From a virus: a stretch of 64,000 nucleotides of DNA. Below the pieces are notes generated by a model. That model was not told the origin of the DNA and ran no database searches. It saw nothing but the letters and a program-made list of their open reading frames with translations. The stretch lies in the IMG/VR virus record IMGVR_UViG_3300045988_088815, positions 58,691 through 122,690 of that record; one strand, given 5' to 3'. The position numbers were made by a program, and so were the translations under genes. Of this stretch, positions 1-64,000 are shown piece after piece (position 1 is the first letter of the stretch; every line of letters starts with the position of its first letter).

Positions 1-89
1 CGTGATTAACAATCTTACATACAAGATTAAGTCTCGTGTGTTCAAGTGCCAAGGAAAGACAGTTAAAGTTGTTTTAAAAAAGGTTGATA

Positions 90-431
90 ATGAAAATACG
101 AATAGTTAAATATGTTTGTGCCGATGGAGTAGAAAGAGGTATCTTGGAGTACCGTAACCATTGGTGGGAGAAGTGGGAGCCATTGCATCAGGACGGAAAG
201 CTGGCTTATGTTTCATATATGGGAACGAAACCATATAAGTCATTGCAGGAAGAGTGCTTTGATGTACTTGGATTGAATGAAGAACAGATAAAGGTGCGTG
301 AACAGATGTCCCGTTATATCTTGGATGCAGAAGAGGTATATGTTGGTGCTAGAATAGGCAACGAATATTATATCGGCTATGATGTTGATAATGATGAGAG
401 TCTTGAAACGCTTAGAAATTTGGAGGAATAG
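90..431 (+). CDS. hypothetical phage protein
   Basis: ORF track 84-431; first ATG at 90. Confidence 0.55.
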   Translation: MKIRIVKYVCADGVERGILEYRNHWWEKWEPLHQDGKLAYVSYMGTKPYKSLQEECFDVLGLNEEQIKVREQMSRYILDAEEVYVGARIGNEYYIGYDVDNDESLETLRNLEE

Positions 432-433
432 TT

Positions 434-730
434 ATGATCGGAAAGATTTTTTCGGTTAATACCGATATTGTATATCGTAGAGAGGAGAGTTTGAATCTCT
501 TCGAAGGCAAGAAAAAACTTGATAAGGTGGTGTCTGGTCGGGTATTCAAGGAACAAATCAAGTTGCTTGGTTTTACCATCAGGACAAAGTATTTTTATCA
601 GATTTGCTGTCCACAAGTCAATATGAATGATACCCATGAGGTTATTGTATTGAATAAGGTCGAGGATTTGGTAAGGACAGAGTGCTATAACAAGGTTGTT
701 GAATATTCTAATAGAAAACATCATGCCTAG
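434..730 (+). CDS. hypothetical phage protein
   Basis: ORF track; starts 2 nt after upstream stop. Confidence 0.5.
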   Translation: MIGKIFSVNTDIVYRREESLNLFEGKKKLDKVVSGRVFKEQIKLLGFTIRTKYFYQICCPQVNMNDTHEVIVLNKVEDLVRTECYNKVVEYSNRKHHA

Positions 731-1547
731 TGTTAATTGTTTCAGAAGAGTCTTGTTGAACGTAGGTGGCAAGAAGATAATTGTCAGTGTGCCGCATGGA
801 ATGACCGAAACCGAAGTAAACAAGGTTATGATTGTTACTAGAGGTTATCTTCAGCAATATGTCTATGTTGAAATGGTGTTGGCAGAGTGCTTCATGCAGA
901 AAATCGAAAAGAGTATTCTGAAGAAGAAATGCGTTAGGTTTGAAGTGAAGAAGAAGTGGGTGGACTGCAAGAAGAACCTTCGCAAGGCGATTAAGTATTA
1001 TGACGCTTATGTTCCTAATGCAGATTTCAATAACGAATTCGCAATGACGTTCTATGACAAGATTAGTGAAGACTTGTACAAGTTGCGAGATAAGCTTGCG
1101 GTGAGGTTACAGAACTTAGGGATTGGTGAAAAATCGGGAGTTTATGCGAATGCAATCATCCTGTACAATCTGACCAACCTTTGTTTGGGAACTTACGAGA
1201 ATATCATCCGTAAGCTGTATGAAGATTTGCATGTTAACTTAATGCAAGCGTTCAAGGATTTTGCTCCTATCTTGGCCTTTGAAAATTCTTATGACTTCAT
1301 GGCATTGGTGATGAATAAGGATTTCAAGAGACTTGCTGACCATTTGATGACTAAAGAGATTCTTTCTTATTTCGATAAGGTGAGAAACGGTGTCTTCAAC
1401 GAACAGACTTTGAATGCAGCCGCTGTAAATGCGACAGAAGACTTGAAAGACGATGAGAAGGATTTGCAGAAAACTTATATCGGAATTAGTGACTTTATGA
1501 AGAGTGACTATCCTTTGGAGAGTGTGACATCTAAGAAAGCAAGCTAA
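723..1547 (+). CDS. hypothetical phage protein
   Basis: ORF track 696-1547; first ATG at 723 overlaps upstream stop. Confidence 0.6.
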   Translation: MPSVNCFRRVLLNVGGKKIIVSVPHGMTETEVNKVMIVTRGYLQQYVYVEMVLAECFMQKIEKSILKKKCVRFEVKKKWVDCKKNLRKAIKYYDAYVPNADFNNEFAMTFYDKISEDLYKLRDKLAVRLQNLGIGEKSGVYANAIILYNLTNLCLGTYENIIRKLYEDLHVNLMQAFKDFAPILAFENSYDFMALVMNKDFKRLADHLMTKEILSYFDKVRNGVFNEQTLNAAAVNATEDLKDDEKDLQKTYIGISDFMKSDYPLESVTSKKAS

Positions 1548-1804
1548 TGAAAATCGAACCAAGTGAGTTCTTGCCTATAGGTAATGAATTTCAGAAAATC
1601 TTCGGAATAAGCTTTGGAAAATTCATTGATATGCGGTTTCTTTTAGCGAGAAAAGAGTTAGTCTTCAATCTACTGAAGTTCACAGATTGGCTTGAAGAGT
1701 GCTATCCGGATGAGTGTTCCATTGATGGAGTGAGCTATAATGCTGTTGTCGAGCGAAAGTTTGGTAAGCGAGGTGTTAAAATGATTAAGAAGTTGATAGG
1801 ATGA
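1547..1804 (+). CDS. hypothetical phage protein
   Basis: ORF track; ATGA overlap with upstream gene. Confidence 0.55.
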   Translation: MKIEPSEFLPIGNEFQKIFGISFGKFIDMRFLLARKELVFNLLKFTDWLEECYPDECSIDGVSYNAVVERKFGKRGVKMIKKLIG

Positions 1805-2526
1805 AGTACATGGGTAGTAAGGCTAGAATCGTGCATGAAATATTGCCGATTATGCTGGACAAGGAACATGATACGTTTGTAGATGCTTTCTGTGGTGGTT
1901 GTAGCGTTATTGAGAACGTTCCGGATACGTATCGCAGGATTGCCAACGATAAGAATAGGTATCTTATCGAAATGTGGAAGTATCTTCTGAATGATGGGTT
2001 TGTCTTCAACCATATTAGTAAGACGTTGTATAACTTTGCAAGAGACTGCTATCACGGAAAGAATAATTTCTTCACAGAAGCAGGTGTCGGACTAATTGAC
2101 TTTATGGCGAGCTTTAATGGCCGATTCTTTGATGGTGGCTATAGCGGACATAATGTTGTCGGCAAGAACGGAAAGGCAAGAGATTACATAAGGGAGCAGA
2201 TAGAAAACACAATGCGTGATGTGCCTCTTCTCAAAGGTGTTGAGTTCTATAGCGGCAGTTATGATGAACTTGTGATACCGGATAGGAGTATAGTGTATTG
2301 CGATTTGCCTTACAAAGCTACAAAAAAGTATGATGTATCAAAGAATTTCGATTACGAAAGATTCTATATATGGTGCATGGAAATGGCTAGGAGAGGTCAT
2401 AAGGTATTTATCAGCGAATACCAGATGCCCCAAGAGTTCAGATGTGTTTGGGAAAAGGAAGTAACCAATTCCCTTAACCCGAATATTACAAAGAGACCTA
2501 TTGAAAGGTTGTTTACTATTGATTAG
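1801..2526 (+). CDS. dam: DNA N6-adenine methyltransferase, D12/Dam class
   Basis: MKYMGSKARI N-terminus, FCGGCSV SAM motif, CDLPY catalytic (DPPY-type) motif in Dam order. Confidence 0.85.
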   Translation: MKYMGSKARIVHEILPIMLDKEHDTFVDAFCGGCSVIENVPDTYRRIANDKNRYLIEMWKYLLNDGFVFNHISKTLYNFARDCYHGKNNFFTEAGVGLIDFMASFNGRFFDGGYSGHNVVGKNGKARDYIREQIENTMRDVPLLKGVEFYSGSYDELVIPDRSIVYCDLPYKATKKYDVSKNFDYERFYIWCMEMARRGHKVFISEYQMPQEFRCVWEKEVTNSLNPNITKRPIERLFTID

Positions 2527-2535
2527 AATGAAGAA

Positions 2536-2694
2536 ATGAAAGGAACTTATTGCTTGGAGGATACGCTTTACAATACAAAGCGTTACTTCACTATGGAGAA
2601 TGGAGTGGTGTCAGGAACAGAACTTGCACAAGAAGACTTTAACGTGTTCCTTGATCTTGCAAGTCGGCTTGGTTATAATGTAGTGAAATTATGA
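2536..2694 (+). CDS. small hypothetical protein (52 aa)
   Basis: manual ORF below track cutoff; ATGA-coupled to next ORF. Confidence 0.35.
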   Translation: MKGTYCLEDTLYNTKRYFTMENGVVSGTELAQEDFNVFLDLASRLGYNVVKL

Positions 2695-2852
2695 CTAGGC
2701 GAGTACACAAGGATTGTCCGTTCACGGCAGAAGAATTGGATGAGTTCAGAGCAGCTTTGTATAATGTGAATACATCTTTTCACTGCTGTAATGCAGCTCC
2801 GGTAGACTGGGCGGCAGGATGGCAGCGGAATGATATAAGAAAGACGAGGTAG
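2691..2852 (+). CDS. small hypothetical protein (53 aa)
   Basis: manual ORF below track cutoff. Confidence 0.35.
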   Translation: MTRRVHKDCPFTAEELDEFRAALYNVNTSFHCCNAAPVDWAAGWQRNDIRKTR

Positions 2853-2884
2853 GATTTCCATAATCGACCAAATACCCACGTGTC

Positions 2885-2948
2885 AAAGCCGTGTGATGCC
2901 CAGCGTGGGGGCGGGATTGTAAACTTAGGAGTCACACGGCTTTATTTT
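2885..2948 (+). terminator. long-stem hairpin followed by a T-run
   Basis: AAAGCCGTGTGA...TCACACGGCTTT 12-bp stem, GC-rich 35-nt loop, then TTTATTTTG. Confidence 0.5.
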
Positions 2949-3100
2949 GAAGTTTCATAACTACAAATAGCCTATCGCTAATGGTTGTTCCCTTGGGCAG
3001 GGAGATAGTTAATACCGCATCGTAAGATGTGAACACTTAAAATTTGCCGACAACCATTGGCACTTTAATTATAAAACAGGTGAAAGTTCTTGCCGATTTC

Positions 3101-3132
3101 CTTGCATATATGAAAGAAATTTCGTATCTTTG
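3101..3132 (+). promoter_or_regulatory. Bacteroidota-type promoter (-33 CTTG, -7 TATCTTTG) for tnpB
   Basis: 20-nt spacing between the boxes; -7 box at 3125-3132. Confidence 0.6.
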
Positions 3133-3144
3133 CAAGTGAATTTC

Positions 3145-3169
3145 GGTGAGACACACCTTTCAAAAACTG
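3145..3169 (+). promoter_or_regulatory. conserved 5' leader: GGTGagacaCACC hairpin plus AAAAACTG
   Basis: same motif recurs before at least 5 other genes (see findings). Confidence 0.6.
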
Positions 3170-3185
3170 GTTAAAATTTAAGAAT

Positions 3186-4322
3186 ATGATTTCATACAAG
3201 TACAAGCTATATCGGACGAAGAAGACGAAGCATTTGGATAAGATGCTCCGTGAGGCTTGCTATGTTTGGAATCACGCTCTTGCCTTGCAGAAGAGATATT
3301 ATAAGCTGTATCACAAGTACATTCCAAGATTTACTATGTATAAGCATTTCTCTAAGTGTTATAAACCAACATTGCTTAATTGTCAAACAGTTAGGGAGGT
3401 GTTGGATAGATTGGATATATCTTACAAGCGTTTCTTCAAGCATGATGCGAAGCGTCCACCAAAATTTAAGAAAGCAATAGAATTTGGTTCATTTGCCTTT
3501 CAACAAAATGGCTATTCCCTTAGTGGAAACGAGTTTGTGATAAACAAGATAAAGAAGTCATTTAAGTTCTCTCTGAGCCGTCCCTACGATGGTAAGGTCA
3601 AGAGGGTGTCGGTCAAGCGAAACAAGTTGGGCGAGTACTTTATCGTCCTTTGCTTAGACAAGCAAGCCGAGTCTTACGGAAAGTCACATGATGGTGCATC
3701 CGTGGGCATCGACTTTGGATTGAAGAAGTACATGACTTTGAGCGATGGGCGTGAGATTGATAATCCTCAGTTCCTTAAAACTGACTTGTTGGAGCTTAGA
3801 CGCAGGTCTCGCAACCTCTCGAAGTGCAAGAAGGGCAGCAATAACCGCAAGCGCAAGAAGCTGGAGTTGGAGCGATTGTATCAAAACATCGTGAACAAGC
3901 GTTCCGATTTCCAGTGGAAGATGGCGCATGAGTTGTGCAAGCGTTATGACTTGATTTGCTTGGAGGATTTGAACTTGGAGGGAATGAAGCGTAATTGGGG
4001 ACGCAAGATGTCTGACTTGGCTCATGGCGATTTCGTTGTGAAGTTGGAACACGTTGCGAAAAAATATGGCGTTCAGGTTCATAAGATTGACCGATTCTTC
4101 CCTTCGAGCCGCCTTTGTACTTGTGGTTATAAGAATGATAAGCTGTCATTGAGTGATAGGGTTTGGACTTGTCCTATTTGTGGTGCAGTTCATCCTAGAG
4201 ACCTCTTTGCAGCTGAGAATATACTTCGGCAGGGCATTGCCGAATTGGGTAGTGGTAGTAAGCCGTCCGAGCAATCGCAAGGGTGCAGCCACGTTAGTCA
4301 CCCAACAATTCCTTGCAAGTAG
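3186..4322 (+). CDS. tnpB: TnpB RNA-guided endonuclease (IS200/IS605 OrfB family)
   Basis: RuvC-I VGIDFGL, RuvC-II CLEDLNL, Zn ribbon CTCG..WTCPICG, RuvC-III HPRDLFAAENI; typical N-terminus YKYKLY. Confidence 0.9.
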   Translation: MISYKYKLYRTKKTKHLDKMLREACYVWNHALALQKRYYKLYHKYIPRFTMYKHFSKCYKPTLLNCQTVREVLDRLDISYKRFFKHDAKRPPKFKKAIEFGSFAFQQNGYSLSGNEFVINKIKKSFKFSLSRPYDGKVKRVSVKRNKLGEYFIVLCLDKQAESYGKSHDGASVGIDFGLKKYMTLSDGREIDNPQFLKTDLLELRRRSRNLSKCKKGSNNRKRKKLELERLYQNIVNKRSDFQWKMAHELCKRYDLICLEDLNLEGMKRNWGRKMSDLAHGDFVVKLEHVAKKYGVQVHKIDRFFPSSRLCTCGYKNDKLSLSDRVWTCPICGAVHPRDLFAAENILRQGIAELGSGSKPSEQSQGCSHVSHPTIPCK

Positions 4323-4418
4323 CGAGGGAGTATGTCATCAAACCAGGTCACTGGGGAGGTGTTGACACCAACAAGGGTTTAAATCCCTTGTCATCCACTA
4401 ATTTTAAAAGGTTAAATT

Positions 4419-4646
4419 ATGAATGAGTATTGTGAGAATTTGATTTCAAATGGAGTTCCTAGCTGGATAGTAGAGGAGGCTTATAAATTTACAATTGAGC
4501 CTTTGAAATCAACAGAAGGCTTGGTAGGAATTGATAAGGAAAATAGTGAGCTATATAGAAATGTCATTATCGCAGCCTACATTGAGGGTGCTAGTGCTAC
4601 ATTGGTAAAAGTGCAAAGATATTATGGCGGTGAGGAACATAGTTAG
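4419..4646 (+). CDS. hypothetical phage protein
   Basis: ORF track. Confidence 0.5.
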   Translation: MNEYCENLISNGVPSWIVEEAYKFTIEPLKSTEGLVGIDKENSELYRNVIIAAYIEGASATLVKVQRYYGGEEHS

Positions 4647-4863
4647 ACAATGGAACGAGGCAACAGAAGGATATTCGTACCGCTTTAAAGGTGGAGATAT
4701 TTTCCTCCGGTTGGTTAAGGCTGAAGGCAGTTATGAATTGCGTAACCCTATAGGTTATGGTGTTCAAGTAGTCAAATGCAAAGACTTGGATGAAGCAGAT
4801 ACAAAAGCCAAGGAAGTGCTAGAAGCGTTTTTTGAAGACAAAGTAAACATAAAAGTTATTTGA
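4624..4863 (+). CDS. hypothetical phage protein
   Basis: ORF track. Confidence 0.5.
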   Translation: MAVRNIVRQWNEATEGYSYRFKGGDIFLRLVKAEGSYELRNPIGYGVQVVKCKDLDEADTKAKEVLEAFFEDKVNIKVI

Positions 4864-4865
4864 TT

Positions 4866-5135
4866 ATGGACTTAGAAATGTTGATTGATAAGATAGACTT
4901 TAGTCAAGGTGCAAGGCAGATAGCCAAGCAAGCCTTGGAGTTGGGAATGAAATATCAAAAGGAAGGTGCTTGGCATTCGGTTGAAGAATTGCCGGAGTAC
5001 AACAGACGCATTGTCGGTCTGACTAAGGTTCGTAAGCGTTTCAAGCATCTGAATTTCTTAGGCGAGGAATGGTGGAATAGGTTCACGAAATCAAACGCCA
5101 TCTATAAATGGGCTTATGTGGATGATTTGATATGA
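4866..5135 (+). CDS. DUF551-like phage protein
   Basis: ATG at 4866; WHSVEELPEY...KWAYVDDLI pattern shared with 6397-6603 and 59380-59712. Confidence 0.5.
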   Translation: MDLEMLIDKIDFSQGARQIAKQALELGMKYQKEGAWHSVEELPEYNRRIVGLTKVRKRFKHLNFLGEEWWNRFTKSNAIYKWAYVDDLI

Positions 5136-5180
5136 TAGTAATCGTAGAAATCCATAATGCTATTTTGTTTTAAAGGTTTG

Positions 5181-5220
5181 CCCCATCACTATATAATAAT
5201 GTAGTGGTGGGGATTTTTTT
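5181..5220 (+). terminator. intrinsic terminator
   Basis: CCCCATCACTA..TAGTGGTGGGG stem followed by T7. Confidence 0.75.
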
Positions 5221-5292
5221 GTGTTAACGTCAGTAAATTATCGGTGTTATATGTTATGATATATTAAAGAACAAAAGAAACACATTAAAAAG

Positions 5293-5324
5293 TTTGCATA
5301 TTTCGGATATTCTTTGTATCTTTG
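5293..5324 (+). promoter_or_regulatory. Bacteroidota-type promoter (TTTG / TATCTTTG)
   Basis: consensus boxes with 20-nt spacing. Confidence 0.65.
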
Positions 5325-5394
5325 CATTGTAATTAAGAAACAAGGTTACTAATTTAAAAAAGGTGAGACACACCACAAAAACTGTAAGAAGAAA

Positions 5395-5655
5395 GTGGAA
5401 AAGAATAATGTTTATGTAGAGGTGTTGACAAAGATTGCCAGCCTCATGGGTAGAACAAAGGAGTCTATCCAGATGTCGTCTTCAAATACTCATACGAGTA
5501 TTACGATGTTTGCCGAAAATAATAGCAAGATTATTGGAAATTGGTATTTTGATGCTTCCGATAGCAAGGAGTTGGTGGATGCTACCTTCAATGGTCTGAA
5601 GGCTTTGGTTGAGTCTCTTGAGCACAATAAGAGCAATGACGGACAAGCAGCGTAA
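5395..5655 (+). CDS. hypothetical phage protein
   Basis: GTG start sits where the ATG lies in repeat copy 3 (53861). Confidence 0.55.
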   Translation: MEKNNVYVEVLTKIASLMGRTKESIQMSSSNTHTSITMFAENNSKIIGNWYFDASDSKELVDATFNGLKALVESLEHNKSNDGQAA

Positions 5656-5884
5656 GTACATAGAAAGTCTTATCAAGAAAGTGTTTCGTAATGCAGATTC
5701 GCAGAGCGAAATACTTTCCAGATTGGATAGGGTTAAGATTTCAAGCCATCAAGCTTCAGTAATGATACATGCATTGAAGTTAGAGTGCAACATCGGTCGT
5801 TCCGTTCCGGCATATATGTTAATGGCAAACAATCTAAATCCAAAAATGGATGAGTTCTTTAGTATATTAGGGTACGATGAATGA
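5636..5884 (+). CDS. hypothetical phage protein
   Basis: ORF track 5609-5884; first ATG at 5636. Confidence 0.5.
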   Translation: MTDKQRKYIESLIKKVFRNADSQSEILSRLDRVKISSHQASVMIHALKLECNIGRSVPAYMLMANNLNPKMDEFFSILGYDE

Positions 5885-5913
5885 CGTATTCTTCAAGAAG
5901 AAAAGAAGTTGAT

Positions 5914-6189
5914 ATGAAAAAGGTAATTATGATAATAGCCGTTGCCGCCATTTTGGTAGGTTGTAAAGGTAAGGGTACAAGAGTCCAAATCTCGGATTCT
6001 GTTGACAAATTCAAGGTCGAGAAATTGTTTGTTGTAGATAGTATAACAGTGTACAGGTTTTATGACCAAGGAAATGCTATCTATTTCACTAACCGGAAAG
6101 GTAGGGTAGATGCGACCCATTCCGAGTACAATCCGGTTACTCATACATACAATGACGAGGTTAACGAAACTTTATGTGAAGGAGATTGA
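5914..6189 (+). CDS. putative lipoprotein
   Basis: MKKVIMIIAVAAILVGC signal peptide with lipobox from the internal ATG at 5914. Confidence 0.55.
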   Translation: MKKVIMIIAVAAILVGCKGKGTRVQISDSVDKFKVEKLFVVDSITVYRFYDQGNAIYFTNRKGRVDATHSEYNPVTHTYNDEVNETLCEGD

Positions 6190-6191
6190 AA

Positions 6192-6404
6192 ATGAATAAA
6201 CGAAAATGCAAGAAGTTATTCTACAAGGAGAGTGCTAAATGGCTTTTGAAAAGAGGTTGGACTGACGGTTATATAAGTCCTAATACTATAAAATATGTAG
6301 TAAGAAAGTTAGAAAAACTCACAAAGTTAAAACTTTTATACTACTTACATAATAAAGTTGAAGAAGATTGCTTTGTGATAAGGAAGGAGGTGAACAATGA
6401 CTAA
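6192..6404 (+). CDS. hypothetical phage protein
   Basis: ORF track; ATG at 6192. Confidence 0.45.
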   Translation: MNKRKCKKLFYKESAKWLLKRGWTDGYISPNTIKYVVRKLEKLTKLKLLYYLHNKVEEDCFVIRKEVNND

Positions 6405-6603
6405 ATGGTACCCTGCAAAAGAAGCTCCAAACTACGAAGAATGGATTCTTACAGAATGGTATGATGGAGACGATGGATGTATTAAGTACGATGCTGATTA
6501 TCTTTACTGTCTTGTTTATTGGAAAGATTATGTAAAGAGAAACAACATCACAAAGTGGTGCTATATTGATGATTTACTGCCAAAGAAAGGAGATGAGCAA
6601 TGA
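6397..6603 (+). CDS. DUF551-like phage protein
   Basis: KWYPAKEAPNYEEW..KWCYIDDLLP; GGAGG lies 8 nt upstream. Confidence 0.5.
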   Translation: MTKWYPAKEAPNYEEWILTEWYDGDDGCIKYDADYLYCLVYWKDYVKRNNITKWCYIDDLLPKKGDEQ

Positions 6604-6761
6604 AAACATTTATCTTTGATGTTATGCTCAACGGAAGATTTGTCTGCACGTTAAAGTATAAATATTGTGCGCTCTTCCCGATAGATTTTGAAGATTTAGA
6701 AAAGTTCGTCCTCCAAAAGAGACCTACTTTGAAAGGTTATGATTTTAGAATTATGTTTTAA
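6600..6761 (+). CDS. small hypothetical protein
   Basis: manual ORF; ATGA overlap. Confidence 0.4.
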   Translation: MKTFIFDVMLNGRFVCTLKYKYCALFPIDFEDLEKFVLQKRPTLKGYDFRIMF

Positions 6762-6773
6762 GGAGTAAAGCGT

Positions 6774-6923
6774 ATGTATTTTGAATATAGAATAGTCAAA
6801 ATTGAGAAAGGTTTGTTTTTCATCGAGTATAAGACCGCTCCTTATGGAGTTTGGCATGAAGTAGATAAAAAGTTCAAAACTAAGCCAAAGGCAGAAGCTT
6901 GGGCTAGAAAGAACTTAGTTTAA
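6774..6923 (+). CDS. small hypothetical protein
   Basis: manual ORF; preceded by the GTAAAGCGTATG junction motif. Confidence 0.4.
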   Translation: MYFEYRIVKIEKGLFFIEYKTAPYGVWHEVDKKFKTKPKAEAWARKNLV

Positions 6924-6936
6924 TGAAGTAAAGCGT

Positions 6937-7170
6937 ATGAATGGATTGTTATCAATGATTGGTATGCAAACTGAATTGGAATACCAAATGGGTGATGATT
7001 TTCCTTTCGGTGTTCCACGTATCAGATTTAATGTTCCAAATGGCAACATTCCATCCGATAAGCAGAAGTGCCAGCCAAAGGCGCAGCATGAGTTCACCAT
7101 CAAAGGTATTAAGATTATGGCAGCTTCAAAGAAAGATGCTATTAAGAAGTTTAATCATCGTAAAAAGTAA
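6937..7170 (+). CDS. hypothetical phage protein
   Basis: ORF track; GTAAAGCGTATG junction. Confidence 0.5.
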   Translation: MNGLLSMIGMQTELEYQMGDDFPFGVPRIRFNVPNGNIPSDKQKCQPKAQHEFTIKGIKIMAASKKDAIKKFNHRKK

Positions 7171-7175
7171 AGCGT

Positions 7176-7718
7176 ATGTTGTACGAAGCAAAACAGGGAA
7201 GTAAGGCTTATGAATACATTAAGAGTATTCTCGATGCTGAATTTGAAGAGCATCAATCATACATGAAACGAGTAGAAGAAGCCGTTGGCTTCGAGTTTGA
7301 GAAGTATCAAGGTTATCAGCCTAACCGCAGTCTGCTGCGAGAATATGAAATAACCGCCATCTGGATACCATCCGAGCGTTTCGCCACGCTAGATAAAAAA
7401 GTATGGAGAAAGGTAGATAGCAAAATGCTAGAGGATGGCTATTATGTAGCCGTAGCGCCTAACAAGCGATATAAGCAGGGCAAGGCTGTCGCCGCCGTAC
7501 TTGCATCCTACAAGGCTATCACCAACCATTTCAAGATATTGAATGAGTTGGGCATAGGGGATTCTCAAAGTGGTTCTATCTCCATCACTCAGCTTCTCCG
7601 TCACAAAGACCGCATTTTCGCCTTCTTCGATGATGGCATCCGAGCAGAGAAATGTAACTCCGATTTCAAGGAAATCACGATAGGTGAATATGAGGATCTT
7701 ATTAATAGCAAAGATTAA
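7176..7718 (+). CDS. hypothetical phage protein
   Basis: ORF track; GTAAAGCGTATG junction. Confidence 0.6.
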   Translation: MLYEAKQGSKAYEYIKSILDAEFEEHQSYMKRVEEAVGFEFEKYQGYQPNRSLLREYEITAIWIPSERFATLDKKVWRKVDSKMLEDGYYVAVAPNKRYKQGKAVAAVLASYKAITNHFKILNELGIGDSQSGSISITQLLRHKDRIFAFFDDGIRAEKCNSDFKEITIGEYEDLINSKD

Positions 7719-7723
7719 AGCGT

Positions 7724-8113
7724 ATGGCACAGAAATATATTGAAGATGACTTTGTGATGACAAGAACAGAGCCAAACAACTTTACACCAAATGGTGTTGT
7801 TTGTAAGTTTGTTGACTATGAAACAATAGACAAAGTGTTATTAAGAGCGATTAATGGCATTGATGGATTTATTGTAGAAAAAGGTCAGTTTGTTCCTATT
7901 CCTCTTACCCCATCCATTCTAGAGAAGAATGGATGGGAACATAAGGACGATATATATTTCAAGGAATTTCCACACCGAAAGCTTGTAATCATGGATGAGA
8001 ATGCATATATAATCAATGAATGTTGTTCGATGTTTCTTTGTCCAGCCAAGTTTGTTCCACAACTCCAGCACCTTCTCTTCGGTCTTGGTCTTAATCACAA
8101 AATGGAGGTGTAG
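7724..8113 (+). CDS. hypothetical phage protein, paralog of 57689-58156
   Basis: shared PIPLT..ILEKNGW and C-terminus QLQHLLFGLGLNHKMEV. Confidence 0.6.
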   Translation: MAQKYIEDDFVMTRTEPNNFTPNGVVCKFVDYETIDKVLLRAINGIDGFIVEKGQFVPIPLTPSILEKNGWEHKDDIYFKEFPHRKLVIMDENAYIINECCSMFLCPAKFVPQLQHLLFGLGLNHKMEV

Positions 8114-8115
8114 GT

Positions 8116-8256
8116 ATGGATGCAATGTTTCAAGTTTGTAAATATTGCAAGCATGCAAAACCAACTGAAACAGATTTACTTTATTGTGAGATTTGGAAAC
8201 GGAAGGTATGTGAGCATGAAAGTTGTGACGGAGATTCTGAAAACTATTTTGAATAA
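8116..8256 (+). CDS. small Cys-rich (zinc-ribbon-like) protein
   Basis: manual ORF; CKYC...C..W..KVCEHESC; GGAGG upstream. Confidence 0.4.
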   Translation: MDAMFQVCKYCKHAKPTETDLLYCEIWKRKVCEHESCDGDSENYFE

Positions 8257-8291
8257 GTTTATAACGCCTTCAGACATAAATAAATAGTAAT

Positions 8292-8423
8292 ATGAATGCA
8301 ACAGAAGCAAAGAAGACGCTATTTGAGATTAGAAAAAATCTTATTGACGATAAGCAGAAGCATGCTATTTGGTTAGCAATCAAAGCTATTGATTATTGTA
8401 TAAGATTGAGGAAAGGATATTAA
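8292..8423 (+). CDS. small hypothetical protein
   Basis: manual ORF; ATAAATA-N9-ATG context. Confidence 0.4.
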   Translation: MNATEAKKTLFEIRKNLIDDKQKHAIWLAIKAIDYCIRLRKGY

Positions 8424-8434
8424 CAGATAGTAAT

Positions 8435-8587
8435 ATGAAAGCAAGTGAGTTGATAGAGCATTTAAAATCTTACATTGACATCACGGGTGGAGATTGTGAA
8501 GTACTTGTATTTGATAAAGCAGATATTTCTTGTGATATTAAGAATACTTCTACAGATGGTGATTATATATTTCTACACATCATCTGA
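8435..8587 (+). CDS. small hypothetical protein
   Basis: ORF track 8396-8587; ATG at 8435 after TAGTAAT. Confidence 0.45.
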   Translation: MKASELIEHLKSYIDITGGDCEVLVFDKADISCDIKNTSTDGDYIFLHII

Positions 8588-8621
8588 TAAATACACAACG
8601 AAGACACCAGAGTAAATAACT

Positions 8622-8642
8622 ATCCCTTATGGGATATAAATA
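8622..8642 (+). promoter_or_regulatory. stem-loop plus TATAAATA motif 8 nt before the ATG
   Basis: ATCCC-ttat-GGGAT then TATAAATA. Confidence 0.5.
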
Positions 8643-8650
8643 TAAGTAAT

Positions 8651-8830
8651 ATGGTAGTATTGTTAACGATTTTAGGAACTATCTTTCTGATAGTTAGTGC
8701 AATATTTTGGTCAGAAACGCCAAAGTTGAGAACAGTAAGTATTGTAATTGCGACAGTGGCAGCAATACTTATGACCTTATGTTATGTAGGCTCTGTGCTT
8801 GCACAATATATGATAGAATTTACGAAATAA
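8651..8830 (+). CDS. small membrane protein (2 predicted TM helices)
   Basis: manual ORF, 59 aa, two hydrophobic helices. Confidence 0.45.
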   Translation: MVVLLTILGTIFLIVSAIFWSETPKLRTVSIVIATVAAILMTLCYVGSVLAQYMIEFTK

Positions 8831-8840
8831 TTAACTAACC

Positions 8841-8861
8841 ATCCTGCAAGGGATATAAATA
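8841..8861 (+). promoter_or_regulatory. stem-loop plus TATAAATA motif 9 nt before the ATG
   Basis: ATCC-tgcaag-GGAT then TATAAATA; left border of the radical-SAM cassette. Confidence 0.5.
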
Positions 8862-8870
8862 GAAGAGAAT

Positions 8871-9653
8871 ATGAAGGAATTAAGAAAGAAAACATTTAAG
8901 AATGGTGTCGTGTATTGCCTTCAATTAGAAGATGGTTTCCTTGTTGAAACGACAGATACATTCTTGCCTTATTACACCAAAGATGCAATAGGCAGACATC
9001 AGAATAAGCTCGACAACAATGAGCTTGGCGACCGCACGGAACGTTGGATGATAGGAGTATCTACAATGAGTGGGTGTCCAGTAAGATGCAAGTTCTGTGC
9101 TACAGGCAACATGAAACGTTATCGCAATCTTACGGCAGAAGAAATTGTTGAACAGGTTGAATTTGCCATCAACAAGGCAGGTGCTGACCCAAGCAAAGCA
9201 AAAGAGTTTAAGATTAACTATACTCGTATGGGCGAGCCATTCCTCAATATTGATGCAGTCAAGGATGCTATCCGCATTATTACTGAGAAATACCCAAATA
9301 CTCATCATTACGTATCAACGATTGGCATTAAGGGAAGCGATTTCTCTTTCATTAAGGGAAATATTACGTTACAGATTAGCTTACATTCATTTGATGATGA
9401 CAAGCGTAATTGGTTGATTCCTTACAAGAACAAGATGACTATTCAAGAGTTAGGTCAGATTCGCACAGAAAGCAATCTGAAGACTACAATCAATCTTACA
9501 CTTGTTGACACTTCCGATTTTGATGCAGAAAAGCTGAAAAAATGGTTTGATAAGGAGCATTTCTTCGTGAAGTTGTCTCCTATTAATGTGAATAACATAT
9601 CAGAGAAAAATCACCTCGGCAATGGTGTTGTAGAAGGAATTAATTTAGTATGA
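8871..9653 (+). CDS. RlmN/Cfr-like (class A) radical-SAM methylase core, lacking the C-terminal Cys loop
   Basis: SGCPVRCKFCATG cluster loop (C69/C73/C76), RMGEPFLN, VSTIG, LQISLHSFDDDKRNWLIP and KLSPINVN, all colinear with RlmN. Confidence 0.75.
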   Translation: MKELRKKTFKNGVVYCLQLEDGFLVETTDTFLPYYTKDAIGRHQNKLDNNELGDRTERWMIGVSTMSGCPVRCKFCATGNMKRYRNLTAEEIVEQVEFAINKAGADPSKAKEFKINYTRMGEPFLNIDAVKDAIRIITEKYPNTHHYVSTIGIKGSDFSFIKGNITLQISLHSFDDDKRNWLIPYKNKMTIQELGQIRTESNLKTTINLTLVDTSDFDAEKLKKWFDKEHFFVKLSPINVNNISEKNHLGNGVVEGINLV

Positions 9654-10417
9654 AAAAGGGTATTTTCAGATATAGAATTATCACAAATCTGAATTGCAAC
9701 ATGAACGAAAGTACAGGAGTAAACGGAAATTGTTACTTCTGCTACCAAAAGTTTAAGTCACCATTGCGACTGGATTGTGATAAGATGGAGGAAACTTTGA
9801 AGAAGGTTGGTGTTCTGAAAAGAGCAACTATCATGGGAGGCGAAAGCTTGCTCAATCCAGATTTGGTAAAGATTGTAAAGATAGTCAGCAACTATACATC
9901 TGATGGTATCTGTCTTGTTACAAATGGAATACTGCTTAATGAGGACATCATCGTTGCATTGAAAGATGCCGGATTAACTGAGGTTGCTATCAGCGTGTCT
10001 TCTATCGAACAGTACGAAAGACGTAGAGATATGGCACTTCTGTGTAAGGAGATTATTCCAAACACAAGAATAAACATTCCTAAGTGCAAGGAAAGTTTGA
10101 ATCCACAACTACTGAAAACAATACTATCAGATGGTTTCTATAGCATTGTATGCGAAGATTTACAGGCAAGGTATGGTGAGATAAGACTCCCAGATGGTTC
10201 TGTAAAGGTTGGTGATGACGGATATGGATTCTATGATTACAAGTGGAATGGACATACATTTGGAGTATTTGGCAATTATGGGAAGTACAACAGAAGCGAT
10301 ATTATCATAACTCCTCTTGGAAATTTCTGTGATTGGGAAAAGTATTGCAAGGCCGTTAAGAACAATGAGCTTGTAAGAAGAAATAATCATATTGATGATG
10401 ACAAAATTGTGCATTGA
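9650..10417 (+). CDS. radical-SAM protein with atypical CX11CX2C cluster motif
   Basis: NCNMNESTGVNGNCYFC, IMGGESLLNP (GGE motif), LVTNG; ATGA-coupled to the upstream gene. Confidence 0.65.
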   Translation: MKKGIFRYRIITNLNCNMNESTGVNGNCYFCYQKFKSPLRLDCDKMEETLKKVGVLKRATIMGGESLLNPDLVKIVKIVSNYTSDGICLVTNGILLNEDIIVALKDAGLTEVAISVSSIEQYERRRDMALLCKEIIPNTRINIPKCKESLNPQLLKTILSDGFYSIVCEDLQARYGEIRLPDGSVKVGDDGYGFYDYKWNGHTFGVFGNYGKYNRSDIIITPLGNFCDWEKYCKAVKNNELVRRNNHIDDDKIVH

Positions 10418-10838
10418 TTTCGGAAGTGGCTATAATCCAAAGGCTGGATATAAAACTTGCGATATAACAACCTTTCCACAATTGGATTTTCAGTATGATG
10501 GGAAAGATGAGATTGTCGGTCTTAGAGAAAAATCAGTAGATGTATTTTATCTAAGAAACGTTGTTCATCATATCCCAGATTTACAGAGAACTTTTATAAC
10601 CTTGAAGAAGTATCTGAAGGTAGGTGGGAAGCTAGTTATCATTGATTGCAATAAAGGTCATTATAAGACAAATGTATTTCTTGACAATTTATGGTATAGA
10701 TTTGTTGGCAATAACAACGAAATCTTTATCAGTAAACAGTATAGAGATTACATTAACGTTTTGATAAAGTTAGGTTTTAAGCAATTATATTATAAATCAT
10801 TTAAAGAAAAGGAGATTACTAAGTATGAATGCAATTAA
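10392..10838 (+). CDS. class I SAM-dependent methyltransferase
   Basis: motif I IDFGSG, LRNVVHHI, LKVGGKLVI. Confidence 0.7.
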   Translation: MMMTKLCIDFGSGYNPKAGYKTCDITTFPQLDFQYDGKDEIVGLREKSVDVFYLRNVVHHIPDLQRTFITLKKYLKVGGKLVIIDCNKGHYKTNVFLDNLWYRFVGNNNEIFISKQYRDYINVLIKLGFKQLYYKSFKEKEITKYECN

Positions 10839-10944
10839 GAATCAATTGGAAAAGATGGGCTACGATTATGCAGTAGCAATCGCAACAAAGGCTGAAATTG
10901 AGAATGGAGCTGCTTGTGGTCAGCTCGCTATTATTTGTGAGTAA
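10825..10944 (+). CDS. 39-aa peptide matching the RlmN/Cfr C-terminal catalytic-Cys loop
   Basis: manual ORF MNAIKNQLEKMGYDYAVAIATKAEIENGAACGQLAIICE; GAACGQLA matches the RlmN DAACGQLA loop; overlaps the methyltransferase stop. Confidence 0.55.
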   Translation: MNAIKNQLEKMGYDYAVAIATKAEIENGAACGQLAIICE

Positions 10945-10955
10945 GTAATTAACCA

Positions 10956-10981
10956 CCCTCTCCTTGGCAACAGGGAGAGGG
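10956..10981 (+). other. intergenic stem-loop closing the radical-SAM cassette
   Basis: CCCTCTCC-loop-GGAGAGGG; homologous copy at about 59026-59052. Confidence 0.6.
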
Positions 10982-10996
10982 TAAAAAGAAGAGAAT

Positions 10997-11293
10997 ATGG
11001 ACTTAGTAATTACAATATTAGGTTGGATTGCATTAGGTGTTATATCTGCTTATCTGTTAGCAATAGTAGGTAAAATAATCTTTGATGCTGCAACCGCTGA
11101 TTATAAGTTATACAAGCATGTAAGATTGTGTCGCAAGAGATTGCTAAGACAGCGATATGAAGATTATGCTTGGCTATTATTCCAGTTAGAGAAAGATACG
11201 AAAGTTTTCAATCTTACTCATAATACAAGAGATTGGACTTTTGAAGATTGGAGAGAATTTTATCTTAAAAAAGCTAAGGAGGATAAGCTATGA
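10997..11293 (+). CDS. membrane-anchored hypothetical protein
   Basis: ORF track; N-terminal TM helix. Confidence 0.55.
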   Translation: MDLVITILGWIALGVISAYLLAIVGKIIFDAATADYKLYKHVRLCRKRLLRQRYEDYAWLLFQLEKDTKVFNLTHNTRDWTFEDWREFYLKKAKEDKL

Positions 11294-11424
11294 CTATAAC
11301 AATACCAATGTGGCTACTATATGTCGTAGGAGGCATTGTAGCAATCGTATTATTATTTTGTTCGTATGTTGGAATAATTTTTCTGTGGGGTTTTTATGAC
11401 CCTTTTAAAAAATTTAGAAAATGA
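11290..11424 (+). CDS. small membrane protein
   Basis: manual ORF; ATGA overlaps on both sides. Confidence 0.4.
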   Translation: MTITIPMWLLYVVGGIVAIVLLFCSYVGIIFLWGFYDPFKKFRK

Positions 11425-11564
11425 ACAAAGATAAAGCAATAGTTCACATTAATAATGTTTCCAAGATGATTGGCTCAAAAAGAATAAAATTAAGTGAAGG
11501 CACTACAATTTATATTCAAAACGAGTTAGTCTTGGCACTTAAAGAGTTGGAGATTAAAGTTTGA
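11421..11564 (+). CDS. small hypothetical protein
   Basis: manual ORF. Confidence 0.4.
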   Translation: MNKDKAIVHINNVSKMIGSKRIKLSEGTTIYIQNELVLALKELEIKV

Positions 11565-11848
11565 TGAAGAAAATTTATATGATTATAAGAATTTTAACTT
11601 GTAAGAAAGTTATTCTTATCTCAGAGTTAAGTAAAAATTCCTATAAAGTATCCTTTGGTGGTTTATATGAGATTGAAGCAACTAGGGTTCTTAGAAATAT
11701 TATTTTAACAAGGAATAGTATGGATAAAGAATTTATAAAAGGTCAGCTTAAAAGTGCTTTGTTTTGGCTCAATACGTCAAATACAAAGAAGAACATCTTG
11801 CATGCTAAAGATAGTATAAATATGGCAATTAAAGAGTTGGAGGACTAA
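11564..11848 (+). CDS. hypothetical phage protein
   Basis: ORF track 11561-11848; ATG at 11564. Confidence 0.5.
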   Translation: MKKIYMIIRILTCKKVILISELSKNSYKVSFGGLYEIEATRVLRNIILTRNSMDKEFIKGQLKSALFWLNTSNTKKNILHAKDSINMAIKELED

Positions 11849-11849
11849 T

Positions 11850-12053
11850 ATGACAAAGCAAGAAGCAATGGCTTTCGCTATCAGCGTAGGAAAGCCGATA
11901 AGGCACAACTCATTCTCAAAAGGTGAGTTTGTTCGATATGAAGGAAAGGAGTTAGTTGATGAAGAAGGAACTATCCTTCCTCAACAAGAGTTTTGGGCTA
12001 TCCGTTCAGGTGGCTCTTGGGAGAATGGATGGGAAGAATATAATGATAATTGA
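11850..12053 (+). CDS. hypothetical phage protein
   Basis: ORF track; GGAGG upstream. Confidence 0.5.
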   Translation: MTKQEAMAFAISVGKPIRHNSFSKGEFVRYEGKELVDEEGTILPQQEFWAIRSGGSWENGWEEYNDN

Positions 12054-12055
12054 TT

Positions 12056-12226
12056 ATGACAAGAGAAGAATTACAAAATAAACATGGCGATGCTATCTGT
12101 GAGTATTGTAACAAGAACATTATCTCAGAATATAACATCGGCATAGGTTGGCTTTGCGAAGGTCAGTATTGTGAGGAAGCACAAGATGGCTACGCAGCAG
12201 AAAATAACATAGAGTTGGAGGATTGA
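12056..12226 (+). CDS. small Cys-rich protein, paralog of 60113-60280
   Basis: manual ORF MTREELQNKHGDAICEYC..CEGQYCEE..IELED. Confidence 0.5.
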   Translation: MTREELQNKHGDAICEYCNKNIISEYNIGIGWLCEGQYCEEAQDGYAAENNIELED

Positions 12227-12228
12227 TT

Positions 12229-12570
12229 ATGATACAAAAACAGACATGGAAGGATGAAATCAGAATTTTAATAACTGATGAAGAAAATCATGGCTCTGTT
12301 CAAATATCCATTCCATTATATGTTAGTGATATTTTCGGCAAGGCTGATGCTCTAATATACGCTCTTTGGGTTGATGTTGTTTATAGAAGAAATGGTGTTG
12401 CACAACGCCTGTTACAACTCGCAGAACAACAGGCTAAGTTAAATGGGGTGAAGACAATCGGATTGGAATTTGATAAAGATGAATCTGATAGATTTGTTCT
12501 AGATTGGTATCTCCGTAGTGGTTATAAATCATTTGATAAGAAAAGTAATTTATTAATTAAAAAAATATAG
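12229..12570 (+). CDS. GNAT-family N-acetyltransferase
   Basis: motif A VYRRNGVAQRLL; about 113 aa. Confidence 0.6.
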   Translation: MIQKQTWKDEIRILITDEENHGSVQISIPLYVSDIFGKADALIYALWVDVVYRRNGVAQRLLQLAEQQAKLNGVKTIGLEFDKDESDRFVLDWYLRSGYKSFDKKSNLLIKKI

Positions 12571-12578
12571 TATTAGTT

Positions 12579-12800
12579 ATGTCATGGTTAGCAGTAGATA
12601 AAGGTGGCTGTGAACATATTTTTGCAGAAAAACCTTGCAGAAATGAAAGTAATACATTATGGATTTGCTCTGTCTTATATTTATATGGGCAGAGGTACGC
12701 AAATACCGGTTGCTGTTACCTTCCTAAAGGAAGCATTAAGAAGCTCATCGGAAAAGAATTGTCTTGGAAAGATGAGCCTGTCGAACTTAAAGAAGATTGA
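12579..12800 (+). CDS. hypothetical phage protein, paralog of 60853-61044
   Basis: shared LPKGSIKKLIGKELSWKDEPVELKED C-terminus. Confidence 0.55.
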   Translation: MSWLAVDKGGCEHIFAEKPCRNESNTLWICSVLYLYGQRYANTGCCYLPKGSIKKLIGKELSWKDEPVELKED

Positions 12801-12801
12801 T

Positions 12802-12993
12802 ATGGAAGAATTATTAAAGGCATTATTGGATGTATATATTCCTGTATTAAATGCTAATTGCAAGAAAACGTTTGCATTCTTAGATGAATACGTTCCTCCA
12901 CCTACAAGGAAGGAAAGACGTAAACGTGAAAGAGAACTTAAAAAGAAGTTTCCTCTCGATTTGACAAAGTTTATAGAATCACATAGAACTTAA
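12802..12993 (+). CDS. hypothetical phage protein
   Basis: ATG at 12802 within track ORF 12604-12993. Confidence 0.45.
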   Translation: MEELLKALLDVYIPVLNANCKKTFAFLDEYVPPPTRKERRKRERELKKKFPLDLTKFIESHRT

Positions 12994-13005
12994 AGAAGAA
13001 TAGTT

Positions 13006-13263
13006 ATGGAAACATATAGAATAGTAGATATGTATCGTAAAAGCAAGGCTGTTAAAGGCATACATTACGATTCTCAGGATAATCCAATCCTTGCTTATCG
13101 TGTAGATAAGAGACATTCATTGTTATTTGGACTTATCCATTATTGGGACTATGGCGCATATAACCTTTGCCCAGACTATTTGTTTTCTTCGATAGATAAA
13201 GCAGAAGAAGCTATATTGAAGGTTGATAAAAGTAGAAGAGTAACAATTATTTTATATAAGTAG
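13006..13263 (+). CDS. hypothetical phage protein
   Basis: ORF track. Confidence 0.55.
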   Translation: METYRIVDMYRKSKAVKGIHYDSQDNPILAYRVDKRHSLLFGLIHYWDYGAYNLCPDYLFSSIDKAEEAILKVDKSRRVTIILYK

Positions 13264-13266
13264 CTT

Positions 13267-13662
13267 ATGAAAATTAAAGATATTAAGTTCAAGGCTAAAC
13301 GTCTTGACGGAAAAGGATGGGTTTGCGGATATTTCTACGAAGAGAATGGTAATACATACATCATTGAGAATCGTCAGAAAGAAAGCAAGTTAAACAGAAA
13401 TCCCACTTATCAGGTTGACCCTTCTACCGTCTGCCAGTTCACAGGGTTGAAAGATAGTGAGGGAAAGGAGATTTGGGAAGGTGATATTCTTCGGGATGTA
13501 TATTTTGGTCATTTTAAGCACTTTGTTATTTTTGCTAACGGCACATTCTTGGCACAAAAGGAAGGTCAATATATAGGTATTCCTCTTAACAAATGTGTAG
13601 ATAATTTTGGCAATGTAACTTGCGCAAAAGTTGTCGGCAACAAATTCGATAAAAAGAAGTAG
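13267..13662 (+). CDS. YopX-family phage protein
   Basis: MKIKDIKFKAKRLDGKGW..VDPSTVCQFTGLKDSEGKEIWEGDI; paralog of 61338-61700. Confidence 0.65.
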   Translation: MKIKDIKFKAKRLDGKGWVCGYFYEENGNTYIIENRQKESKLNRNPTYQVDPSTVCQFTGLKDSEGKEIWEGDILRDVYFGHFKHFVIFANGTFLAQKEGQYIGIPLNKCVDNFGNVTCAKVVGNKFDKKK

Positions 13663-13665
13663 CGT

Positions 13666-14046
13666 ATGAATATAGGAATTTTATATCTTTGTATGAGTTT
13701 TATCTACATCCTGCTTATTTGCTTGGATGGAGAAGATGTAAAACCGAAATGGAAACAATGGCTAGCTGACAAACTAGGCATCAAGCCAAAGATAGAGGTT
13801 AGATACATAAAGCCACAAGTCGTTAAGCTTCATTCAAGAGTTACAATGTCGAATTTTGAAATGCAATACTATTGCCGTGACAAATCTGGCATGGAGCAAT
13901 TGAAGAGAAGAGCAATAGAAAGTGTGTACGATGAAATTCTTAAGGGAATGAAGGCAAACGAATTGGTTTCCATTTCGCAATATAATGACATTTATAGTAA
14001 TAACACTATTTATGAGGGGACATGTGAAATTTATAAAAACAAGTAG
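13666..14046 (+). CDS. membrane-anchored hypothetical protein
   Basis: ORF track; GTAGCGTATG junction. Confidence 0.55.
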   Translation: MNIGILYLCMSFIYILLICLDGEDVKPKWKQWLADKLGIKPKIEVRYIKPQVVKLHSRVTMSNFEMQYYCRDKSGMEQLKRRAIESVYDEILKGMKANELVSISQYNDIYSNNTIYEGTCEIYKNK

Positions 14047-14049
14047 TAT

Positions 14050-14373
14050 ATGAAGATAAGACAAGCTAAGAAAATCTTGAATATGATGGCGAAAGGAACG
14101 GACACACGTTACTTCGATTCAAAATATACATTCAAGAAAGAGAGTAGATTCATTCCTAGATTAAAGAATCTCTATCAGAAAGCAACTATCAGATGGAATA
14201 AGGTAAATATGCCGAGTGCCAACGTTAGTTTGTTTCGTTCAATTTTGAGAACTTCAAAGGAATGCAGTCGTTGTAAACATTTCAATGGTATGCTTGCAGG
14301 AAGATGTACTAAACTACATAAGTATGTTGAAAGCAGCGATTGGTGTCATGGAACGTTTTTTCATAGAAAGTGA
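14050..14373 (+). CDS. hypothetical protein, MKIRQAKKI family
   Basis: ORF track; paralogs at 14381 and 62367. Confidence 0.55.
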   Translation: MKIRQAKKILNMMAKGTDTRYFDSKYTFKKESRFIPRLKNLYQKATIRWNKVNMPSANVSLFRSILRTSKECSRCKHFNGMLAGRCTKLHKYVESSDWCHGTFFHRK

Positions 14374-14380
14374 GGTTGAT

Positions 14381-14650
14381 ATGAAAATAAGACAAGCTAA
14401 GAAGATAATGAAGCAAGTCTATAAGACTAGATATTGGGCATATAGGCAAGGCTATTATTGTGGCAAGAAGGATGCAGGAAAGCTAGCTGGAGACCATCGT
14501 TTGTTAAAGGCTATGCGTCTTACAAAGAAGTGGAAAAGCCGCAAGATACGAAACGAAGCGAATAAAATGTTGAAGAAAAATCCGTTAAAACCGAGGGATC
14601 TTCAACGTAGTGCTTTAAGATTAATGAGATATGGATGTAGCAAAGCTTAA
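14381..14650 (+). CDS. hypothetical protein, MKIRQAKKI family
   Basis: internal ATG of track ORF 14285-14650. Confidence 0.55.
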   Translation: MKIRQAKKIMKQVYKTRYWAYRQGYYCGKKDAGKLAGDHRLLKAMRLTKKWKSRKIRNEANKMLKKNPLKPRDLQRSALRLMRYGCSKA

Positions 14651-14966
14651 TCAGGAAATTTTAGGCGTAGATTTGGAATACAAAAACGTCTATATTGATG
14701 CGGAGAACACAAGAATGATACGTGCCAAATTACCTGATGGGTATTGCGATTTGGTTCGCACAGATGTGTGGAATGGTCGTGTGAATCATCCGGAAGAGCA
14801 TGATATTGTAAAATATACGGCAATCTCTTGGTATAGAGAAGAATTTGTCGGTGGAGTTGATTTAGGTCGCAACTATATGCATGCTAAATATAAGTTCTTC
14901 GAGTTGGTTGTGAATAAAAAATATATTTTGGAAATGAAACATAAGAAAAATGAAAATGCTAGATAA
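14631..14966 (+). CDS. hypothetical phage protein
   Basis: ORF track. Confidence 0.5.
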   Translation: MDVAKLNQEILGVDLEYKNVYIDAENTRMIRAKLPDGYCDLVRTDVWNGRVNHPEEHDIVKYTAISWYREEFVGGVDLGRNYMHAKYKFFELVVNKKYILEMKHKKNENAR

Positions 14967-15378
14967 TAAGTTAATCATAGATATTCCTAAAGGAATGGAA
15001 GTGGATATTGAAAAAAGTGACTTGAAAGCGGGCATTATAGCATTCAAGAAGAGACCCTTCAGCTATGAGGATGTTATATCTACTTTAATAGACCGTGGTC
15101 TTAGTCCTGTCGTTGCTAATGTTACTAATAGTAATGTAGAGAAAATTGTTGCATTGGATAAGTTAATGGATATAGCTAAATGTTATAATGGAGATTGGAA
15201 ACCGGATTGGAATTCTAAAGAATGCAAGCATAATATCATGCGAACCAGCGAATACGGTATTACTTCTAGTAGTGTTTATAACGAAGGTGCTATTTACTTC
15301 AAGAACAAAGAAGATGCCCAAGCCGTTATTGATAATCCGAATTTCAGAAGCATTCTTGATGCAATCTATAAGGACTAA
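14950..15378 (+). CDS. hypothetical phage protein
   Basis: ORF track. Confidence 0.55.
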   Translation: MKMLDNKLIIDIPKGMEVDIEKSDLKAGIIAFKKRPFSYEDVISTLIDRGLSPVVANVTNSNVEKIVALDKLMDIAKCYNGDWKPDWNSKECKHNIMRTSEYGITSSSVYNEGAIYFKNKEDAQAVIDNPNFRSILDAIYKD

Positions 15379-15383
15379 GGCTT

Positions 15384-15623
15384 ATGAAGGAAATGTTCTT
15401 TAAAAGTGTAAAGTTCCGTGAAGTTCAGCATTTGGCATTCTCGGATGAATATATAACTGCATACGTATCGGTGAACCATGTTCCTAAGATACACCTAAGT
15501 GTAAATACACCTCGTGATGAATATGGGTTTGCGAAAGGTAAATCAAAGCGTTACTTTAGAGTGGGGTTTGGAAAATGGCTCACCGAACGAGTGTTTGTTA
15601 AGAAATATTTTAGTGAAGAATAA
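15384..15623 (+). CDS. hypothetical phage protein
   Basis: ORF track. Confidence 0.5.
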   Translation: MKEMFFKSVKFREVQHLAFSDEYITAYVSVNHVPKIHLSVNTPRDEYGFAKGKSKRYFRVGFGKWLTERVFVKKYFSEE

Positions 15624-16634
15624 ATGAATATAAAAAAGTCAGATATGGGAAATAAGATTAATGTAGCGGAAATCCTAAAGGATAAGCCGCAAGGAACTAA
15701 GTTGTACGACTTATTACGCAATATAGACGTAGAGTTAGATAAAGTCAACACAACAGACGTTGGTACTTATATAGAATGTACATCAACTAATGAAGTAGGC
15801 AGTACTCTTTTGTTTGATTATTCAAAACTAGGTACAGAAAAATGCTGGCTTGCAGGCTTACGGATTCTCCTTCCTTCTAAGAATATGCGTGACTGGGGCA
15901 AATTCGCATGGAAGAAGGGCGATGTGCTTATCAATAGTTGTGGATTTCAGTGCATTTTCAAAGAATGGGCATCTGATGATTATACAAAGTTCAACGGATG
16001 CTATTCTAATAGTAGGGATGGTTACGAAGACGTATCAAATGCAGAAACAGCTAAGTTTGTCAAGTTAGATAACAATATTGCCTATGGATATGTCAGAGAG
16101 ATTGAAAGAAAATTAGGTGGCATACTAAACCTTGAAACTTTGGATATTGAGAAGGCTCAGCCAGAGTACAAGGATGGTGATATACTATGTGTAATTGAAA
16201 GTTCTAACAATTATCACTATATACTTATATACGAAGGTCAAGATGATGAACATATTTATCGCTATGTAACAATGCTTGAGAATAATTCTTTAATTATAGA
16301 AAAGGGTTCTTATTTTACAAAACCAAAAGACTATTCTATGCGCTATGCCACAGAAGAAGAGAAGCAGCAGCTCTTTGACGCTCTCTCAAAGAAAGACAAG
16401 GCTTGGGATGCTGAGAAGAAAATGATTGTTGATTTGAAGAAAAAAGTCGAGCTTAAACCTTTTGATAAGGTTGTAGTAAGATGTAGCGAAGCAGATAGAT
16501 GGTCTATAGATTTCTTTAGTTATAAAGCACCTAACGGATATATATGTACAGGAGACGCTTGGTTTGGATATTGTCTTCCTTACAATGAGGAGACTGCAAA
16601 GTTAATAGGTACAACTAAAAATATGGAGGTTTAA
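15624..16634 (+). CDS. hypothetical phage protein, paralog of 55570-56532
   Basis: shared VAEILKDKP, MRDWGKFAWKKGDVL and KAWDAEKK.IVDLK.KVELKPFDKV. Confidence 0.7.
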   Translation: MNIKKSDMGNKINVAEILKDKPQGTKLYDLLRNIDVELDKVNTTDVGTYIECTSTNEVGSTLLFDYSKLGTEKCWLAGLRILLPSKNMRDWGKFAWKKGDVLINSCGFQCIFKEWASDDYTKFNGCYSNSRDGYEDVSNAETAKFVKLDNNIAYGYVREIERKLGGILNLETLDIEKAQPEYKDGDILCVIESSNNYHYILIYEGQDDEHIYRYVTMLENNSLIIEKGSYFTKPKDYSMRYATEEEKQQLFDALSKKDKAWDAEKKMIVDLKKKVELKPFDKVVVRCSEADRWSIDFFSYKAPNGYICTGDAWFGYCLPYNEETAKLIGTTKNMEV

Positions 16635-16637
16635 GAT

Positions 16638-16784
16638 ATGGACGAAGCTTTTAAGAAGGAACTTATAGAGCATTGTAAAAGGCAAATGCAACGCTTTGAG
16701 AGAATGGGAAGAACAGATTCTTTCGCATATAAAGAACATGCTGTTTTACTTAGTTTTCTTGAACGTCCATATTTACCTTTTTAA
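16638..16784 (+). CDS. small hypothetical protein
   Basis: manual ORF; GGAGG upstream. Confidence 0.4.
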   Translation: MDEAFKKELIEHCKRQMQRFERMGRTDSFAYKEHAVLLSFLERPYLPF

Positions 16785-16797
16785 TATAGTAATAGTT

Positions 16798-17196
16798 ATG
16801 ATAGACATAAAGAAAAAAATCCAAGCCGCCAGAGATTACGCAAGAAAAAGCTATCGTGTAATCAGAAAGGTTAGCAAAAACGGCTTTATGGTTCAAAGAG
16901 ATAAAAATGCCGATAAGCATTTCTTGGATGGCATTGATTGGGCAGAGAAAGAGATATTCAAAGATTTGATTCATAATGCTAACGAAGTTCCTCAAATTGG
17001 CAGAGGAAGGATTCTTGCATACTCAAGAGACTGCGGTTATAGAAATCTTTACAACCTATACGATATGATGTACAAGACTGATTGCGGCACATATCAAGAA
17101 ATGTGGGAATTAGAAGTTAAAGCTTACTATTTGGATGGTTGGATATACGCAGATGAATTGTTTGACTTAATTATCAAAGGAGGTGATAGCAAATGA
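16798..17196 (+). CDS. hypothetical phage protein, paralog of 56774-57178
   Basis: shared YQEMWE....DELFDLI.KGG C-terminus. Confidence 0.6.
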   Translation: MIDIKKKIQAARDYARKSYRVIRKVSKNGFMVQRDKNADKHFLDGIDWAEKEIFKDLIHNANEVPQIGRGRILAYSRDCGYRNLYNLYDMMYKTDCGTYQEMWELEVKAYYLDGWIYADELFDLIIKGGDSK

Positions 17197-17366
17197 CCGA
17201 TGCAGAATTTAATAAGTTTGTGCTTATGCTAGAGAATGAAGCGTTTCGGTTTTCGAGAAGCCAAAACGAATTTAAGGAACATCGAGTAGTGATAGAACAG
17301 TCTTTCAAGATAGGAGGGATGTTCATCCTTCGAGAGTTGGAAAAGTATTTTAATCAAAAGAAGTAA
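17193..17366 (+). CDS. small hypothetical protein
   Basis: manual ORF; ATGA overlap; GGAGG upstream. Confidence 0.45.
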   Translation: MTDAEFNKFVLMLENEAFRFSRSQNEFKEHRVVIEQSFKIGGMFILRELEKYFNQKK

Positions 17367-17370
17367 GCGT

Positions 17371-17508
17371 ATGATATTATATGAGAATCAATGTTTTGAG
17401 CTTTTAAAAGCTTTGTGTTATAGTGTCCCACAGAATCCAAATGTCGGTAGGTTTGAGATTGCAAACGTGATACTTGACACATTACAAAAAATAAAAGATG
17501 CGGATTAA
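17371..17508 (+). CDS. small hypothetical protein
   Basis: manual ORF; GTAAGCGTATG junction. Confidence 0.35.
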   Translation: MILYENQCFELLKALCYSVPQNPNVGRFEIANVILDTLQKIKDAD

Positions 17509-17535
17509 CAGCTTTCGGGCACAAATTTAAAGATA

Positions 17536-17712
17536 ATGACAAAGGAAGAAATATTGGAAAAGGCATCTGATTTTGAGGATGAAGATGAGTTTGTGAAGTG
17601 TGATAGATTGCCGTTCACTGAAGAATTGTGGCTTTTACATCAGCTAGTGCATATCGGCTTGTCTTGCACCTATACAGGTCGTGGCTATATAATTGAGAAA
17701 CTTAAAGATTAG
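17536..17712 (+). CDS. small hypothetical protein
   Basis: manual ORF, 58 aa. Confidence 0.4.
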   Translation: MTKEEILEKASDFEDEDEFVKCDRLPFTEELWLLHQLVHIGLSCTYTGRGYIIEKLKD

Positions 17713-17716
17713 TAAA

Positions 17717-18493
17717 ATGGAAGCGAATGATTATTTGAAGGCTATGCAAGCTATGGACGAATTGGATAGACTTGTAACTAGTGTTTATCCGGATAAGTTC
17801 AAGTTGGTCTGCAAGAAGCATGGAATAGATGAATGCGAGGCGATGAACATGTATTCGTACTTGCAAAAGATGCATAAAGGTCAGTCTTGGTTAGTTAGAT
17901 ACAAGCCATTGGAATATCTAGAGCGTGTGTTAACACTAGCCAAAGAAGCTTATGCGTCTTACATGAACAACGGCTTGATTCTAAGTATGGTCAATTTTGG
18001 TGATAAGTATACAAGAATACTTGTAATATTTGAGAAAGATGGCGTAAGAAGCCAACAAGAATTTGACCTTAGAGAGCAAAGAACATATGTTGATATAGCG
18101 GACTTTATTGGAAATGGTTACTCCATCGTATCTGTTATCCGTCAGTCTGACAATGTTGATAGCGAAAAGTTTGTTGGAGAAAAGGATGAACGAAGTCATA
18201 GTATTCCTATTTACGATGGTGATGTAATGCTTTGTTACGTGAATAAACCGGAATTTTGGAGTTCAGATTGGCGTAATAGCGGACTTTATATTTGTGAGAG
18301 CGGCTCATATCATAGATTGCTATACACCCCGAATAAGGGGTACGTAAGACATGGAGAGCCTGATGTAGATGAAGACTTCACACTTGATATTGGGGAAGAA
18401 TCCTTCAGTAGTTATGTTATGACTTTAACCCAGTCTTGGTATAAGTTGGGTAATGTTCATGCAGGTATAGGCTTTTTGAAGGAGAAAGAATAG
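17717..18493 (+). CDS. hypothetical phage protein
   Basis: ORF track 17693-18493; ATG at 17717. Confidence 0.6.
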   Translation: MEANDYLKAMQAMDELDRLVTSVYPDKFKLVCKKHGIDECEAMNMYSYLQKMHKGQSWLVRYKPLEYLERVLTLAKEAYASYMNNGLILSMVNFGDKYTRILVIFEKDGVRSQQEFDLREQRTYVDIADFIGNGYSIVSVIRQSDNVDSEKFVGEKDERSHSIPIYDGDVMLCYVNKPEFWSSDWRNSGLYICESGSYHRLLYTPNKGYVRHGEPDVDEDFTLDIGEESFSSYVMTLTQSWYKLGNVHAGIGFLKEKE

Positions 18494-18514
18494 AAGTGTT
18501 AAAGGAGAGGAATA

Positions 18515-18720
18515 TCATTTCCCCTCCTTTGCCTTAATCTCCAGCTCGATAGGCTTGCCGCAATGGGGGCAGATGATAGCCGGAGATTGCGGAACGGATG
18601 GCTGCTCTGGTTGTAGTTCCTTTGGTGTCTCCTTGTAGAATAGCCTCCAATAGGCACATCTAATATTTCGGCAATACGTACCAATGCTTCAAACGATGGG
18701 TTCGCTTTATTAAAAGTCCT
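18515..18720 (-). pseudogene. 5'-truncated, frameshifted XRE-type HTH gene remnant
   Basis: minus strand reads ..NKANPSFEALVRIAEILDVPI, then needs a frame change to ..LFYKETPKE..ICPHCGKPIELEIKAKEGK*; no start codon or first helices. Confidence 0.55.
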
Positions 18721-18782
18721 AAAATCAAGTATAAGTATTGTTATTATTTAAGCAAATCTTTTGTTATCTAAAGAATTTTTCT

Positions 18783-18820
18783 TATCTTTGCATACATAAA
18801 GTGAGTCACACAAAAAACTG
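18783..18820 (+). promoter_or_regulatory. -7 box TATCTTTG plus leader motif GTGAGTCACAC..AAAAACTG
   Basis: same architecture as the other leader copies. Confidence 0.55.
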
Positions 18821-18827
18821 AAAAATT

Positions 18828-19544
18828 ATGGAAATTGACAAAAACAAAGTGTATTATTCAAAGGAAGGCTTTGCCTTTCATGTAGTGAAGTATAATGCAA
18901 AAAGTAATTATTGTGTATGCTTTGCTTACGAGCAAGGGTTTATGCAAAGTATTCTGATAACCGAGTTAGATAATTTCCCATCTTTTAAGCTGTATGGAAA
19001 AGCTTATTTCGATGTAAATGTGATAGAAGAATATGATAAGAAAAGAAAGTCTTTGGCATTTAGAACATGGAGTAGTATATTACACCGAGTTGGGGAATTT
19101 AGTTATAAAAATGTTGATGTTTGTAAGGAATGGTTATTATTCTCACGTTTTGAGATTTTTCATAATAAATGGTATAAAAAAGGATTTGTGATAGATAAAG
19201 ATTTACTATCTGGAGAGGATAAGATTTATTCTCCTAATACTTGCACTTACATGCCGGGTTATTTAAACAATTCTATTAGTTCAGAATTTAATAACCATCT
19301 TTATTCTTTTAGTTACTCGAAAGGTCAATATAGTTTTGTTATAGCGGAAGTAAAGACAAGAGTTTGGGCAAAGACTTTAAAGGACATAATTCATAAGTTT
19401 GCTGTATACAGGTGTATGCGTGTGCGGACTTATTATAATACTTGTTGTAAAGACTTACGTCCAGAGGCAAGGGAAAAAATTAATAAGGTGTATCAAGTGG
19501 AATATTTGGAGAGGCACATAAAGGAACACTTAAAGGAGGATTAA
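18828..19544 (+). CDS. hypothetical protein; possibly a degenerate HNH/homing-endonuclease-like protein
   Basis: ..VCKEWLLFSRFEIF..VIDKDLLSGEDKIYSPNTCTYMP..LN resembles HNH_3-type cores but lacks a clear His; weak. Confidence 0.5.
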   Translation: MEIDKNKVYYSKEGFAFHVVKYNAKSNYCVCFAYEQGFMQSILITELDNFPSFKLYGKAYFDVNVIEEYDKKRKSLAFRTWSSILHRVGEFSYKNVDVCKEWLLFSRFEIFHNKWYKKGFVIDKDLLSGEDKIYSPNTCTYMPGYLNNSISSEFNNHLYSFSYSKGQYSFVIAEVKTRVWAKTLKDIIHKFAVYRCMRVRTYYNTCCKDLRPEAREKINKVYQVEYLERHIKEHLKED

Positions 19545-19610
19545 TCCTCCTTAAGTTGATTCCCATATTAATAGGTCTACCCCAAAGAAGACAAGCTAAC
19601 TTGGTTGGCA

Positions 19611-19934
19611 CTATTTCATATTTGAAGAAGTTTCCAGCTTATCAACAATAGAACGAAGTTCTTGCAAGGAAGACGCTACAAATGTATCTCCATTTTCTGA
19701 GCGGACAAATGCACAGAAGTTAAACCTAGGTGAACACTCGTAGTAGATGTCTTCTGGGTCAACAAACAATTGCCAAGTTGGAACACCAAGAAGTTGTGCC
19801 ATTTCTTCCAACCTCGCTTTTGTAGGGTTGCCATTGATAATGTTAGGGATACTTTGCTTGGTTATCCCTAACATCTTAGCAAAAGTAGTCTTTGTGATGC
19901 CTTTTTGCTTTAATATTTCTTCTAGTCTATACAT
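19611..19934 (-). CDS. XRE-family HTH transcriptional regulator (repressor-like)
   Basis: ILKQKGITKTTFAKMLGITKQSIPNIINGNPTKARLEEMAQLLGV. Confidence 0.8.
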   Translation of the reverse strand: MYRLEEILKQKGITKTTFAKMLGITKQSIPNIINGNPTKARLEEMAQLLGVPTWQLFVDPEDIYYECSPRFNFCAFVRSENGDTFVASSLQELRSIVDKLETSSNMK

Positions 19935-20121
19935 ATTATATATATATTAAATGATTGTACGAACTTATTCGTTTGCAAAGGTACGATTAAATTACGAAAG
20001 TAAGAAGAAAATATTACTAATAAATGTGAATAAACATGATGGTTTGAATATATTCGTACTAACGAAGGTTAAATATAAGAAGATTTTCATACTTTCTCTT
20101 GGTAATATGAGAAGATATTCG

Positions 20122-20129
20122 TACCTTTG
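20122..20129 (+). promoter_or_regulatory. -7 box TACCTTTG of the rightward promoter, divergent from the XRE gene
   Basis: mirrored leftward -7 box CAAAGGTA at about 19976-19983. Confidence 0.5.
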
Positions 20130-20218
20130 CAATGTCTTTAAGAGATAAAGGCTTTAAAGTTTAACTATTAATTGCTGTTATGCAGCCGAGTCGGCACTCG
20201 TAAAACGGTATAGTGATT

Positions 20219-20548
20219 ATGGCTACTACATTAAGAAATACATTGAGTGAGGTAATGAAGCTTGCTTGGCAGTTCATCAAGAAGAACGGCTATACAATGA
20301 GCGAGGCTTTAAAGGTTGCTTGGATGAACATCAAGCTGAAGGGTCAGATGAAGAAGCGCATCGTGAAGTTCTACTTTCAGAAGGTTGATGGCAGCTTGCG
20401 TGAGGCATTCGGCACATTGAGCGAGAAGGTTATCCCAGCTACACAGGGTGCAGGTCGCAAGATGAATGACACTTGTCAAGTGTACTTCGATACCGAGAAA
20501 GAAGAATGGCGTTGCTTCAAGAAGGCAAACCTTATGAGAGTTGCATAA
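20219..20548 (+). CDS. DUF2693-like (SH3 beta-barrel) protein
   Basis: VKFYFQKVDGSLREAFGTL...VYFDTEKEEWRCFKKANL; by-eye family match. Confidence 0.45.
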   Translation: MATTLRNTLSEVMKLAWQFIKKNGYTMSEALKVAWMNIKLKGQMKKRIVKFYFQKVDGSLREAFGTLSEKVIPATQGAGRKMNDTCQVYFDTEKEEWRCFKKANLMRVA

Positions 20549-20580
20549 CAGATTTCTAACGATTTAAAAAGAAACTAGAT

Positions 20581-20880
20581 ATGAGCGCAAAGATTATCGT
20601 GATGCAAGGCAACATGGTTGCAACCATCGAAGAGACGAACAAGGACGCATTTCTCAAGCGTGGAGAGTATAAAGAGACCGAGCTAGACAAACGCAAGCGT
20701 GAGGTTGATTTCTTGATTACAAGCATCGCAAACCGCTACGAAGTGACATTCAATCACAAGGTAGAGCTGAAAGAAAGCCGAAGCATCAAGAAAAGCGAGT
20801 ATTTCGATAACATCTACTACGTTACCGAGAACGCATTGAACAAGCTGAAAAAGCAATACTCATACGAGTGTGACTTGTAA
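20581..20880 (+). CDS. hypothetical phage protein
   Basis: ORF track. Confidence 0.55.
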   Translation: MSAKIIVMQGNMVATIEETNKDAFLKRGEYKETELDKRKREVDFLITSIANRYEVTFNHKVELKESRSIKKSEYFDNIYYVTENALNKLKKQYSYECDL

Positions 20881-20941
20881 TAGATTTCGTGAGGCACACG
20901 CTAAACTGCACCGGACTTTGAACATTAAATATTTAAGAGAT

Positions 20942-21238
20942 ATGGATAAGAATTTGAAGGATGCTCTTTATGTTGAGCATAATGGCAGGATTGGTGTTTT
21001 AAGCTCAGATGAGAATAAGGTGGTATCGCAGGTTATCGGCACGGATTTGACGCTTGTGTACGACAAGAAAGAGGGTAATACGTACCTTTTGATACCACTA
21101 ACCCGAAACCATAAGTTCGAATGCAAAAGTAGCCACATTATCGTGGATGGCAAGCGGTTCGATTCTGACATCTTTTTCCGCAAGGATGCTTGCCAATGGA
21201 TTGAGATTGACAAAGAAACGTTATCTAAGGTAGCGTAA
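20942..21238 (+). CDS. hypothetical phage protein
   Basis: ORF track 20870-21238 (GTG start); first ATG at 20942. Confidence 0.5.
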   Translation: MDKNLKDALYVEHNGRIGVLSSDENKVVSQVIGTDLTLVYDKKEGNTYLLIPLTRNHKFECKSSHIIVDGKRFDSDIFFRKDACQWIEIDKETLSKVA

Positions 21239-21258
21239 GAAATAATGATGTTTAAGCT

Positions 21259-21516
21259 ATGAAAGTATATGTAGTAATTTCTTCATACCAACATGGATTG
21301 GGTGAAGCAGTGGAGGTTGATGCAGAAGTCTTCTCTACCATAGATAAGGCAAGAAAAGCGATAAGACACAAAGGGATGAACACTTTGGAGAATTACAAGC
21401 GAGTTTTGAATTGCGATGATTATCTATACAATATCTCAGATTCTTTCTTTCATATCTCAGACAGCGAAGGAGAGACGTGGGATAATTTCGATGTTGTAGA
21501 ACGAGAAGTAAAGTAA
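21259..21516 (+). CDS. hypothetical phage protein
   Basis: ORF track. Confidence 0.55.
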   Translation: MKVYVVISSYQHGLGEAVEVDAEVFSTIDKARKAIRHKGMNTLENYKRVLNCDDYLYNISDSFFHISDSEGETWDNFDVVEREVK

Positions 21517-21523
21517 TAAGACT

Positions 21524-21769
21524 ATGGATATTAAGATTATCAAAGACATCTTAGATGATGCAAAGGAGTGCGGTTGCATTGCTGGTATTTCACTCTCTAA
21601 TGGGCAGTTAACTCATGCAAACTTTAGCAAATCAAAGTTATTTGATTTTACTGCCGATGTTCTTTATAACAAAAAAAAGCATTTGATAACTATACTTGCT
21701 GAGAACGGAAACAGAGATTACATTGATAGTGACACTATCATACGTATCTTTATTAGAGAAGGTGTTTAA
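21524..21769 (+). CDS. hypothetical phage protein (tandem paralog pair)
   Basis: ORF track; similar to 21789-22037. Confidence 0.5.
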   Translation: MDIKIIKDILDDAKECGCIAGISLSNGQLTHANFSKSKLFDFTADVLYNKKKHLITILAENGNRDYIDSDTIIRIFIREGV

Positions 21770-21788
21770 CAATTAATTATAGGAGAAT

Positions 21789-22037
21789 ATGGATGCAGGT
21801 CATGTGAATGTGATATTAGGCGAAGCCGAGGACAAAGGTCTTAGAGGAAATATCAACTTGGTAGGTGGAGCAAAAATAAGTTTTGACTTCAATGGTATTG
21901 GTATTGAAACATCTTTCAATTGCAATACAAAGAACAGAACACTTATGATTGGAAGTGGAAGTACAGTAGTGTTTACACGTAAATATATTGATTGTAGCTC
22001 TATCCAGTATATTGAAGTGTTTGAACGTACAAAATAA
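21789..22037 (+). CDS. hypothetical phage protein (tandem paralog pair)
   Basis: ORF track; AATTATAGGAGA upstream, as at 22055. Confidence 0.5.
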   Translation: MDAGHVNVILGEAEDKGLRGNINLVGGAKISFDFNGIGIETSFNCNTKNRTLMIGSGSTVVFTRKYIDCSSIQYIEVFERTK

Positions 22038-22054
22038 TTATAGGAGATAAGAAT

Positions 22055-22339
22055 ATGGATATATTAGATTATTATGAGGTTATAACTTCAAAGATTTTCA
22101 AGTTGGAAAGCATGAACGAGGGGCTTGTATTGATAGCACCGGAGCAGGAGGTAGATGGAGTCCGTTCCTTGATGGTGGGATTATATGTTCCTGAGCATGA
22201 ACGATACAAGATGTACACTTTCCGTTCCTCTATGAATGAGGGTGAACTAAGTGACAAGTACAAGGCAATGGTCTGCACGATGGATGTTCTTAAACCGGAT
22301 TGGGATAGAATAAGAAAGAAAAGACGGAAGAGGTTCTAA
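22055..22339 (+). CDS. hypothetical phage protein
   Basis: ORF track. Confidence 0.55.
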   Translation: MDILDYYEVITSKIFKLESMNEGLVLIAPEQEVDGVRSLMVGLYVPEHERYKMYTFRSSMNEGELSDKYKAMVCTMDVLKPDWDRIRKKRRKRF

Positions 22340-22504
22340 CCTCTTACCGCCTTAAGTACAGAAGAAACATACTTGATGGTTATTTATCTGAATACATCAA
22401 GCAAAAGTGTGTTGAAATATCAGAGAATGCAAATTATTTCAAGATTATTTTTAGAAAAGATGAAAATAAATTAGAGTTTTCTTGCATTTCTCGAAGGTTT
22501 TTAT

Positions 22505-22512
22505 TACCTTTG
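22505..22512 (+). promoter_or_regulatory. -7 box TACCTTTG
   Basis: upstream of the ASCH gene. Confidence 0.5.
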
Positions 22513-22540
22513 CGAATGTAAACAACAAAACAATGAGCTT

Positions 22541-22945
22541 ATGAAAGTATTATCTATTCGCCAGCCGTATGCTTGGTTAATCGCTATCGGCTGCAAGACC
22601 ATTGAAAACAGAACCTGGAATAGAAAGTTCCGTGGTCGTTTCCTTATTCATGCAAGCCAAGCCAAACCCGAAAAACTTGACGGATGGCAGGAGAGCGCAA
22701 TGAAGAAATATTGCCAAGAGCATGGTATTGTTATTCCAGACTTCAAAGACTTACCAACGTCAGCCATTATCGGCAGTGTAGAATTGGATGATATTCAATT
22801 TCATGAGGCTTATCCGGATGCGTTTGCTGAAGATTTCCAATATCATTGGTTCTTGAAGAATGCTAAATTGTTCGATGAGCCGATTAGAAACGTCAAAGGC
22901 AAGTTATTCCTCTGGGATTATGAGTACAATGAAGCCGAAAAGTAA
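22541..22945 (+). CDS. ASCH-domain protein
   Basis: MKVLSIRQPYAWLIAIGCKTIENRTW..RFLIHAS. Confidence 0.75.
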   Translation: MKVLSIRQPYAWLIAIGCKTIENRTWNRKFRGRFLIHASQAKPEKLDGWQESAMKKYCQEHGIVIPDFKDLPTSAIIGSVELDDIQFHEAYPDAFAEDFQYHWFLKNAKLFDEPIRNVKGKLFLWDYEYNEAEK

Positions 22946-23060
22946 AATAACAATACTTATGTAATAAAAATACAAGTCGTTGGAAATTAGCGCAAAAGTG
23001 CTTGTGGGTCTAAGAGGTAAATAAGGAAATAATATAAACATATTGTAAAATATTGAAGTT

Positions 23061-23777
23061 ATGAAGAAGAAATTGATTATTGCCATCATCGCAGCTATCG
23101 TTGTGCTAGGTGGCGGCATTGGTGGCTATGTGTATCATTCTAACCAAGTTAAGGCAGAAAAAATGGCTAATTACAAGAAGGCGTTGTCTGATTATCGCTT
23201 CAATAGCAACAGATTAATATATTCTTTGGATTTCGTAGTAACGGATTTTATAATCAATTGGAACTCGGCTATAACGAATAAAAAGGCTATGAACACAAAG
23301 AACGAAATCGTTCCTTGCTCCGATTTCGAGGATGCCGTTTCTTTTCGATATGCCTTCTATGATAAGTATGGCGCATATAAGATTTTAGATAGCGTATATG
23401 TCTCATTAGGAAAACATTTGGAAAAGATGCGTGTAAATGCTAATGAAGAACAGCAAAAAATCGTAGAAACCTGTAGTAATGAATACAGGGAGTTGAATAA
23501 TGCTATTGTTCTTGTGAAAAAGCCTTATGGCGCATTGGTGCAATATTCTAAACAGAAAGGAGACTTATTCTTTAAACTTTATGCTTTTGATAGCGAATTG
23601 GCTAAAGTTTCTCCATTGGAAGAAGATAAGGGCGATGAGAGAACAAAAGCAATGAATATGGAATTATACGGAACGCATTTGTTTGTTACGGCAGACTTTG
23701 ACAAAGAACCGCAAAAGGCAAAAAAGCAAAGTTATACGTTTAGTAACATCACTACAAATTGGATTTATTTAAAATGA
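23061..23777 (+). CDS. membrane-anchored hypothetical protein
   Basis: N-terminal TM helix KKLIIAIIAAIVVLGGGIGGYVY. Confidence 0.6.
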   Translation: MKKKLIIAIIAAIVVLGGGIGGYVYHSNQVKAEKMANYKKALSDYRFNSNRLIYSLDFVVTDFIINWNSAITNKKAMNTKNEIVPCSDFEDAVSFRYAFYDKYGAYKILDSVYVSLGKHLEKMRVNANEEQQKIVETCSNEYRELNNAIVLVKKPYGALVQYSKQKGDLFFKLYAFDSELAKVSPLEEDKGDERTKAMNMELYGTHLFVTADFDKEPQKAKKQSYTFSNITTNWIYLK

Positions 23778-23863
23778 TGGTTCTATTTTAATATAGCGTA
23801 ATCTTTAAAATAGGTTTCTAAAAGAAAATAAAGTTCAAAAGAACAAAGAAATACACTAAATAG

Positions 23864-23895
23864 TTTGCGTGTTTCAGAAATTATGCTTACCTTTG
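23864..23895 (+). promoter_or_regulatory. Bacteroidota-type promoter (TTTG / TACCTTTG)
   Basis: 20-nt spacing; no ORF downstream. Confidence 0.55.
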
Positions 23896-24010
23896 CAAAC
23901 GAAATCAGAAATGGTTTTGTAGCTTCAATATTGCATTCTCTACATTAGCGATATTGGTAGCTACGTTTATACATAAGGCAATAGCTTTATAAGCTAGAAG
24001 TCATTAAATG

Positions 24011-24110
24011 AAGTGCAGTGTACAACAGAAAAGTGGTGTGAAGTGTAGTGGAGTGCGGTGAAGTCTAGTGTAGTAGGGTAAAGTGCAGTATGGTATAGTA
24101 CAGTATAGTG
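24011..24110 (+). repeat. 10 x 10-bp tandem direct repeat, consensus AAGTGYAGTG
   Basis: read directly; exact 10-bp phasing. Confidence 0.85.
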
Positions 24111-24137
24111 AGCCATCCTTCGGGGTGGCTCTTTTTT
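24110..24137 (+). terminator. intrinsic terminator
   Basis: GAGCCATCC-TTCG-GGGTGGCTC followed by T6. Confidence 0.8.
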
Positions 24138-24150
24138 GTTAACTGTGGTT

Positions 24151-24208
24151 AATATAACAAAAATGTTACCATGAAATTTGGCTATATAACAAAAAAGTTA
24201 TATCTTTG
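24151..24208 (+). promoter_or_regulatory. hicAB promoter with two TAAC-N6-GTTA palindromes
   Basis: ATATAACAAAAATGTTA and ATATAACAAAAAAGTTA 33 bp apart; -7 box TATCTTTG at 24201-24208. Confidence 0.5.
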
Positions 24209-24241
24209 CAATGTCTTAAGGACAAAAGAGTTCTTGTAACA

Positions 24242-24424
24242 ATGAAGAAAAGCGAATTGATTAAGAGACTGAGAGAAGCGGGATGCTTCCTGTCTCGACA
24301 AGGTTCGGGACATGAAAAATGGACTAATCCTAAAACGGGAAAGTCTCAATTCGTGCCAAGACACGCTAGAGAGGTCGCCACAGGCACCGCTCATAGTATT
24401 CTAAGAGAATTGGTTGGGGAGTAA
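24242..24424 (+). CDS. hicA: HicA-family mRNA interferase toxin
   Basis: MKKSELIKRLREAGCFLSRQGSGHEKWTNPKTGKSQFVPRH; internal ATG of track ORF 24206-24424. Confidence 0.85.
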   Translation: MKKSELIKRLREAGCFLSRQGSGHEKWTNPKTGKSQFVPRHAREVATGTAHSILRELVGE

Positions 24425-24493
24425 TCCCCACCTTTCTCTCTTCATTGCTTAAAGGACTCTTTTTTTTTGTTAAGAAGATAAACGAATATATAT

Positions 24494-24892
24494 ATGAAGA
24501 AGATTAAAGTTATTGTAGAACAAGCCAAGGATGGGTCTTTTTGGTGTCATACCGAAGATGGAATAGGTAAGGTTGGCTTAAACTCTTGTGGAGAAACTGT
24601 TGCCGCTGCGAAGCAAGATTTAATGGATTGTTTGGCGTTGGCAAAAGTGGATGCAAAAGAGAATGGAGAAGTGTTTCCTGACGTTGAATTTGAATACAAG
24701 TATGACTTGCAATCTTTCTTTAATTATTTCTCTTTCCTCAATGTGTCAGAGATTGCAAAACGAGCAGGTGTCAATCCTTCATTGATGCGTCAATATAGTA
24801 AAGGCATAAAGCAAGCTGGCGAGAAAACTTATGAACGTTTGGCGCATTGTATGAATGAAATAAAAAAAGATTTGGTAGCCGCTACCTTTTAG
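24494..24892 (+). CDS. hicB: HicB-family antitoxin with C-terminal HTH
   Basis: IVEQAKDGSFWCHTEDG N-terminal domain; SEIAKRAGVNPSLMRQYSKG HTH; adjacent to hicA. Confidence 0.7.
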   Translation: MKKIKVIVEQAKDGSFWCHTEDGIGKVGLNSCGETVAAAKQDLMDCLALAKVDAKENGEVFPDVEFEYKYDLQSFFNYFSFLNVSEIAKRAGVNPSLMRQYSKGIKQAGEKTYERLAHCMNEIKKDLVAATF

Positions 24893-24930
24893 GCGTGTGG
24901 CTTCATTGTTGCAATAGATAAAGAACTCAG

Positions 24931-24964
24931 AGCCTTCTGCATGTGAATGTGGAAGGCTTTTTTG
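24931..24964 (+). terminator. intrinsic terminator
   Basis: AGCCTTC..GAAGGCT followed by a T-run. Confidence 0.65.
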
Positions 24965-25070
24965 TGTCTAGACCTTATTTTCTGCACTTAAATCTTTAGT
25001 GAAATAGCACACCTTTATTCTTTCGTTATTCCTTTGATTATTAGCTAATTTTGCCAATAAAACATAAAAT

Positions 25071-28000
25071 ATGGCAGAATTAAGATTCGATGTCAAAGCG
25101 AATTTCGAGGAGGTTACGAAACTTCGTTCCGAGTGTGAAAAGTTGAGGGCTGAGTTATTGAAGACCAATAAGTCTACCGACCCAGCTATTGTTGCGGATT
25201 TGACGGAAAAATATGCGGATGCTAGCAATCGCTTAAAGGACTTGACACAAGCTGCTTCAAGAGCCGCTTACGTGATGTCTTCCGAGTTTAATAAGAAGAT
25301 GCAAGCAGCCGCAAGGGAAGTTTATAGCTATGAACTTCAAATGCAAGCTACCAAAGACCGAATAGAGAAAATCCAACAGCAAATCACGAACAAGAGATTA
25401 ACTCTTGGAGTTACAACGGATAAGTCATCCATAGATTCTTTACAGAAGAATATTGACTATTTAAAAGGCTCTTTGGCAGGTCAAACAGCTCAGTTGAAGA
25501 ACTTAGAAGGGGGTGCTGTCGGTGCTCGTCAGACCTTGGAGAATATGCGGAATGAGTATGTTTTGTATGCAGGTTCAGCAAATCCGGCAAAAGAGGCAAC
25601 AAATATGTTGACCGATAGCATGAGCCAAATGATAGAACGTATGAAGTCAGCTCCGACTGCTGGAGAAGGAATGACTAGTTTGTTCCAAAGAGTTACTGGC
25701 GATGCTCACATGCTTTCGGCAACATTACTTGGTGGCTTAGGATTTGAACAACTGGCAGGTAGTATCTTTAATACTCGTTCCCAATTCCAGCAACTTGAAA
25801 TATCTTTCAATACCATGCTTGGTAGTGCGGATAAGTCTAAGCAATTGATGGACGAACTTATCCAAACGGCAGCTCATACACCTTTCGATATGTCCAGCAT
25901 TACGGGTGGCGCAAAACAACTTTTGGCATACGGAACGGAAGCGAAAGATGTTAACAAAACCCTTGTCCAGCTTGGTGACATTGCTTCGGGCTTGAACATT
26001 CCGCTTGGAGAACTTGTTTATCTTTATGGAACGACCGTTTCGCAAGGAAGAATGTTCACAATGGATTTGCGTCAGTTCATGGGTAGAGGTGTCCCATTAG
26101 CAGAAGAATTGGGTAAAATCTTACACCAAAACACAACGGAGGTTCAAGAGTCTGTTTCCAAGGGTAAAGTGACATCAGACATCTTCAAGGAAGCTATCGC
26201 CAACATGACGCAAGCAGGTGGACGCTTCGGAGGCTTGATGGAGCAACAATCAAAGACATTGGAGGGTCAGTGGAGTAACATTGGCGATTCCATCCAGCAA
26301 GCGTTCAACGAAATCGGCAAAAAATCCGAGGGCGTGTTCTCTAGTGGATTGTCAATTATTTCTGCTATGGTAGAGAATTGGCAAGAGGTAATAAAAGTTA
26401 TTGGTGTAGCTACAATAGCTGTTGGTTCTTATCGTGCATCGTTAATGGCGGCTGCTTCTATTCGCAAAGCTGAGGAAGCGCAACAAGCCGATGATATGAT
26501 GAAGGGAATTGATGCAGAAATCAAGCGTTTGCAAGACCTAGAGAACTCAAACTACAAGTCGCTGGGTAAGGACAAAAAGCAAGAGCGAGTAAGCAAACAA
26601 CAAGACTTGGCAAGTATTGTTGGAGATACTGCTGTGTCCGATGACTTTGTAAAGGCAAGGTTAGATGCAGCCGAGCAAGAGGGCGTTATTTCGGCACAAA
26701 TGCGTTCCCAACTAGAGACGAAACGTGAACTTTTACAGGCTCAGCAACAAGCAACAGCACAAAGCCAGATAGAACTTGATGAAGAAAAAAGAAAGACCGA
26801 GGAACTTCGTCAACAAAAAATAGAGTCTCTTAAAGATGATTTGAAGACTACTACGGAGAAAATATCAAATCTTGATGATAGGGATGTAGAGTTGGCTAGA
26901 CAATATACATCAGCTTTGAATGATTTACAAGATGCCCAAGATGCCTTTGCTGAGGCTCAAAAATTGGTTGAGGAAACTGCTGGTGGCGCAAACTTGGCTT
27001 TTGATGCAGAGGGTAATGCCGTGAATGCGCTAGAAGCAAAAGAACGTTTGGAAACGGCAACAAAACAAGTGAATGCTGCTCAAACAAAGATTTCGACCAT
27101 TGAAAGCGAACGTAAGACGATTGCTCAAACAAAGGAGAATTTAAGTAAGCAACAGGCTACGATACAAAATAATATTAACACTGTTTCTCAAGCTTCCAAT
27201 ACCACTGCAAAGAAAGCTGGGATATTGGCGACAACAACAGCCACTATCAAAAATGCGCTTTATGCAGCAGGTACAAAATATACGACTACGGTAGTTAATC
27301 TTTTTTCTAGTGCGGTAAGAAGTAGTGGAAATGCCTTGAAGAGTTTATGGGCGGCAATGGCTGCTAATCCGATAGGTGCATTGATAACACTGGGAACAAC
27401 TTTGTATTCCGTATTTTCTATGTTTGGAGACGAGACTGAAGAAATTTCGGCAGATACAACACATTTTGGGGAAACAACAAGTTTGACCAGTAAAAAGGTT
27501 GAGACATTGATGAATGTGTTGAGAAATACGAATGAAAGTACTGATGCACATAAAAAAGCAAAAGATGAACTTATTGGGGTATATGAACAATATGGAATAA
27601 AATGCGACAATGAAAAGGATAATTTGGAAACGTTGAAAAATAAGCATGACGCTTTTATTGCTTCTTTACAATTAGAAAATGCTGAACGAGAAAAAGCTAA
27701 CGCTTTGATGTCTATATCTTCTCAATATGAGGAAGCAAGGAAAAACCTAGATAAGGATTTTTCTGATTCACTAGGTGGTAGTTGGCTTGATTTCGGACAA
27801 CATATTGATAAAGAAGACATATCAGCTGTACAGATGATGTTTAATTCACTTGTTTCTGATGATGCGTTGACTAAGATAGACTCTTTAAGGCAGAAAATGG
27901 ATTCCGCAAAGAAAGGAACATTGGAATATGCTAATGCCGCACAAGAATACGATGCTGCTCTTCGCAACCTGTTAGTTCCTTTTGAGGAATGGGGTAAGAA

Positions 28001-31000
28001 GATGGGGTACAATAGTTTCGTGATGGCAAGTTTGCGAAGTTCGATATTAAAGCATATAGATAGTATAAACTCTTTGAATGAAAGTTACAAAAAGGCAGAG
28101 GACGCAATATATAAAGGAAGCACAGCGACTGTTGATTGGAATAACTCCCAAGCAAAGGCTCGTTGGATAGTAAACAAGAACAAGCAATCAATCCAAGAAT
28201 TGGTAGAGCAAACTGATAATCTTATCAATTTATGGAATAAAGAATATGGGTTGAATTTAAAAATTCATTATGATGATTCGGAAATTCCAAATTGGATGAA
28301 ATCTATGACAACGAAGGAGTTGCGAAATTTAATTTCAAGGAGAGAGGCGGATATTTTACAACAGGAAAATCACGAAAAGAAAACTGGGCATAAGTTGGTA
28401 ACACGTTCAGGAGGTAAGTTTAGGTCAAGAACGGAAAACCAAACGGATGTCGCAATGGCGAAATCTATAATTCAATCACGTATACCAAAGAGTAGTACAA
28501 CAACAAAATCAAATACAGCCCATACTACTCCAAAGAAAACAGGTACAACGGATGACCCACAAGCAAGAGCGTATGAACGCAAGAAGGCTGAGGAGGACTA
28601 TTCCAAGTCTATTTCATCCTATTCGGAGAAAGCTATCCAAGATATGACCAAGAATCGCATCAATGCGATGAATGAGGGTTATAGCAAGGAATTGGCTCAG
28701 ATTACCGAGAATGCCGACAAGGAGAAAAAAGCGGTAGAAGATGGTATAGACAAATTGGTTGAGGCTAGGAAAAAGCGTGACCAAGCTGTTTGGGTTAATT
28801 CCGGCAAGGGTCGTAAGGCTAATATGTGGAAACAGAGCAAAACCAATGAAGAGTACAAGAATGAGGTTTTGAATGAAACCATGAAGGATAGCAAGGGTAA
28901 TCCGGTTAAGGTCAATGGTATGAATATGACCATAGGCATGAGTGTTGCTAATCAGATGAATGCAATTCGCGATAAGGCGGTAAAGCAGAATGAGGATGTG
29001 CTTGCTAAAGAAGCGCAAAGCATGTACGATTATCTGAAGACTTATGGCACATTCCAGGAGCAGAAGTTAGCTATTGCTGCCGATTATGCTAAGAGGATTA
29101 GCGAGGTTGAAAACTCTACGGATTCGGACTCAAGCAAGCAATGGAAGATAAAGTCTTTGAAAGAAGAGCAGAAGAAAGAGACGGATTCGGTTGAGGCTAG
29201 TGCTATTATGCAGAAGATAGACTGGTATCAAGTCTTCGGAAATGTTGGTGGCATTATGAAAGATGCGCTTGTTCCTTTATTGGCAGATCTGGATAAGTTC
29301 GTAGGTACGGATAAGTTCCAAAATTTGGGTGCAGACCAGCAGAAGAGTATCGTTGATGCTATGCAGAATATCCGTAATTCGATTGGCAATACAAGTGATT
29401 TAGGTTGGAAAGACCTTGCAAGGGATGTTGTTGCTTATCAGGATGCTCTGAAGAATGCGAAAATTGCACAAGAGGAATACACGAAAACGGAAACTTTGCT
29501 TATACCTCGTATTAAGGTTTTGCAAGAACAGATTGAGAGTGCGAAAAAGTCGGGCAATGTTGCAGAGCAAACAAGGCTACAAGAAGAATTGAATAAAGTT
29601 CAAGGTCAGTTAGCGGAGTCCGGAAAGAAGATTGTTACGGCTAACACAAAAGTTCGTACTAGTGGTCAGAAGTTGGCTCAAACGACACAGAATGTGACAC
29701 AACCGATTTCCGCTATCCATGAGTTCCTTTCTACTTCTGGACTATCCGATTTGGCATCTCTTTGGGATAGTTTTGACCAACTTAAAGGTGGAATTGACGG
29801 ATTGAAAGCTTTAAAGGAGGCTAAAAATGCGGCTGACGGACTGAAGGATATGGGTAAGGAAGCCGCAGATGCAGCCGCAGCCGCTGGCAAGAAAGCTGGC
29901 GATGCGCTAAGTGAAGGATTGTCAAAAGCCGGACTTATAGGCCAAATTGTTGCTGCCATTTTGAAGATACTTGATGTTTTGAAGGATGGTATCGGAACAT
30001 TGATTAGCAGCTTGATTGATACAGTTCTGAATGCGGTCAATGGTATATTGAAGAACATTCTAAGTGGTGAGTTTATCACACAGATAGGAGGGTCTTTGGT
30101 AAGCGGTATCGGTAATATTCTCAATACAATCTCGTTTGGTGGCTTCAATAGTTTGTTTGGAGTAGGTGGAAACGCAAAAGAAGTAAACCGGACTATAGAC
30201 AAATTGACGGCTAGGAATGAAATCTTGACGGATGCAATAGACAGATTACGTGACTCTATAGACAAGACTAGTGGTATCAAAGCCGTAGAAGACTCAGAAA
30301 AAGCTGAAAAACTTCAAAAGGAAAAAGAGCAAAACCTAAAGGACATCATGGTGGCACAAATGGGTTATCATGGCTCTCATGGAAGTTTTAACCGTTATTT
30401 CCGAGGATTTTCGCAAGAGCAAATCAATAAGGTGTCTGAAGCGATAGGTAGACAATGGAATGGAAACCTAAGCGACATACGGTCTGCTGATGAAGCTAAT
30501 GCGTTGTTGCAAAATCCTGATATTGTTAACAAGATTCAGAACACTGGTAAGGGAAATTATGGAGGAAGAGTCCTCGAAAAGTTGAAAGATTATGCGGCTG
30601 AGGCAGGAACATTAGAGGATATTGCTGATGACCTAGCAGAAAGCTTGACGCAAATATCTTTTGATAGTTTGAAGAGCGAGTTCATAGATACTTTGATGGA
30701 TATGAATTCCTCTGCTCAGGACTTCTCTGATAATTTCTCCAAGATGCTTATGCAAGCCGTTCTGAAAGCTAAGGTAGATGATTTGTTGGGTAATGATATG
30801 CAAGCATTCTATGATGAGTGGACGGAGCGAGCTAAGGCAAATGGTGGCAAATTGTCTCAGACGGATATTAATGAATTGAAGGGAAGGTACGATGAAATGG
30901 TTCAAGAAGGACTGAAGATTAGAGATGAAGTAGCCGAAATAACTGGTTACAAGCAATCTTACGAGCAGTCTGCGTCTTCCGGTTCTTTTGAATCCATGAG

Positions 31001-31334
31001 CCAAGATACAGGAGAAGAGTTGAATGGTCGTTTTACAGCGGTGCAGATCGCCACAGAGGGAACGTATGAGGAAGCAAAGCTCATAAATACCAAGTTGGAT
31101 GCTATTGCGGCTCGTGATGGTGGCGCAGAGGGTAGCTTACTAACAGCTAGCGTGAATACTATTATGGGTAATGTAGGCAATATTTGGTTAGCCGTTGATG
31201 AGGGAAGAACTATTCTTGCCCAAAGTCTGATGTACTTGCAGTCGATTGATGAGCGACAAGAGCGATGGCATAAGCCTATGTTGCAAGCATTCAATGATAT
31301 ACACGAATTGAAAGATAAAATGAGTAGATTGTAA
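25071..31334 (+). CDS. tail tape measure protein (2087 aa)
   Basis: TMP core ..FNTMLGSADKSKQLMDELIQTAAHTPFDMSSITGGAKQLLAYG..LGDIASGL..DLRQFMGRGVPLAEELG; long coiled coils; Gly-rich hydrophobic segment. Confidence 0.85.
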   Translation: MAELRFDVKANFEEVTKLRSECEKLRAELLKTNKSTDPAIVADLTEKYADASNRLKDLTQAASRAAYVMSSEFNKKMQAAAREVYSYELQMQATKDRIEKIQQQITNKRLTLGVTTDKSSIDSLQKNIDYLKGSLAGQTAQLKNLEGGAVGARQTLENMRNEYVLYAGSANPAKEATNMLTDSMSQMIERMKSAPTAGEGMTSLFQRVTGDAHMLSATLLGGLGFEQLAGSIFNTRSQFQQLEISFNTMLGSADKSKQLMDELIQTAAHTPFDMSSITGGAKQLLAYGTEAKDVNKTLVQLGDIASGLNIPLGELVYLYGTTVSQGRMFTMDLRQFMGRGVPLAEELGKILHQNTTEVQESVSKGKVTSDIFKEAIANMTQAGGRFGGLMEQQSKTLEGQWSNIGDSIQQAFNEIGKKSEGVFSSGLSIISAMVENWQEVIKVIGVATIAVGSYRASLMAAASIRKAEEAQQADDMMKGIDAEIKRLQDLENSNYKSLGKDKKQERVSKQQDLASIVGDTAVSDDFVKARLDAAEQEGVISAQMRSQLETKRELLQAQQQATAQSQIELDEEKRKTEELRQQKIESLKDDLKTTTEKISNLDDRDVELARQYTSALNDLQDAQDAFAEAQKLVEETAGGANLAFDAEGNAVNALEAKERLETATKQVNAAQTKISTIESERKTIAQTKENLSKQQATIQNNINTVSQASNTTAKKAGILATTTATIKNALYAAGTKYTTTVVNLFSSAVRSSGNALKSLWAAMAANPIGALITLGTTLYSVFSMFGDETEEISADTTHFGETTSLTSKKVETLMNVLRNTNESTDAHKKAKDELIGVYEQYGIKCDNEKDNLETLKNKHDAFIASLQLENAEREKANALMSISSQYEEARKNLDKDFSDSLGGSWLDFGQHIDKEDISAVQMMFNSLVSDDALTKIDSLRQKMDSAKKGTLEYANAAQEYDAALRNLLVPFEEWGKKMGYNSFVMASLRSSILKHIDSINSLNESYKKAEDAIYKGSTATVDWNNSQAKARWIVNKNKQSIQELVEQTDNLINLWNKEYGLNLKIHYDDSEIPNWMKSMTTKELRNLISRREADILQQENHEKKTGHKLVTRSGGKFRSRTENQTDVAMAKSIIQSRIPKSSTTTKSNTAHTTPKKTGTTDDPQARAYERKKAEEDYSKSISSYSEKAIQDMTKNRINAMNEGYSKELAQITENADKEKKAVEDGIDKLVEARKKRDQAVWVNSGKGRKANMWKQSKTNEEYKNEVLNETMKDSKGNPVKVNGMNMTIGMSVANQMNAIRDKAVKQNEDVLAKEAQSMYDYLKTYGTFQEQKLAIAADYAKRISEVENSTDSDSSKQWKIKSLKEEQKKETDSVEASAIMQKIDWYQVFGNVGGIMKDALVPLLADLDKFVGTDKFQNLGADQQKSIVDAMQNIRNSIGNTSDLGWKDLARDVVAYQDALKNAKIAQEEYTKTETLLIPRIKVLQEQIESAKKSGNVAEQTRLQEELNKVQGQLAESGKKIVTANTKVRTSGQKLAQTTQNVTQPISAIHEFLSTSGLSDLASLWDSFDQLKGGIDGLKALKEAKNAADGLKDMGKEAADAAAAAGKKAGDALSEGLSKAGLIGQIVAAILKILDVLKDGIGTLISSLIDTVLNAVNGILKNILSGEFITQIGGSLVSGIGNILNTISFGGFNSLFGVGGNAKEVNRTIDKLTARNEILTDAIDRLRDSIDKTSGIKAVEDSEKAEKLQKEKEQNLKDIMVAQMGYHGSHGSFNRYFRGFSQEQINKVSEAIGRQWNGNLSDIRSADEANALLQNPDIVNKIQNTGKGNYGGRVLEKLKDYAAEAGTLEDIADDLAESLTQISFDSLKSEFIDTLMDMNSSAQDFSDNFSKMLMQAVLKAKVDDLLGNDMQAFYDEWTERAKANGGKLSQTDINELKGRYDEMVQEGLKIRDEVAEITGYKQSYEQSASSGSFESMSQDTGEELNGRFTAVQIATEGTYEEAKLINTKLDAIAARDGGAEGSLLTASVNTIMGNVGNIWLAVDEGRTILAQSLMYLQSIDERQERWHKPMLQAFNDIHELKDKMSRL

Positions 31335-31358
31335 ACTTAATATGTGCCATGTTAAAGT

Positions 31359-31395
31359 AAGAGGGGAATGCGTGATGCACTCTCCTCTTTTTTTT
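31359..31395 (+). terminator. intrinsic terminator
   Basis: AAGAGGGGA..TCTCCTCTT followed by T8. Confidence 0.6.
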
Positions 31396-31478
31396 ATGGA
31401 GAAAGTTTTTGTTTTTCACAATATAGATAAGTGTTGTTAAACTGAGTGCTAATTTTTGGTAGAGTGGAATATAATAGT

Positions 31479-31486
31479 TATCTTTG
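31479..31486 (+). promoter_or_regulatory. -7 box TATCTTTG
   Basis: 27 nt upstream of the thyX ATG. Confidence 0.5.
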
Positions 31487-31512
31487 TAGTCGATTTCAAA
31501 ACTTATAAGGAC

Positions 31513-32409
31513 ATGAAGATATTAGAACCAAAATATGAAATCCTATCCCAAGGAGAGGGTATGGATGGAGTTTACAAGCAGATAGAGCTGTGTGGTCGCA
31601 CATGTTATGCGTCAAGTATGAAGATAGACAAAGACAGCGCAAAGCCTTTCGTTGAGCGTATGGTAAGCAGCAATCATCTTGCCATGTGTGAGCATGGAAC
31701 GATTTACCTCCATGTAGCCTATGAAGAAGGATTTTTTGTACCGGAGTCTTTATTGGTCAAGCACTATCGTGAGAACAAATATTCAAAGGTGATGCAGATT
31801 GGCAGTGACTACTATATCACAACCAACTACAGAGTGATAGTTGAAAATAACTGGTTTGAGGATTTGGACTATATTTGCGAGCCTACGGAATGGCATGAGA
31901 AGCGAATAACAGTCCGCTTTACTACTCAGATTGCGGTAAGTAGAGAGGCTAACAGACATCGTGTAGATTCCGTAGCGGAACAAAGCACTAGATATTGCAA
32001 CTATAGTAAAGATAAGTTCGGAGGCGAGATTGCTATCAACAAACCAAAGTGGGTTAGCGATGATGATGCGGTTAATCCATTGTCTTTTGATGGTGGAACA
32101 TTTGTTGACCTATCAAAGAACATCGGTAGTTATGAACATTGGAGTCCGGTAGAAAAATGGTGGTTTGCTAATAGAGTATGCGAAATGATGTATTTGTCTT
32201 TGGTCAAGGATGATGGTCTTAAGCCACAGGATGCGAGAACAATACTTCCTCTTGATACCAACACGGAGTTGATTCATACCGCATTTGTGAGCGATTGGAA
32301 GCATTTCTTCGAGCTGAGAAGCCTTGGTACGACCGGAAAGCCTCATCCAGATATTGAGGTCTTGGCAACACCATTGATGAATGAGTTCAAGGAACGAGGT
32401 TTGATTTAA
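31513..32409 (+). CDS. thyX: flavin-dependent thymidylate synthase ThyX-like
   Basis: ThyX signature SREANRHRVDSVAEQSTRY (RHR..S....S.RY); ATG at 31513 downstream of the promoter. Confidence 0.8.
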   Translation: MKILEPKYEILSQGEGMDGVYKQIELCGRTCYASSMKIDKDSAKPFVERMVSSNHLAMCEHGTIYLHVAYEEGFFVPESLLVKHYRENKYSKVMQIGSDYYITTNYRVIVENNWFEDLDYICEPTEWHEKRITVRFTTQIAVSREANRHRVDSVAEQSTRYCNYSKDKFGGEIAINKPKWVSDDDAVNPLSFDGGTFVDLSKNIGSYEHWSPVEKWWFANRVCEMMYLSLVKDDGLKPQDARTILPLDTNTELIHTAFVSDWKHFFELRSLGTTGKPHPDIEVLATPLMNEFKERGLI

Positions 32410-32415
32410 ACGTTT

Positions 32416-32886
32416 ATGAAGAAGAAAGCCAAGCAAATAGCCAAGGTGATGAGCAATGATTCTTTGGAGGTTGTTGCTCATATGATTGCTGATGAGGCAA
32501 AAGGTGTGCGCTACGAGGTGTATGCCGATGGTTCTAGTAAGAAAGAAAAGTGTGGTTGTGGCTGGCTTGTGCTTCATAAGGGAGTTATTATCAAAAGTGG
32601 GAAATATACTTTTATCACAGCTAAAGTGAACGATTCGGTGAGAGCCGAAATAAGGGCGGTTATTCATGCATTGGGTGATTGCCCTATTTCATGTTCTGTT
32701 GATGTATATGTGGATTGCCAAGTAGCTATAGAGAGAATACAGGCATGCAAGTTAGGAGATTTGCAACCTATATATAATAAGGTAGCGAAAGACAAGACGA
32801 TAAGATACCATTGGGTAAAGGCTCATAGAGGTAATATGTATAACGAAATGGTGGATTCTTTGGCTTTTTCCGCTACAGAAAGTTAA
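32416..32886 (+). CDS. RNase H (RNase HI-like)
   Basis: YADGSS, AEIRAVIHAL, VDCQVAI, HWVKAHRGNMYNEMVDSLA. Confidence 0.75.
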   Translation: MKKKAKQIAKVMSNDSLEVVAHMIADEAKGVRYEVYADGSSKKEKCGCGWLVLHKGVIIKSGKYTFITAKVNDSVRAEIRAVIHALGDCPISCSVDVYVDCQVAIERIQACKLGDLQPIYNKVAKDKTIRYHWVKAHRGNMYNEMVDSLAFSATES

Positions 32887-32927
32887 TTTTGAGTCTAAGC
32901 GTATAATAAGCGTTAAAAGATAAAAGA

Positions 32928-33042
32928 AATACATTAAATAATTTGCACATTTCAAATATTCTTTGTATCTTTGCATTGTAATTAAGAAACAAGGTTACTA
33001 ATTTTAAAAAGGTGAGACACACCTTAAAAACTGTGATTCGTT
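32928..33042 (+). repeat. promoter-leader repeat, copy 2
   Basis: TTTG 32942, TATCTTTG 32966-32973, GGTGAGACACACC 33011-33023, AAAAACTG 33026-33033. Confidence 0.8.
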
Positions 33043-33264
33043 ATGAATACTAGATTGAGTAAGAAAGAAACAATGGTTTATGGCAATATCGAAGTGATGG
33101 CTGATGTAATTGGGGGTAACAAGTACTTTACATTTGCTGAGTTGTATGATTTCGATTTGGATAATACCAAGGATGAGTTGAAAGAAATCTTAAACTCTTT
33201 GACAGAGAAAGGCTACTTGAAGAGTTTTCACGATTTCTACGAAACTTATCGAGTTTTAAAGTAA
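33043..33264 (+). CDS. hypothetical phage protein
   Basis: ORF track. Confidence 0.55.
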   Translation: MNTRLSKKETMVYGNIEVMADVIGGNKYFTFAELYDFDLDNTKDELKEILNSLTEKGYLKSFHDFYETYRVLK

Positions 33265-33340
33265 GAACGATAAAGGGGATATAAATCCCCTTACAATATA
33301 AATTTAGAGCGTGAGACACACGTAAAACTGTATTGAAACA

Positions 33341-33424
33341 ATGAAAAAGGTATTCACAATTGAGAATGCATTAGCATTTTTGTTTGCTCTTGAAATAGTA
33401 TCATTAATATTTTTTCTAGGATAG
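33341..33424 (+). CDS. possible 27-aa hydrophobic peptide
   Basis: manual ORF preceded by the leader motif CGTGAGACACACG..AAAACTG (33310-33330). Confidence 0.25.
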   Translation: MKKVFTIENALAFLFALEIVSLIFFLG

Positions 33425-33429
33425 GGCTT

Positions 33430-33648
33430 ATGCAGATTAAGTTTGGTAAGATAAAGTTTACTGCGGCTAAGTCCGAAAAAGGATGCCGCTTTGATGCTTG
33501 CTACAAAGGGGAGCATGTGGCTTTTGAGAGTGAAGACATGTCTTTGTATGATGATGTTTTTTCTGATAATAACAGAAGAGCAAAGGCTGCAAAGAGGGTG
33601 GTTTACGAGAACATTAAACACAAGTATTATGAGACCCATAGAGATTAG
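33430..33648 (+). CDS. hypothetical phage protein
   Basis: ORF track. Confidence 0.5.
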   Translation: MQIKFGKIKFTAAKSEKGCRFDACYKGEHVAFESEDMSLYDDVFSDNNRRAKAAKRVVYENIKHKYYETHRD

Positions 33649-34099
33649 CGATTTCAACGCTGCCGATGAATTTGTAGTTGAGGCAATGATGCAAGATGGC
33701 AAATTCAAGGTTATCGGCAAGGTTATTATTGATAATAATCTTCTGAATGATGATGATTTGGAAACCATCTGGGATTATGCCAACTGGGAGACGAATGGCT
33801 ATGAAAAGATGGTTGTCTCTAATGGAGTGTACAAAGGCTTGAAAGCGTTTAGTGATGGTCGAATGTTCTATGTAATTACGGATGATGAGGTCGGAGTGGT
33901 AAACGACAATATCATGGTACGTAAGCATTATGATGTCAACAATGGCTATTATATAAAGTCATCAAGGTTACACAAGGAGCAATCCAAGGATTTGTGGTGC
34001 TTTGGCAGCTGCGAGACCATAACTAACGAATATAAGTCAAACATTTTACATGAAGTACTTTGTGGCAAAGATGAACCATATAAAGCCTACCTTCCTTGA
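33629..34099 (+). CDS. hypothetical phage protein
   Basis: internal ATG of track ORF 33491-34099. Confidence 0.5.
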   Translation: MRPIEISDFNAADEFVVEAMMQDGKFKVIGKVIIDNNLLNDDDLETIWDYANWETNGYEKMVVSNGVYKGLKAFSDGRMFYVITDDEVGVVNDNIMVRKHYDVNNGYYIKSSRLHKEQSKDLWCFGSCETITNEYKSNILHEVLCGKDEPYKAYLP

Positions 34100-34313
34100 A
34101 GGCGGTGAAGTCTGGCATGATATTGATAAGTTCCCGATGCTAGACCATACTATTTTAGTTGAGTTGCAGGTAAAAGGCTCTGACGGATTGATTTACCGGA
34201 CGCAAGATGTATGTGTTGAACGTGCAGATAGATTTGAGCCTACGATGTCTTTTGTCCCTAAGCGTTGGGCGTATGCAATAGATTTAGCTCAATGCAAGAA
34301 AGTGGAAGGATAA
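34050..34313 (+). CDS. hypothetical phage protein
   Basis: ORF track; start uncertain (alternative ATG at 34071). Confidence 0.45.
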   Translation: MKYFVAKMNHIKPTFLEGGEVWHDIDKFPMLDHTILVELQVKGSDGLIYRTQDVCVERADRFEPTMSFVPKRWAYAIDLAQCKKVEG

Positions 34314-34340
34314 AATAAAATACAAATTAAAAATAAGCAT

Positions 34341-34691
34341 ATGGAAGAATCGAGAGGTGTTTACACATTACCAGTCTTGTATAATGAGCAAAGTGGTACA
34401 AACGAAGGTGTATGTGTAAGAAAAGAACTTGGAGTAGTTGTTGCAATCGACAATGAAGATGAGTTTAAAGGTGTTTTTTCAAAGGATGGTGAGGTTGATG
34501 TATTCAAGCAGTTACTATCACAAGAAGTGTATCGTTACTATACAGAGCACAACGCATTCCCTACTGGGCCTTTGGTTTCTTACAAGATGGATGGCGACAT
34601 CATCTTTGATTACGTTGAAGTAACTATTGGAAAAATGTATGGCGGTTATGTTTATGTTGTTCATTACAACTTTGCAAGCACCGCATCATGA
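34341..34691 (+). CDS. hypothetical phage protein
   Basis: ORF track. Confidence 0.55.
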   Translation: MEESRGVYTLPVLYNEQSGTNEGVCVRKELGVVVAIDNEDEFKGVFSKDGEVDVFKQLLSQEVYRYYTEHNAFPTGPLVSYKMDGDIIFDYVEVTIGKMYGGYVYVVHYNFASTAS

Positions 34692-34706
34692 TAAACAAGA
34701 TTGATT

Positions 34707-34841
34707 ATGACAGTAGTAAGAGATAGAATTAAAATTGCAGCTCAGATTGAAGTCTTGGAGGACATTGCTATTGACTATAGGGGAAAGACTATAGATAACA
34801 TCATCCAACAGCTAGAAGCGAGGTTGACTGCGTTGAAGTAA
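34707..34841 (+). CDS. small hypothetical protein
   Basis: manual ORF; TGATTATG junction. Confidence 0.4.
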   Translation: MTVVRDRIKIAAQIEVLEDIAIDYRGKTIDNIIQQLEARLTALK

Positions 34842-34865
34842 GTTCAAGTTTGAAGTTAAAAGTCA

Positions 34866-35222
34866 ATGAGTGGTGGACGTTTTGATTATGCTCAGTATCG
34901 GATTGCTGACATATATACAAAGATAGAAGATTATGTTGATGGTCATCCATTGGATGAGGAAGACGAAAGATGCTTTCTCGAAGACCGATGGCTAGAGGAG
35001 GAAGAAGACAAGTATGTTAGAAAGCATCATCATACGATGCCTAACAGATATGGCTTATCTAAAGAGACTATCAAGGAATTCAAGAAGGGTATTGAGCTTC
35101 TGAAGAAGGCTCAGGTTTATGCCCAAAGAATAGACTGGCTTCTTTCCGGTGATGATGGAGAAGATAATTTCCATCTACGTTTGAAAGAGGATTTGGCAAA
35201 TTTAAAAAGTAAGAAAGGATAG
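34866..35222 (+). CDS. hypothetical phage protein
   Basis: ORF track. Confidence 0.55.
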   Translation: MSGGRFDYAQYRIADIYTKIEDYVDGHPLDEEDERCFLEDRWLEEEEDKYVRKHHHTMPNRYGLSKETIKEFKKGIELLKKAQVYAQRIDWLLSGDDGEDNFHLRLKEDLANLKSKKG

Positions 35223-35225
35223 ATT

Positions 35226-35723
35226 ATGAGTTGGAATTATCGCTTAGATACACCTATGATGCAATTAGCTGAAGAGGTGAACAAGAAATATGATACTGAT
35301 GCAGGTAAGATGCTTCTTTGCACTTATCTCTTCATGGTATCAAGTGAAGAGATCAAGGACAAACAAGCTTTCTTTGATTGGGTAGAAGAGCTGAATAAGT
35401 CCTGTAAGTGCGATGCGGTAAGGGAGTACGTGAAAATCAACGGCAAAGCCGATTGGCTGCATGGTGGATTCAGTAAGCCGATTTACCGACACTATAAGGG
35501 CAATTTCTATGAGTACCTTGGTGAGGTTACTGATAGCGAGACTTCTGAAGCTAAGGTTGCGTATCAAGCAGTGTGCGGACAGCATGAAGTTTGGGTGCGA
35601 CCAAAGGAAATGTTCTTTGGTAATGTTGAGGTAGATGGTAAGCCAGTTCCTCGATTTGAGAAGGTAGATTTAAAAGACTTAGAGAAACAAGCCGAGAAGA
35701 GCAATGGACAGAGAAAAGATTAA
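35226..35723 (+). CDS. DUF1653-domain protein
   Basis: YRHYKGNFYEYLGEV....VAYQAVCGQHEVWVRPKEMF. Confidence 0.6.
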   Translation: MSWNYRLDTPMMQLAEEVNKKYDTDAGKMLLCTYLFMVSSEEIKDKQAFFDWVEELNKSCKCDAVREYVKINGKADWLHGGFSKPIYRHYKGNFYEYLGEVTDSETSEAKVAYQAVCGQHEVWVRPKEMFFGNVEVDGKPVPRFEKVDLKDLEKQAEKSNGQRKD

Positions 35724-35853
35724 GAGCTTGTTAGGTCAAGCAATCTTGCGAGTGAATGAAGTCGTACCGGATTTCGAAGACTTGGACAAGGTTCTTCCTT
35801 TGCTTAGACAGGCAATTGATGAATTAGATAAGTCTGATTCGGGTTCAGTTTAA
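35704..35853 (+). CDS. small hypothetical protein
   Basis: manual ORF, 49 aa. Confidence 0.35.
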   Translation: MDREKIKSLLGQAILRVNEVVPDFEDLDKVLPLLRQAIDELDKSDSGSV

Positions 35854-35865
35854 AAAGGGTGGAAA

Positions 35866-36399
35866 ATGGCAAATAAGCAGACGATAAAACCAAAGGTAGT
35901 TCCCTTTGAGATAGCCAAACTTCTGAAGGAGGTTGGTTACGATGAGAAGATAGCAGAATTTTGGGCTTATGCTAGTCCTTGGACAGCAAAGGGTGGCATT
36001 CGTAAGGGTGGAAAATATAATGAGCATTACGGCAGTTATATTGCTTACTCCAATTCCGAGTGGGAGAAATCCAATATTGAGTTTTCTGCTGCCTTAAAGT
36101 TGAATAGTAAGCATCCGGCAATATCCGCTCCAAGCTATGATATGGTGCTTGATTGGCTTTTAGAGCATTTCGGTTACTATATTTGTGTTGCAAACATTTC
36201 GAAAGATAAGTTCTGTTGGCAAACTACATCATGGTGTGTAGAGGAAGGCTTGTGTCATACGGATGGTAAGGAATATTCCAGTAGATACGATGCAATGGAT
36301 GCCGCATTCAAGAGTATCTTAAAGGCTCGCATAGATAATAAAGAAAACGAGGAAATCAAAAGACTTTTGGAGGAAATACAAGATGGAAAGACTTTATGA
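35866..36399 (+). CDS. hypothetical phage protein
   Basis: ORF track. Confidence 0.55.
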   Translation: MANKQTIKPKVVPFEIAKLLKEVGYDEKIAEFWAYASPWTAKGGIRKGGKYNEHYGSYIAYSNSEWEKSNIEFSAALKLNSKHPAISAPSYDMVLDWLLEHFGYYICVANISKDKFCWQTTSWCVEEGLCHTDGKEYSSRYDAMDAAFKSILKARIDNKENEEIKRLLEEIQDGKTL

Positions 36400-36718
36400 T
36401 ACTTTTGTACACGCAATAATGGTGAAGTTAGAAGCTCGTTTATATGTTGAACTCGAATGTGTTTATAAGGATATAACAAACAAGATTGTTGAGAAGAAAG
36501 GTAAACTCACCAACGAAGACGTAATTGAGTTTCAGAAAAAACTACAAGAAGTGTACGACACGAATGCTGCTATTCGTGAAAAGGTTACTGGCATTAAAGA
36601 TTCAAAGAAATGTATCTTAACTAAAGAAGCATGTGAAGAGTTAATAAAGCGATTTAGCGTGATTTATATAAAAGAAGATGAACAAGCAAAGAATGATAGA
36701 GTGGATAGCCACTTGTGA
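36383..36718 (+). CDS. hypothetical phage protein
   Basis: ORF track. Confidence 0.5.
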   Translation: MERLYDTFVHAIMVKLEARLYVELECVYKDITNKIVEKKGKLTNEDVIEFQKKLQEVYDTNAAIREKVTGIKDSKKCILTKEACEELIKRFSVIYIKEDEQAKNDRVDSHL

Positions 36719-37055
36719 TACTGGTATCTCTTCAATGACTATGTGGAGTGCATTGATGGGGGTAAAAAGAAAGAAAGATTTGGATATTCCTAAAGACAAT
36801 AGTGACTTCCGTAGATGCTATGACATGGTAGAATACGGACACGTAACCTTGGATGAGCTACAGGTTGTAAAGAAGCAATATCCTTGGTTTGCTCCTGTTG
36901 TTGACAATTGGAAGGAATTGTCTCTTTTGTTTGAAGAAGAGTTGGACAAACGTTTGTATATACGAATCCGTCAGCTTTGCAAAGAGTCATATGCTATCCG
37001 ATATGAGGTAAAGGGAGGACTTTATTATGAAAGGGGTTTTTGGTATAATGTTTAA
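36678..37055 (+). CDS. hypothetical phage protein
   Basis: ORF track. Confidence 0.5.
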   Translation: MNKQRMIEWIATCDTGISSMTMWSALMGVKRKKDLDIPKDNSDFRRCYDMVEYGHVTLDELQVVKKQYPWFAPVVDNWKELSLLFEEELDKRLYIRIRQLCKESYAIRYEVKGGLYYERGFWYNV

Positions 37056-37075
37056 TTATTAAAAAAATAGAAAGA

Positions 37076-37432
37076 ATGAATAAAGACAAATTAAAGGTCA
37101 GCTTTGAGATTGACCGCTACAAGGTAATTGGTATGCTTTCACGTAATTGTGAGAATGCTGAAGAGTACAACGAGATTATGGATATTCTTGAAGGAAAGAA
37201 TGAGTTTGTGCGTGATGCGAATGGTAACGAGGAACTTGCAAGCCGCATTTGCAATTATGCTTTGGACTCTATCTTGGTAGAGAATCCAGATTTGGCTCTC
37301 CGTAAGCGTTTGGATAAGGAACAGAAAGGCGATGATGCTCCTGATGGAATTTCAAATGTTATCGAAATCAAAGGTGATGACGCAAAGAAACTTGTAGAAA
37401 CTCTTTGTGGCATTCTCTACAAGGGTAAGTGA
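37076..37432 (+). CDS. hypothetical phage protein
   Basis: ORF track. Confidence 0.55.
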   Translation: MNKDKLKVSFEIDRYKVIGMLSRNCENAEEYNEIMDILEGKNEFVRDANGNEELASRICNYALDSILVENPDLALRKRLDKEQKGDDAPDGISNVIEIKGDDAKKLVETLCGILYKGK

Positions 37433-37472
37433 TGTAAAATTCATCAAAAGAATATAAATAAACACTAAAACA

Positions 37473-37504
37473 CTTGCAAGTATAAGAAAAAATGCTTATC
37501 TTTG
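37473..37504 (+). promoter_or_regulatory. Bacteroidota-type promoter of the tRNA operon
   Basis: CTTG-N20-TATCTTTG. Confidence 0.6.
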
Positions 37505-37645
37505 CATCGTGTTTGAAACAGATGGCCTTCTGAGAGGTCGCTTCTACCATAAGTCAAGACTTAGGAGTTTACGGCATGGTTTCCACATTACCCAGTCCAG
37601 CTAGACTATAACAAGCAACTCTTATTAGGGTGAGAGACCCTAGTT

Positions 37646-37718
37646 GCTGCATTAGACAAGTGGTTAAGTCGCCAGCTTTTCACGCTGGTATTCAAAGGTT
37701 CGAATCCTTTATGCAGTA
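37646..37718 (+). tRNA. tRNA-Glu (anticodon TTC)
   Basis: hand-folded cloverleaf: acceptor GCTGCAT/ATGCAGT, anticodon arm CCAGC-TTTTCAC-GCTGG, T arm AAAGG-TTCGAAT-CCTTT. Confidence 0.8.
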
Positions 37719-37728
37719 CATACAAAAT

Positions 37729-37799
37729 TGCCCTATGGTGTAATGGCAACACTACAGTTTTTGGTTCTGTCATTAGTGGTTCGAATCCGCTTGGGGCAA
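37729..37799 (+). tRNA. tRNA-Gln (anticodon TTG)
   Basis: acceptor TGCCCTA/TGGGGCA, anticodon loop TTTTGGT, T loop TTCGAAT. Confidence 0.75.
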
Positions 37800-37829
37800 C
37801 AAGGTGGAATTGGTATATGTTCCACAAAA

Positions 37830-37914
37830 GGTGCGATATTCAAGCGGTTAAAGAAGATAGACTGTAAATCTATTCCCATTGTGGGTTCGGTGAGTTCAAA
37901 TCTCCCTTGCACCA
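37830..37914 (+). tRNA. tRNA-Tyr (anticodon GTA), long variable arm
   Basis: anticodon arm ATAGA-CTGTAAA-TCTAT, variable stem CCCA/TGGG, T loop TTCAAAT, acceptor GGTGCGA/TTGCACC. Confidence 0.8.
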
Positions 37915-37936
37915 CGAGAACTTTTGTCATAATACG

Positions 37937-38009
37937 AGGAATGTAGCTCAGTAGTAGAGCACTTGGTTTGGTAACTAAGGGGGCGTTGGTGCGAATCCAA
38001 TCATTCCTT
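37937..38009 (+). tRNA. non-canonical tRNA (Thr-GGT-like or Pro-TGG-like) with an 18-nt anticodon arm
   Basis: acceptor AGGAATG/CATTCCT, D arm GCTC-AGTAGTA-GAGC, T arm GTTGG-TGCGAAT-CCAAT; anticodon arm CTTGG-TTTGGTAA-CTAAG has an 8-nt loop. Confidence 0.55.
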
Positions 38010-38012
38010 TAC

Positions 38013-38084
38013 GCTTTCGTAGCTCAGTGGCAGAGCATAGGATTTTTAATCCTAGGGTCGAAGGTTCGAATCCTTCCGTTGGCA
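38013..38084 (+). tRNA. tRNA-Lys (anticodon TTT)
   Basis: anticodon arm TAGGA-TTTTTAA-TCCTA, T arm GAAGG-TTCGAAT-CCTTC; two U-U mismatches in the acceptor stem. Confidence 0.7.
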
Positions 38085-38266
38085 CAATGATACACAAGAA
38101 GAGAGCCGTGATGTTTGTTTTGTTGGAATCTCGGACATCTGTCAATGGGCAAACGTAGGATGCAGATGAGACGAATAAAGTTGTGAATAAGTCTATGAAC
38201 TAGGGGAACAAGCGGAATGGCTCTCTATTGTGCTTCATTTGATGGTTTAACGAAAAATTGAAGAAT

Positions 38267-38536
38267 ATGAAAAGTCCGTTAAGAATGGCAGTCGCTTTAG
38301 AAAAGAACAACAAGATATATCCAAAAGATGTACGGAAGTTCTTGATGGGATTGTACGCCACGCTGCATTTGACAGATAACGCAACGGCTAAAGATATGGA
38401 AAAGCTGGTATATTATGCTTTTCGGAATGGTTACCTACTAGGTGTTAAGTCTGAAGGAGGTGATGACCAAAAAGCGTATGACAGACTACCGGATTTGGGA
38501 GTAGAAGAAGATATTGGTGATGATTTAAAAAGATAG
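38267..38536 (+). CDS. hypothetical phage protein
   Basis: ORF track 38258-38536; ATG at 38267. Confidence 0.5.
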   Translation: MKSPLRMAVALEKNNKIYPKDVRKFLMGLYATLHLTDNATAKDMEKLVYYAFRNGYLLGVKSEGGDDQKAYDRLPDLGVEEDIGDDLKR

Positions 38537-38572
38537 TCGATAAAAATTGGTAATTAGTTAGTAAAGTTTTTT

Positions 38573-38604
38573 AGGCTTTGGTGTGTGAACATCGAAGCCT
38601 TTTT
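38573..38604 (+). terminator. intrinsic terminator
   Basis: AGGCTTTG..CGAAGCCT followed by T4. Confidence 0.6.
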
Positions 38605-38696
38605 ATATATAATAAGGTAAAATAAAAGCTGAAATGTTAACAAGACTCATATATCAGTTAGTAAAGGTTAAAATACGAAAGAAAAACATTAAATAA

Positions 38697-38728
38697 CTTG
38701 CATGTTTCAAAACTTATTCGTATCTTTG
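38697..38728 (+). promoter_or_regulatory. Bacteroidota-type promoter (CTTG / TATCTTTG)
   Basis: 20-nt spacing; followed by a ~95-nt hairpin-rich leader. Confidence 0.6.
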
Positions 38729-38835
38729 CATCGTCAATCAAGATAAGTTGGTTGATTTGCCGAGTGACAAGTTTCACTCAATAAGGTGAGAGCGACACCA
38801 AGGGGTAAGACCCGAAACAACTAGCACAATTGATT

Positions 38836-39765
38836 ATGTCTAAGCAGACTGGTTTTTCATTCGCAAGTTCAAAGAAGTCATTAATCGAGACTATTGACGA
38901 AATCAAGAAGTCAAAGATGCCTCGCAACGAAAAGATTGTTGCATTGAAGGCTTGCGGTCTTCGTGAGAAAGAAATCTCCGATATGTTGAAGGTTTGTGTG
39001 CCAAGCGGTTCAACTTCAACGAGATTCGTTTATACATTCGGTGTTGAGATAGAATGTGTTCATGCCGAGCGCAATGCCTTGATAGAGGCAGGTCGTCAGA
39101 ATGGTGTTGATATTCATTCTGAGGGCTATAACCACACCGACAACAAGAGTTATTTCAAGATTGTTAGTGATTCTTCAGTTGGTGGTGATATAGACCCTAA
39201 CGAGGTTGTAAGTCCGGTATTGAATGGCAATACAAATGGTATGGCAACCTTAAAGAAGGCTATCAAGTCTTTGGATGCCGTAGGTGCAAGAGTAAATTCT
39301 ACTTGTGGTCTTCACGTTCATATTGGTGCAGCAAAGTTGACAGGTGAGCAGTATGTTAACGTCTTCAAGAATTATCAGAAACTTGAAAGATTGATTGATA
39401 GTTTTATGGCTCCTTCACGAAGAGGTAATTGCCGTTGGGCAGCCAGCTTGCTTGACAAAGATTTCTCTAATTGCCGTGGCAATTACGATATTAGACGTAC
39501 TGTATTTCATGGAGACAGATATTACAAGGTCAATGCAGAGAGTTTTGCACGTCACAAGACTATCGAATTTCGTCAGCATCAAGGTTCAACCAATTACAAA
39601 AAGATTGAAATGTGGGTTAAGTTCTGCGCAAAACTTGTCGGTTGGTCTCGCAATAATGTCTTTGCTAGTGAGGTTATGAATATCGAAGATATACCTTTCT
39701 TGAATAAAGAAGAGAAGGCTTTCTTCCAGAGTCGTAAGGATGCATTTGCAACCAATAACGATTAA
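38836..39765 (+). CDS. GS-like amidoligase (Amidoligase_2 family)
   Basis: YTFGVEIECV, EVVSPVL, STCGLHVHIG, HKTIEFRQHQGSTNYKKIEMWVKF; about 60-aa N-terminal extension. Confidence 0.75.
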   Translation: MSKQTGFSFASSKKSLIETIDEIKKSKMPRNEKIVALKACGLREKEISDMLKVCVPSGSTSTRFVYTFGVEIECVHAERNALIEAGRQNGVDIHSEGYNHTDNKSYFKIVSDSSVGGDIDPNEVVSPVLNGNTNGMATLKKAIKSLDAVGARVNSTCGLHVHIGAAKLTGEQYVNVFKNYQKLERLIDSFMAPSRRGNCRWAASLLDKDFSNCRGNYDIRRTVFHGDRYYKVNAESFARHKTIEFRQHQGSTNYKKIEMWVKFCAKLVGWSRNNVFASEVMNIEDIPFLNKEEKAFFQSRKDAFATNND

Positions 39766-39841
39766 TTAATGTAGTCCTAGGGTAAAAGCCCTAGGACACA
39801 AAGAAATCAAAGTATTATTAAGAAAAAGAAAGGGTAAAGAT

Positions 39842-40375
39842 ATGTGTGTTATTATTGTATGTCCGAAAGGTGTTGCTTTGCCATCCGTAGATGAGCTAAA
39901 GGCTGCGTATATGAGAAATCCAGATGGTTGCGGTTTTGTGAGCGAGTCTGACCATTACAAGAGTTTGCATTTCTCTACATTTATCCGTAGATTGATGAAG
40001 CGAGATATAAATGAGAATGTAATCATACATTTCAGATTTGCTACACATGGTTCTGTCTGTGTCAAGAATTGCCATCCATTCTACAAGGCAGGTTATTGGT
40101 TCGCACATAATGGAGTGCTCCCGATTTGCTCCGAGCATGATAAAACAGATAGTCAAATTTGCTTTGAACGTTTCATTTATCCTACTATCAAGAAATATGG
40201 TTGGGGTTCTGATGAACATATGAAAGAAATGAACAAATGGACAGCTCATGGTTCTAAGTTTGCAATGTTGCATAATGGTGAGATTGTGAAGTCCGGTAAA
40301 TTCATAGAGCGTGATGGACGGTTCTATTCTAATTTGAATCATTTGGGTTATATGAGAAATGTAATAAACTTTTAG
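39842..40375 (+). CDS. class II (Ntn) glutamine amidotransferase-like protein
   Basis: N-terminal MC, NPDGCGF, HFRFATHGS, NCHPF, FAHNGVL. Confidence 0.75.
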   Translation: MCVIIVCPKGVALPSVDELKAAYMRNPDGCGFVSESDHYKSLHFSTFIRRLMKRDINENVIIHFRFATHGSVCVKNCHPFYKAGYWFAHNGVLPICSEHDKTDSQICFERFIYPTIKKYGWGSDEHMKEMNKWTAHGSKFAMLHNGEIVKSGKFIERDGRFYSNLNHLGYMRNVINF

Positions 40376-40408
40376 AAGATTAATGTTTAGGTTCTTTTTA
40401 TTCGACAA

Positions 40409-40446
40409 GCGTCAGATGTCCGTGAGGATATTTGGCGTTTTTTTTG
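40409..40446 (+). terminator. intrinsic terminator
   Basis: 13-bp stem with G-U pairs, followed by T8. Confidence 0.7.
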
Positions 40447-40597
40447 TTATATAAGGAGTTCTATTTTGCGTAGCTATTAATTATTCGTTTATGTGATGAA
40501 ATAGCCTTAAATCGCTTAGAAATGCCGTTATTACTCACTTTTGCTTAAAAGTGAGATACTTGCAAATGGTTTAGTGCATTTATTATTCTTTTCGTAT

Positions 40598-40605
40598 TAT
40601 CTTTG
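40598..40605 (+). promoter_or_regulatory. -7 box TATCTTTG of the structural module
   Basis: 29 nt upstream of the ATG at 40634. Confidence 0.5.
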
Positions 40606-40633
40606 CACTAGTTTTAACAAATATATCGAAAGA

Positions 40634-41491
40634 ATGAAAGATAAAATTTTCCAGTTACTAAAACAAGAGTATAAGTCTCTTGGGTTAGGTGATGAAGTTC
40701 TTCAGGCACATGCCGAAATGCTTGATAAGATGGGGCTTGTTACTGATGACAACATCGAGACAGTGGTTGCTAGTCAAAAGAGTTTTTTGGAGTCCTTGCA
40801 AAAGGACAATGACCGCAGAGTTACCGATGCCAAGAAAAAGTTCGAGGAGGCACAGAAGGCTAAAGAAGATGCTGAACGCAAGGCTGCTGAAGAAGAAGCT
40901 AAGAAGAAAGCTGACGAAGAAGCCAAGAAAGCCGCTGAAGAAGCCGAAAAGAAACGCTTGGAGGAATTGGCAAAGAAAAACGAAATGCCGGATTATCTCA
41001 AAAAATACTTTGAAGAGCAAGCAGCAGAGAAGAAAGCTTCAGATGAAGCAAGAACCAAGGAACGTGAAGAGTTCAAGAAACTCGTTGAGACCTTGACTCA
41101 GAAGAACACAGACCAAGCCAAGACTTACAACGAACAGATGGAGGCGCAAAGCAAGACCATTAAGGAATTGCAAGAAACTATCCAAAAGCAAGCTGAGGAG
41201 GCTAAGGCTAAGGAAGAGGCTGCTGCGAAGGCAAAGGCAAAGGCAGACCACGATGCGAAGATTTTATCAAAGGCTAAGGAGTTGGGCATTCCCGAAAGTC
41301 GTATCAACGAGGGTTTCACCTTGAGCGATGATGCTACAGATGAAGCTATCGAAACATACCTCTCCAAGGTAGCGAACAACTACAAGGCGTTGCAACAACC
41401 ACAATTCGGGGGCAGCTATCGTGCTAGCGAGGGCGAGCCAACAAAGGAGGACGTTGACAATGTAGCCGCATCATTAGTTCAGTCACTTTAA
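40634..41491 (+). CDS. putative scaffolding protein
   Basis: E/K/A-rich coiled coil just upstream of the capsid gene; ATG downstream of the promoter. Confidence 0.5.
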   Translation: MKDKIFQLLKQEYKSLGLGDEVLQAHAEMLDKMGLVTDDNIETVVASQKSFLESLQKDNDRRVTDAKKKFEEAQKAKEDAERKAAEEEAKKKADEEAKKAAEEAEKKRLEELAKKNEMPDYLKKYFEEQAAEKKASDEARTKEREEFKKLVETLTQKNTDQAKTYNEQMEAQSKTIKELQETIQKQAEEAKAKEEAAAKAKAKADHDAKILSKAKELGIPESRINEGFTLSDDATDEAIETYLSKVANNYKALQQPQFGGSYRASEGEPTKEDVDNVAASLVQSL

Positions 41492-41503
41492 AAATTGAAA
41501 AAC

Positions 41504-41956
41504 ATGAATCAGGAATTGAAGACTACAAAAAAGCAAATTGTCTTTGGTGAGGATTCCGTCATTATCCAGAAATGGGAAGGCGACATCAAGGGCGGTCGTG
41601 CTTTGGATTGGACAGGCGTAAAAGATGAAGTTCTTTACGCAGGTCGTGTTATCGTGACAGATGGTAAGGGAACTTACAAGCCATTGCCTATTGAAACAGA
41701 CAATTATAAGGCTTTGGGTACTGCCAGTGACCCATTGGAGCATTACAAGTATGCGGGTGTTCTCTATCGTTCCATTCTGAACGGTGAGCCAGCGGCAATT
41801 ATGACTGCTGGACAAGTTAACAAGGTAGCAGCTAAGGCTGCAAATGGTGCAGACTATCCGGATGCGTTCCTTACAGCTATGCCAAAGATTGCTTTGGTTA
41901 GCGATGAGGATGCAAACAAGTTCGATGAGTCTGATGCAACCATGGACAAAGACTAA
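41504..41956 (+). CDS. putative head decoration/structural protein (DUF2190-like)
   Basis: position between scaffold and capsid; AGRVIVTDGKG..YAGVLYRSILNGEPAAIMTAGQV. Confidence 0.4.
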   Translation: MNQELKTTKKQIVFGEDSVIIQKWEGDIKGGRALDWTGVKDEVLYAGRVIVTDGKGTYKPLPIETDNYKALGTASDPLEHYKYAGVLYRSILNGEPAAIMTAGQVNKVAAKAANGADYPDAFLTAMPKIALVSDEDANKFDESDATMDKD

Positions 41957-41973
41957 AAGAAGGAGGATAACAG

Positions 41974-43065
41974 ATGGAAAAATCACTTTATTTTCAGTTG
42001 GTCAATAAATACTTCCCACAACTTGTTGCAAGTGTAGTAGAGAAGTTGAACGGCAAGAATCAGACTGCATTGACCTATATGTACCGAGACCACTTGACTA
42101 ACACATATAGTCAGGACGGACGCTGGGCATCAATTACTGCGGAATACACACGAGTTGCTGCTGATGTTGTATCAATGGATGCGGAACTTCCATTGAAGAG
42201 CCGTGACAAGGTTTCAACCGCTGAGGGTCAAATCCCAAAGGTTGGTATGAAGCTTTACATGTCAGAGAAGCAGCTTAAGGATTTGGATAACATGATTGCG
42301 CAACGTTTGCCTCAGCCACAGATTTTGCGTAACTTGTTTGCAGACCTTCCTCGTTGTATTCAGGCGGTTTACGAGCGTATTGAAGATATGTTCCTCAGTG
42401 AGCTGTCAACAGGTGTAGCTTTGGCAACTCGTTCCGGTGGTACTGGTGTCCGAGTTGATGTAGGTTTTGCCGAGAAGAATAAGTTTGGTCACGGTGCTAA
42501 GGCTTGGGACGCAGAGGATGCAACTCCTCTTGATGACATCCAATTGGTTTACGACAAGGCGATGGAAGACCAAAATACCATCACTACTTGTTATCTTGAT
42601 GATTACACAATTAAGTTGCTTGGCAAGAACAAGCAGGTTCGTGCTCAGTTTGCCTTCAATCAAGGCATTGCACTTAGTGGGGATAACAGCAACATTCCTA
42701 TTTTGAGCTTTGAGCAGATTGCGTCTATCTTTAGAAATAAGTGGCAGACCAACTTGGTACGTGTAGCCCGTACAATCAAGACCGAGATTAACGGCAAGAA
42801 GGGAACACACAACCCTTGGGCTAAGGGTCACATGACCTTTACATGCTATGATAACCTTGGTGATTTGTTCTGGACTAACGTAGCCGAAGCTACAAGACCA
42901 GTTGCAGGTGTTACTTATCAGTCAGCCGATGAGTATATCTTGGCTAGCCGTTATTCTACTAACGACCCACTCCGTGAGTTCACTAGCTCACAAGCAATGG
43001 TTGTTCCTATCTTGAATAACGTTGATGCCATCTACTCTTTGGACTCAACACAAGCGGTAGGTTAG
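41974..43065 (+). CDS. putative major capsid protein
   Basis: 363 aa; position in the head module after the scaffold; no motif verified. Confidence 0.55.
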   Translation: MEKSLYFQLVNKYFPQLVASVVEKLNGKNQTALTYMYRDHLTNTYSQDGRWASITAEYTRVAADVVSMDAELPLKSRDKVSTAEGQIPKVGMKLYMSEKQLKDLDNMIAQRLPQPQILRNLFADLPRCIQAVYERIEDMFLSELSTGVALATRSGGTGVRVDVGFAEKNKFGHGAKAWDAEDATPLDDIQLVYDKAMEDQNTITTCYLDDYTIKLLGKNKQVRAQFAFNQGIALSGDNSNIPILSFEQIASIFRNKWQTNLVRVARTIKTEINGKKGTHNPWAKGHMTFTCYDNLGDLFWTNVAEATRPVAGVTYQSADEYILASRYSTNDPLREFTSSQAMVVPILNNVDAIYSLDSTQAVG

Positions 43066-43069
43066 GCTT

Positions 43070-43528
43070 ATGAGAGGTGAGGTAATTAGTCCGTTCCGTG
43101 ATAAGTTCCATTTTAACACCATCTATGAAGTTGGTGCAATCTTGGACTTTGACGAAGAACGCATGAACTCCCTTATCGAACGTAAGCTTTGCAAGATGTT
43201 GGAGGTGCAGGATGATAACCATTCTGCACCTCTAAAAGACGATAAGGAAATTAAAGATACTCCTAAGAAGGAAGTCTTGAATGATGGAAAAGAAAATCCT
43301 ATAAAGGAAGAAGAAAAGAAGTCAGAAGAGACACCTAAGAAGGAAGTCTTGAAGGAGAAAAAGGAGAGCAAGCCTAAAAAGGAGAAAACCTCAAAAAAGG
43401 ATGCTGCCGAGTCAACCGAAGAGAATTCCCAAAAGGAGAATGTAGAAGAAGAACTTGACGAAAAGACTAAGAGCGAGCAGGAGGCTGCAAAGAAAATCGC
43501 TGAGGCTATGAGTCAGGCTCAGAAATAA
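43070..43528 (+). CDS. K/E-rich hypothetical structural-module protein
   Basis: ORF track; low-complexity KKE repeats. Confidence 0.5.
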   Translation: MRGEVISPFRDKFHFNTIYEVGAILDFDEERMNSLIERKLCKMLEVQDDNHSAPLKDDKEIKDTPKKEVLNDGKENPIKEEEKKSEETPKKEVLKEKKESKPKKEKTSKKDAAESTEENSQKENVEEELDEKTKSEQEAAKKIAEAMSQAQK

Positions 43529-43537
43529 GGATGTCAC

Positions 43538-43873
43538 ATGAAGATAAGAGAATACATTTCACAGAAGTTGCGTGCTTGGAACATTACCGATGCCCAATTG
43601 GAAGATATATCGTCAGGTATAGACCTTGACGAAGAATATACGTCTGATAATTCGCAGGTTGTAGGCAAGGCGATGATTTCCGTAATCGAGGAACTGATGC
43701 TTGCTCCATATATGAGCAATGTGAACGAAAATGGATTCTCTGTCTCTTGGGACTACTCTAAGATAGGACAATACTATATGTGGCTTTGCCGAAAATATGG
43801 TGTTGCTCCGGATAATGAAGTGGTGGCAGCTTTAGGGCTTTCCACTATCACGGATAAGTCTGATATTTGGTAA
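43538..43873 (+). CDS. hypothetical head-tail joining module protein
   Basis: ORF track; context only. Confidence 0.5.
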   Translation: MKIREYISQKLRAWNITDAQLEDISSGIDLDEEYTSDNSQVVGKAMISVIEELMLAPYMSNVNENGFSVSWDYSKIGQYYMWLCRKYGVAPDNEVVAALGLSTITDKSDIW

Positions 43874-43884
43874 ATGTCTAGGTT

Positions 43885-44199
43885 ATGTTATATTCCCCTC
43901 ATATATTAAAGAAGAAGTTCGTGAATAAGGTTGTCAACAAGTACAACGAGGTCATTAGCTCTTCTGAGGAATGGAAAGAAATGGGGCGTTGTCGGTGCGA
44001 TGACAACTCTACCGAGCATTTCACTACCGAGAATGGTAGCATATATACACCGAAATATCATATTGTTTGTGACAAGTGCCAGATTTCCGAAGGTGATGAA
44101 GTCCAGGTCTATTTCGATGATGGAAGCTACCGAGGAGGTGGAAAGGTCTATAATGCCCCTAAGTGCAATTATCTTGGTTATATGAGTATCTATGTCTGA
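43885..44199 (+). CDS. hypothetical head-tail joining module protein
   Basis: ORF track; context only. Confidence 0.5.
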   Translation: MLYSPHILKKKFVNKVVNKYNEVISSSEEWKEMGRCRCDDNSTEHFTTENGSIYTPKYHIVCDKCQISEGDEVQVYFDDGSYRGGGKVYNAPKCNYLGYMSIYV

Positions 44200-44482
44200 T
44201 GTTATAAAGGATGAGATAGACGCTTTCTTTGCACAGGGAGAAAGGGAAGTAGATGAATTTCTTGATAGGTTAGGTAAAACTGCTGTTGAGCTTGATAAGG
44301 CTAACGGAAACTACCGAAACCGCACAGGTAATCTCAGAAGGTCTAACTATAGTAATGTACATGACCACACCTTGACCCTTGGCAACAAAGCGGAATATGC
44401 GTCTGATGTTTCCTCTAGGGGATATGATGTTATAGATTCGGGTATTCAGTATATCAAGAAAGAAATCGAGGATATGCGATGA
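44192..44482 (+). CDS. HK97 gp10-like head-tail component
   Basis: NYRNRTGNLRRS motif; context. Confidence 0.4.
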   Translation: MSDVIKDEIDAFFAQGEREVDEFLDRLGKTAVELDKANGNYRNRTGNLRRSNYSNVHDHTLTLGNKAEYASDVSSRGYDVIDSGIQYIKKEIEDMR

Positions 44483-44907
44483 TAACAGAAATAGATGCTG
44501 GTCATGTAATCTATGATGACTTGGAACTTATGGGATTGGAACGAAGACTGAAAGGACATCTGACAAAGGGTGGACTTGAGGGGGAAAGACCTTTGGTCGG
44601 TGAGAAGATTCCTGATGAAGGCATGATAGTAATCATTCCTAAGCGCATGAGTGCAGACAAGACATATTTCAACGATTGTACTATAGAGGTAAACATATTG
44701 CTCAAAGATATAGAGGGCGAGGCTAATCCTCAATTGAACGAGCTTTTAAAGAAGGCTATTCAAACCCTGTCCGACAATGAGGTCGGAAAAGCTGAGGATG
44801 TATGGTATCGTTATTCTATCCGCTCCCACGGCATAGAGCAAGAGAGTAGGTTGAGTTGCCATTACGCAAACATTACTATTGATTTTGAAACATTAAACGT
44901 AAGATAA
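44479..44907 (+). CDS. hypothetical tail-completion module protein
   Basis: ORF track; ATGA overlap. Confidence 0.5.
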   Translation: MITEIDAGHVIYDDLELMGLERRLKGHLTKGGLEGERPLVGEKIPDEGMIVIIPKRMSADKTYFNDCTIEVNILLKDIEGEANPQLNELLKKAIQTLSDNEVGKAEDVWYRYSIRSHGIEQESRLSCHYANITIDFETLNVR

Positions 44908-44908
44908 G

Positions 44909-45466
44909 ATGAAACCATTTATTGGAATCAAGAGAATTTGGTATGGTGCTCCTCTTACCGAGGCAAATACACCTGCTAAGTTGGCTACATGGTTGAAAAC
45001 CGCTACAGAGGTTAAGAACAGCCATGAGGGAACATGGGGATATTCTCAGGATGACCCTAGTGTTACCGAGTACAAGAACGAGCTGAACGGACAGGTTTAC
45101 TATCGTGACAAGACCGATGAGGGTGCTAAGACAATTACATTCTCTATTGGTGTCTTTTCATGGAAGAATAAGGTAGACTTGCAGGGTGGTAAGATGTATA
45201 AGGCAACTGGAGAAGAGACTACAACGGAGGCAGATGCAGTAGGTTGGTCTTCTAGCCAAGATTTGGCTAATATCAACAAGTGTATCGTTGCTCAGACCAA
45301 GACAGGGAACTACATCGTTTTCTCAAATGCGGCTATCGTTGCCAAGGGTGACCAGCAGGATAAGAATATCACTTTGGGTATTTCTGCCGTTGCTATGGAA
45401 AGCGAGATCGATGGTGTGGCTGGCGAGTACCAATGGGAAGGCTCTGCGGTTGTAGAACAAGAATAA
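44909..45466 (+). CDS. putative major tail (tube) protein
   Basis: position immediately before the chaperone pair; followed by a terminator. Confidence 0.45.
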   Translation: MKPFIGIKRIWYGAPLTEANTPAKLATWLKTATEVKNSHEGTWGYSQDDPSVTEYKNELNGQVYYRDKTDEGAKTITFSIGVFSWKNKVDLQGGKMYKATGEETTTEADAVGWSSSQDLANINKCIVAQTKTGNYIVFSNAAIVAKGDQQDKNITLGISAVAMESEIDGVAGEYQWEGSAVVEQE

Positions 45467-45487
45467 GACATAGGCAACAAATGATAG

Positions 45488-45520
45488 AGGGGGATGGTGT
45501 TAATGCCGTTCCCCTTTTTT
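45488..45520 (+). terminator. intrinsic terminator or attenuator
   Basis: GGGGA..TCCCC followed by T6. Confidence 0.55.
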
Positions 45521-45533
45521 AATATTCAGAACC

Positions 45534-45917
45534 ATGAGTAAGGCAAGTAAATTAATTACGGATGCAATTCTTGGAGAGGACACCGTAACGATAATCGTGA
45601 ATGGAAGGGCTTATTACGTTTCACCACCTACAATTATAAAATTGGTCAAGGCGGCTAAATACCTTGATAGTTTCGAAGAGGGCAAGACCTTAGCGGAAGT
45701 CTTATGCATGCTTAAGAATTTGGATGATGCTTGCAAGGCGTTGTCCGTATTCATACAAGGCGATGAATCCATTAGTGATGAATTATCTAAAGGAACGCTT
45801 GAAGAGGTTGTCAATGGCTTACAAACGGCTTATTCCTTAATCTCTATAAAGGATTTTCAGACGCTATCAATTTTGGCGAAGAGTGCGGCAAGGATGATAG
45901 CAAAACCACGACCATAG
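45534..45917 (+). CDS. tail assembly chaperone (G-like)
   Basis: position after the tail tube gene; -1 frame stays open past its stop. Confidence 0.55.
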   Translation: MSKASKLITDAILGEDTVTIIVNGRAYYVSPPTIIKLVKAAKYLDSFEEGKTLAEVLCMLKNLDDACKALSVFIQGDESISDELSKGTLEEVVNGLQTAYSLISIKDFQTLSILAKSAARMIAKPRP

Positions 45918-46108
45918 GTAACGATACACTCTTAGGACAGATTGCATCTTTTATGGATAGTCTGCATTTATCTTACCAAGAAGTCGTGAAAGAGATACCT
46001 TATAGAAACTTATTGCTGATGGCAAAAGACAAGCAAAGAGTAGCATGTGGTGATGTAATGTATGAGGTAACGGAAGAAGAGTTTGGAATGAACTTCAAAA
46101 AAGGATAA
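45534..46108 (+). CDS. tail assembly chaperone, -1 frameshift product (GT-like)
   Basis: -1 frame open 45803-46108; A-run GCAAAAC at 45900-45906 just before the stop at 45915. Confidence 0.4.
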
Positions 46109-46149
46109 GTTTAAAATAATGCAAATAAAGTATTAAAAGCACTAAAACG

Positions 46150-46181
46150 CTTGCAAGTTAGCGAAATATTATTTATCTTTG
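46150..46181 (+). promoter_or_regulatory. Bacteroidota-type promoter (CTTG / TATCTTTG)
   Basis: 20-nt spacing. Confidence 0.6.
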
Positions 46182-46187
46182 CAAGCG

Positions 46188-46322
46188 CAGAACAAAAAAG
46201 GATAAAATGGCGATTTAAGAAATTGATAAGATATTAGAGACACGAAACCCGATGGACTATACCGAAAGGCAGTCCGAGTCACTATTCCTTTGACTTTGCA
46301 ATCGGTAGTTTCGTGTTTTTTG
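46188..46322 (+). ncRNA. candidate structured sRNA or cis-attenuator
   Basis: ACACGAAAC-CCGAT..ATCGG-ta-GTTTCGTGT closing stem around two hairpins, followed by T7; no ORF. Confidence 0.35.
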
Positions 46323-46333
46323 TTTAAAATAAG

Positions 46334-46636
46334 ATGCAAGATGTAAGGTTGATATTCGAGATACTGGTTTCCATGTTGCTTTGCGTTTGTCTCATATTGC
46401 TTGCTGTAAGTAGATATAGGCAAAAGAAAAAGCGTGAAGAACCGGAGCGAAAGGAAATGGACTTGATAGACTTCTTTTCTTTGGGAGGAGTTGCCTATTA
46501 TTGGAACAAAGGTGGTAAGCAGCAGAAATGCTACACATACGAAGAATTTCTGAAAATCAAGGCTGACTACGTGGAGCTTTGGTTGAATCAGAATAGATAT
46601 ATTTTTAACTCTCAATTAGATTGCGATGATATATAA
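46334..46636 (+). CDS. single-pass membrane protein
   Basis: ORF track; TM helix ILVSMLLCVCLILLAV. Confidence 0.55.
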   Translation: MQDVRLIFEILVSMLLCVCLILLAVSRYRQKKKREEPERKEMDLIDFFSLGGVAYYWNKGGKQQKCYTYEEFLKIKADYVELWLNQNRYIFNSQLDCDDI

Positions 46637-46856
46637 AGTATTTGTTTTGTTTCCGACAATAGTAGTATCAGATGGTATTGTTGGTATAGCTTGGCTAGGA
46701 AAGGTCTTTGGCTGGCGATATGGAAAGAACAAGAAAAAGAGCAAGAATGTGTCCTTAATGATAGGATATAACACAGGAATGTCTCTTAAGTCGAAAATAG
46801 ACGATAACGCAGCGGATGATTATTTAAGACGCATTGCCGAAGAAAATAGAATCTAA
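46626..46856 (+). CDS. single-pass membrane protein
   Basis: ORF track. Confidence 0.5.
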   Translation: MIYKVFVLFPTIVVSDGIVGIAWLGKVFGWRYGKNKKKSKNVSLMIGYNTGMSLKSKIDDNAADDYLRRIAEENRI

Positions 46857-46860
46857 ATTC

Positions 46861-46881
46861 AAGGGTTAGAGTCCCTTTTTT
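46861..46881 (+). terminator. intrinsic terminator
   Basis: AAGGG..CCCTT followed by T6. Confidence 0.55.
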
Positions 46882-46950
46882 ACAACCATATTACTTGTGG
46901 TTATTTTTATACATCGGTTTTTATTAACGATTGTTTTTTATGGTAGATAA

Positions 46951-47217
46951 ATGTATAAAAACGAGCACAAGTTCCCTTATAGATGGACTAAAAAAGATGC
47001 TAATTTCACAAAAGACAAAGGTAAGGTGATGTCTTGCTTTTGTTGTGGAGGTGGAAGTTCCTTTGGCTACAAACTAGCTGGCTACGATGTTGTAGCCTGT
47101 AATGAGATAGACCCAAAGGTTATGAAGATGTACTTGAAAAATCACGATGTCAAGTACGCTTTCAATTGTGATATTCGTGAGTTGATTACCAATATCAATA
47201 TGGGGGGCATATTATGA
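46951..47217 (+). CDS. DNA cytosine-5 methyltransferase, N-terminal fragment (motif I)
   Basis: FCCGGGSSFG motif I; ends 3 codons after the G6 tract at 47202-47207. Confidence 0.75.
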   Translation: MYKNEHKFPYRWTKKDANFTKDKGKVMSCFCCGGGSSFGYKLAGYDVVACNEIDPKVMKMYLKNHDVKYAFNCDIRELITNINMGGIL

Positions 47218-48056
47218 AAGAAGAGCTTCATAATTTGGATATATTGGATGCTAGTTTCCCTTGTTCGGTATTCAGTATTGCAGGTGACCGCCAAAAGGCT
47301 TGGGGAAAGGAAAAAGTATTCCGAGAAGGTCAGAAGGCGCAAAGGCTTGACGATTTGGCTTTCTACTCAATCGACCTCGCTAAAGAACTAAAGCCAAAGG
47401 TAGTAGTTTTTGAGAATGTTCAAGGTTTATTACAAGGTGAAGCCATCGAGTACGTAAAGGAGATTTATAGACAGATGAATGATGCCGGATATATCTTGCA
47501 GCATTGGCTTCTCAATGCACGTAACATGGGTGTTCCTCAAAACAGACCTAGGGTATTCTTTATTGGGTTACGTAAAGACCTTTGCGAGCCGTTTATGGTT
47601 CAAAAGGATTTGTTCGAGCGAGTGCCTAAGATAGATATGGACTTCAACGAGAAAGAAATTGTCTTGGATGAGTTCTCTGACTATTGTGGAAGGCAAATTC
47701 CTAAAGGAATGATGAAGTATTGGGAGCATAGAAATGAGAAAGATAATTCTATCGGTGATATTGTCAAGCGGATGGATAATCGTCTTTCTATGTTCAATAA
47801 TATGTTTCTTAAAAAGAATAAGGTATGCAATACCATATCAGCAATGGAGGATAGACTTGTGTATTATGATAATCCAAGTTATCTTTCAGCACATGATACG
47901 ATTTTAGCATCAACATTTCCGATGGATTATGACTTTAATGGCATGAAACCTTGGTTTGCTTGCGGAATGTGTGTTCCTCCTGTTATGATGGCTAATGTAG
48001 CTACAAGAATCTGGGATTGTTGGTTGTCAAAGATTAAAAAGGAGGAATGCGCATGA
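47214..48056 (+). CDS. DNA cytosine-5 methyltransferase, C-terminal fragment (motifs IV-X)
   Basis: SFPCSVFSIAG (PC motif), FENVQGL, QNRPRVFFIG; lies in the -1 frame relative to 46951-47217. Confidence 0.8.
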   Translation: MKEELHNLDILDASFPCSVFSIAGDRQKAWGKEKVFREGQKAQRLDDLAFYSIDLAKELKPKVVVFENVQGLLQGEAIEYVKEIYRQMNDAGYILQHWLLNARNMGVPQNRPRVFFIGLRKDLCEPFMVQKDLFERVPKIDMDFNEKEIVLDEFSDYCGRQIPKGMMKYWEHRNEKDNSIGDIVKRMDNRLSMFNNMFLKKNKVCNTISAMEDRLVYYDNPSYLSAHDTILASTFPMDYDFNGMKPWFACGMCVPPVMMANVATRIWDCWLSKIKKEECA

Positions 48057-48790
48057 TAACAGCAAGTATGACTTCGGGTGAGATGCGTAGAGTACGAAAC
48101 TTAGATGAAACAAGAATCTATGAGTTTCAGATGCGAAAAGCTAATGAGCTTAAACGTGAAATGAGAAAGCAGAACGTACGACAAATAACAAAGACCTTTG
48201 AGCTTGCTACACCGAATGCCGATTATCTCATCGTTGTAGGTGTAAAACATGGCGATGTATTTGCTTCCGGTTTGTTCATTTATCTGAAGGAAACCAACGA
48301 GTATATTCCTATGAGTAGAAACGAGGGGTATAGCGAAGATTGTTTTGCTATGAGCGTTCATTTTCTGAAGAGATTTGCAGAAAGGTTTTTGAAAAAAGAC
48401 TTACCGATTGCCAAGATATTGCAAAAGATATATACATCGTTTACAGGTGCAGTTCAGCTCTATAGTGATGACAAGACAAGAAGAGTGGTATTTGCTATTC
48501 CGGAAGGGCTTATACTCACAGAATACGAGCAAGAAAAGCATATCATCCACTACAAAACCTTTGTAAGCATGGATATGCTAAAGAAGACACAGAAGCGAAG
48601 TTACGAGAAGATAAGTGCATTTCTCATGGAATCTTGTCAGCAAATAGCTAAAGCAAGAGACACCGGAAATGACGAAAGGCTGTGCGTTGTGTACAGAAGG
48701 TTTTACAATGATACTGATTTGCTAGATACAAAGGAGGCGCAAGCCATATATTCAAGTTTCTTTGAAAAAGGAGGTAACAATGAAAGATAA
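48047..48790 (+). CDS. hypothetical protein within the methylase island
   Basis: ORF track. Confidence 0.55.
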   Translation: MRMITASMTSGEMRRVRNLDETRIYEFQMRKANELKREMRKQNVRQITKTFELATPNADYLIVVGVKHGDVFASGLFIYLKETNEYIPMSRNEGYSEDCFAMSVHFLKRFAERFLKKDLPIAKILQKIYTSFTGAVQLYSDDKTRRVVFAIPEGLILTEYEQEKHIIHYKTFVSMDMLKKTQKRSYEKISAFLMESCQQIAKARDTGNDERLCVVYRRFYNDTDLLDTKEAQAIYSSFFEKGGNNER

Positions 48791-49283
48791 AAGTATAACA
48801 AGGTTTCTTGGTGATATAAAGCCTATAAAGAATTACGAAAGGTATTATGTTAGCAAGCTGGGACATGTTTTTACTATTGGGAGAACGTCTCAATTAAAGG
48901 AAATCGCACCTTGCAAGACACCAAAAGGTTATCTGAAGGTATGGCTTTACAAGAACGGAAAGCGCAAGATGTTTTATATACATCGTTTGGTAGCTCAGGC
49001 TTTCTTGGAAAATCCAGAAGCGTTTCCAATGGTGAATCATAAGGATTTCGATAAGACGAATAACGATGTAGACAACTTGGAGTATTGCACCGCAAGATAC
49101 AATGTGATTTATTCTGCTATAGCAAAGAAAACCTCTTCCGAATACTTGGGTGTGACTTGGAATAAGAGTGTAAGAAAATGGCAAGCGCAGTATCAGATAG
49201 GTAAAAAGAAAATATATATAGGTTGCTTTGATACGCAAGAAGAGGCTCATGAAGCTTATGTTAACGCTATAAAAGAGATTTGA
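48780..49283 (+). CDS. HNH homing endonuclease with AP2 DNA-binding domain
   Basis: NUMOD4-like ERYYVSKLGHVF, HNH_3 HRLVAQAF..VNHKDFDKTNNDVDNLEY, AP2 YLGVTWNKSVRKWQAQ..IGCFDTQEEAHEAY. Confidence 0.8.
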   Translation: MKDKSITRFLGDIKPIKNYERYYVSKLGHVFTIGRTSQLKEIAPCKTPKGYLKVWLYKNGKRKMFYIHRLVAQAFLENPEAFPMVNHKDFDKTNNDVDNLEYCTARYNVIYSAIAKKTSSEYLGVTWNKSVRKWQAQYQIGKKKIYIGCFDTQEEAHEAYVNAIKEI

Positions 49284-49284
49284 T

Positions 49285-49998
49285 ATGCTTGAATTTGATA
49301 GAATATACAATTCCGACTGCATAGAAGGAATGAAACAAATAGAGAGCGGGAAAGTAGATTTAATTGTTACTGACCCACCATATTGTATCTCCTATAAGAC
49401 CGGATGGAGAGCAGACGACCATCGTTTTTCGAAGGAAATACTCAATGACGATAATGAGCAATTGATTATTGATTATATGAGCGAATGCTACCGGATTTTG
49501 AAGGATGATAGTGCTGCTTATATCTTCTGTAGTGCCAAGACCTTGGACTTTTTTATGCAACAAGCGAGGAACGCAGGGTTTACCATTAAGAATGTGCTCA
49601 TTTGGCGAAAGAACAACCATACGGCTGGAGATTTAGATGCGCAATATGGTCAATGTTACGAGCCAATCCTGTACTTGAATAAAGGCAGACGAATCATAAA
49701 CGGCAAACGTTTGGAGGACGTGTGGGACTTTGATAGAGTTCCATCAGATAAGTTGGTACATCAGAACGAGAAACCAATCCCCTTGCTTATGCAATGCATC
49801 TTGAAATCATCGGACGAAGGAGATTTGGTATTTGATGGTTTTATGGGTTCAGCAAGTACTGCTCTGGCTTGTATGCGAACAAACAGGAATTTCCTTGGCT
49901 TTGAGTTAGACGGGGAATATTTCAAGGTAGCACAAAAAAGAATCAAAGAAGAAATGTTTAATCAAAAAGATATGTTTGGATATGCTGGAGATAGATAA
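49285..49998 (+). CDS. DNA N6-adenine/N4-cytosine methyltransferase (beta class)
   Basis: DLIVTDPPY then FDGFMGSASTALAC. Confidence 0.85.
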   Translation: MLEFDRIYNSDCIEGMKQIESGKVDLIVTDPPYCISYKTGWRADDHRFSKEILNDDNEQLIIDYMSECYRILKDDSAAYIFCSAKTLDFFMQQARNAGFTIKNVLIWRKNNHTAGDLDAQYGQCYEPILYLNKGRRIINGKRLEDVWDFDRVPSDKLVHQNEKPIPLLMQCILKSSDEGDLVFDGFMGSASTALACMRTNRNFLGFELDGEYFKVAQKRIKEEMFNQKDMFGYAGDR

Positions 49999-50716
49999 GA
50001 TTTATCAAGTTGATTGTCTGGATGGTATGAGCAAGATTGATGACAAGTCCGTCTCGCTTATACTCACAGACCCTCCATATGAAATTTCAAGGGATTCCAA
50101 TTATGCAAAGTCCGCTCCTATTGGTAAAGATACCGATAGATTTCGCATATCTATCGACTTTGGAGACTGGGATAAACAGGAAGCATTTGATATAGGCTCT
50201 ATGATAAAAGAATCCTACAGGTGCTTGAAAGATGGTGGATATATAGTTTGTTTCTATGATTTGTGGAAGATTGGGGTCGTAAAGGATGCGATGATTAAAG
50301 TCGGATTTAAACAAATTAGATTTATAGAATGGATAAAAACAAATCCTGTTCCAATAAATAGTAAGACAAACTATCTCACAAACGCAAGAGAGGTCGCTGT
50401 GTGTGGGGTGAAAGGTAAAAATCCTATCTTTAATAGTGAATATGACAATGGAGTATATAGCTTTCCAATCTGTTGTGATAAGGGGAGATTTCATCCTACC
50501 CAGAAGCCTGTTAGTCTTTTCAGAAGCATTATAAACAAGCATTCCTGCAAAGGAGATATTGTACTAGACTGCTGTATAGGTAGTGGAACTACGGCTATTG
50601 CGTGTATTCAAGAAAATCGTAATTTTATAGGTTTTGAAACTAATAGAGAGTTTTACGATAAAGCAAACAAGAGAATAGAAAATGAATTAATGATAAAGCA
50701 AGACAGTTTATTTTGA
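49982..50716 (+). CDS. DNA N6-adenine/N4-cytosine methyltransferase (beta class)
   Basis: LILTDPPY then VLDCCIGSGTTAIAC. Confidence 0.85.
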   Translation: MLEIDKIYQVDCLDGMSKIDDKSVSLILTDPPYEISRDSNYAKSAPIGKDTDRFRISIDFGDWDKQEAFDIGSMIKESYRCLKDGGYIVCFYDLWKIGVVKDAMIKVGFKQIRFIEWIKTNPVPINSKTNYLTNAREVAVCGVKGKNPIFNSEYDNGVYSFPICCDKGRFHPTQKPVSLFRSIINKHSCKGDIVLDCCIGSGTTAIACIQENRNFIGFETNREFYDKANKRIENELMIKQDSLF

Positions 50717-50736
50717 AATGAAAGTTAGTGGGTGAT

Positions 50737-51453
50737 ATGATGGAGCTAAATAGAATTTATCAAGGTGATTGCCGAAAGCTTCTAAAGCAGCTAGACGATG
50801 AATGTATAGACCTAGTATGCTCTGATGTTGCTTATCCGGTACAAGCTAGAGGTGGGCGCAGTAGCATGAGTGGATATTGGACGGATTCTCAAACTAGAAA
50901 AGGTAAGATATTCAAGAGTAATGACATAGATATTTCGGAGTATATCAACGAACTATATCGAGTACTAAAGGATAAGACTCATTGCTATCTTATGTGTAAC
51001 GACTATAATCTGATGCACTTTCTAGATGAGATAGGACGGAGTGAGTTTCACTTCACAAAGTGTTTAATATGGGATAAATGCACTAAGGTGTGTGGAACGT
51101 ATTATATGAATCAAAAGGAGTATATCATTATGCTTCGTAAGGGAGGTGGAAAGCCAATTAATGAGTTTGGCACATCTGACATTCTGAGTGTTCCTATTCC
51201 AACCAACAAACGCAGGGATAAAGAAGGATTGATCAATCAGACCGAAAAACCAGTTAAGTTGATGGAGATTCTAATCAGAAACTCAACAAATGTAGGTGAT
51301 GTTATTCTTGACCCATTTATGGGGAGTGGCACAACAGCAAGAGCTTGCGTAAACCTTGAAAGAAAGTATATAGGCTTTGAAATAGACCAGCGTCAAGTAG
51401 ATTTTGCCAATAACGAATTAAAGAATATGAGTAGGCAGTTAAGTCTGTTTTGA
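50737..51453 (+). CDS. beta-class DNA amino-methyltransferase homolog with a degenerate catalytic motif
   Basis: DLVCSDVAYP replaces (D/S)PPY; SAM motif ILDPFMGSGTTARAC is intact. Confidence 0.7.
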   Translation: MMELNRIYQGDCRKLLKQLDDECIDLVCSDVAYPVQARGGRSSMSGYWTDSQTRKGKIFKSNDIDISEYINELYRVLKDKTHCYLMCNDYNLMHFLDEIGRSEFHFTKCLIWDKCTKVCGTYYMNQKEYIIMLRKGGGKPINEFGTSDILSVPIPTNKRRDKEGLINQTEKPVKLMEILIRNSTNVGDVILDPFMGSGTTARACVNLERKYIGFEIDQRQVDFANNELKNMSRQLSLF

Positions 51454-51457
51454 AACT

Positions 51458-51682
51458 ATGGATATGTGCAAGGTGTTTTGTTGCAATCCTGTTGTAAGAA
51501 ATGGGAATAAAGAAACAACGGATGCTCTTATAAGAGCTATGAGAGACGAAGCCTTAAAACGAGGGTTGGTACGTGATGAATTGATAGATTTTTGCAACCA
51601 ATTCATAAGAGAGGGCGAAATCAAAGCTTGTATAGAGCATTTGCTAGATAATTTCAAACGTTATTTTTGGAGGTATCATTGA
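51458..51682 (+). CDS. hypothetical phage protein
   Basis: ORF track. Confidence 0.5.
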   Translation: MDMCKVFCCNPVVRNGNKETTDALIRAMRDEALKRGLVRDELIDFCNQFIREGEIKACIEHLLDNFKRYFWRYH

Positions 51683-51683
51683 T

Positions 51684-52313
51684 ATGAGAAGAAGAAAGTT
51701 GAACAAGTCTCCAGTGCTAGGCTTCTGCGGATTTGTTATCGGTTACGAGTGCAAGGAAAAGGGAATAAAGCTGATGGAGTGCGATAAGGCGCAAGCAGAT
51801 GCAATCATAGTTCCTCATCACTTTTCACACAAGGTAACGAAGAATAGTTGCTTGAATCTTTTGGTATTGTATAAGGATAAGATAAGGGGCGCAATGCAAA
51901 TAGGGTATGGAATCCGACCGCACATCAAGACTGAAAAGGGCGAAGTGTTGGATTACCATCAAGTGAGGGAATTTGACAGAATGTGGTTGTCTGATGATAT
52001 GCCAAAGTTTAGCGAGACGATTTGCCTATCTCTCTTGCATAAGTATATTAGGGCAACACATAAGGAAATCAAGTACCTTATATCTTATGCCGATACGTCC
52101 ATAGGTAACAAGGGAACTATATATAAAGCTGCAAACTATGAGCATATTGATACCATTAAGGCAGATTTCTATGTGTTACCAAGTGGTGAGCGTGTGCATC
52201 CGGTTACGATGTGGCATCGGCACAAGACAAGAGCATGGGAGGTTCTAACGAAGCTATACCCAGGAATAAAAAAGGCAGAAGGGTTTCAACTTAAATTTCT
52301 GAAGAAGTTATGA
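51684..52313 (+). CDS. Mom-like (GNAT-fold) DNA adenine modification protein, putative
   Basis: HHFSHKV, REFDRMWLSDDMPKFSETICLS, LISYADTSIGNKGTIYKAANY resemble the Mom family; by-eye match. Confidence 0.5.
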   Translation: MRRRKLNKSPVLGFCGFVIGYECKEKGIKLMECDKAQADAIIVPHHFSHKVTKNSCLNLLVLYKDKIRGAMQIGYGIRPHIKTEKGEVLDYHQVREFDRMWLSDDMPKFSETICLSLLHKYIRATHKEIKYLISYADTSIGNKGTIYKAANYEHIDTIKADFYVLPSGERVHPVTMWHRHKTRAWEVLTKLYPGIKKAEGFQLKFLKKL

Positions 52314-52525
52314 AGAAAAGAAATAAATGTATTCCTCGTCATTTGCATCCAGATCCTGAGCATTGGGTTAGAAAGGGTCAATCTTGGAAGGCGAAGGTAG
52401 CTTATGAAAGCGAGGATGATGCTTGGGAGTTTCTAAATCAGAATTCGAAGTTGAAGGCTTCCAGCTGGCATCCTTACTTATGCAAGGTTTGCTCAAAGTG
52501 GCATATTGGTAGGTTACATAATTAA
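52310..52525 (+). CDS. small zinc-finger-like protein
   Basis: ORF track; CKVCSKWH. Confidence 0.45.
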   Translation: MKKRNKCIPRHLHPDPEHWVRKGQSWKAKVAYESEDDAWEFLNQNSKLKASSWHPYLCKVCSKWHIGRLHN

Positions 52526-52530
52526 CGATT

Positions 52531-52917
52531 ATGAAAAAAGAAGATAGACTTAAAATATATCGCAAATACGATGGGCATTGTGCTTATTGCGGCAAGAGTA
52601 TAGAGTATAAGGATATGCAGGTTGACCATCTTGTTCCGAAAAATCGAGGTTGTTACTCTCGGTGGAGCGACAAGGAGGGAAAATTTGTCGTATTCCATGG
52701 CGATGATTCCATGGAGAACTATATGCCATCTTGCAGGTCTTGTAATCTTCGTAAGCGTGATATGAGTTTGGAACAATTTCGTTCAGAGATTACTAGACAG
52801 GCTAAAGGATTGCTTAATGGTAAGGCTTCTTTCCAAGTAAAGATGTCGCTTGCTTATGGTTTAATCGAAGAGCACTTTGATAGACAAATTGTGTTCTACT
52901 TTGAGAAATTTAAATAG
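52531..52917 (+). CDS. HNH endonuclease
   Basis: CAYCGK..VDHLVPKNRG..MPSCRSCNLRK. Confidence 0.8.
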   Translation: MKKEDRLKIYRKYDGHCAYCGKSIEYKDMQVDHLVPKNRGCYSRWSDKEGKFVVFHGDDSMENYMPSCRSCNLRKRDMSLEQFRSEITRQAKGLLNGKASFQVKMSLAYGLIEEHFDRQIVFYFEKFK

Positions 52918-52925
52918 TTGAGAAT

Positions 52926-53210
52926 ATGAAGAAGTTTAAGAAGTCGATAGAGATTAGCACTAAGAATATTTCAGACGTTCTTCAAGTGCCAATTGTTACA
53001 AGTTTATACAAGACTAAGAATTTTAAAAACCCTTGTCTTGAAGGTCGTAGCGTTCCTTATGATACTATAGCACTGATGTATGTTCATATCGAAGGCTTTG
53101 ATAGCGATTTTTGTATTAACCAAGGCAACATGCTCGCTCTTGACATTTGTGATACTTGGTATGCCTTTTCAAAAGCAGGGTGGGAGAAACATAAAAACGA
53201 TGAGGTATGA
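52926..53210 (+). CDS. hypothetical phage protein
   Basis: ORF track. Confidence 0.5.
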   Translation: MKKFKKSIEISTKNISDVLQVPIVTSLYKTKNFKNPCLEGRSVPYDTIALMYVHIEGFDSDFCINQGNMLALDICDTWYAFSKAGWEKHKNDEV

Positions 53211-53617
53211 AGAAGAAAGGATATTACGAATACGACCAGCCCATTTACCCACACTTATTGTGTGTTGGGGTTGGGTTGCAGTTTGAGGATGCAAAGAAAG
53301 CATTCTTGAATAATGATGGTACGGATATTGAAAAGTACGATTTTTTAAATGGTGATGGATTTACTTATTACGGACTTCACATAAGAGAAACAAGAAGAAA
53401 GTGCGTTCTTGTTTTATTCAGTAGCAGTAAGGCTATGCGTATGAATGTAATTTGTCATGAGGCTAGTCACGCTTGTGATGCTATCGAGGGTAATATTGAA
53501 ATGAAACATGGTGGAGAACCATCTGCCTATCTGATAGGTTGGATAGCATCATGTATCAATAAGGCTCGTTTGGGAATTGGAGATTTCGTTGAAATCGTAG
53601 ATAAGGAAGAAAAATAG
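53207..53617 (+). CDS. hypothetical protein with an HExxH motif (possible metallopeptidase)
   Basis: VICHEASHACD. Confidence 0.4.
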   Translation: MKKKGYYEYDQPIYPHLLCVGVGLQFEDAKKAFLNNDGTDIEKYDFLNGDGFTYYGLHIRETRRKCVLVLFSSSKAMRMNVICHEASHACDAIEGNIEMKHGGEPSAYLIGWIASCINKARLGIGDFVEIVDKEEK

Positions 53618-53630
53618 CCCAAAGGCAAAA

Positions 53631-53860
53631 TACCATTTGGTGTTTACCCCATCACTATATATAATAATGTAGTGGTGGGGATTTCTTTGTTAACGTCAGC
53701 AAATTATTTGTTTGTATCATTATAGAGTGTTAAAAGCTATAGGAAATACATTAAATAATTTGCATATTTCGAATATTCTTTGTATCTTTGCATCGTAATT
53801 AAGAAATAAAGGTTACTAATTAAAAATGGTGAGACACACCACAAAAACTGTAATAAGAAA
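53631..53860 (+). repeat. about 230-bp terminator-promoter-leader repeat, copy 3
   Basis: terminator 53647-53690, TTTG 53759, TATCTTTG 53783-53790, GGTGAGACACACC 53828-53840, AAAAACTG 53843-53850. Confidence 0.8.
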
Positions 53861-54235
53861 ATGAAAAAGTTTTTTGAAAACTTATCTGAAAAGTTTAATG
53901 ATGCGGCTTTTGAGGCGCAGCTTGATGATTTTACTTGCGAGTTTGATGCTATTAACAAACCTGCTGAAATCGTGGTGTCCGTTAAGAGTAGAAAGGTTAT
54001 CCATTCATATGGAAATATTTCTTCTTATCCATATTACAATGTAGATAAGATTAATATCTATAATGAAGACGGAGAAGACGTGTCTTCAAAATATCCTTTG
54101 TTCTGCCAAAGAGTTAAGGATTGCGTGCCTTCTTATAAAGATGTAGAGAATGACTTGATGGAGGCAAATATGAGCGATACCGAGCTTTATTTCGGCTCAG
54201 AGGATAATTATTTGCATTACAAGTACGGTAACTAA
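53861..54235 (+). CDS. hypothetical phage protein
   Basis: ORF track. Confidence 0.55.
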   Translation: MKKFFENLSEKFNDAAFEAQLDDFTCEFDAINKPAEIVVSVKSRKVIHSYGNISSYPYYNVDKINIYNEDGEDVSSKYPLFCQRVKDCVPSYKDVENDLMEANMSDTELYFGSEDNYLHYKYGN

Positions 54236-54246
54236 ATGGTTTGGAT

Positions 54247-54372
54247 ATGGAGTACGAAAATAAGTTTGTAGGTCTTTCATCTGTAATGAGTCACGACCTT
54301 GAAATATTAAGGTATGAACTAGAGTATGGATGGAAATTGGCTCTTATACCAAATGATGTGTGGTACAACTAA
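54247..54372 (+). CDS. small hypothetical protein
   Basis: manual ORF, 41 aa. Confidence 0.3.
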   Translation: MEYENKFVGLSSVMSHDLEILRYELEYGWKLALIPNDVWYN

Positions 54373-54393
54373 TTACTTTTAAAATTTCAAATT

Positions 54394-54633
54394 ATGGCAG
54401 AATATAAAGTTGAAGTAGATTTGTCGGACTTGTTCGATGATATGACCATCAACGAACAGAAGAACTTTTTAGTAGAAAAGTTCAGTTCCTTACCTATAAA
54501 CAAGATGGTTGAAGTAGCTGGAGAAATACTGGATAACCTTAATGGCGACCAAGTAGCTAAAGTTATAGAAGACGCTTTCGATAACTTGCATGAGCAAGGT
54601 CAAGAGCAAGTAATCAACTATGTGAACGAATAA
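54394..54633 (+). CDS. small strongly acidic protein
   Basis: 18 D/E versus 5 K among 79 aa, counted by hand. Confidence 0.55.
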   Translation: MAEYKVEVDLSDLFDDMTINEQKNFLVEKFSSLPINKMVEVAGEILDNLNGDQVAKVIEDAFDNLHEQGQEQVINYVNE

Positions 54634-54637
54634 GGCT

Positions 54638-54838
54638 ATGATGTCCGATAAACAATATAGAGTTGCTCGCAAGGGTGTTGTCGAGCAACTTAAATTAGCT
54701 CAGAGACTTCATTGCAAGCACATGGAGCAGAAGTATAAAGTGGCTTTGGAGAAGTTAGAGAAACGCTTCTTAAAGCCGGATGCAGTGGGATGCTTCGATT
54801 TGGGCGCAAGGGTATCAAATAGTTATTATCATCTTTAA
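54638..54838 (+). CDS. hypothetical phage protein
   Basis: ORF track. Confidence 0.5.
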   Translation: MMSDKQYRVARKGVVEQLKLAQRLHCKHMEQKYKVALEKLEKRFLKPDAVGCFDLGARVSNSYYHL

Positions 54839-54850
54839 ATGGTTAAGGTT

Positions 54851-55006
54851 ATGGAAAAGAAAGAATATTCTGTTGTCGAATTTATTCAATATCTCAAAGA
54901 TAAGCCATATATTGAGCTTTATAAAGCTGCTCGTTTAGCTGAGATTTATATGAGAAGAGAAATGAGAGTATTGCGATATTCCCCGTTTTATTTAGATAGA
55001 GAATAA
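54851..55006 (+). CDS. small hypothetical protein
   Basis: manual ORF, 51 aa. Confidence 0.35.
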   Translation: MEKKEYSVVEFIQYLKDKPYIELYKAARLAEIYMRREMRVLRYSPFYLDRE

Positions 55007-55031
55007 ATGTATAAAGTATAAAATAAAGGTT

Positions 55032-55283
55032 ATGGCTACAGCAAATTTTGAAATTGGAAATAAAGAGTTTGAGGTACGTTTCATACGAGAATCAGGTTAT
55101 CCTCCAACAAAGAATGAACGTGGTTCTTCATTGGTTGAGTATGATGTAACTACATACAAAGATAATCAGCCAATGATAAAGAAGTTCAATCAAAAGAGGC
55201 GTGTTTATTTTGACCTTGAAGGTAATGTTTATAAGGATAAGCAGAGCAACAAGGTATGGTTCAATCTATATAAAGCAAGCTAA
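55032..55283 (+). CDS. hypothetical phage protein
   Basis: ORF track. Confidence 0.55.
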   Translation: MATANFEIGNKEFEVRFIRESGYPPTKNERGSSLVEYDVTTYKDNQPMIKKFNQKRRVYFDLEGNVYKDKQSNKVWFNLYKAS

Positions 55284-55567
55284 TGGTTATGGGAACAAAA
55301 GTAGAAGTAAGAACTATTCCTTTGCATGGATTGTTCATCCATCGCAAGCAGGTTTGGCGTTCACTCGGTAAGCTGAGAGCAGAAAGCCATTCTACGACAG
55401 CGCAAAAGGTGTTTATGAATGAGCATAATACCGAGGTATCAACTGAGAATGCTGATTTCATTGATGGCTTGAAAGTCACTCTTTATGATGGGGAGTTGCC
55501 AAAAATATCAAAAAACGTTGGTAGTATGAGTTACTACCAGTATTGTTTAACGCAAAAATTGGTTTAG
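55283..55567 (+). CDS. hypothetical phage protein
   Basis: ORF track; TAATG overlap. Confidence 0.45.
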   Translation: MVMGTKVEVRTIPLHGLFIHRKQVWRSLGKLRAESHSTTAQKVFMNEHNTEVSTENADFIDGLKVTLYDGELPKISKNVGSMSYYQYCLTQKLV

Positions 55568-55569
55568 TT

Positions 55570-56532
55570 ATGGAAACTGAGATTAATATAGTGGAAATCC
55601 TAAAGGATAAGCCAGCAAATACGAAGCTATATTCTCCTTTGTTTAGTGAAGTATTTTTTTCGCATGTAAGTGGCGGTTATATAGCTGTGGAACATCATGG
55701 AGGAACATCACTATTCTTAAGTAGTGGCAGATTCTATGATTACGATGGATCAGAGCCGTTATTATTCCCTTCAAAGGAAATGCGTGATTGGTCTAAGTTC
55801 GCATGGAAGAAAGGCGATGTCTTGGTTAATAAAGATGGGGATGTACATATTATATTTGAAAGATTTGTCGATGGTACATATTGCTCTTTCGTAGGGAAAT
55901 ATTATCTTTGGAAAGAGAATAATGATACAGAACAGTTCTATGAAAAAGAACGATTACTAACTTCTGATTTCAACAAAGCAAACAAAGAAGAAGCTCAGAC
56001 CTACATCAACACCATCGAAGAAAAATTGGGTAGTAAACTCAATCGTGAAACCTTGGAGATTGAGAAAACCCAGCCAGAGTTTAAGGATGGGGACATTGTT
56101 TGTATCTCGGGTATGGGGTATCTTACTTATGGTATAGTCAAAAGTATAGACTATTTATCTAAGAAGCTGGAATATTATGTATTAAATGATATGAGCACCT
56201 TGAATTTTGATGATTGGTTATCATTTGAAGACAAGCATATACAGCCTATCACAGAGACTCAACAAATAATTCTCTTTGACGCTCTCGAAAAGGAAGGCAA
56301 GGCTTGGGATGCTGAGAAGAAACAGATTGTGGATTTGAAGCCAAAGGTTGAACTGAAACCATTTGATAAGGTGTTAATTAGAGATATTAATGCAGAGAGG
56401 TGGAAAGCAAGTTTCTTTAGTTATAAAGAAGAAAGCCACTACGTATCCATAGAAGGTCGTTGTTGGAGGCAATGTATTCCTTACGAAGGCAATGAGCATT
56501 TATTAGGTACAACTGAAGATGTGGAGGGCTAG
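55570..56532 (+). CDS. hypothetical phage protein, paralog of 15624-16634
   Basis: internal ATG of track ORF 55543-56532. Confidence 0.7.
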   Translation: METEINIVEILKDKPANTKLYSPLFSEVFFSHVSGGYIAVEHHGGTSLFLSSGRFYDYDGSEPLLFPSKEMRDWSKFAWKKGDVLVNKDGDVHIIFERFVDGTYCSFVGKYYLWKENNDTEQFYEKERLLTSDFNKANKEEAQTYINTIEEKLGSKLNRETLEIEKTQPEFKDGDIVCISGMGYLTYGIVKSIDYLSKKLEYYVLNDMSTLNFDDWLSFEDKHIQPITETQQIILFDALEKEGKAWDAEKKQIVDLKPKVELKPFDKVLIRDINAERWKASFFSYKEESHYVSIEGRCWRQCIPYEGNEHLLGTTEDVEG

Positions 56533-56534
56533 AT

Positions 56535-56771
56535 ATGGATATAGGGAAATTAATAGGAGGAAAGACATCTGTCCCATCTATAGATTTCAATCAAGTAGTT
56601 AAGAGTGATAACCTCCGATACTGGAGAATTAGCAATGCTACTTGGGAGAAAGATAAAGTAGAACTTCATATTACCTTTGAAAAAGATGGTATACAAAGTT
56701 CCTTAGATAAAAAGTTTGATACAATAATGGAAGCTGTTGAATATTTCTACAACTTTCTTAAAACAATTTGA
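56535..56771 (+). CDS. hypothetical phage protein
   Basis: ORF track. Confidence 0.5.
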   Translation: MDIGKLIGGKTSVPSIDFNQVVKSDNLRYWRISNATWEKDKVELHITFEKDGIQSSLDKKFDTIMEAVEYFYNFLKTI

Positions 56772-56773
56772 TT

Positions 56774-57178
56774 ATGATAGACGATAAGAAAATAGAAGCT
56801 GCAAAGGAAGAAATCTACGAGGATAGATTCTTGCTTAATGGTGAAGAGATAGTCTTCAACAATGATGAAAAGGAAGAAATGTTCTACAAAGAGGACATCA
56901 AAGAAGCCATTGGACTAGGTGCTAAGTGGGGTATCAATGAGCTATTGAAGGACATGTTTCACCCTGCTAGCGAAGTTCCACGTAACGACAACGGAAAGGT
57001 TCTTGCGTTCTCAAAAGAATTCGGTAATAGAAAGCTCTACGACATGAACGATGAGCTTGATAAAACCACTTGCAATACATATCAAGAAATGTGGGAAGAG
57101 CAAGTCAATATATTCCATTTGTCTGATTGGATATTTATAGATGAGTTGTTTGACTTGATTACGAAAGGAGGTGAGTAA
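56774..57178 (+). CDS. hypothetical phage protein, paralog of 16798-17196
   Basis: ATG at 56774. Confidence 0.6.
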   Translation: MIDDKKIEAAKEEIYEDRFLLNGEEIVFNNDEKEEMFYKEDIKEAIGLGAKWGINELLKDMFHPASEVPRNDNGKVLAFSKEFGNRKLYDMNDELDKTTCNTYQEMWEEQVNIFHLSDWIFIDELFDLITKGGE

Positions 57179-57501
57179 TGAAAGAGCTTAAAGATTTGGT
57201 TGTTGGTGATGATGTACTAGTTACAGGTATGTATTACAGACGTATCGCCAAGGTTGATAAAGTGACAAAGACTCAAATTGTTGTTGATAACGCTAGATAT
57301 AGAAGAAATTCGGGCTGGCAATGTGGTGACGATATATGGGATAGGAAAAGTATATCTGTTCCAACAGAAAAGGAAATATCAGATGTTAAAGAAGAGAATT
57401 TTCGCAAGAAACTCATCTACGCTATCAGGTCTTTTGATTTCAAACGCTTATCAACAGATGAGTTAAAACAAGTGTATAAGATCGTAAAAGATAAAGAATG
57501 A
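57178..57501 (+). CDS. hypothetical phage protein
   Basis: ORF track. Confidence 0.55.
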   Translation: MKELKDLVVGDDVLVTGMYYRRIAKVDKVTKTQIVVDNARYRRNSGWQCGDDIWDRKSISVPTEKEISDVKEENFRKKLIYAIRSFDFKRLSTDELKQVYKIVKDKE

Positions 57502-57683
57502 ACGAGATTAAAGTAGGCGAAAGAGTAACTATTATTCTTGAAGCTGTTGAACATGACACTTGTGAAGGATGCTTCTTTAAAGGAGTGGCTGGCTATTGTG
57601 GTGCAGCTCCACTTGGATTGAAGTGTCTTCCTAAATATCGTTCAGACAAAAAGAATGTAATCTTTAAAGAAGTAAAGGAGTAA
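57498..57683 (+). CDS. hypothetical phage protein
   Basis: ORF track. Confidence 0.45.
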   Translation: MNEIKVGERVTIILEAVEHDTCEGCFFKGVAGYCGAAPLGLKCLPKYRSDKKNVIFKEVKE

Positions 57684-57688
57684 AGCAT

Positions 57689-58156
57689 ATGAACAAATTA
57701 GAATATATACCAGGAGATATAGTAAAAATTGAATATGGAAAAGCTACGGGAAAAATAGGTTTCGTAACAATTACTTTTTTAAGAAGAAAAGGTTGCTATA
57801 GTCTTGTTGTATTTATTGGTAAAGGGTTTCAAGGTTCTTCTAAAGACGATTGGATTCAAACTTATAATGATGAGGTATCTCCGATTCCTCTCACTACTGA
57901 GATTCTAGAGAAGAATGGATGGGTGAAAGAAGTGATGAGCAGAGGAGTAAAGAATAGTCATTGGGTATATACAAAACCCGATATTGAAGAATATGGATAT
58001 TTTCCAATCTACATAGAAAAAGGTATCGGTGATGAGTTTGATGTATATCCGTTTACAGATAATCACGATTGTAAACAAATTGCATACATTAAGTATGTTC
58101 ATCAACTTCAACACATTCTATTCGGGCTAGGACTTAACTCAGAAATGGAGGTGTAG
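57689..58156 (+). CDS. hypothetical phage protein, paralog of 7724-8113
   Basis: shared C-terminus QLQHILFGLGLNSEMEV. Confidence 0.6.
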   Translation: MNKLEYIPGDIVKIEYGKATGKIGFVTITFLRRKGCYSLVVFIGKGFQGSSKDDWIQTYNDEVSPIPLTTEILEKNGWVKEVMSRGVKNSHWVYTKPDIEEYGYFPIYIEKGIGDEFDVYPFTDNHDCKQIAYIKYVHQLQHILFGLGLNSEMEV

Positions 58157-58158
58157 GT

Positions 58159-58353
58159 ATGAAAAGAATAATAGCAATTATAAAGTTTCCTATATACGCA
58201 ATGGTCGTATTATTGTTTATTCTATCAATACTGACAGCAAAAGGTATATTGTGTATCGTAAGATTAAAGCCTTCTGATTTTGATAATCTTCCTAAGTTCT
58301 TGCAAGACAAAGCAAGGAAGCTGTCAAATGTGGTTGAAAATTTAATGAATTGA
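58159..58353 (+). CDS. small membrane protein
   Basis: ORF track; TM helix. Confidence 0.5.
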   Translation: MKRIIAIIKFPIYAMVVLLFILSILTAKGILCIVRLKPSDFDNLPKFLQDKARKLSNVVENLMN

Positions 58354-58363
58354 TTGTTTAACC

Positions 58364-58380
58364 GCCTTCGGGCATAAATA
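58364..58380 (+). promoter_or_regulatory. stem-loop plus ATAAATA motif 8 nt before the ATG
   Basis: GCC-TTCG-GGC then ATAAATA. Confidence 0.45.
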
Positions 58381-58388
58381 GTAGTAAT

Positions 58389-58604
58389 ATGAATACAGAA
58401 AAATTAGAAAGAGCAAATATCTTAGCCAAGAGTTTAATTCCTAAAGTAAATGAACTCTTAAATATTTCTCCAAAATCAATGCGTAGTAGTCTTGCTGATG
58501 CTATTTGTGGGCTTTCAGAGTGTGATGAAGAGTTTAAAACAAAATTCAAGCAGCTTCTGAATGAAACAAGACAGAGATTTCAGAAAGAGTTTGATGAGAT
58601 TTAG
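58389..58604 (+). CDS. hypothetical phage protein
   Basis: ORF track. Confidence 0.5.
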   Translation: MNTEKLERANILAKSLIPKVNELLNISPKSMRSSLADAICGLSECDEEFKTKFKQLLNETRQRFQKEFDEI

Positions 58605-58613
58605 TAACTAACC

Positions 58614-58634
58614 ATTCTGCAAAGGATATAAATA
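58614..58634 (+). promoter_or_regulatory. stem-loop plus TATAAATA motif 8 nt before the ATG
   Basis: ATTC-tgcaaa-GGAT then TATAAATA. Confidence 0.45.
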
Positions 58635-58642
58635 GATAGATT

Positions 58643-58810
58643 ATGAGTAATAGACATTCGTATGAAAGATACGAAATACCAGACATTAAAGGTCGCAAAC
58701 ACGCAGTAGTTCTTTTTTCCGAAAATAGAAGTGTGGTTCATAACGGAATTCCTAGTACTACAATGGGATTTGTAGCTATTGATTTAGATGCAAATACTTA
58801 TAAAGATTAA
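58643..58810 (+). CDS. small hypothetical protein
   Basis: manual ORF, 55 aa. Confidence 0.4.
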   Translation: MSNRHSYERYEIPDIKGRKHAVVLFSENRSVVHNGIPSTTMGFVAIDLDANTYKD

Positions 58811-58812
58811 TC

Positions 58813-58833
58813 ATCCTTTATAGGATATAAATA
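58813..58833 (+). promoter_or_regulatory. stem-loop plus TATAAATA motif 8 nt before the ATG
   Basis: ATCC-tttata-GGAT then TATAAATA. Confidence 0.45.
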
Positions 58834-58841
58834 TAAGTAAT

Positions 58842-59015
58842 ATGGAAGATAAAGATATTATGTCAGAGTTAAAATTGGAATATAGAAACAATATTGTATA
58901 TTTTAATGGGTTAAAGATTAATGCTTATACAGCAGAAGGAATGCGATTGATAAGCAACCTTCTTAAAAAGGGATTATATGAAATTGGCAAAGAGTTGGGG
59001 CACAACTCAAAGTAA
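58842..59015 (+). CDS. small hypothetical protein
   Basis: manual ORF, 57 aa. Confidence 0.4.
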   Translation: MEDKDIMSELKLEYRNNIVYFNGLKINAYTAEGMRLISNLLKKGLYEIGKELGHNSK

Positions 59016-59071
59016 CTAACCACCCTCTACTTGGCAACAGGGAGGGGGGGGGAAGAAGAGAAAATGGAAGT

Positions 59072-59377
59072 ATGGATAAGAAAGAGAAATCAATCAATAG
59101 TCATATTGGTAAGGCTATAGGCTATTCAGATAAAGCTCATTACGAGTTGCAAACCGCTCTAAATATTGCTTTGGAAGGAAAAGGGCTTAGTGACGAGGAA
59201 AAGGAACTTCTAAGCGTTGGCTTTGCAACAGGGCCAGAAGAAGCCGTAGAGCGTGTTGCTGATGGTAGTTGTAATGATGAACATACCAGTGCCTGGGATA
59301 GCTCAATTAGAGACTGCCGAATATCTGAGGTATATCGCATGACAGGTGAGCAGATACGTGAATATTTTAATTTGTAA
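59072..59377 (+). CDS. hypothetical phage protein
   Basis: ORF track. Confidence 0.5.
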   Translation: MDKKEKSINSHIGKAIGYSDKAHYELQTALNIALEGKGLSDEEKELLSVGFATGPEEAVERVADGSCNDEHTSAWDSSIRDCRISEVYRMTGEQIREYFNL

Positions 59378-59379
59378 CT

Positions 59380-59712
59380 ATGGATAAGAAGAAAGTTAAA
59401 GAGCTGATAGAAGAAGCAAAACATTTAGCAATTTTACGCAAATATGAAAATAGACAGACATATTTGAATAATTGCATTTGTTGTTTGAAAGAAGCTTTGG
59501 AAGAACTCTCCAAGTCAGACTGGGTATCTGTTGAGGATGGGTTGCCTCCTTACGATGAAAGCGTTTTGGTAACAAATAAAGAAACTCCTAAAATTGTATT
59601 GAAGACAAGTAGAACTAAATGCAAAGGTTGGAATACAGATGAAAATGGATTTCTTTGTGCTATTGCGTTCAATATCACTCATTGGAAACCTATTGAAAAA
59701 TTGGAGGATTAG
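59380..59712 (+). CDS. DUF551-like phage protein
   Basis: DWVSVEDGLPPYDESVLV...THWKPIEKL. Confidence 0.55.
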   Translation: MDKKKVKELIEEAKHLAILRKYENRQTYLNNCICCLKEALEELSKSDWVSVEDGLPPYDESVLVTNKETPKIVLKTSRTKCKGWNTDENGFLCAIAFNITHWKPIEKLED

Positions 59713-59715
59713 CCT

Positions 59716-59955
59716 ATGATTATAGAAGATATAATCAACGAAAAGTGTGTAACCTTTATGACTGAAGAGCCTATGGATAATATCCAATCTGCTGAGTACT
59801 TCAAGGAAAATATCCTACCAAATGAAGTAGAGATTACACACGATGATGGTAACTATTTTGAGGTTTCTGTTAATTGTAAATCATATAGTTGTGACGTATA
59901 TGGCAATGGTGATTTTTATCACTCTATTGCCGAGTTTAAATTATTGGAGGATTGA
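59716..59955 (+). CDS. hypothetical phage protein
   Basis: ORF track. Confidence 0.5.
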   Translation: MIIEDIINEKCVTFMTEEPMDNIQSAEYFKENILPNEVEITHDDGNYFEVSVNCKSYSCDVYGNGDFYHSIAEFKLLED

Positions 59956-59957
59956 TT

Positions 59958-60113
59958 ATGACAAAATTTAAAGTAGTTAGATATTGGGATACATATCCCG
60001 ATAGAGTTATTGCAACTTGCGATACAGAGGAAGAGGCAGAAAAGATATGTAATGAATATCGTAGAAACCGCAAGCCTATGTATGACTATTTAGTTAGAAA
60101 GGAAAATGAGTAA
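59958..60113 (+). CDS. small hypothetical protein
   Basis: manual ORF, 51 aa. Confidence 0.4.
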   Translation: MTKFKVVRYWDTYPDRVIATCDTEEEAEKICNEYRRNRKPMYDYLVRKENE

Positions 60114-60280
60114 TGACTAGAGAAGAGTTAAGAAATAATTATGGAAATGAAATCTGTGAGTTATGCCACCGAGAGTATTATACTAGCAGGGTACTCCCAG
60201 AATCACTTTGCGAAGGTCAATTTTGCGAAGAGGCAGAAGATAGTTTCGCAGAAGAACACAATATAGAGTTGGAGGACTAA
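60113..60280 (+). CDS. small Cys-rich protein, paralog of 12056-12226
   Basis: manual ORF MTREELRNNYGNEICELC..CEGQFCEE..IELED. Confidence 0.5.
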   Translation: MTREELRNNYGNEICELCHREYYTSRVLPESLCEGQFCEEAEDSFAEEHNIELED

Positions 60281-60283
60281 ATT

Positions 60284-60700
60284 ATGGACAGAAATCAAGC
60301 TAAAGAATTTTATCCTATTCTGCAAGCATTTGCAGAAGGAATGGTAATTGAGTGTAGAACCAAACCAAGTGCCATAGAAGATGAGAACGTTCCGAATGAA
60401 TGGGCAGAAATAAAGGTTATAGAGTTTAATGGCAATAAAGAGTATCGCATTAAGCCAAATCTAGAACCTGAGTCTGAGTACCGTCCTTTCAAGGATGCAA
60501 AAGAGTGCTGGCAAGAAATGCAAAAGCATCAGCCATTCGGGTGGGTAAAAGACAGAAATGGTAGTAAATTCGTAATTGAAAATATAGATTCAAGCGGTTT
60601 TGTCGAAGTTTATGATGATGGTACATGTACTTTTAAAGAAGTGTTTGAAATTCGCACCTTTGCCGACGGAACTCCATTCGGTGTAAAAACGGAGGAATAG
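60284..60700 (+). CDS. hypothetical phage protein
   Basis: ORF track. Confidence 0.55.
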   Translation: MDRNQAKEFYPILQAFAEGMVIECRTKPSAIEDENVPNEWAEIKVIEFNGNKEYRIKPNLEPESEYRPFKDAKECWQEMQKHQPFGWVKDRNGSKFVIENIDSSGFVEVYDDGTCTFKEVFEIRTFADGTPFGVKTEE

Positions 60701-60703
60701 ATT

Positions 60704-60850
60704 ATGATTCAAATACACAAACACGACAAGGGTGAATTGTATTCTATATATGGTTTCTTTATTGACCTCAACAAAGATGTATGGGTTAACAAGAAACAAC
60801 TTATGGAATTATACAATGAGATTAAGAAAATAAAAGATAAGGAGGAATAG
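60704..60850 (+). CDS. small hypothetical protein
   Basis: manual ORF, 48 aa. Confidence 0.4.
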   Translation: MIQIHKHDKGELYSIYGFFIDLNKDVWVNKKQLMELYNEIKKIKDKEE

Positions 60851-60852
60851 CT

Positions 60853-61044
60853 ATGGCATGGGTATGTGTTAATAGTTTTGGTACAGAACTTATATTTGAA
60901 ACAGAGCCTCACAAAGCTGTATATAGCTGGAGAGACGATTATGGTTCTTGCAAATGTATAGAACTACCTAAAGGCAGTATCAAGAATCTCATCGGAAGGG
61001 AATTATCTTGGGATGATGAGGCAGTAGAACTTAAAAAAGAATAG
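60853..61044 (+). CDS. hypothetical phage protein, paralog of 12579-12800
   Basis: ORF track. Confidence 0.55.
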   Translation: MAWVCVNSFGTELIFETEPHKAVYSWRDDYGSCKCIELPKGSIKNLIGRELSWDDEAVELKKE

Positions 61045-61046
61045 TT

Positions 61047-61334
61047 ATGACAAAACCTTACAGAATCAAACATAAGGCTAGTGGATATTTCTACCAACGT
61101 TACAACGGAAGTAACCTTGGCAAGAAAGGCAAGGTGTATATGAATAATCAATCACCACTTACAATGTGTGATAATGAGAACTTTATACGTATTCAGATTC
61201 GTCACAACACTTTAGCTTATAAGGCATTGAGAGATACGCTTGCCAAATATGTTATAGGTAAAGATGATGAGTGTGAATGGCATAGTACATCTTACAGAGT
61301 TCCGAAAAGTGAATTTGAAAAAGAAGTATTATAA
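61047..61334 (+). CDS. hypothetical phage protein
   Basis: ORF track. Confidence 0.55.
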   Translation: MTKPYRIKHKASGYFYQRYNGSNLGKKGKVYMNNQSPLTMCDNENFIRIQIRHNTLAYKALRDTLAKYVIGKDDECEWHSTSYRVPKSEFEKEVL

Positions 61335-61337
61335 CTT

Positions 61338-61700
61338 ATGAAAATAGAAAATATAAAGTTTAAGGCAAAGAGTACCTTGGATGGAACTTGGGTACAAGGT
61401 GATTTAGTACATAATGAAAATGGAACGATTGACATATTAAGAAATTGTCTTTACTTATCAGAGGTTGACCCTTCAACAGTCTGCCAGTACACAGGGCTGA
61501 CAGATTGTGAAGGTAAAGAATTGTTTGAACACGACCTAATACATTTCGTAGGGTATAAGCCTATAGGCGAAGTGATTTGGTCAGAAGAGAACTATGCTTT
61601 TATGGTAGTCAGCGGAAATGAACCTCTTTATTGGCTTTCAGAAGTTCTGGAAATTGGTAAGATAGAAAGAGTTGGCAATAAATTCGATAAGGAGAAGTAG
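61338..61700 (+). CDS. YopX-family phage protein
   Basis: paralog of 13267-13662. Confidence 0.65.
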   Translation: MKIENIKFKAKSTLDGTWVQGDLVHNENGTIDILRNCLYLSEVDPSTVCQYTGLTDCEGKELFEHDLIHFVGYKPIGEVIWSEENYAFMVVSGNEPLYWLSEVLEIGKIERVGNKFDKEK

Positions 61701-61709
61701 GATAAAACT

Positions 61710-61838
61710 ATGGTAGATGTAAGTAATCAGCATTGGAACGAAGATGGGAGCATTACTATTATATTGAATAGTATTGAAGAAGTCGAAGAGTTCGTTGAGT
61801 GTATGAATATATGGAATAATAGAATGTATGAAGAATAA
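61710..61838 (+). CDS. small hypothetical protein
   Basis: manual ORF, 42 aa. Confidence 0.35.
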   Translation: MVDVSNQHWNEDGSITIILNSIEEVEEFVECMNIWNNRMYEE

Positions 61839-62061
61839 GATTTTAAACTTAATCAAGTCAGCCGTTTGGTTTGTCTTGTGTTTGTTTGTAGGAGCATTGA
61901 TTTTTGAGGGCATTCGCTCTTTGGCTAATAGCAATGAACCTGCAAAGAAGATTGGTATGTCAGTATTCACTGAGGAAGGACACGATTATCTGGTTGTGGA
62001 CACGAAACATGGTGTTTGCGTTGTTCACGCAGAAAGTTGCCCTTGTCGTAAAAAGAAGTAG
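61828..62061 (+). CDS. small membrane protein
   Basis: ORF track; TM helix. Confidence 0.5.
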   Translation: MKNKILNLIKSAVWFVLCLFVGALIFEGIRSLANSNEPAKKIGMSVFTEEGHDYLVVDTKHGVCVVHAESCPCRKKK

Positions 62062-62064
62062 CGT

Positions 62065-62370
62065 ATGGAAAATAATATGTTTGAAGATATTGTTGCTGAA
62101 GGCAATATAGTTGTGATAAATAATAATTGGATTGTGTTATGTAAGCGTTGGAAACCATGGTGTCACAATCTCTTCTGCTATCTTTATCTTCACAAGGAAA
62201 ATAAGAATTTAATGGTAGGCTCTCATTTTACAATGACCGAGGATAAAAAGAAATCTACTCGGTTGGCTACCAACGAGGAACGTCTTATGCTTTTTGAGGA
62301 AATGTTTAAGTATGGAATTGCTTTCGATAAGCACGTCCATCATTTGGTTGGAAAGTTGGTTGGTGTATGA
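62065..62370 (+). CDS. hypothetical phage protein
   Basis: ORF track; GTAGCGTATG junction. Confidence 0.55.
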   Translation: MENNMFEDIVAEGNIVVINNNWIVLCKRWKPWCHNLFCYLYLHKENKNLMVGSHFTMTEDKKKSTRLATNEERLMLFEEMFKYGIAFDKHVHHLVGKLVGV

Positions 62371-62540
62371 AGATTAGGTTGGCAAAGAAGATAATGAAGC
62401 AAGCTCGTCATCTAAGTACGGCAAGTGATTATTGGTACAGAAGATTAAGAGATTTTGAGTACAAAATATGCTATGGTTTTGTTGGTAAAAAAGACCATAG
62501 AATCACCAAGGCGATAAGTTTAACAAGTAAAAAGAAATGA
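62367..62540 (+). CDS. hypothetical protein, MKIR.AKKI family
   Basis: manual ORF MKIRLAKKIMKQ.., paralog of 14050 and 14381. Confidence 0.5.
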   Translation: MKIRLAKKIMKQARHLSTASDYWYRRLRDFEYKICYGFVGKKDHRITKAISLTSKKK

Positions 62541-62543
62541 GAT

Positions 62544-62660
62544 ATGAATGAGTTTACAAAGGTCTTTGCAAAGACAATAGAAGATGAAGCTATCAAGCAG
62601 ATAGAAGTTCTATCCAATAGCGATGCTTACTCTGGTTGTGAAATAGGGGGTGTAATTTAA
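62544..62660 (+). pseudogene. phage ORF truncated by IS insertion (first 36-38 codons only)
   Basis: MNEFTKVFAKTIEDEAIKQIEVLSNSDAYSGCEI.. reads into the IS end; its stop TAA is the first 3 nt of the left IR. Confidence 0.5.
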
Positions 62661-62697
62661 ACTGTGTCAAGGCTTGTTCTTAACTTTCATTCCCACT

Positions 62698-62725
62698 CCC
62701 TGCTGGGGGCATGCCCCCAGCAGGG
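62698..62725 (-). terminator. perfect GC-rich palindrome downstream of the transposase
   Basis: CCCTGCTGGGGGCATGCCCCCAGCAGGG. Confidence 0.55.
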
Positions 62726-62745
62726 AAGCCTTTTCGGCTGCAAAG

Positions 62746-63951
62746 TTACATAATTTTAAATCTATCTCCAAATTTTATTGCCAATTGTTGAGAAAGTTGT
62801 CCCCAATTTGCCAGTGGCATAGTCCATTTCTTACGGATGTTGCGGTAAGCTAAGTACACAAGCTTCTCCAAAGAATTATCCGTAGGAAAGACCCCTTTAG
62901 TCTTTGTGACCTTTCTTACCTGTCTGTGATACCCCTCAACCGTATTGGTCGTATAAATGAGTTTACGGATGGCTGGAGTATATTGGAAATACTCTGTCAG
63001 ACGTTCCCAATTGTCACGCCATGACTTGATGACAATTGGGTACATCTCTCCCCACTTAGACTCTAACAGGTCTAAATTAGCAGCAGCGGAGTCTTTGTTT
63101 ACTGCACCATATACTGTTCTTAAATCCTTGATAAACTCCTTTTGATGCTTACTGCCAACATACTTGATAGAATTGCGTATCTGATGGACAATACAGAGCT
63201 GCACAGAACTCTCAGGAAATACGCTTTGGATGGCATCTGGGAAGCCTTTGAGACCATCAATACAACAAATCAAGATGTCTCGAACACCACGGTTCTGAAG
63301 ATCCGTAAGAACTTCTAGCCAGAAGTTAGCTCCTTCACTCTTAGACACATACATACCTAACAGTTCTTTTTGGCCTTCCTTGTTGATACCAAGAATGTTG
63401 TAAATGGCTCGTGTGACAGCTCTGCCATTCTCATCCTTTACCTTATAATGGATAGCATCAAGCCAGCAAATGGCATATACAGGATCGAGCATGCGAGACT
63501 TCCAGGCGGTGATTTCGGGTAATACACGGTCTGTTATAGAGCTGATAGTATCGGCTGATAGAGTTGTGTTGAACTCACGCTCAAAGTAGCTGCTGATGTC
63601 ACGTGTGCTGGTGCCCATGGCGTACATCTCAATAATCTGGTCTGCCATGCCATTGGCAAGAATAGTCTCACGCTTCTTTACGGTCTCAGGTTGGAAAGTT
63701 CCGTCTCGGTCACGAGGAGTCTCTATAGTGACCTCACCATATTTTGTTTGAACCTTCTTACTCATCTTACCATTACGACGGTTGCCGGAAGAGCGTTCCT
63801 CTTCACTTAAATGAGCATCCATCTCACCTTCGAGAGCTGAGTTGAGAATACGCTCTAACAATGGAGCTAATGCTCCGTCCTTGCCAAATAAGGCTTCACC
63901 ACTACGCAACTGCTGAGCTGCTTTCTTGTAATCAATTTCTAAGTTGTCCAT
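62746..63951 (-). CDS. IS256-family (Mutator-type) transposase
   Basis: 401 aa; ..LFGKDGALAPLLERILNSALEGEMDAHL.., WLDAIHYKV, DGLKGFPDAI, CIVHQIRNS. Confidence 0.9.
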   Translation of the reverse strand: MDNLEIDYKKAAQQLRSGEALFGKDGALAPLLERILNSALEGEMDAHLSEEERSSGNRRNGKMSKKVQTKYGEVTIETPRDRDGTFQPETVKKRETILANGMADQIIEMYAMGTSTRDISSYFEREFNTTLSADTISSITDRVLPEITAWKSRMLDPVYAICWLDAIHYKVKDENGRAVTRAIYNILGINKEGQKELLGMYVSKSEGANFWLEVLTDLQNRGVRDILICCIDGLKGFPDAIQSVFPESSVQLCIVHQIRNSIKYVGSKHQKEFIKDLRTVYGAVNKDSAAANLDLLESKWGEMYPIVIKSWRDNWERLTEYFQYTPAIRKLIYTTNTVEGYHRQVRKVTKTKGVFPTDNSLEKLVYLAYRNIRKKWTMPLANWGQLSQQLAIKFGDRFKIM

Positions 63952-64000
63952 AATATAAAAACTGTGTTAAACTACTTTTATTGTAGCTTGACACAGTTTA

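What the first reader, a model, noticed from the sequence alone, without database searches (positions are those of the whole stretch)
8871..10944. Split RlmN/Cfr-like radical-SAM cassette with a detached 39-aa catalytic-cysteine tail
Four coupled + strand ORFs sit between conserved intergenic stem-loops (8841-8854 and 10956-10981). (i) 8871-9653 (260 aa) aligns by eye along the RlmN/Cfr core and then stops. The matches are VSTMSGCPVRCKFCATG to the GCxxxCxFCxT cluster loop, RMGEPFLN to MGMGEPLLN, LQISLHSFDDDKRNWLIP to LAISLHAPNDEIRDEIVP, and KLSPINVN to NLIPWNP. (ii) 9650-10417 is a second radical-SAM protein. (iii) 10392-10838 is a class-I SAM methyltransferase (IDFGSG). (iv) 10825-10944 is a 39-aa ORF below the ORF-track cutoff: MNAIKNQLEKMGYDYAVAIATKAEIENGAACGQLAIICE. 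Its GAACGQLA matches the invariant C-terminal DAACGQL loop of RlmN/Cfr, which carries the methyl-carrier cysteine (E. coli C355). The residues before it align with the last strand of RlmN. A class-A radical-SAM methylase therefore appears to be encoded in two pieces, separated by two other SAM enzymes, in a phage. I know of no described system with this layout. An alternative reading is that the 39-mer is a RiPP-like substrate peptide.
Basis: partly seen in the sequence, partly recalled or inferred. Interest (0 to 1): 0.9.

Follow-up and report, generated by a model that had tools for sequence, protein, structure and literature searches.

The report
Two-piece RlmN-like radical SAM enzyme
This gut phage, like thousands of others, encodes an RlmN/Cfr-type radical SAM enzyme whose active-site cysteine loop is a separate, strongly conserved ~40-residue protein, an undescribed layout that points to non-standard chemistry.

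Summary
The four coupled ORFs exist as described. ORF i (8871-9653) is a radical SAM core whose only close sequence and fold relatives are RlmN and Cfr. It stops at RlmN profile position ~299 of 355. It also lacks the N-terminal RNA-binding domain and has Gly where RlmN has the resolving Cys118. The 39-aa ORF iv (10825-10944) is the missing C-terminal helix, strand and AACGQL cysteine loop. Fusing it to ORF i adds 7.4-8.7 bits to four RlmN/Cfr models shown and extends them to their C-terminal ends. Ten shuffled or reversed tails did not do this. The core plus free peptide pair recurs in Bacteroides, Moorella, Pectobacterium, Yersinia and Vibrio phages and in many metagenome contigs. The peptide's dN/dS is 0.05. 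It can lie downstream or upstream of the core, be duplicated in tandem, or be fused to the core's N-terminus. ORFs ii (MoaA-like radical SAM) and iii (small methyltransferase) form an optional but old module, usually found between i and iv. This is not decay, chance or recoding. It is a conserved two-polypeptide derivative of a class-A radical SAM methylase with one catalytic cysteine, supplied in trans. Substrate and final chemical step are unknown. I found no published description.

The parts
8871..9653 (+). ORF i: tail-less RlmN/Cfr-like radical SAM core, 260 aa. Cluster cysteines are C69, C73 and C76. Gly62 sits where RlmN has C118. There is no N-terminal HhH-type domain, and the protein ends at RlmN profile position ~299 of 355.
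   Evidence: PF04055 scores 45.7 bits. The eight best NCBIfam hits are all RlmN/Cfr/RNA methyltransferase models, led by TIGR00048 at 79.6 bits over profile positions 102-299 of 355. HMMER alignments to 6fz6 and 4pl1 place Gly62 opposite C118. For the AF2 model of the homologue P0245, the 11 best PDB fold matches are all RlmN or Cfr.
9650..10417 (+). ORF ii: small MoaA/twitch-like radical SAM protein, 255 aa. An 8-residue insertion makes its cluster motif CX11CX2C (C16, C28, C31). Three further cysteines are invariant (C88, C168, C233). It is an accessory gene.
   Evidence: PF04055 scores 50.7 bits. MoaA and viperin models match the N-terminal half only. The AF2 model has pLDDT 90.6, and its best PDB fold matches are MoaA (E 1.5e-9, TMq 0.67), followed by SpeY, SuiB and viperin-like enzymes. 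Family alignment A6 shows an ancestral CX3CX2C motif. Homologues at 39-64% identity lie between the core and the peptide.
10392..10838 (+). ORF iii: minimal class-I SAM-dependent methyltransferase, 148 aa, with motif I (IDFGSGYN) at its N-terminus. It is an accessory gene that travels with ORF ii.
   Evidence: PF08241 scores 28.3 bits against a cutoff of 21.2, and phrog_5399 gives E 7.5e-27. It co-occurs with ORF ii in every locus that has ORF ii and enough flanking sequence.
10825..10944 (+). ORF iv: 39-aa free-standing protein homologous to the RlmN/Cfr C-terminal helix, strand and Cys loop. Cys31 corresponds to RlmN C355. In alignment A1 the invariant residues are G12, A18, A20, T21, E24, A29, A30, C31, G32 and Q33.
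   Evidence: Fusing iv to i raises TIGR00048 from 79.6 to 87.2 bits and CfrAB from 57.2 to 65.9 bits, and extends the alignments to the C-terminal Cys motif. Ten shuffled or reversed tails give 79.1-79.7 and 56.7-60.7 bits. The fusion aligns colinearly to RlmN 6fz6 through AACGQL. dN/dS is 0.05 over 31 distinct nucleotide versions. At least 2886 homologues were found, almost all 39-48 aa, and JGI labels some of them RlmN.
10811..10816 (+). AAGGAG, a Shine-Dalgarno-like sequence 8 nt upstream of the ORF iv ATG. It argues for independent translation initiation of the peptide.
   Evidence: Read directly from the sequence.
10955..10982 (+). Strong hairpin immediately after ORF iv. It probably marks the 3' boundary of the cassette.
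   Evidence: Stem of 12 bp with a 4-nt loop. Folding energy is -23.1 kcal/mol with z -5.7.
8861..8873 (+). AGAAGAGAATATG, a 13-mer running into the ORF i start codon. It is repeated exactly at 10987-10999, at the start of the next gene. It is a candidate shared translation or transcription start element that brackets the cassette.
   Evidence: Exact matches occur only at these two positions in the 64-kb window.

Best explanation
ORF i and ORF iv together form a two-polypeptide enzyme derived from a class-A (RlmN/Cfr-type) radical SAM methylase. The following is shown. ORF i is the radical SAM barrel with the SAM-cleaving [4Fe-4S] motif. ORF iv is the detached C-terminal helix, beta-strand and flexible AACGQL loop. 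The pair is inherited together and is under strong purifying selection. The core has no cysteine at the position of the resolving base. The following is inferred. The peptide docks on the core by helix and strand complementation and places Cys31 in the active site. There Cys31 is S-methylated by one SAM. A 5'-deoxyadenosyl radical from a second SAM then abstracts a hydrogen atom, and the resulting thiomethylene radical adds to an sp2 carbon of the substrate. By analogy with the relatives, the substrate is most plausibly a purine in RNA, DNA or a nucleotide. No second cysteine exists in either protein, so the thioether adduct cannot be resolved as in RlmN. I think the most likely consequence (about 0.45 of the whole) is that the dissociable peptide acts as a methyl or methylene carrier. 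It leaves the core while still attached to, or after handing over to, the substrate, so the core can turn over. Release or further processing would be done by something else. Where ORFs ii (MoaA-like radical SAM) and iii (small methyltransferase) are present, they are candidates for loading, resolving or elaborating that adduct. The less exotic version (about 0.3) is a purely structural split in which another base replaces C118.
For: RlmN/Cfr models are the only strong family hits for ORF i. RlmN and Cfr are the only significant fold matches for the core family; the 11 top PDB hits have E 2.8e-12 to 1e-7 and the next hit has E above 0.01. The tail adds 7.4-8.7 bits to four RlmN/Cfr models shown, against -0.5 to +3.5 bits for 10 shuffled or reversed tails. 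The fusion aligns colinearly to RlmN 6fz6. The same pair occurs in Kehishuvirus tikkala, Moorella phage MTATph1, Pectobacterium phages Arno18 and Arno162, Yersinia phage P778 and Vibrio phage D479. It is also present in most of the 77 diverse loci surveyed; the loci without it are the four at about 33% core identity, a partial core match (L307), L284 with only 721 nt of downstream flank, and L185, which has 1.7 kb of flank and no peptide. The peptide has dN/dS 0.05, with synonymous variation at nearly every invariant codon. In the distant phage pairs compared it is more conserved than the core, for example 54% against 43% in the Moorella phage. Gene order is flexible: the peptide lies upstream of the core in L294 and L281. 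In P0245 the peptide module is fused to the core's N-terminus, and AF2 models that module as a helix plus a paired strand (pLDDT 70-80) with a disordered Cys loop. The peptide module is duplicated in tandem in Vibrio phage D479 and in P0121 and P0122. Among the library representatives with enough sequence after the cluster motif, every core with Gly at the C118 position lacks a fused CGQ tail, and most cores with Cys there have one. In an NJ tree the tail-less cores form one clade, sister to fused one-Cys enzymes. A review states that C355 is the methyl carrier on a flexible loop and that C118 is indispensable for resolving the crosslink (PMC9692996).
Against: No activity, complex or modification has been observed, and the substrate is unknown. 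The peptide alone has no significant match to any RlmN/Cfr profile or structure. A local hmmsearch against E. coli RlmN scores 9.4 bits on the AACGQLA motif only. All RlmN/Cfr scores are far below the curated cutoffs, for example 87 bits against 290. A sister clade of single-chain enzymes also lacks C118. Some other way of finishing the reaction must therefore exist, or the chemistry may not be methyl transfer at all. That weakens the consumed-carrier inference. The natural N-terminal fusion shows that 1:1 covalent stoichiometry is tolerated. Docking therefore rests on one AF2 model of a homologue whose coordinates I could not inspect.
Confidence: 0.75

Rival explanations
1. This is an ordinary 'gene in pieces'. 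A canonical RlmN/Cfr-like RNA adenine C-methylase was cut in two by a mobile-element insertion. The two products reassemble, the enzyme methylates host or phage tRNA A37 or rRNA as RlmN does, and a residue other than C118 acts as base. The split itself has no mechanistic meaning.
For: Homing-endonuclease-type genes sit at or near the junction in relatives: a GIY-YIG-like ORF between core and peptide in L174, an HNH_3 domain just upstream in P0004, and SegE-type GIY-YIG genes near ORF ii homologues. The i+iv fusion is colinear with RlmN. The window phage carries tRNA genes, including tRNA-Glu(UUC) with A at position 37, which is an RlmN substrate type in E. coli. A natural fusion protein exists.
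Against: The N-terminal RNA-binding domain and the C118 base are both missing. The split has persisted across cores down to about 36-38% identity without re-fusion at the C-terminus. The tandem peptide duplication, the variable gene order and the fact that the peptide is more conserved than the core are not expected for a neutral split.
Confidence: 0.3
2. The 39-mer is a RiPP-like substrate. The radical SAM core (with ii and iii where present) modifies the peptide's cysteine or neighbouring residues, and the modified peptide is the product.
For: The gene is small, lies next to one or two radical SAM enzymes and a methyltransferase, and occurs as tandem copies in some phages. In L079, L081 and L179, other small Cys-rich proteins plus a further radical SAM enzyme sit in the same slot. 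The ORF ii fold also resembles the RiPP maturases SuiB and SkfB.
Against: The peptide is homologous to, and colinear with, an integral part of the RlmN fold. It is conserved along its whole length rather than showing a leader plus a variable core. No SPASM/RRE-specific family, protease or exporter was detected in the cassette. The peptide can be fused to the enzyme itself.
Confidence: 0.1
3. ORF i is a decaying fragment of a full-length rlmN-like gene and the 39-aa ORF is a chance or relic reading frame.
For: Scores against the RlmN/Cfr models are low, and the peptide alone is not significant.
Against: At least 2134 core homologues were found, and the listed ones that cover the C-terminus end at the same point. 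At least 2886 peptide homologues were found. The peptide has dN/dS 0.05. The pair is conserved in phages of three bacterial phyla.
Confidence: 0.01
4. Recoding (stop-codon read-through or frameshift) or RNA splicing rejoins ORF i and ORF iv into one polypeptide, with ii-iii inside an intron-like insert.
For: In many relatives i and iv are only a few tens of nucleotides apart.
Against: The relative reading frame of i and iv differs between loci: offset 2 in L001 and L042, offset 0 in L002 (coordinates). ORF iv has its own ATG and AAGGAG. The peptide lies upstream of the core in L294 and L281. No Rfam intron or ribozyme family matches 8000-12000. ORFs ii and iii are conserved, translationally coupled protein genes.
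Confidence: 0.02

Closest known systems
RlmN (E. coli YfgB; TIGR00048; PDB 3RFA, 5HR7), a class-A radical SAM methylase acting on 23S rRNA A2503-C2 and tRNA A37-C2
   Same: It shares the radical SAM barrel with CX3CX2C, and the GEP, SLH, R and K..P.N motifs are colinear. It is the best sequence and fold relative. The C-terminal helix, strand and AACGQL loop carrying the methyl-carrier Cys is recognisably the same element.
   Different: In the phage system that loop is a separate ~40-aa protein. Gly replaces the resolving Cys118. The N-terminal helical RNA-binding domain (about 100 residues of the profile) is absent. Scores are about a quarter of the family cutoff. The substrate is unknown.
Cfr (NF000424, TIGR04432; PDB 9P0P), the A2503-C8 methylase that confers antibiotic resistance
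   Same: It has the same fold and the same two-SAM, Cys-carrier architecture. The i+iv fusion aligns to position 337 of 338 in the CfrAB model.
   Different: The differences are the same as for RlmN. Cfr has both C338 and C105 on one chain.
Single-chain RlmN-like proteins of phages: two-Cys forms (e.g. Stenotrophomonas phage ANB28, 319 aa, ...GGGCGQLW) and one-Cys forms (e.g. Bacteroides phage Versailles, 335 aa, ...TCGN; metagenomic ...SNCGQ proteins)
   Same: These are phage-borne, lack the long N-terminal domain, and carry the Cys loop. The one-Cys forms also lack C118 and are the sister group of the tail-less cores in the NJ tree.
   Different: They are single polypeptides. None has been characterised, as far as I could find.
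Phage 'genes in pieces', such as Aeromonas phage Aeh1 nrdA split by a homing endonuclease gene and T4 topoisomerase gp39/gp60 (recalled from my own knowledge, not checked here)
   Same: A single-chain enzyme is encoded as two adjacent ORFs whose products are presumed to reassemble. Mobile endonuclease genes occur at the junction in some relatives.
   Different: Here the detached piece is only about 40 aa and carries the catalytic residue. It is more conserved than the main body, can be duplicated or placed upstream, and its detachment coincides with loss of the partner catalytic cysteine.
RiPP precursor plus radical SAM maturase pairs (e.g. SuiA/SuiB, SkfA/SkfB)
   Same: A small Cys-containing peptide gene lies beside radical SAM genes. 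ORF ii shares its fold class with SuiB and SkfB.
   Different: The peptide is a fragment of the enzyme fold itself. No leader/core organisation, SPASM/RRE domain, protease or exporter was seen.
MoaA (GTP 3',8-cyclase), the closest relative of ORF ii only
   Same: It is the best full-length fold match (E 1.5e-9, TMq 0.67). ORF ii also has three extra invariant cysteines that could bind an auxiliary cluster.
   Different: Scores are far below the MoaA family cutoffs (50 bits against 231-325). ORF ii is about 75 residues shorter. The family has only about 98 clusters. Of the three distant members whose contigs were examined, two lie in the same four-gene layout.

Membership tests
RlmN/Cfr (class-A radical SAM methylases) | Radical SAM domain with a CX3CX2C [4Fe-4S] motif | tested here: met
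   C69-x3-C73-x2-C76 is present. PF04055 scores 45.7 bits against a cutoff of 29.5.
RlmN/Cfr (class-A radical SAM methylases) | Closest relatives by sequence and fold are RlmN and Cfr rather than other radical SAM families | tested here: met
   The eight best NCBIfam hits are all RlmN/Cfr/RNA methyltransferase models (E 2e-22 to 2e-13), and the next family is at E 1e-5. Foldseek on the homologue P0245 returns RlmN or Cfr for all 11 top hits.
RlmN/Cfr (class-A radical SAM methylases) | Score above the curated family cutoff (TIGR00048 290 bits; Cfr models 468-550 bits) | tested here: not met
   ORF i alone scores 79.6 bits and the i+iv fusion 87.2 bits.
RlmN/Cfr (class-A radical SAM methylases) | Methyl-carrier cysteine in the C-terminal AACGQL-type loop (RlmN C355, Cfr C338) | tested here: met
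   It is present as Cys31 of ORF iv, on a separate polypeptide. It is invariant in alignment A1 and in all 31 distinct 39-aa versions analysed, and the fusion aligns to the motif.
RlmN/Cfr (class-A radical SAM methylases) | Second conserved cysteine that resolves the enzyme-substrate crosslink (RlmN C118, Cfr C105) | tested here: not met
   Gly62 aligns with position 118. Gly is nearly invariant there in the tail-less cores. ORF i has no conserved cysteine outside the cluster motif, and ORF iv has only one conserved cysteine.
RlmN/Cfr (class-A radical SAM methylases) | N-terminal helical (HhH-like) RNA-binding domain | tested here: not met
   Alignments start at profile position ~102 of TIGR00048, and only 56 residues precede it in ORF i.
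RlmN/Cfr (class-A radical SAM methylases) | All catalytic elements on one polypeptide | tested here: not met
   The listed close homologues that cover the C-terminus all end at ...EG(I/V)NL(V/I), and the longer proteins differ only by N-terminal extensions.
RlmN/Cfr (class-A radical SAM methylases) | C-methylation of adenine C2 or C8 in rRNA or tRNA through an S-methylcysteine intermediate | not testable with these tools
   This needs biochemistry or nucleoside LC-MS.
Phage genes-in-pieces (split enzymes that reassemble) | Two ORFs colinear with the halves of a single-chain homologue, both maintained by selection | tested here: met
   Colinear alignment. dN/dS is 0.05 for the small piece. The pair co-occurs in most of the 77 loci surveyed.
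Phage genes-in-pieces (split enzymes that reassemble) | A mobile endonuclease gene at the split point | tested here: inconclusive
   There is none in the window. A GIY-YIG-like ORF sits between the pieces in L174, and HNH or GIY-YIG genes lie nearby in other relatives.
RiPP precursor plus radical SAM maturase | Precursor with a conserved leader and variable core, and a maturase with an RRE or SPASM/twitch peptide-binding domain | tested here: not met
   The peptide is conserved over its whole length. ORF i has no RRE or SPASM hit. RiPP maturase models match ORF i only weakly over the generic cluster region (E 1e-5 to 1e-3).
RiPP precursor plus radical SAM maturase | Associated protease or exporter | tested here: not met
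   None is present in the cassette or its immediate neighbours.
MoaA (for ORF ii) | Score above the curated cutoff, plus a C-terminal auxiliary-cluster domain that binds GTP | tested here: not met
   ORF ii scores 45-50 bits against cutoffs of 231-325, over the N-terminal half only. The fold match is full-length but TM is 0.5-0.67. Three extra invariant cysteines exist, but their role was not tested.

The most novel reading that the evidence does not exclude
The ~40-aa protein is a diffusible, stoichiometrically used carrier and not a fixed subunit. It is S-methylated, activated by the core to a thiomethylene radical, and added to a purine carbon. Because no resolving cysteine exists, it leaves the enzyme still thioether-linked to its target. 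The result would be a ribosomally made peptide covalently grafted onto RNA, DNA or a nucleotide by radical chemistry. That adduct would either be the final product or be an intermediate trimmed or resolved by partner enzymes such as the MoaA-like radical SAM protein and the methyltransferase. This would be a new kind of nucleic-acid or nucleotide modification pathway in phages, with a protein-derived co-substrate.
Probability: 0.25. Interest if true: 0.95.

Novelty: new variant of a known kind. Interest (0 to 1): 0.8.

Why it matters
RlmN and Cfr are the textbook case of methylation through a protein-bound methylcysteine radical, and Cfr is a clinically important resistance enzyme. In every described member both catalytic cysteines sit on one chain. 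Here a large, unannotated phage family has lost one cysteine and placed the other on a separate 40-residue protein. The family has thousands of sequences and is present in cultured phages of Bacteroides, Moorella, Pectobacterium, Yersinia and Vibrio. This gives a natural system for separating the two half-reactions of class-A chemistry, namely loading the carrier and radical transfer. It raises a testable possibility of peptide-nucleic-acid conjugation, or of a protein-derived methyl-carrier co-substrate. It assigns a likely role to a very common 39-48-aa gut-phage ORF that most annotation pipelines miss. It also points to an unknown modification made during infection of dominant gut bacteria; the closest genome contig is from a Segatella copri isolate.

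Tried and rejected
The peptide alone, and an 11-sequence peptide profile, gave no RlmN/Cfr hit against Pfam, NCBIfam, PHROGs or PDB sequences. A local unfiltered hmmsearch against E. coli RlmN scored 9.4 bits on the AACGQLA motif only. The homology claim therefore rests on context, not on a stand-alone match.

I used the natural N-terminal fusion P0245 instead, but I could not inspect its coordinates.

Adding peptide rows to that alignment failed because MAFFT misplaced them (A4).

An IMG/VR scan with the Arno18 core found nothing. A scan with alignment A3 returned only the same close relatives.

Contigs for the second tail-less subfamily (KIGVSL...YCFT; P0319, P0296) were too short to show neighbouring genes.

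PADLOC gave no hit for ORFs i and iv. Rfam found no intron or ribozyme in 8000-12000.

BLASTP found no similarity between ORF ii and the second radical SAM protein of L089.

I first assumed the window was a crAss-like phage, because the best cultured match for this gene is Kehishuvirus. I dropped that: the window's 2087-aa ORF resembles tape-measure proteins of Bacteroides phages.

Seven literature searches (RlmN, Cfr, radical SAM with phage, crAss, Crassvirales, C118, methyl carrier) found no description of this system.

The tRNA lead is weak. The phage tRNA-Glu has A37, but I read G at position 37 of tRNA-Gln by eye.


Full report
**Observation.**
- ORF i is 8871-9653 (260 aa), ORF ii is 9650-10417 (255 aa), ORF iii is 10392-10838 (148 aa) and ORF iv is 10825-10944 (39 aa).
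- ORFs i and ii share ATGA. ORFs ii and iii overlap by 26 nt, and iii and iv by 14 nt.
- AAGGAG lies 8 nt before the ORF iv ATG.
- ORF ii passes the Pfam Radical_SAM cutoff and ORF iii passes the Methyltransf_11 cutoff. ORF iii also matches phrog_5399 at E 7.5e-27.
- Only the downstream stem-loop (10955-10982) is better than chance: -23.1 kcal/mol, z -5.7. The upstream one is a 5-bp stem that 49 of 200 shuffles equal.
- Both cassette ends carry the exact 13-mer AGAAGAGAATATG running into a start codon. It has exact matches nowhere else in the window.

**What ORF i is.** Its eight best NCBIfam hits are all RlmN/Cfr/RNA methyltransferase models. TIGR00048 leads at 79.6 bits and E 2e-22, over profile positions 102-299 of 355. 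The next family is at E 1e-5.
- An AF2 model of a family member (P0245, pLDDT 85) finds RlmN or Cfr as all 11 significant PDB fold matches, and nothing else below E 0.01.
- Three things are missing relative to RlmN and Cfr. The first is the N-terminal helical domain. The second is everything after profile position ~299. The third is the cysteine equivalent to RlmN C118.
- ORF i has Gly62 at that position. It aligns with the Ala of the C118A crystal form and with Cys in 6fz6.
- ORF i has four cysteines. Three belong to the cluster motif and the fourth is not conserved.

**Whether ORF iv is the missing tail.** Alone it matches nothing significantly. A peptide profile scores only 9.4 bits on E. 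coli RlmN, covering AACGQLA at residues 352-359. In context the evidence is consistent.
- Appending ORF iv to ORF i raises TIGR00048 from 79.6 to 87.2 bits, CfrAB from 57.2 to 65.9, PRK11194 from 56.6 to 64.0 and rSAM_Cfr from 54.5 to 61.8. The alignments then run to the C-terminal Cys motif.
- Nine shuffled tails and one reversed tail give 79.1-79.7 bits on TIGR00048 and 56.7-60.7 on CfrAB, and none reaches the motif.
- The fusion aligns colinearly with RlmN 6fz6. The peptide covers the helix, the strand and AACGQL with one 2-residue indel.
- JGI's own pipeline names several of these ~40-aa proteins 'adenine C2-methylase RlmN'.

**Conservation of the pair.** The same arrangement occurs in cultured phages of three bacterial phyla.
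- These are Kehishuvirus tikkala (Bacteroides), Moorella phage MTATph1, Pectobacterium phages Arno18 and Arno162, Yersinia phage P778 and Vibrio phage D479.
- The protein databases hold at least 2134 core homologues. The listed ones that cover the C-terminus end at the same ...EG(I/V)NL(V/I) point, and the longer entries are N-terminal extensions only.
- They also hold at least 2886 peptide homologues, nearly all 39-48 aa.
- I surveyed 77 diverse loci from IMG/VR, genomes/MAGs and phage records. The peptide accompanies the core in most of them. It is missing from four loci at about 33% core identity, from a partial core match (L307), and from L284, which has only 721 nt of downstream flank. 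L185 has 1.7 kb of downstream flank and still shows no peptide.
- Across 31 distinct nucleotide versions of the 39-codon ORF, dN/dS is 0.05 (mean dS 1.08). Synonymous changes occur at nearly every invariant residue, including Cys31.
- In alignment A1 the invariant residues are G12, A18, A20, T21, E24, A29, A30, C31, G32 and Q33. The second cysteine of the window peptide, C38, is not conserved.
- In the distant phage pairs compared, the peptide is more conserved than the core, for example 54% against 43% in the Moorella phage.

**Layout variants.**
- In most loci surveyed the peptide gene starts within about 15-60 nt of the core's stop codon.
- In the window clade, and in several deeply diverged clades, ii+iii lie between the two. 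ORF ii is 39-64% identical there, and the same four-gene order is found in an 89.6-kb environmental contig (L310) and in L311.
- Other inserts at the same junction are a GIY-YIG-like gene (L174), a conserved 90-92-aa ORF (Arno18 and Yersinia phage P778), and a different radical SAM gene with a small Cys-rich protein (L079, L081, L179).
- The peptide lies upstream of the core in L294 and L281.
- In P0245, seen on two contigs, the peptide module is fused to the N-terminus of the core through a ~25-residue linker. AF2 models it as a helix plus a short paired strand (pLDDT 70-80) followed by a disordered Cys loop.
- In Vibrio phage D479 and in P0121 and P0122 the module is duplicated in tandem within one ORF.
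- The relative reading frames of i and iv differ between loci, and Rfam finds no intron. Recoding and splicing are therefore excluded as general explanations.

**Evolution.** I examined the library representatives that have enough sequence after the cluster motif.
- Every core with Gly at the C118 position lacks a fused CGQ tail.
- Most cores with Cys there carry a fused GGGCGQLW-type tail.
- A third group has I, T, V or N there and a fused ...SNCGQ tail.
- A crude NJ tree rooted on E. coli RlmN puts the two-Cys enzymes basal. The one-Cys fused enzymes and the tail-less cores then appear as sister clades, with the tail-less cores forming a single clade.
- This suggests that C118 was lost first and the tail was detached once afterwards. 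The tree has no support values.

**ORFs ii and iii.**
- ORF ii belongs to a small family of 98 clusters.
- Its AF2 model (pLDDT 90.6) is closest to MoaA (E 1.5e-9, TMq 0.67), followed by the twitch enzymes SpeY and BtrN, the RiPP maturases SuiB and SkfB, and viperin-like enzymes.
- The family's ancestral cluster motif is CX3CX2C. The window lineage has an 8-residue loop insertion that makes it CX11CX2C. Three more cysteines are invariant.
- ORF iii is a minimal class-I methyltransferase.
- ORFs ii and iii travel together, and wherever both were found they sit between core and peptide, apart from L079. I therefore regard them as functionally linked accessories. Their roles are not determined.

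**Mechanism.** What is shown:
- The system is an RlmN/Cfr-derived core plus a co-inherited, selected, free-standing Cys-loop protein.
- No second conserved cysteine exists in either protein.

What is established for the relatives (review PMC9692996):
- C355 on a flexible loop takes a methyl group from SAM.
- A 5'-deoxyadenosyl radical activates it, and the methylene radical adds to adenine C2 or C8.
- C118, acting as a base, is indispensable for resolving the covalent enzyme-RNA adduct.
- C118A RlmN is isolated crosslinked to tRNA (PDB 5HR6 and 5HR7, seen).

What I infer:
- The peptide docks by helix and strand complementation and presents Cys31 for the same two-SAM chemistry.
- Without the resolving cysteine the adduct would persist. 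A dissociable carrier would let the core turn over.
- The tandem duplication, the peptide's own Shine-Dalgarno-like sequence, the flexible gene order and its stronger conservation fit a carrier or co-substrate better than a neutral structural split.
- The fused one-Cys sister clade and the natural fusion P0245 show that some other way of ending the reaction, or a different reaction altogether, remains possible.

The substrate is unknown.
- The core is basic (pI 8.5) and the peptide is acidic (pI 4.75).
- The phage encodes five tRNAs, including tRNA-Glu(UUC) with A37.
- ORF ii's nearest fold, MoaA, acts on a purine nucleotide (recalled knowledge).
- None of these points is decisive.

**Rivals.**
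- A canonical methylase in pieces, with a substitute base, remains plausible (0.3).
- A RiPP-like reading is disfavoured (0.1). The peptide is a piece of the enzyme fold, is conserved throughout, and has no RiPP accessories.
- Decay or a chance ORF is refuted by the conservation data.
- Recoding or splicing is very unlikely.

**Novelty.** Seven full-text searches found no description of a split RlmN/Cfr-like system or of this peptide family. PHROGs lists the core family as 'unknown function', and the peptide is in none of the four libraries searched. I class it as a new variant of a known kind, class-A radical SAM enzymes. There is a real chance of new chemistry if the peptide proves to be a consumed carrier.

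**Context and caveats.**
- The window is from an uncultured gut phage. The closest genome-collection contig, at 97% core identity, is from a Segatella copri isolate assembly and has the same four-gene layout.
- The phage is not shown to be crAss-like, because its 2087-aa ORF resembles tape-measure proteins.
- No complex model could be built.
- The phylogeny is crude.
- All functional statements beyond homology and conservation are inference.

Noticed in passing
L084:3800-4081 (Vibrio phage D479); also P0121, P0122: The Cys-loop peptide occurs as two tandem modules in one 76-93-aa ORF (...AGAACGQMAILDE VKEAGFDAGLAIATDAEVDAGAACGQMAILEDA). P0123 and P0124 carry partial internal duplications.
   Followed up: partly
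L089:44-991 (P0245; two Logan contigs): This is a natural protein in which the peptide module is fused to the N-terminus of the tail-less core. It amounts to a circular-permutation-like arrangement relative to RlmN. A different 239-aa radical SAM gene and a 51-aa Cys-rich ORF follow it.
   Followed up: partly
L079:4783-6000, L081:4883-6100, L179:4327-5884: Between core and peptide, these loci carry one or two ~111-116-aa proteins with Cys/Ser/Gly-rich C-terminal tails ending in Cys, followed by a 288-299-aa radical SAM protein. The L079 and L179 radical SAM proteins are 31% identical to each other. The pair looks like a RiPP precursor and maturase inserted in the same slot as ii+iii.
   Followed up: partly
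L003:4879-5157, L085:3878-4150: Pectobacterium phage Arno18 (Ounavirinae) and the related Yersinia phage P778 have a conserved 90-92-aa ORF between core and peptide. Their peptides carry a 25-30-aa C-terminal extension. A TerC gene follows in P778, with a similar-sized ORF at the same place in Arno18, and TerD-like genes follow in P778.
   Followed up: no
window 9695-9745 (ORF ii residues 16-31): The radical SAM cluster loop of ORF ii carries an 8-residue insertion (CNMNESTGVNGNCYFC, i.e. CX11CX2C). Distant family members have canonical CX3CX2C and intermediate ones have CX5CX2C.
   Followed up: partly
P0296, P0319, P0321, P0327, P0329, P0334, P0337, P0342, P0352, P0354, P0358: A second tail-less subfamily (...KIGVSL.SGC..GC.YCFT, 258-284 aa) also has Gly at the C118 position and no CGQ tail. 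Whether it has a partner peptide is unknown, because the contigs examined were too short.
   Followed up: partly
window 37646-38085: There is a cluster of five tRNA genes (Glu-UUC, Gln-UUG, Tyr-GUA, one that ARAGORN could not assign with a 2-base 'gg' anticodon, and Lys-UUU). The unassigned gene at 37936-38010 may have an unusual anticodon loop.
   Followed up: no
window 3186-4322: A 378-aa TnpB/IS605 OrfB-type protein (OrfB_IS605, Cas12f1-like TNB and HTH domains) is encoded in the phage genome, about 4.5 kb upstream of the cassette.
   Followed up: no
window 1801-2526 and 12223-12570: A D12-class N6-adenine DNA methyltransferase and a small GNAT acetyltransferase flank the region of small early-type genes that contains the cassette.
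   Followed up: no
window 25071-31334: A 2087-aa ORF has a segment (residues ~219-536) that is 41% identical to tape-measure proteins of Bacteroides phages. An 80%-identical copy occurs in a human faecal phage contig (MT835576). This argues that the window phage is not a crAss-like podovirus.
   Followed up: partly
L310:731-3194: In an 89.6-kb environmental contig with the same i-ii-iii-iv cassette, NUDIX and NAMPT/NAPRTase (NAD salvage) genes lie immediately upstream.
   Followed up: no
L174:5792-6607; P0004; contigs: GIY-YIG-type and HNH-type homing-endonuclease-like genes occur at or next to the core/peptide junction in several relatives. This suggests the junction is a hotspot for mobile-gene insertion.
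   Followed up: partly

Follow-up and report, generated by a model that had tools for sequence, protein, structure and literature searches.

A crAss-like phage encodes a protein, here called the core, that by homology is the larger of the two pieces into which a radical SAM enzyme of the RlmN type is split. The loop that bears Cys355 in RlmN is, on the same comparisons, supplied in trans by the 39-residue product of a nearby gene. Many tailed phages have conserved this enzyme. The core has glycine at the position of the second mechanistic cysteine, Cys118, and the phage enzyme probably performs RlmN-style chemistry by a modified route. In the reading that we prefer, to which a probability of about 0.5 is assigned, it is a two-piece class A-type enzyme that would use Cys31 of the peptide as the carrier and Asp29 of the core as the base, would turn over catalytically, and would act on an acceptor other than A2503 of 23S rRNA. 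The features of the locus are listed below in the coordinates of the window, which is the whole 64,000-nucleotide stretch of DNA analysed here.

8871–9653, plus strand: core subunit, 260 residues, with a β′1–3 sheet extension and an RlmN/Cfr-type radical SAM (β/α)6 barrel
8946–8957, plus strand: strand β′3, Glu26-Thr-Thr-Asp29; Glu26 corresponds to RlmN E105 and Cfr E91, and Asp29 is the candidate general base
8967–9041, plus strand: clade-specific insert, residues ~33–57, between β′3 and β1, opposite a gap in RlmN in the MAFFT alignment
9054–9056, plus strand: codon of Gly62, at the position of RlmN Cys118 and Cfr Cys105 (phmmer against PDB, MAFFT)
9075–9098, plus strand: [4Fe-4S] cluster motif Cys69-x3-Cys73-x2-Cys76 (SGC69PVRC73KFC76), invariant in alignments A1–A4
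9650–10417, plus strand: rSAM2, 255 residues, MoaA/twitch-like radical SAM protein with C16-x11-C28-x2-C31, the start of which overlaps the stop of the core (ATGA)
10392–10838, plus strand: small class I SAM-dependent methyltransferase, 148 residues (Pfam Methyltransf_11; phrog_5399, 7.5e-27)
10825–10944, plus strand: 39-residue small subunit, the detached C-terminal helix, β7 strand, and AACGQ loop of RlmN, aligning to RlmN 328–360

Structure of the core subunit

The core matches the Pfam model Radical_SAM (1e-11) with Cys69, Cys73, and Cys76 present, and its SAM-binding motifs MGEP, STIG, and SLHS align with those of RlmN. The best match in an NCBIfam search is the RlmN model TIGR00048 (E = 2e-22), in which core residues 56–244 correspond to profile positions 102–299 of 355. 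The scores of 79.6 bits for RlmN and 54–57 bits for the Cfr models are below the curated family cut-offs of 290 and 468–550 bits, respectively. RlmN and Cfr are the sole matches of the core in a phmmer search of PDB. The AF2 model of the core has a pLDDT of 91.4, and its best eight Foldseek matches are all RlmN or Cfr (E from 9e-16 to 4e-9, TMq 0.58–0.70), followed by viperin at 1e-4.

RlmN and Cfr (PDB 3RFA, 5HR7, 6FZ6, and 9P0P), the best and only strong sequence and fold matches of the core, share with the phage pair the β′ extension and radical SAM barrel, the motifs CX3CX2C and MGEP/STxG/SLH, the invariant glutamate (E105/E91), and the AACGQ loop. By contrast, the phage pair lacks the HhH2 domain, has glycine in place of Cys118/Cys105, and carries the loop on a 39-residue polypeptide. 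The core also differs in an insert of ~25 residues after β′3, modelled by AF2 as a helix (residues 34–42) and a loop of lower pLDDT, and in a genomic context without a link to ribosome or tRNA genes. Net charge and pI do not discriminate the core from RlmN (clade A has a median pI of 8.2 and a range of 5.5–9.2). A megablast search of GenBank phages with the locus returned nothing beyond 55-nucleotide matches, neither the core nor the peptide matches any defence system in PADLOC, and nothing was found in the literature on RlmN-like enzymes of phages or on split or Cys118-less forms.

Loss of Cys118 and detachment of the Cys355 loop

The sequence-only reading had proposed that the core lacks the N-terminal accessory domain and has glycine at the position of Cys118, and both proposals are borne out. 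In a MAFFT alignment of authentic RlmN from E. coli, S. aureus, and Tsukamurella with phage proteins, the core begins at RlmN residue ~83. The N-terminal HhH2 RNA-binding domain is absent from the core, as both this alignment start and the profile start at 102 of 355 show. No cysteine of the core falls in the Cys118 column. The phmmer alignment sets the phage 'erwmiGvstmsgc' against 'drttvCvscqvgc' of 6fz6, and the C118A mutants of RlmN in PDB read 'dratlAvssqvgc' opposite Gly62; in the MAFFT alignment, each of the four phage homologues tested has glycine in the Cys118 column. All ~60 distinct members of the clade that were examined keep glycine at position −7 to the cluster motif, and across the clade asparagine or alanine takes its place only rarely. 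Because the glycine is kept across these members and both genes are under purifying selection (dN/dS is 0.02 in the core gene and 0.05 in the peptide gene), its presence is not due to chance. Mutation of the cysteine in RlmN (C118A) or Cfr (C105A) gives stable crosslinks, and Cys118 has been assigned the role of general base (PMC9692996; PMC13001441).

The C-terminus of the core corresponds to approximately RlmN residue 327, short of the Cys355 loop. This truncation adds to the loss of Cys118, and neither mechanistic cysteine is thus present in cis in the core. The detached cysteine-bearing peptide noticed earlier does exist, and its Cys31 (nucleotides 10915–10917) aligns with RlmN Cys355 in MAFFT. 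The peptide alone matches a profile of the cellular clade described below with an E-value of 1e-8; it had no match in a phmmer search of PDB, for which a 39-residue query is too short. In an AF2 prediction of the core and peptide concatenated, the peptide forms a helix, strand, and loop with pLDDT of 72–88, and the junction is of low confidence.

It had also been suggested that the peptide supplies both cysteines, with Cys31 as methyl carrier and Cys38 (nucleotides 10936–10938, in IICE) as the resolving residue. The peptide of the window has two cysteines, as do some peptides of jumbo phages (AACGQMC). However, Cys38 is not conserved. Relatives with cores of 80–93% identity already have T, V, A, G, or E at this position, and the peptides of Kehishuvirus, Moorella, Arno18, and D479 lack the cysteine. 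Most homologous peptides have no second cysteine (their tails read IITD, IIVETE, IIAE, SILENQE, and SMIMEE), and where one occurs it is at a different position (QMCLV). The suggestion fails for this reason, and such a peptide is highly improbable. Nor is Cys38 the only other nearby thiol, as had been thought, because the core contains Cys16, which is not conserved either. Across the clade alignments, no conserved non-cluster cysteine was found in the core or peptide beside that of the AACGQ loop.

Cellular relatives and the acidic residue of strand β′3

The nearest relatives of the phage core form a large cellular clade of mini RlmN-like proteins from bacteria and archaea, which are ~310 residues long and have the motif VLIVSTLYGCPVGCRFCDAG ... 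IGSNCGQ. The core of the window scores 197 bits against the profile of this clade, its highest score, compared with 142 bits against canonical RlmN. The cellular proteins share with the phage core the absence of the N-terminal domain and of a cysteine at −7, and the presence on β′3 of an acidic residue at position +3 from the invariant glutamate. In contrast to the phage pair, they are single chains with the carrier cysteine in cis and have isoleucine rather than glycine at −7. Their genes share a conserved operon with those of a thioredoxin-reductase-like flavoprotein and an isochorismatase-family protein. They contain only four conserved cysteine columns, and the in-chain SNCGQ is kept.

Across the superfamily, an aspartate or glutamate occupies position 29 in 46 of the 66 representatives without a cysteine at −7, compared with 3 of the 31 that have it (Fisher p = 2e-10 for 97 representatives, in a test that ignores phylogeny). 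The subclade of Arno18 and jumbo phages has, in place of the acidic residue at 29, a cysteine at position 31 of the same strand. Exceptions to the covariation are L117, with Ser29 and Phe31, and a clade with the signature 'KIGVSL..YCFT', which has neither the acidic residue nor the cysteine. The E91A mutant of Cfr is inactive (PMC2836569), and the C-terminal loop is supported by the β′ strands, which pack on β1 (PMC13001441). The order of the strands places Asp29, by inference, near the active site. We read this acidic residue as a candidate for a relocated general base, which would favour catalytic turnover over a dead-end adduct.

In the mechanism that we propose, Cys31 of the peptide would be methylated by one SAM, and a second SAM would give rise to a 5′-deoxyadenosyl radical, which would convert the methylated peptide to peptide-S-CH2•. 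This radical would attack an adenine-like acceptor at one of its sp2 carbons. Asp29 would then accept a proton, which is the task of Cys118 in RlmN, the C–S bond would break, and the C-methylated product would leave. Deprotonation by Asp29 together with fragmentation of the C–S bond would enable the enzyme to turn over.

Organization of the split genes

The AACGQ loop is always encoded by its own gene of 39–60 codons in the clade, or else fused to the N-terminus of the core. The peptide gene adjoins that of the core in nearly all loci of the clade; elsewhere it lies upstream (L164 and L105), is fused at the N-terminus of the core (P0125, a natural fusion seen on two contigs), or is parted from the core by inserted genes. 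The fusion, the upstream order, and the placement of the peptide in the AF2 model of the concatenated chain all support joint action of the two products. The inserts are 263–1900 nucleotides long, 1172 in the window, and contain a GIY-YIG gene (L098/L100), small open reading frames (L097, L169, and Arno18), or a cassette of rSAM2 and the methyltransferase. Joining of the core and peptide by frameshifting or read-through is excluded by spacings of −22 to +60 nucleotides in various frames, by the 1172-nucleotide insert, and by the peptides encoded upstream of the core. Contigs P0199 and P0152 are too short to include neighbouring genes, and locus searches from the single proteins P0153 and P0131 yielded one and no loci, respectively.

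The split is most simply explained as a gene in pieces, because the junction between the core and peptide is a recurrent site of insertion. In genes in pieces of phages, a homing endonuclease gene splits an enzyme, as in NrdA of Aeromonas phage Aeh1. The phage pair has in common with such systems adjacent reading frames that are colinear with an unsplit homologue, here RlmN, and junction inserts of the homing-endonuclease or other type, here including GIY-YIG; an HNH domain is fused to the core in P0004. In contrast to the Aeh1 type, the split is ancient and fixed throughout the clade, it survives inversion of the gene order and N-terminal fusion, and the small piece itself bears the reactive residue. 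No unsplit member was found among the clade sequences examined, which a neutral split leaves unexplained. Vibrio phage D479 has two tandem copies of the peptide within one reading frame, which a neutral split does not explain either.

The peptide also resembles E. coli GrcA/YfiD and Y06I of phage T4, which are radical-cofactor spare parts for pyruvate formate-lyase. Like the peptide, these are short separate proteins that provide a radical enzyme with its catalytic C-terminal loop and dock on its core. However, they belong to the glycyl radical family and mend a damaged host enzyme, whereas the phage described here has its own genes for core and loop alike.

Alternative functions of the two-piece enzyme

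The loss of Cys118 had raised the prospect that the reaction ends in a covalent adduct. The 39-residue protein would then be a stoichiometric methylene donor, consumed as RNA, DNA, or a nucleotide acquires a stable peptide-S-CH2-adenine thioether, after which the core would be reloaded. The separate encoding of the loop throughout the clade in any gene order, the absence of a second conserved cysteine from the core and peptide, the duplication in D479, and the crosslinks formed by RlmN C118A and Cfr C105A (PMC9692996; PMC13001441) are consistent with such a donor. However, the Cys118-less cellular proteins have their carrier cysteine in cis and would be suicide enzymes. The covariation of Cys118 loss with the acidic residue of β′3 and the natural peptide::core fusion also argue against it, as does the AF2 prediction, in which the peptide contributes a strand to the barrel sheet in the manner of a subunit. 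An adduct as the end product is therefore possible but unlikely. It is more doubtful still that the peptide is a diffusible, single-use donor with which the enzyme tags adenine-containing targets. Such targets could be host RNA or, given the NAD+ salvage neighbourhood of the relatives, NAD+- or ADP-ribose-derived metabolites and immune signals; if so, this would be a new radical-SAM-driven conjugation of peptide to nucleotide in the conflict between phage and host.

Alternatively, the pair may be an ordinary RlmN in two pieces that forms m2A at A37 of phage or host tRNAs or at A2503 of 23S rRNA and tunes translation, with the split and the missing domain being neutral. RlmN and Cfr are the only similar enzymes that have been characterised, and carriers of the module are often tRNA-rich phages. 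A separate phage clade of mini-RlmN proteins that keep both cysteines occurs in the tRNA cluster of Stenotrophomonas phage ANB28. Hosts carry RlmN and normally methylate A2503 and A37 beforehand, which counts against this function. The window encodes tRNA-Glu(UUC) with A37, and tRNA-Glu(UUC) is a substrate of E. coli RlmN (PMC5130265), but the tRNAs of the window are 27 kb away, and the module is tied to rSAM2 with the methyltransferase and to NAD+ salvage rather than to tRNA genes. Moreover, the HhH2 domain, which anchors RNA in RlmN and Cfr (PMC13001441), is absent, and the profile score is far below the equivalog cut-off. An ordinary RlmN activity is thus also unlikely.

An operon that combines a small peptide gene with genes for a methyltransferase and two radical SAM proteins resembles a RiPP locus, in which the peptide would be the end product; the core would modify it at Cys31, joined in the long form of the locus by rSAM2 and the methyltransferase. 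The structure of rSAM2 distantly matches the maturases SuiB and SkfB. However, its closest structure is that of MoaA and not of a peptide maturase, and the peptide is homologous to the C-terminal segment of the enzyme family itself and is highly conserved rather than hypervariable. No RRE, SPASM, protease, or exporter was found near the locus, and the core has no RRE or SPASM matches. A RiPP-like product is therefore improbable. The two-piece enzyme with catalytic turnover remains the preferred reading.

Acceptor and genomic context

The sequence-only reading had questioned whether the substrate is 23S rRNA or A37 of tRNA. The doubt is plausible, if unproven, in view of the missing HhH2 domain and of relatives in NAD+ operons, but nothing points specifically to the phage DNA or the tRNAs at 37.6–38.1 kb, which it had named as candidates. 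The absence of the docking domain, the presence of rSAM2 and the methyltransferase between the two pieces, and the relatives in NAD+ operons make the acceptor more likely to be a metabolite of the nucleotide type, or an RNA recognised by other means, than A2503 of 23S rRNA. In 21 related loci, NAD+ salvage genes of the NARP2 and Preiss-Handler types (Nampt/PncB, NMNAT, NadE, or PncA) lie beside the module. Neither the window nor its close relatives had a match to these genes, and the link to NAD+ may for this reason be regional rather than functional. The repeated embedding of relatives in NAD+ salvage operons suggests that the core and peptide could be a hitherto unnoticed player in metabolic counter-defence of phages; the literature search found no report of NARP clusters that contain a radical SAM gene.

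The defining feature of class A radical SAM methylases is a pair of conserved cysteines on one chain. To our knowledge, RlmN and Cfr are the only such enzymes that have been studied. A large branch of phage and cellular proteins dispenses with the second cysteine and the RNA-binding domain. The aspartate or glutamate on β′3, or the relocated cysteine, is the likely compensating residue and enables the general-base model of crosslink resolution to be tested. The carrier loop encoded as a separate small protein may provide a natural two-component system for the study of the ping-pong mechanism. The labels RlmN and 23S rRNA methyltransferase are not justified for such phage genes.

The cassette of rSAM2 and methyltransferase

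The AF2 model of rSAM2 has a pLDDT of 91.5, and its best Foldseek match is MoaA (5e-9); the match of rSAM2 to pVip in PADLOC is confined to the generic N-terminal half. In all inspected loci with a member of the rSAM2 family, rSAM2 sits between the core and peptide and is accompanied by the methyltransferase. The loci inspected include two of the most distant homologues, with 39–43% identity. A recent random insertion of the cassette is ruled out by its occurrence at the same exact position down to 39% identity. The methyltransferase may start at the ATG at 10395 or 10398 instead of at 10392.

Radical SAM core and operon

ORF i encodes an RlmN-like radical SAM protein and opens a tightly packed operon. 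Among GenBank phages, the crAss-like Kehishuvirus 'tikkala' is closest; its corresponding protein shares 71% amino acid identity with ORF i.

Genes of the operon at window positions 8871–10944
8871..9653, + strand: core (ORF i), 260 residues, cluster motif SGC69PVRC73KFC76ATG
9650..10417: second radical SAM gene (rSAM2), the start of which overlaps the core stop (ATGA)
10392..10838: class I methyltransferase (MT), 148 residues, 3' of rSAM2
10825..10944: 39-residue ORF, MNAIKNQLEKMGYDYAVAIATKAEIENGAACGQLAIICE, after the methyltransferase

The best NCBIfam model for ORF i is that of RlmN (TIGR00048, E 2e-22); at 79.6 bits the score falls short of the cut-off of 290, and the match spans only profile positions 102–299 of 355. 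A phmmer search of all PDB sequences matched ORF i solely to RlmN and Cfr, with Gly62 in the column of RlmN Cys118, seven residues before the first cluster cysteine. The phage proteins were aligned with the products of authentic RlmN genes of E. coli (b2517), S. aureus, and Tsukamurella. They start at approximately RlmN residue 83, where the β′ sheet extension begins, contain an insert of about 25 residues downstream of strand β′3, have MIGVS where RlmN has TLCVS, and end at approximately RlmN residue 327. Unlike RlmN, ORF i lacks the HhH2 domain, the role of which in RNA binding has been described (PMC13001441), has Gly62 instead of Cys118, and does not carry Cys355 in cis. The sequence-only reading had proposed that the N-terminal accessory domain and the second mechanistic cysteine are missing, and both losses are confirmed by the alignment, the latter also by the PDB search. 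Judged from the alignment, the loss extends further than proposed, to the carrier Cys355 in cis. ORF i fails three defining features of RlmN and Cfr (the N-terminal domain, Cys118, and the carrier cysteine in cis) as well as the curated score threshold. Therefore, it should not be annotated as RlmN, and the label is unsuitable.

Detached C-terminal peptide

The 39-residue product aligns to RlmN residues 328–360, including the AACGQL motif, and its Cys31 therefore corresponds to Cys355. The peptide alone matches the C-terminal region of the profile of a related cellular clade (E 1e-8). It is a detached RlmN-type C-terminal segment. An AlphaFold2 model of the concatenated core and peptide, calculated from an 80-sequence alignment, has a pLDDT of 91.4 and a pTM of 0.91, with a low-confidence junction; the peptide is predicted as a helix, strand, loop, and helix (pLDDT 72–88). 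The first eight Foldseek matches of the model are RlmN and Cfr chains (E 9e-16 to 4e-9), followed by viperin (1e-4).

It had been suggested that the peptide supplies both mechanistic cysteines, the other being Cys38. However, where cores are 80–100% identical, the peptides end in IICE, IITD, IIVETE, IIAE, IIGE, or IIEG, and in distant peptides the second cysteine is absent or located elsewhere (AACGQMCLV). A mechanistic residue is expected to be conserved; therefore, the suggestion is not supported. Vibrio phage D479 is the sole case among about 60 loci in which the small ORF following the core (L090 3800–4081) repeats the Cys peptide in tandem, with two copies (...AGAACGQMAILDE VKEAGFDAGLAIATDAEVDAGAACGQMAILEDA).

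Distribution of the split pair

The core and small ORF occur together in the far-apart phages Kehishuvirus, Moorella phage MTATph1, Pectobacterium phages Arno18 and Wc4, and Vibrio phage D479; Yersinia phage P778 has a core with 35.5% amino acid identity. About 270 further core-bearing loci were gathered from IMG/VR and genome collections, and in nearly all of the approximately 130 in which the peptide was sought, it lies beside the core. The residue in the Cys118 column is Gly in every distinct member except P0130 (Asn) and P0205 (Ala), and the distinct members compared share no conserved core cysteine beyond the three cluster ligands. At the sequence level, the loss of Cys118 together with a separate peptide is a family trait.

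The peptide gene is usually located 9–60 nucleotides 3' of the core. In some loci the two are parted by inserts of 263–1900 nucleotides (a GIY-YIG gene, small ORFs, or other radical SAM genes), and in L164 and L105 the peptide gene is upstream. In P0125, found on two contigs (L092 44–991 and L093), the peptide is fused to the core N-terminus, so the protein is circularly permuted relative to RlmN; a gene for a 239-residue radical SAM protein follows. In three close relatives of the window phage, with cores 93–100% identical (L042, L067, L008), the core 3' end, the cassette, and/or the peptide have been deleted or replaced, and the module is therefore dispensable in some genomes. Among crAss-like relatives, the core has a median dN/dS of 0.02 and the peptide one of 0.05; therefore, both are maintained by selection. 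In crAss-like relatives, an SPFH/Band_7 gene precedes the core, immediately in L174 and L175 (2197–2997) and with one gene between in L001 (2455–3672). The L174 core (P0004, 438 residues) has an N-terminal HNH_3 domain. In some GenBank entries, the RlmN-like gene is annotated as 'prohibitin family protein'.

The module has a short form of core and peptide and a long form, present in the window, that also includes rSAM2 and MT. In about half of the close relatives, the peptide gene immediately follows the core gene, and the others share the same 1172-nucleotide rSAM2 and MT insert. The order core-rSAM2-MT-peptide recurs around two rSAM2 homologues that are among the most distant (39–43% identity) and in twelve loci on Clostridia- or Bacilli-binned contigs, which rules out a recent accident. 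In other layouts (L105, L171, L092), the module has small MoaA-like radical SAM genes as neighbors. The closest structural match of the rSAM2 model (pLDDT 91.5) is MoaA (5e-9); twitch dehydrogenases and viperin-like enzymes come next. In rSAM2 (9650–10417), the cluster motif is an unusual C-x11-C-x2-C; among homologues, L192 has C-x5-C-x2-C and L105 the canonical C-x3-C-x2-C. Cysteines 88, 168, and 233 of rSAM2 are also invariant or nearly so.

Candidate replacement for Cys118

Current mechanistic studies assign Cys118 the role of general base: it takes the C2 or C8 proton, and this sets off a radical fragmentation that breaks the crosslink (PMC9692996; PMC13001441). The β′ strands rest against β1, the strand bearing Cys118, and support the C-terminal loop (PMC13001441); the Cfr variant E91A is inactive (PMC2836569). 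The N-terminal regions of 369 superfamily sequences were aligned and reduced to 97 representatives, and the position three residues after the invariant β′3 glutamate (RlmN E105, Cfr E91, window E26) was scored. It is Asp or Glu in 46 of the 66 representatives without cysteine in the Cys118 column and in 3 of the 31 with it, in which Leu is usual (Fisher p 2e-10, a statistic that ignores phylogeny). Another five non-Cys representatives form the Arno18/jumbo-phage subclade; in these the position is occupied by Ser, Ala, or Asn, and a cysteine lies two residues on in the same strand (TATCLP versus TDTFLP). Exceptions to the covariation are L117 and the 'KIGVSL..YCFT' clade. The base function may thus have moved to β′3, where Asp29 (nucleotides 8955–8957) would serve in the window protein.

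Reaction outcome

A superfamily search of a 50%-representative set gave 4506 matches, among them several N-truncated clades. One phage clade has both cysteines in one chain (VICCSTQSGC ... GGGCGQLW); Stenotrophomonas phage ANB28 encodes such a two-Cys mini-RlmN without the N-terminal domain amid a tRNA gene cluster (L088 2977–3936). Another clade, of about 310 residues, is widespread in bacterial and archaeal genomes (L202–L255) and lacks the N-terminal domain and Cys118. It has Ile, Val, or Thr in that column, and its only four conserved cysteine columns are the cluster ligands and an in-chain IGSNCGQ. The window core scores 197 bits with the profile of this cellular clade, 168 with the two-Cys phage clade, and 142 with canonical RlmN, values that are approximate because profile depths differ. 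The cellular gene belongs to a conserved operon, in which an isochorismatase-family gene and a thioredoxin-reductase-like flavoprotein gene precede it, and has no dedicated NCBIfam family. Judged by these alignments, RlmN-like enzymes without Cys118 and the N-terminal domain are common.

The best reading is that ORF i and the peptide form a class-A-type radical SAM enzyme of two subunits, in which the carrier cysteine is supplied in trans and the base is a relocated, non-Cys residue. The pair is probably a turnover catalyst whose acceptor is recognized in a different way from rRNA and tRNA by RlmN. That the reaction instead ends in a covalent peptide adduct is unlikely: the peptide is separable throughout the clade and is tandem in D479, both of which favor it, but if the absence of Cys118 left a dead-end crosslink, the cellular enzymes with the carrier cysteine in cis would be suicide enzymes, which is improbable.

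Genomic context and candidate acceptor

An RNA acceptor is favored by the activity of the only characterized relatives on RNA and by A37 in the window tRNA-Glu(UUC), an isoacceptor that is among the substrates of E. coli RlmN (PMC5130265). The absence of the HhH2 domain from the core argues against RlmN-like RNA recognition. The window has five clustered tRNA genes (37646–38085): Glu-UUC (A37), Gln-UUG (G37), Tyr-GUA, Lys-UUU, and a fifth (37936–38010) for which ARAGORN gives an undetermined two-base anticodon.

In 33 diverse loci, a Pfam census of the 112 ORFs lying no more than about 2.6 kb from the module counted NAPRTase-family (8), NUDIX (8), NMNAT-type (5), NAD synthase (4), nicotinamidase-type isochorismatase (4), and NAD kinase (2) genes. 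The split module repeatedly lies within phage NAD+ salvage clusters (L187, L185, L189, L259, L095–L103, L169, L171, L173, L181, L194) with genes for Nampt, PncA::PncB, NMNAT::Nudix, NadE, and NAD kinase.

Operons with the module among NAD+ salvage genes
L187: PncA::PncB-Nudix-core-rSAM2-MT-peptide-NadE
L185: NadE-core-peptide-NMNAT::Nudix-NAD kinase
L259: Nudix-Nampt-core-rSAM2-MT-peptide

When loci are clustered at 90% core identity, 16 of 51 clusters have flanking NAD genes, and at 70%, 8 of 18 do; by comparison, the NAD+ reconstitution pathway NARP2 is present in about 1.1% of phage genomes (bioRxiv 10.1101/2024.02.11.579819). No mention of a radical SAM gene in phage NAD+ salvage clusters was found in the literature. 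The context of the relatives hints at a direction away from RNA and toward NAD+ metabolism. NAD genes were not found near the module in the window or its close relatives; therefore, this context is a lead rather than a demonstration.

Other genes in the window

The window also encodes a TnpB/IS605 OrfB-like protein with a Cas12f-like TNB domain (3186–4322, Pfam 1.6e-25), a Dam-type N6-adenine DNA methyltransferase of the D12 class (1801–2526, 6e-17), and a small GNAT acetyltransferase (12223–12570).
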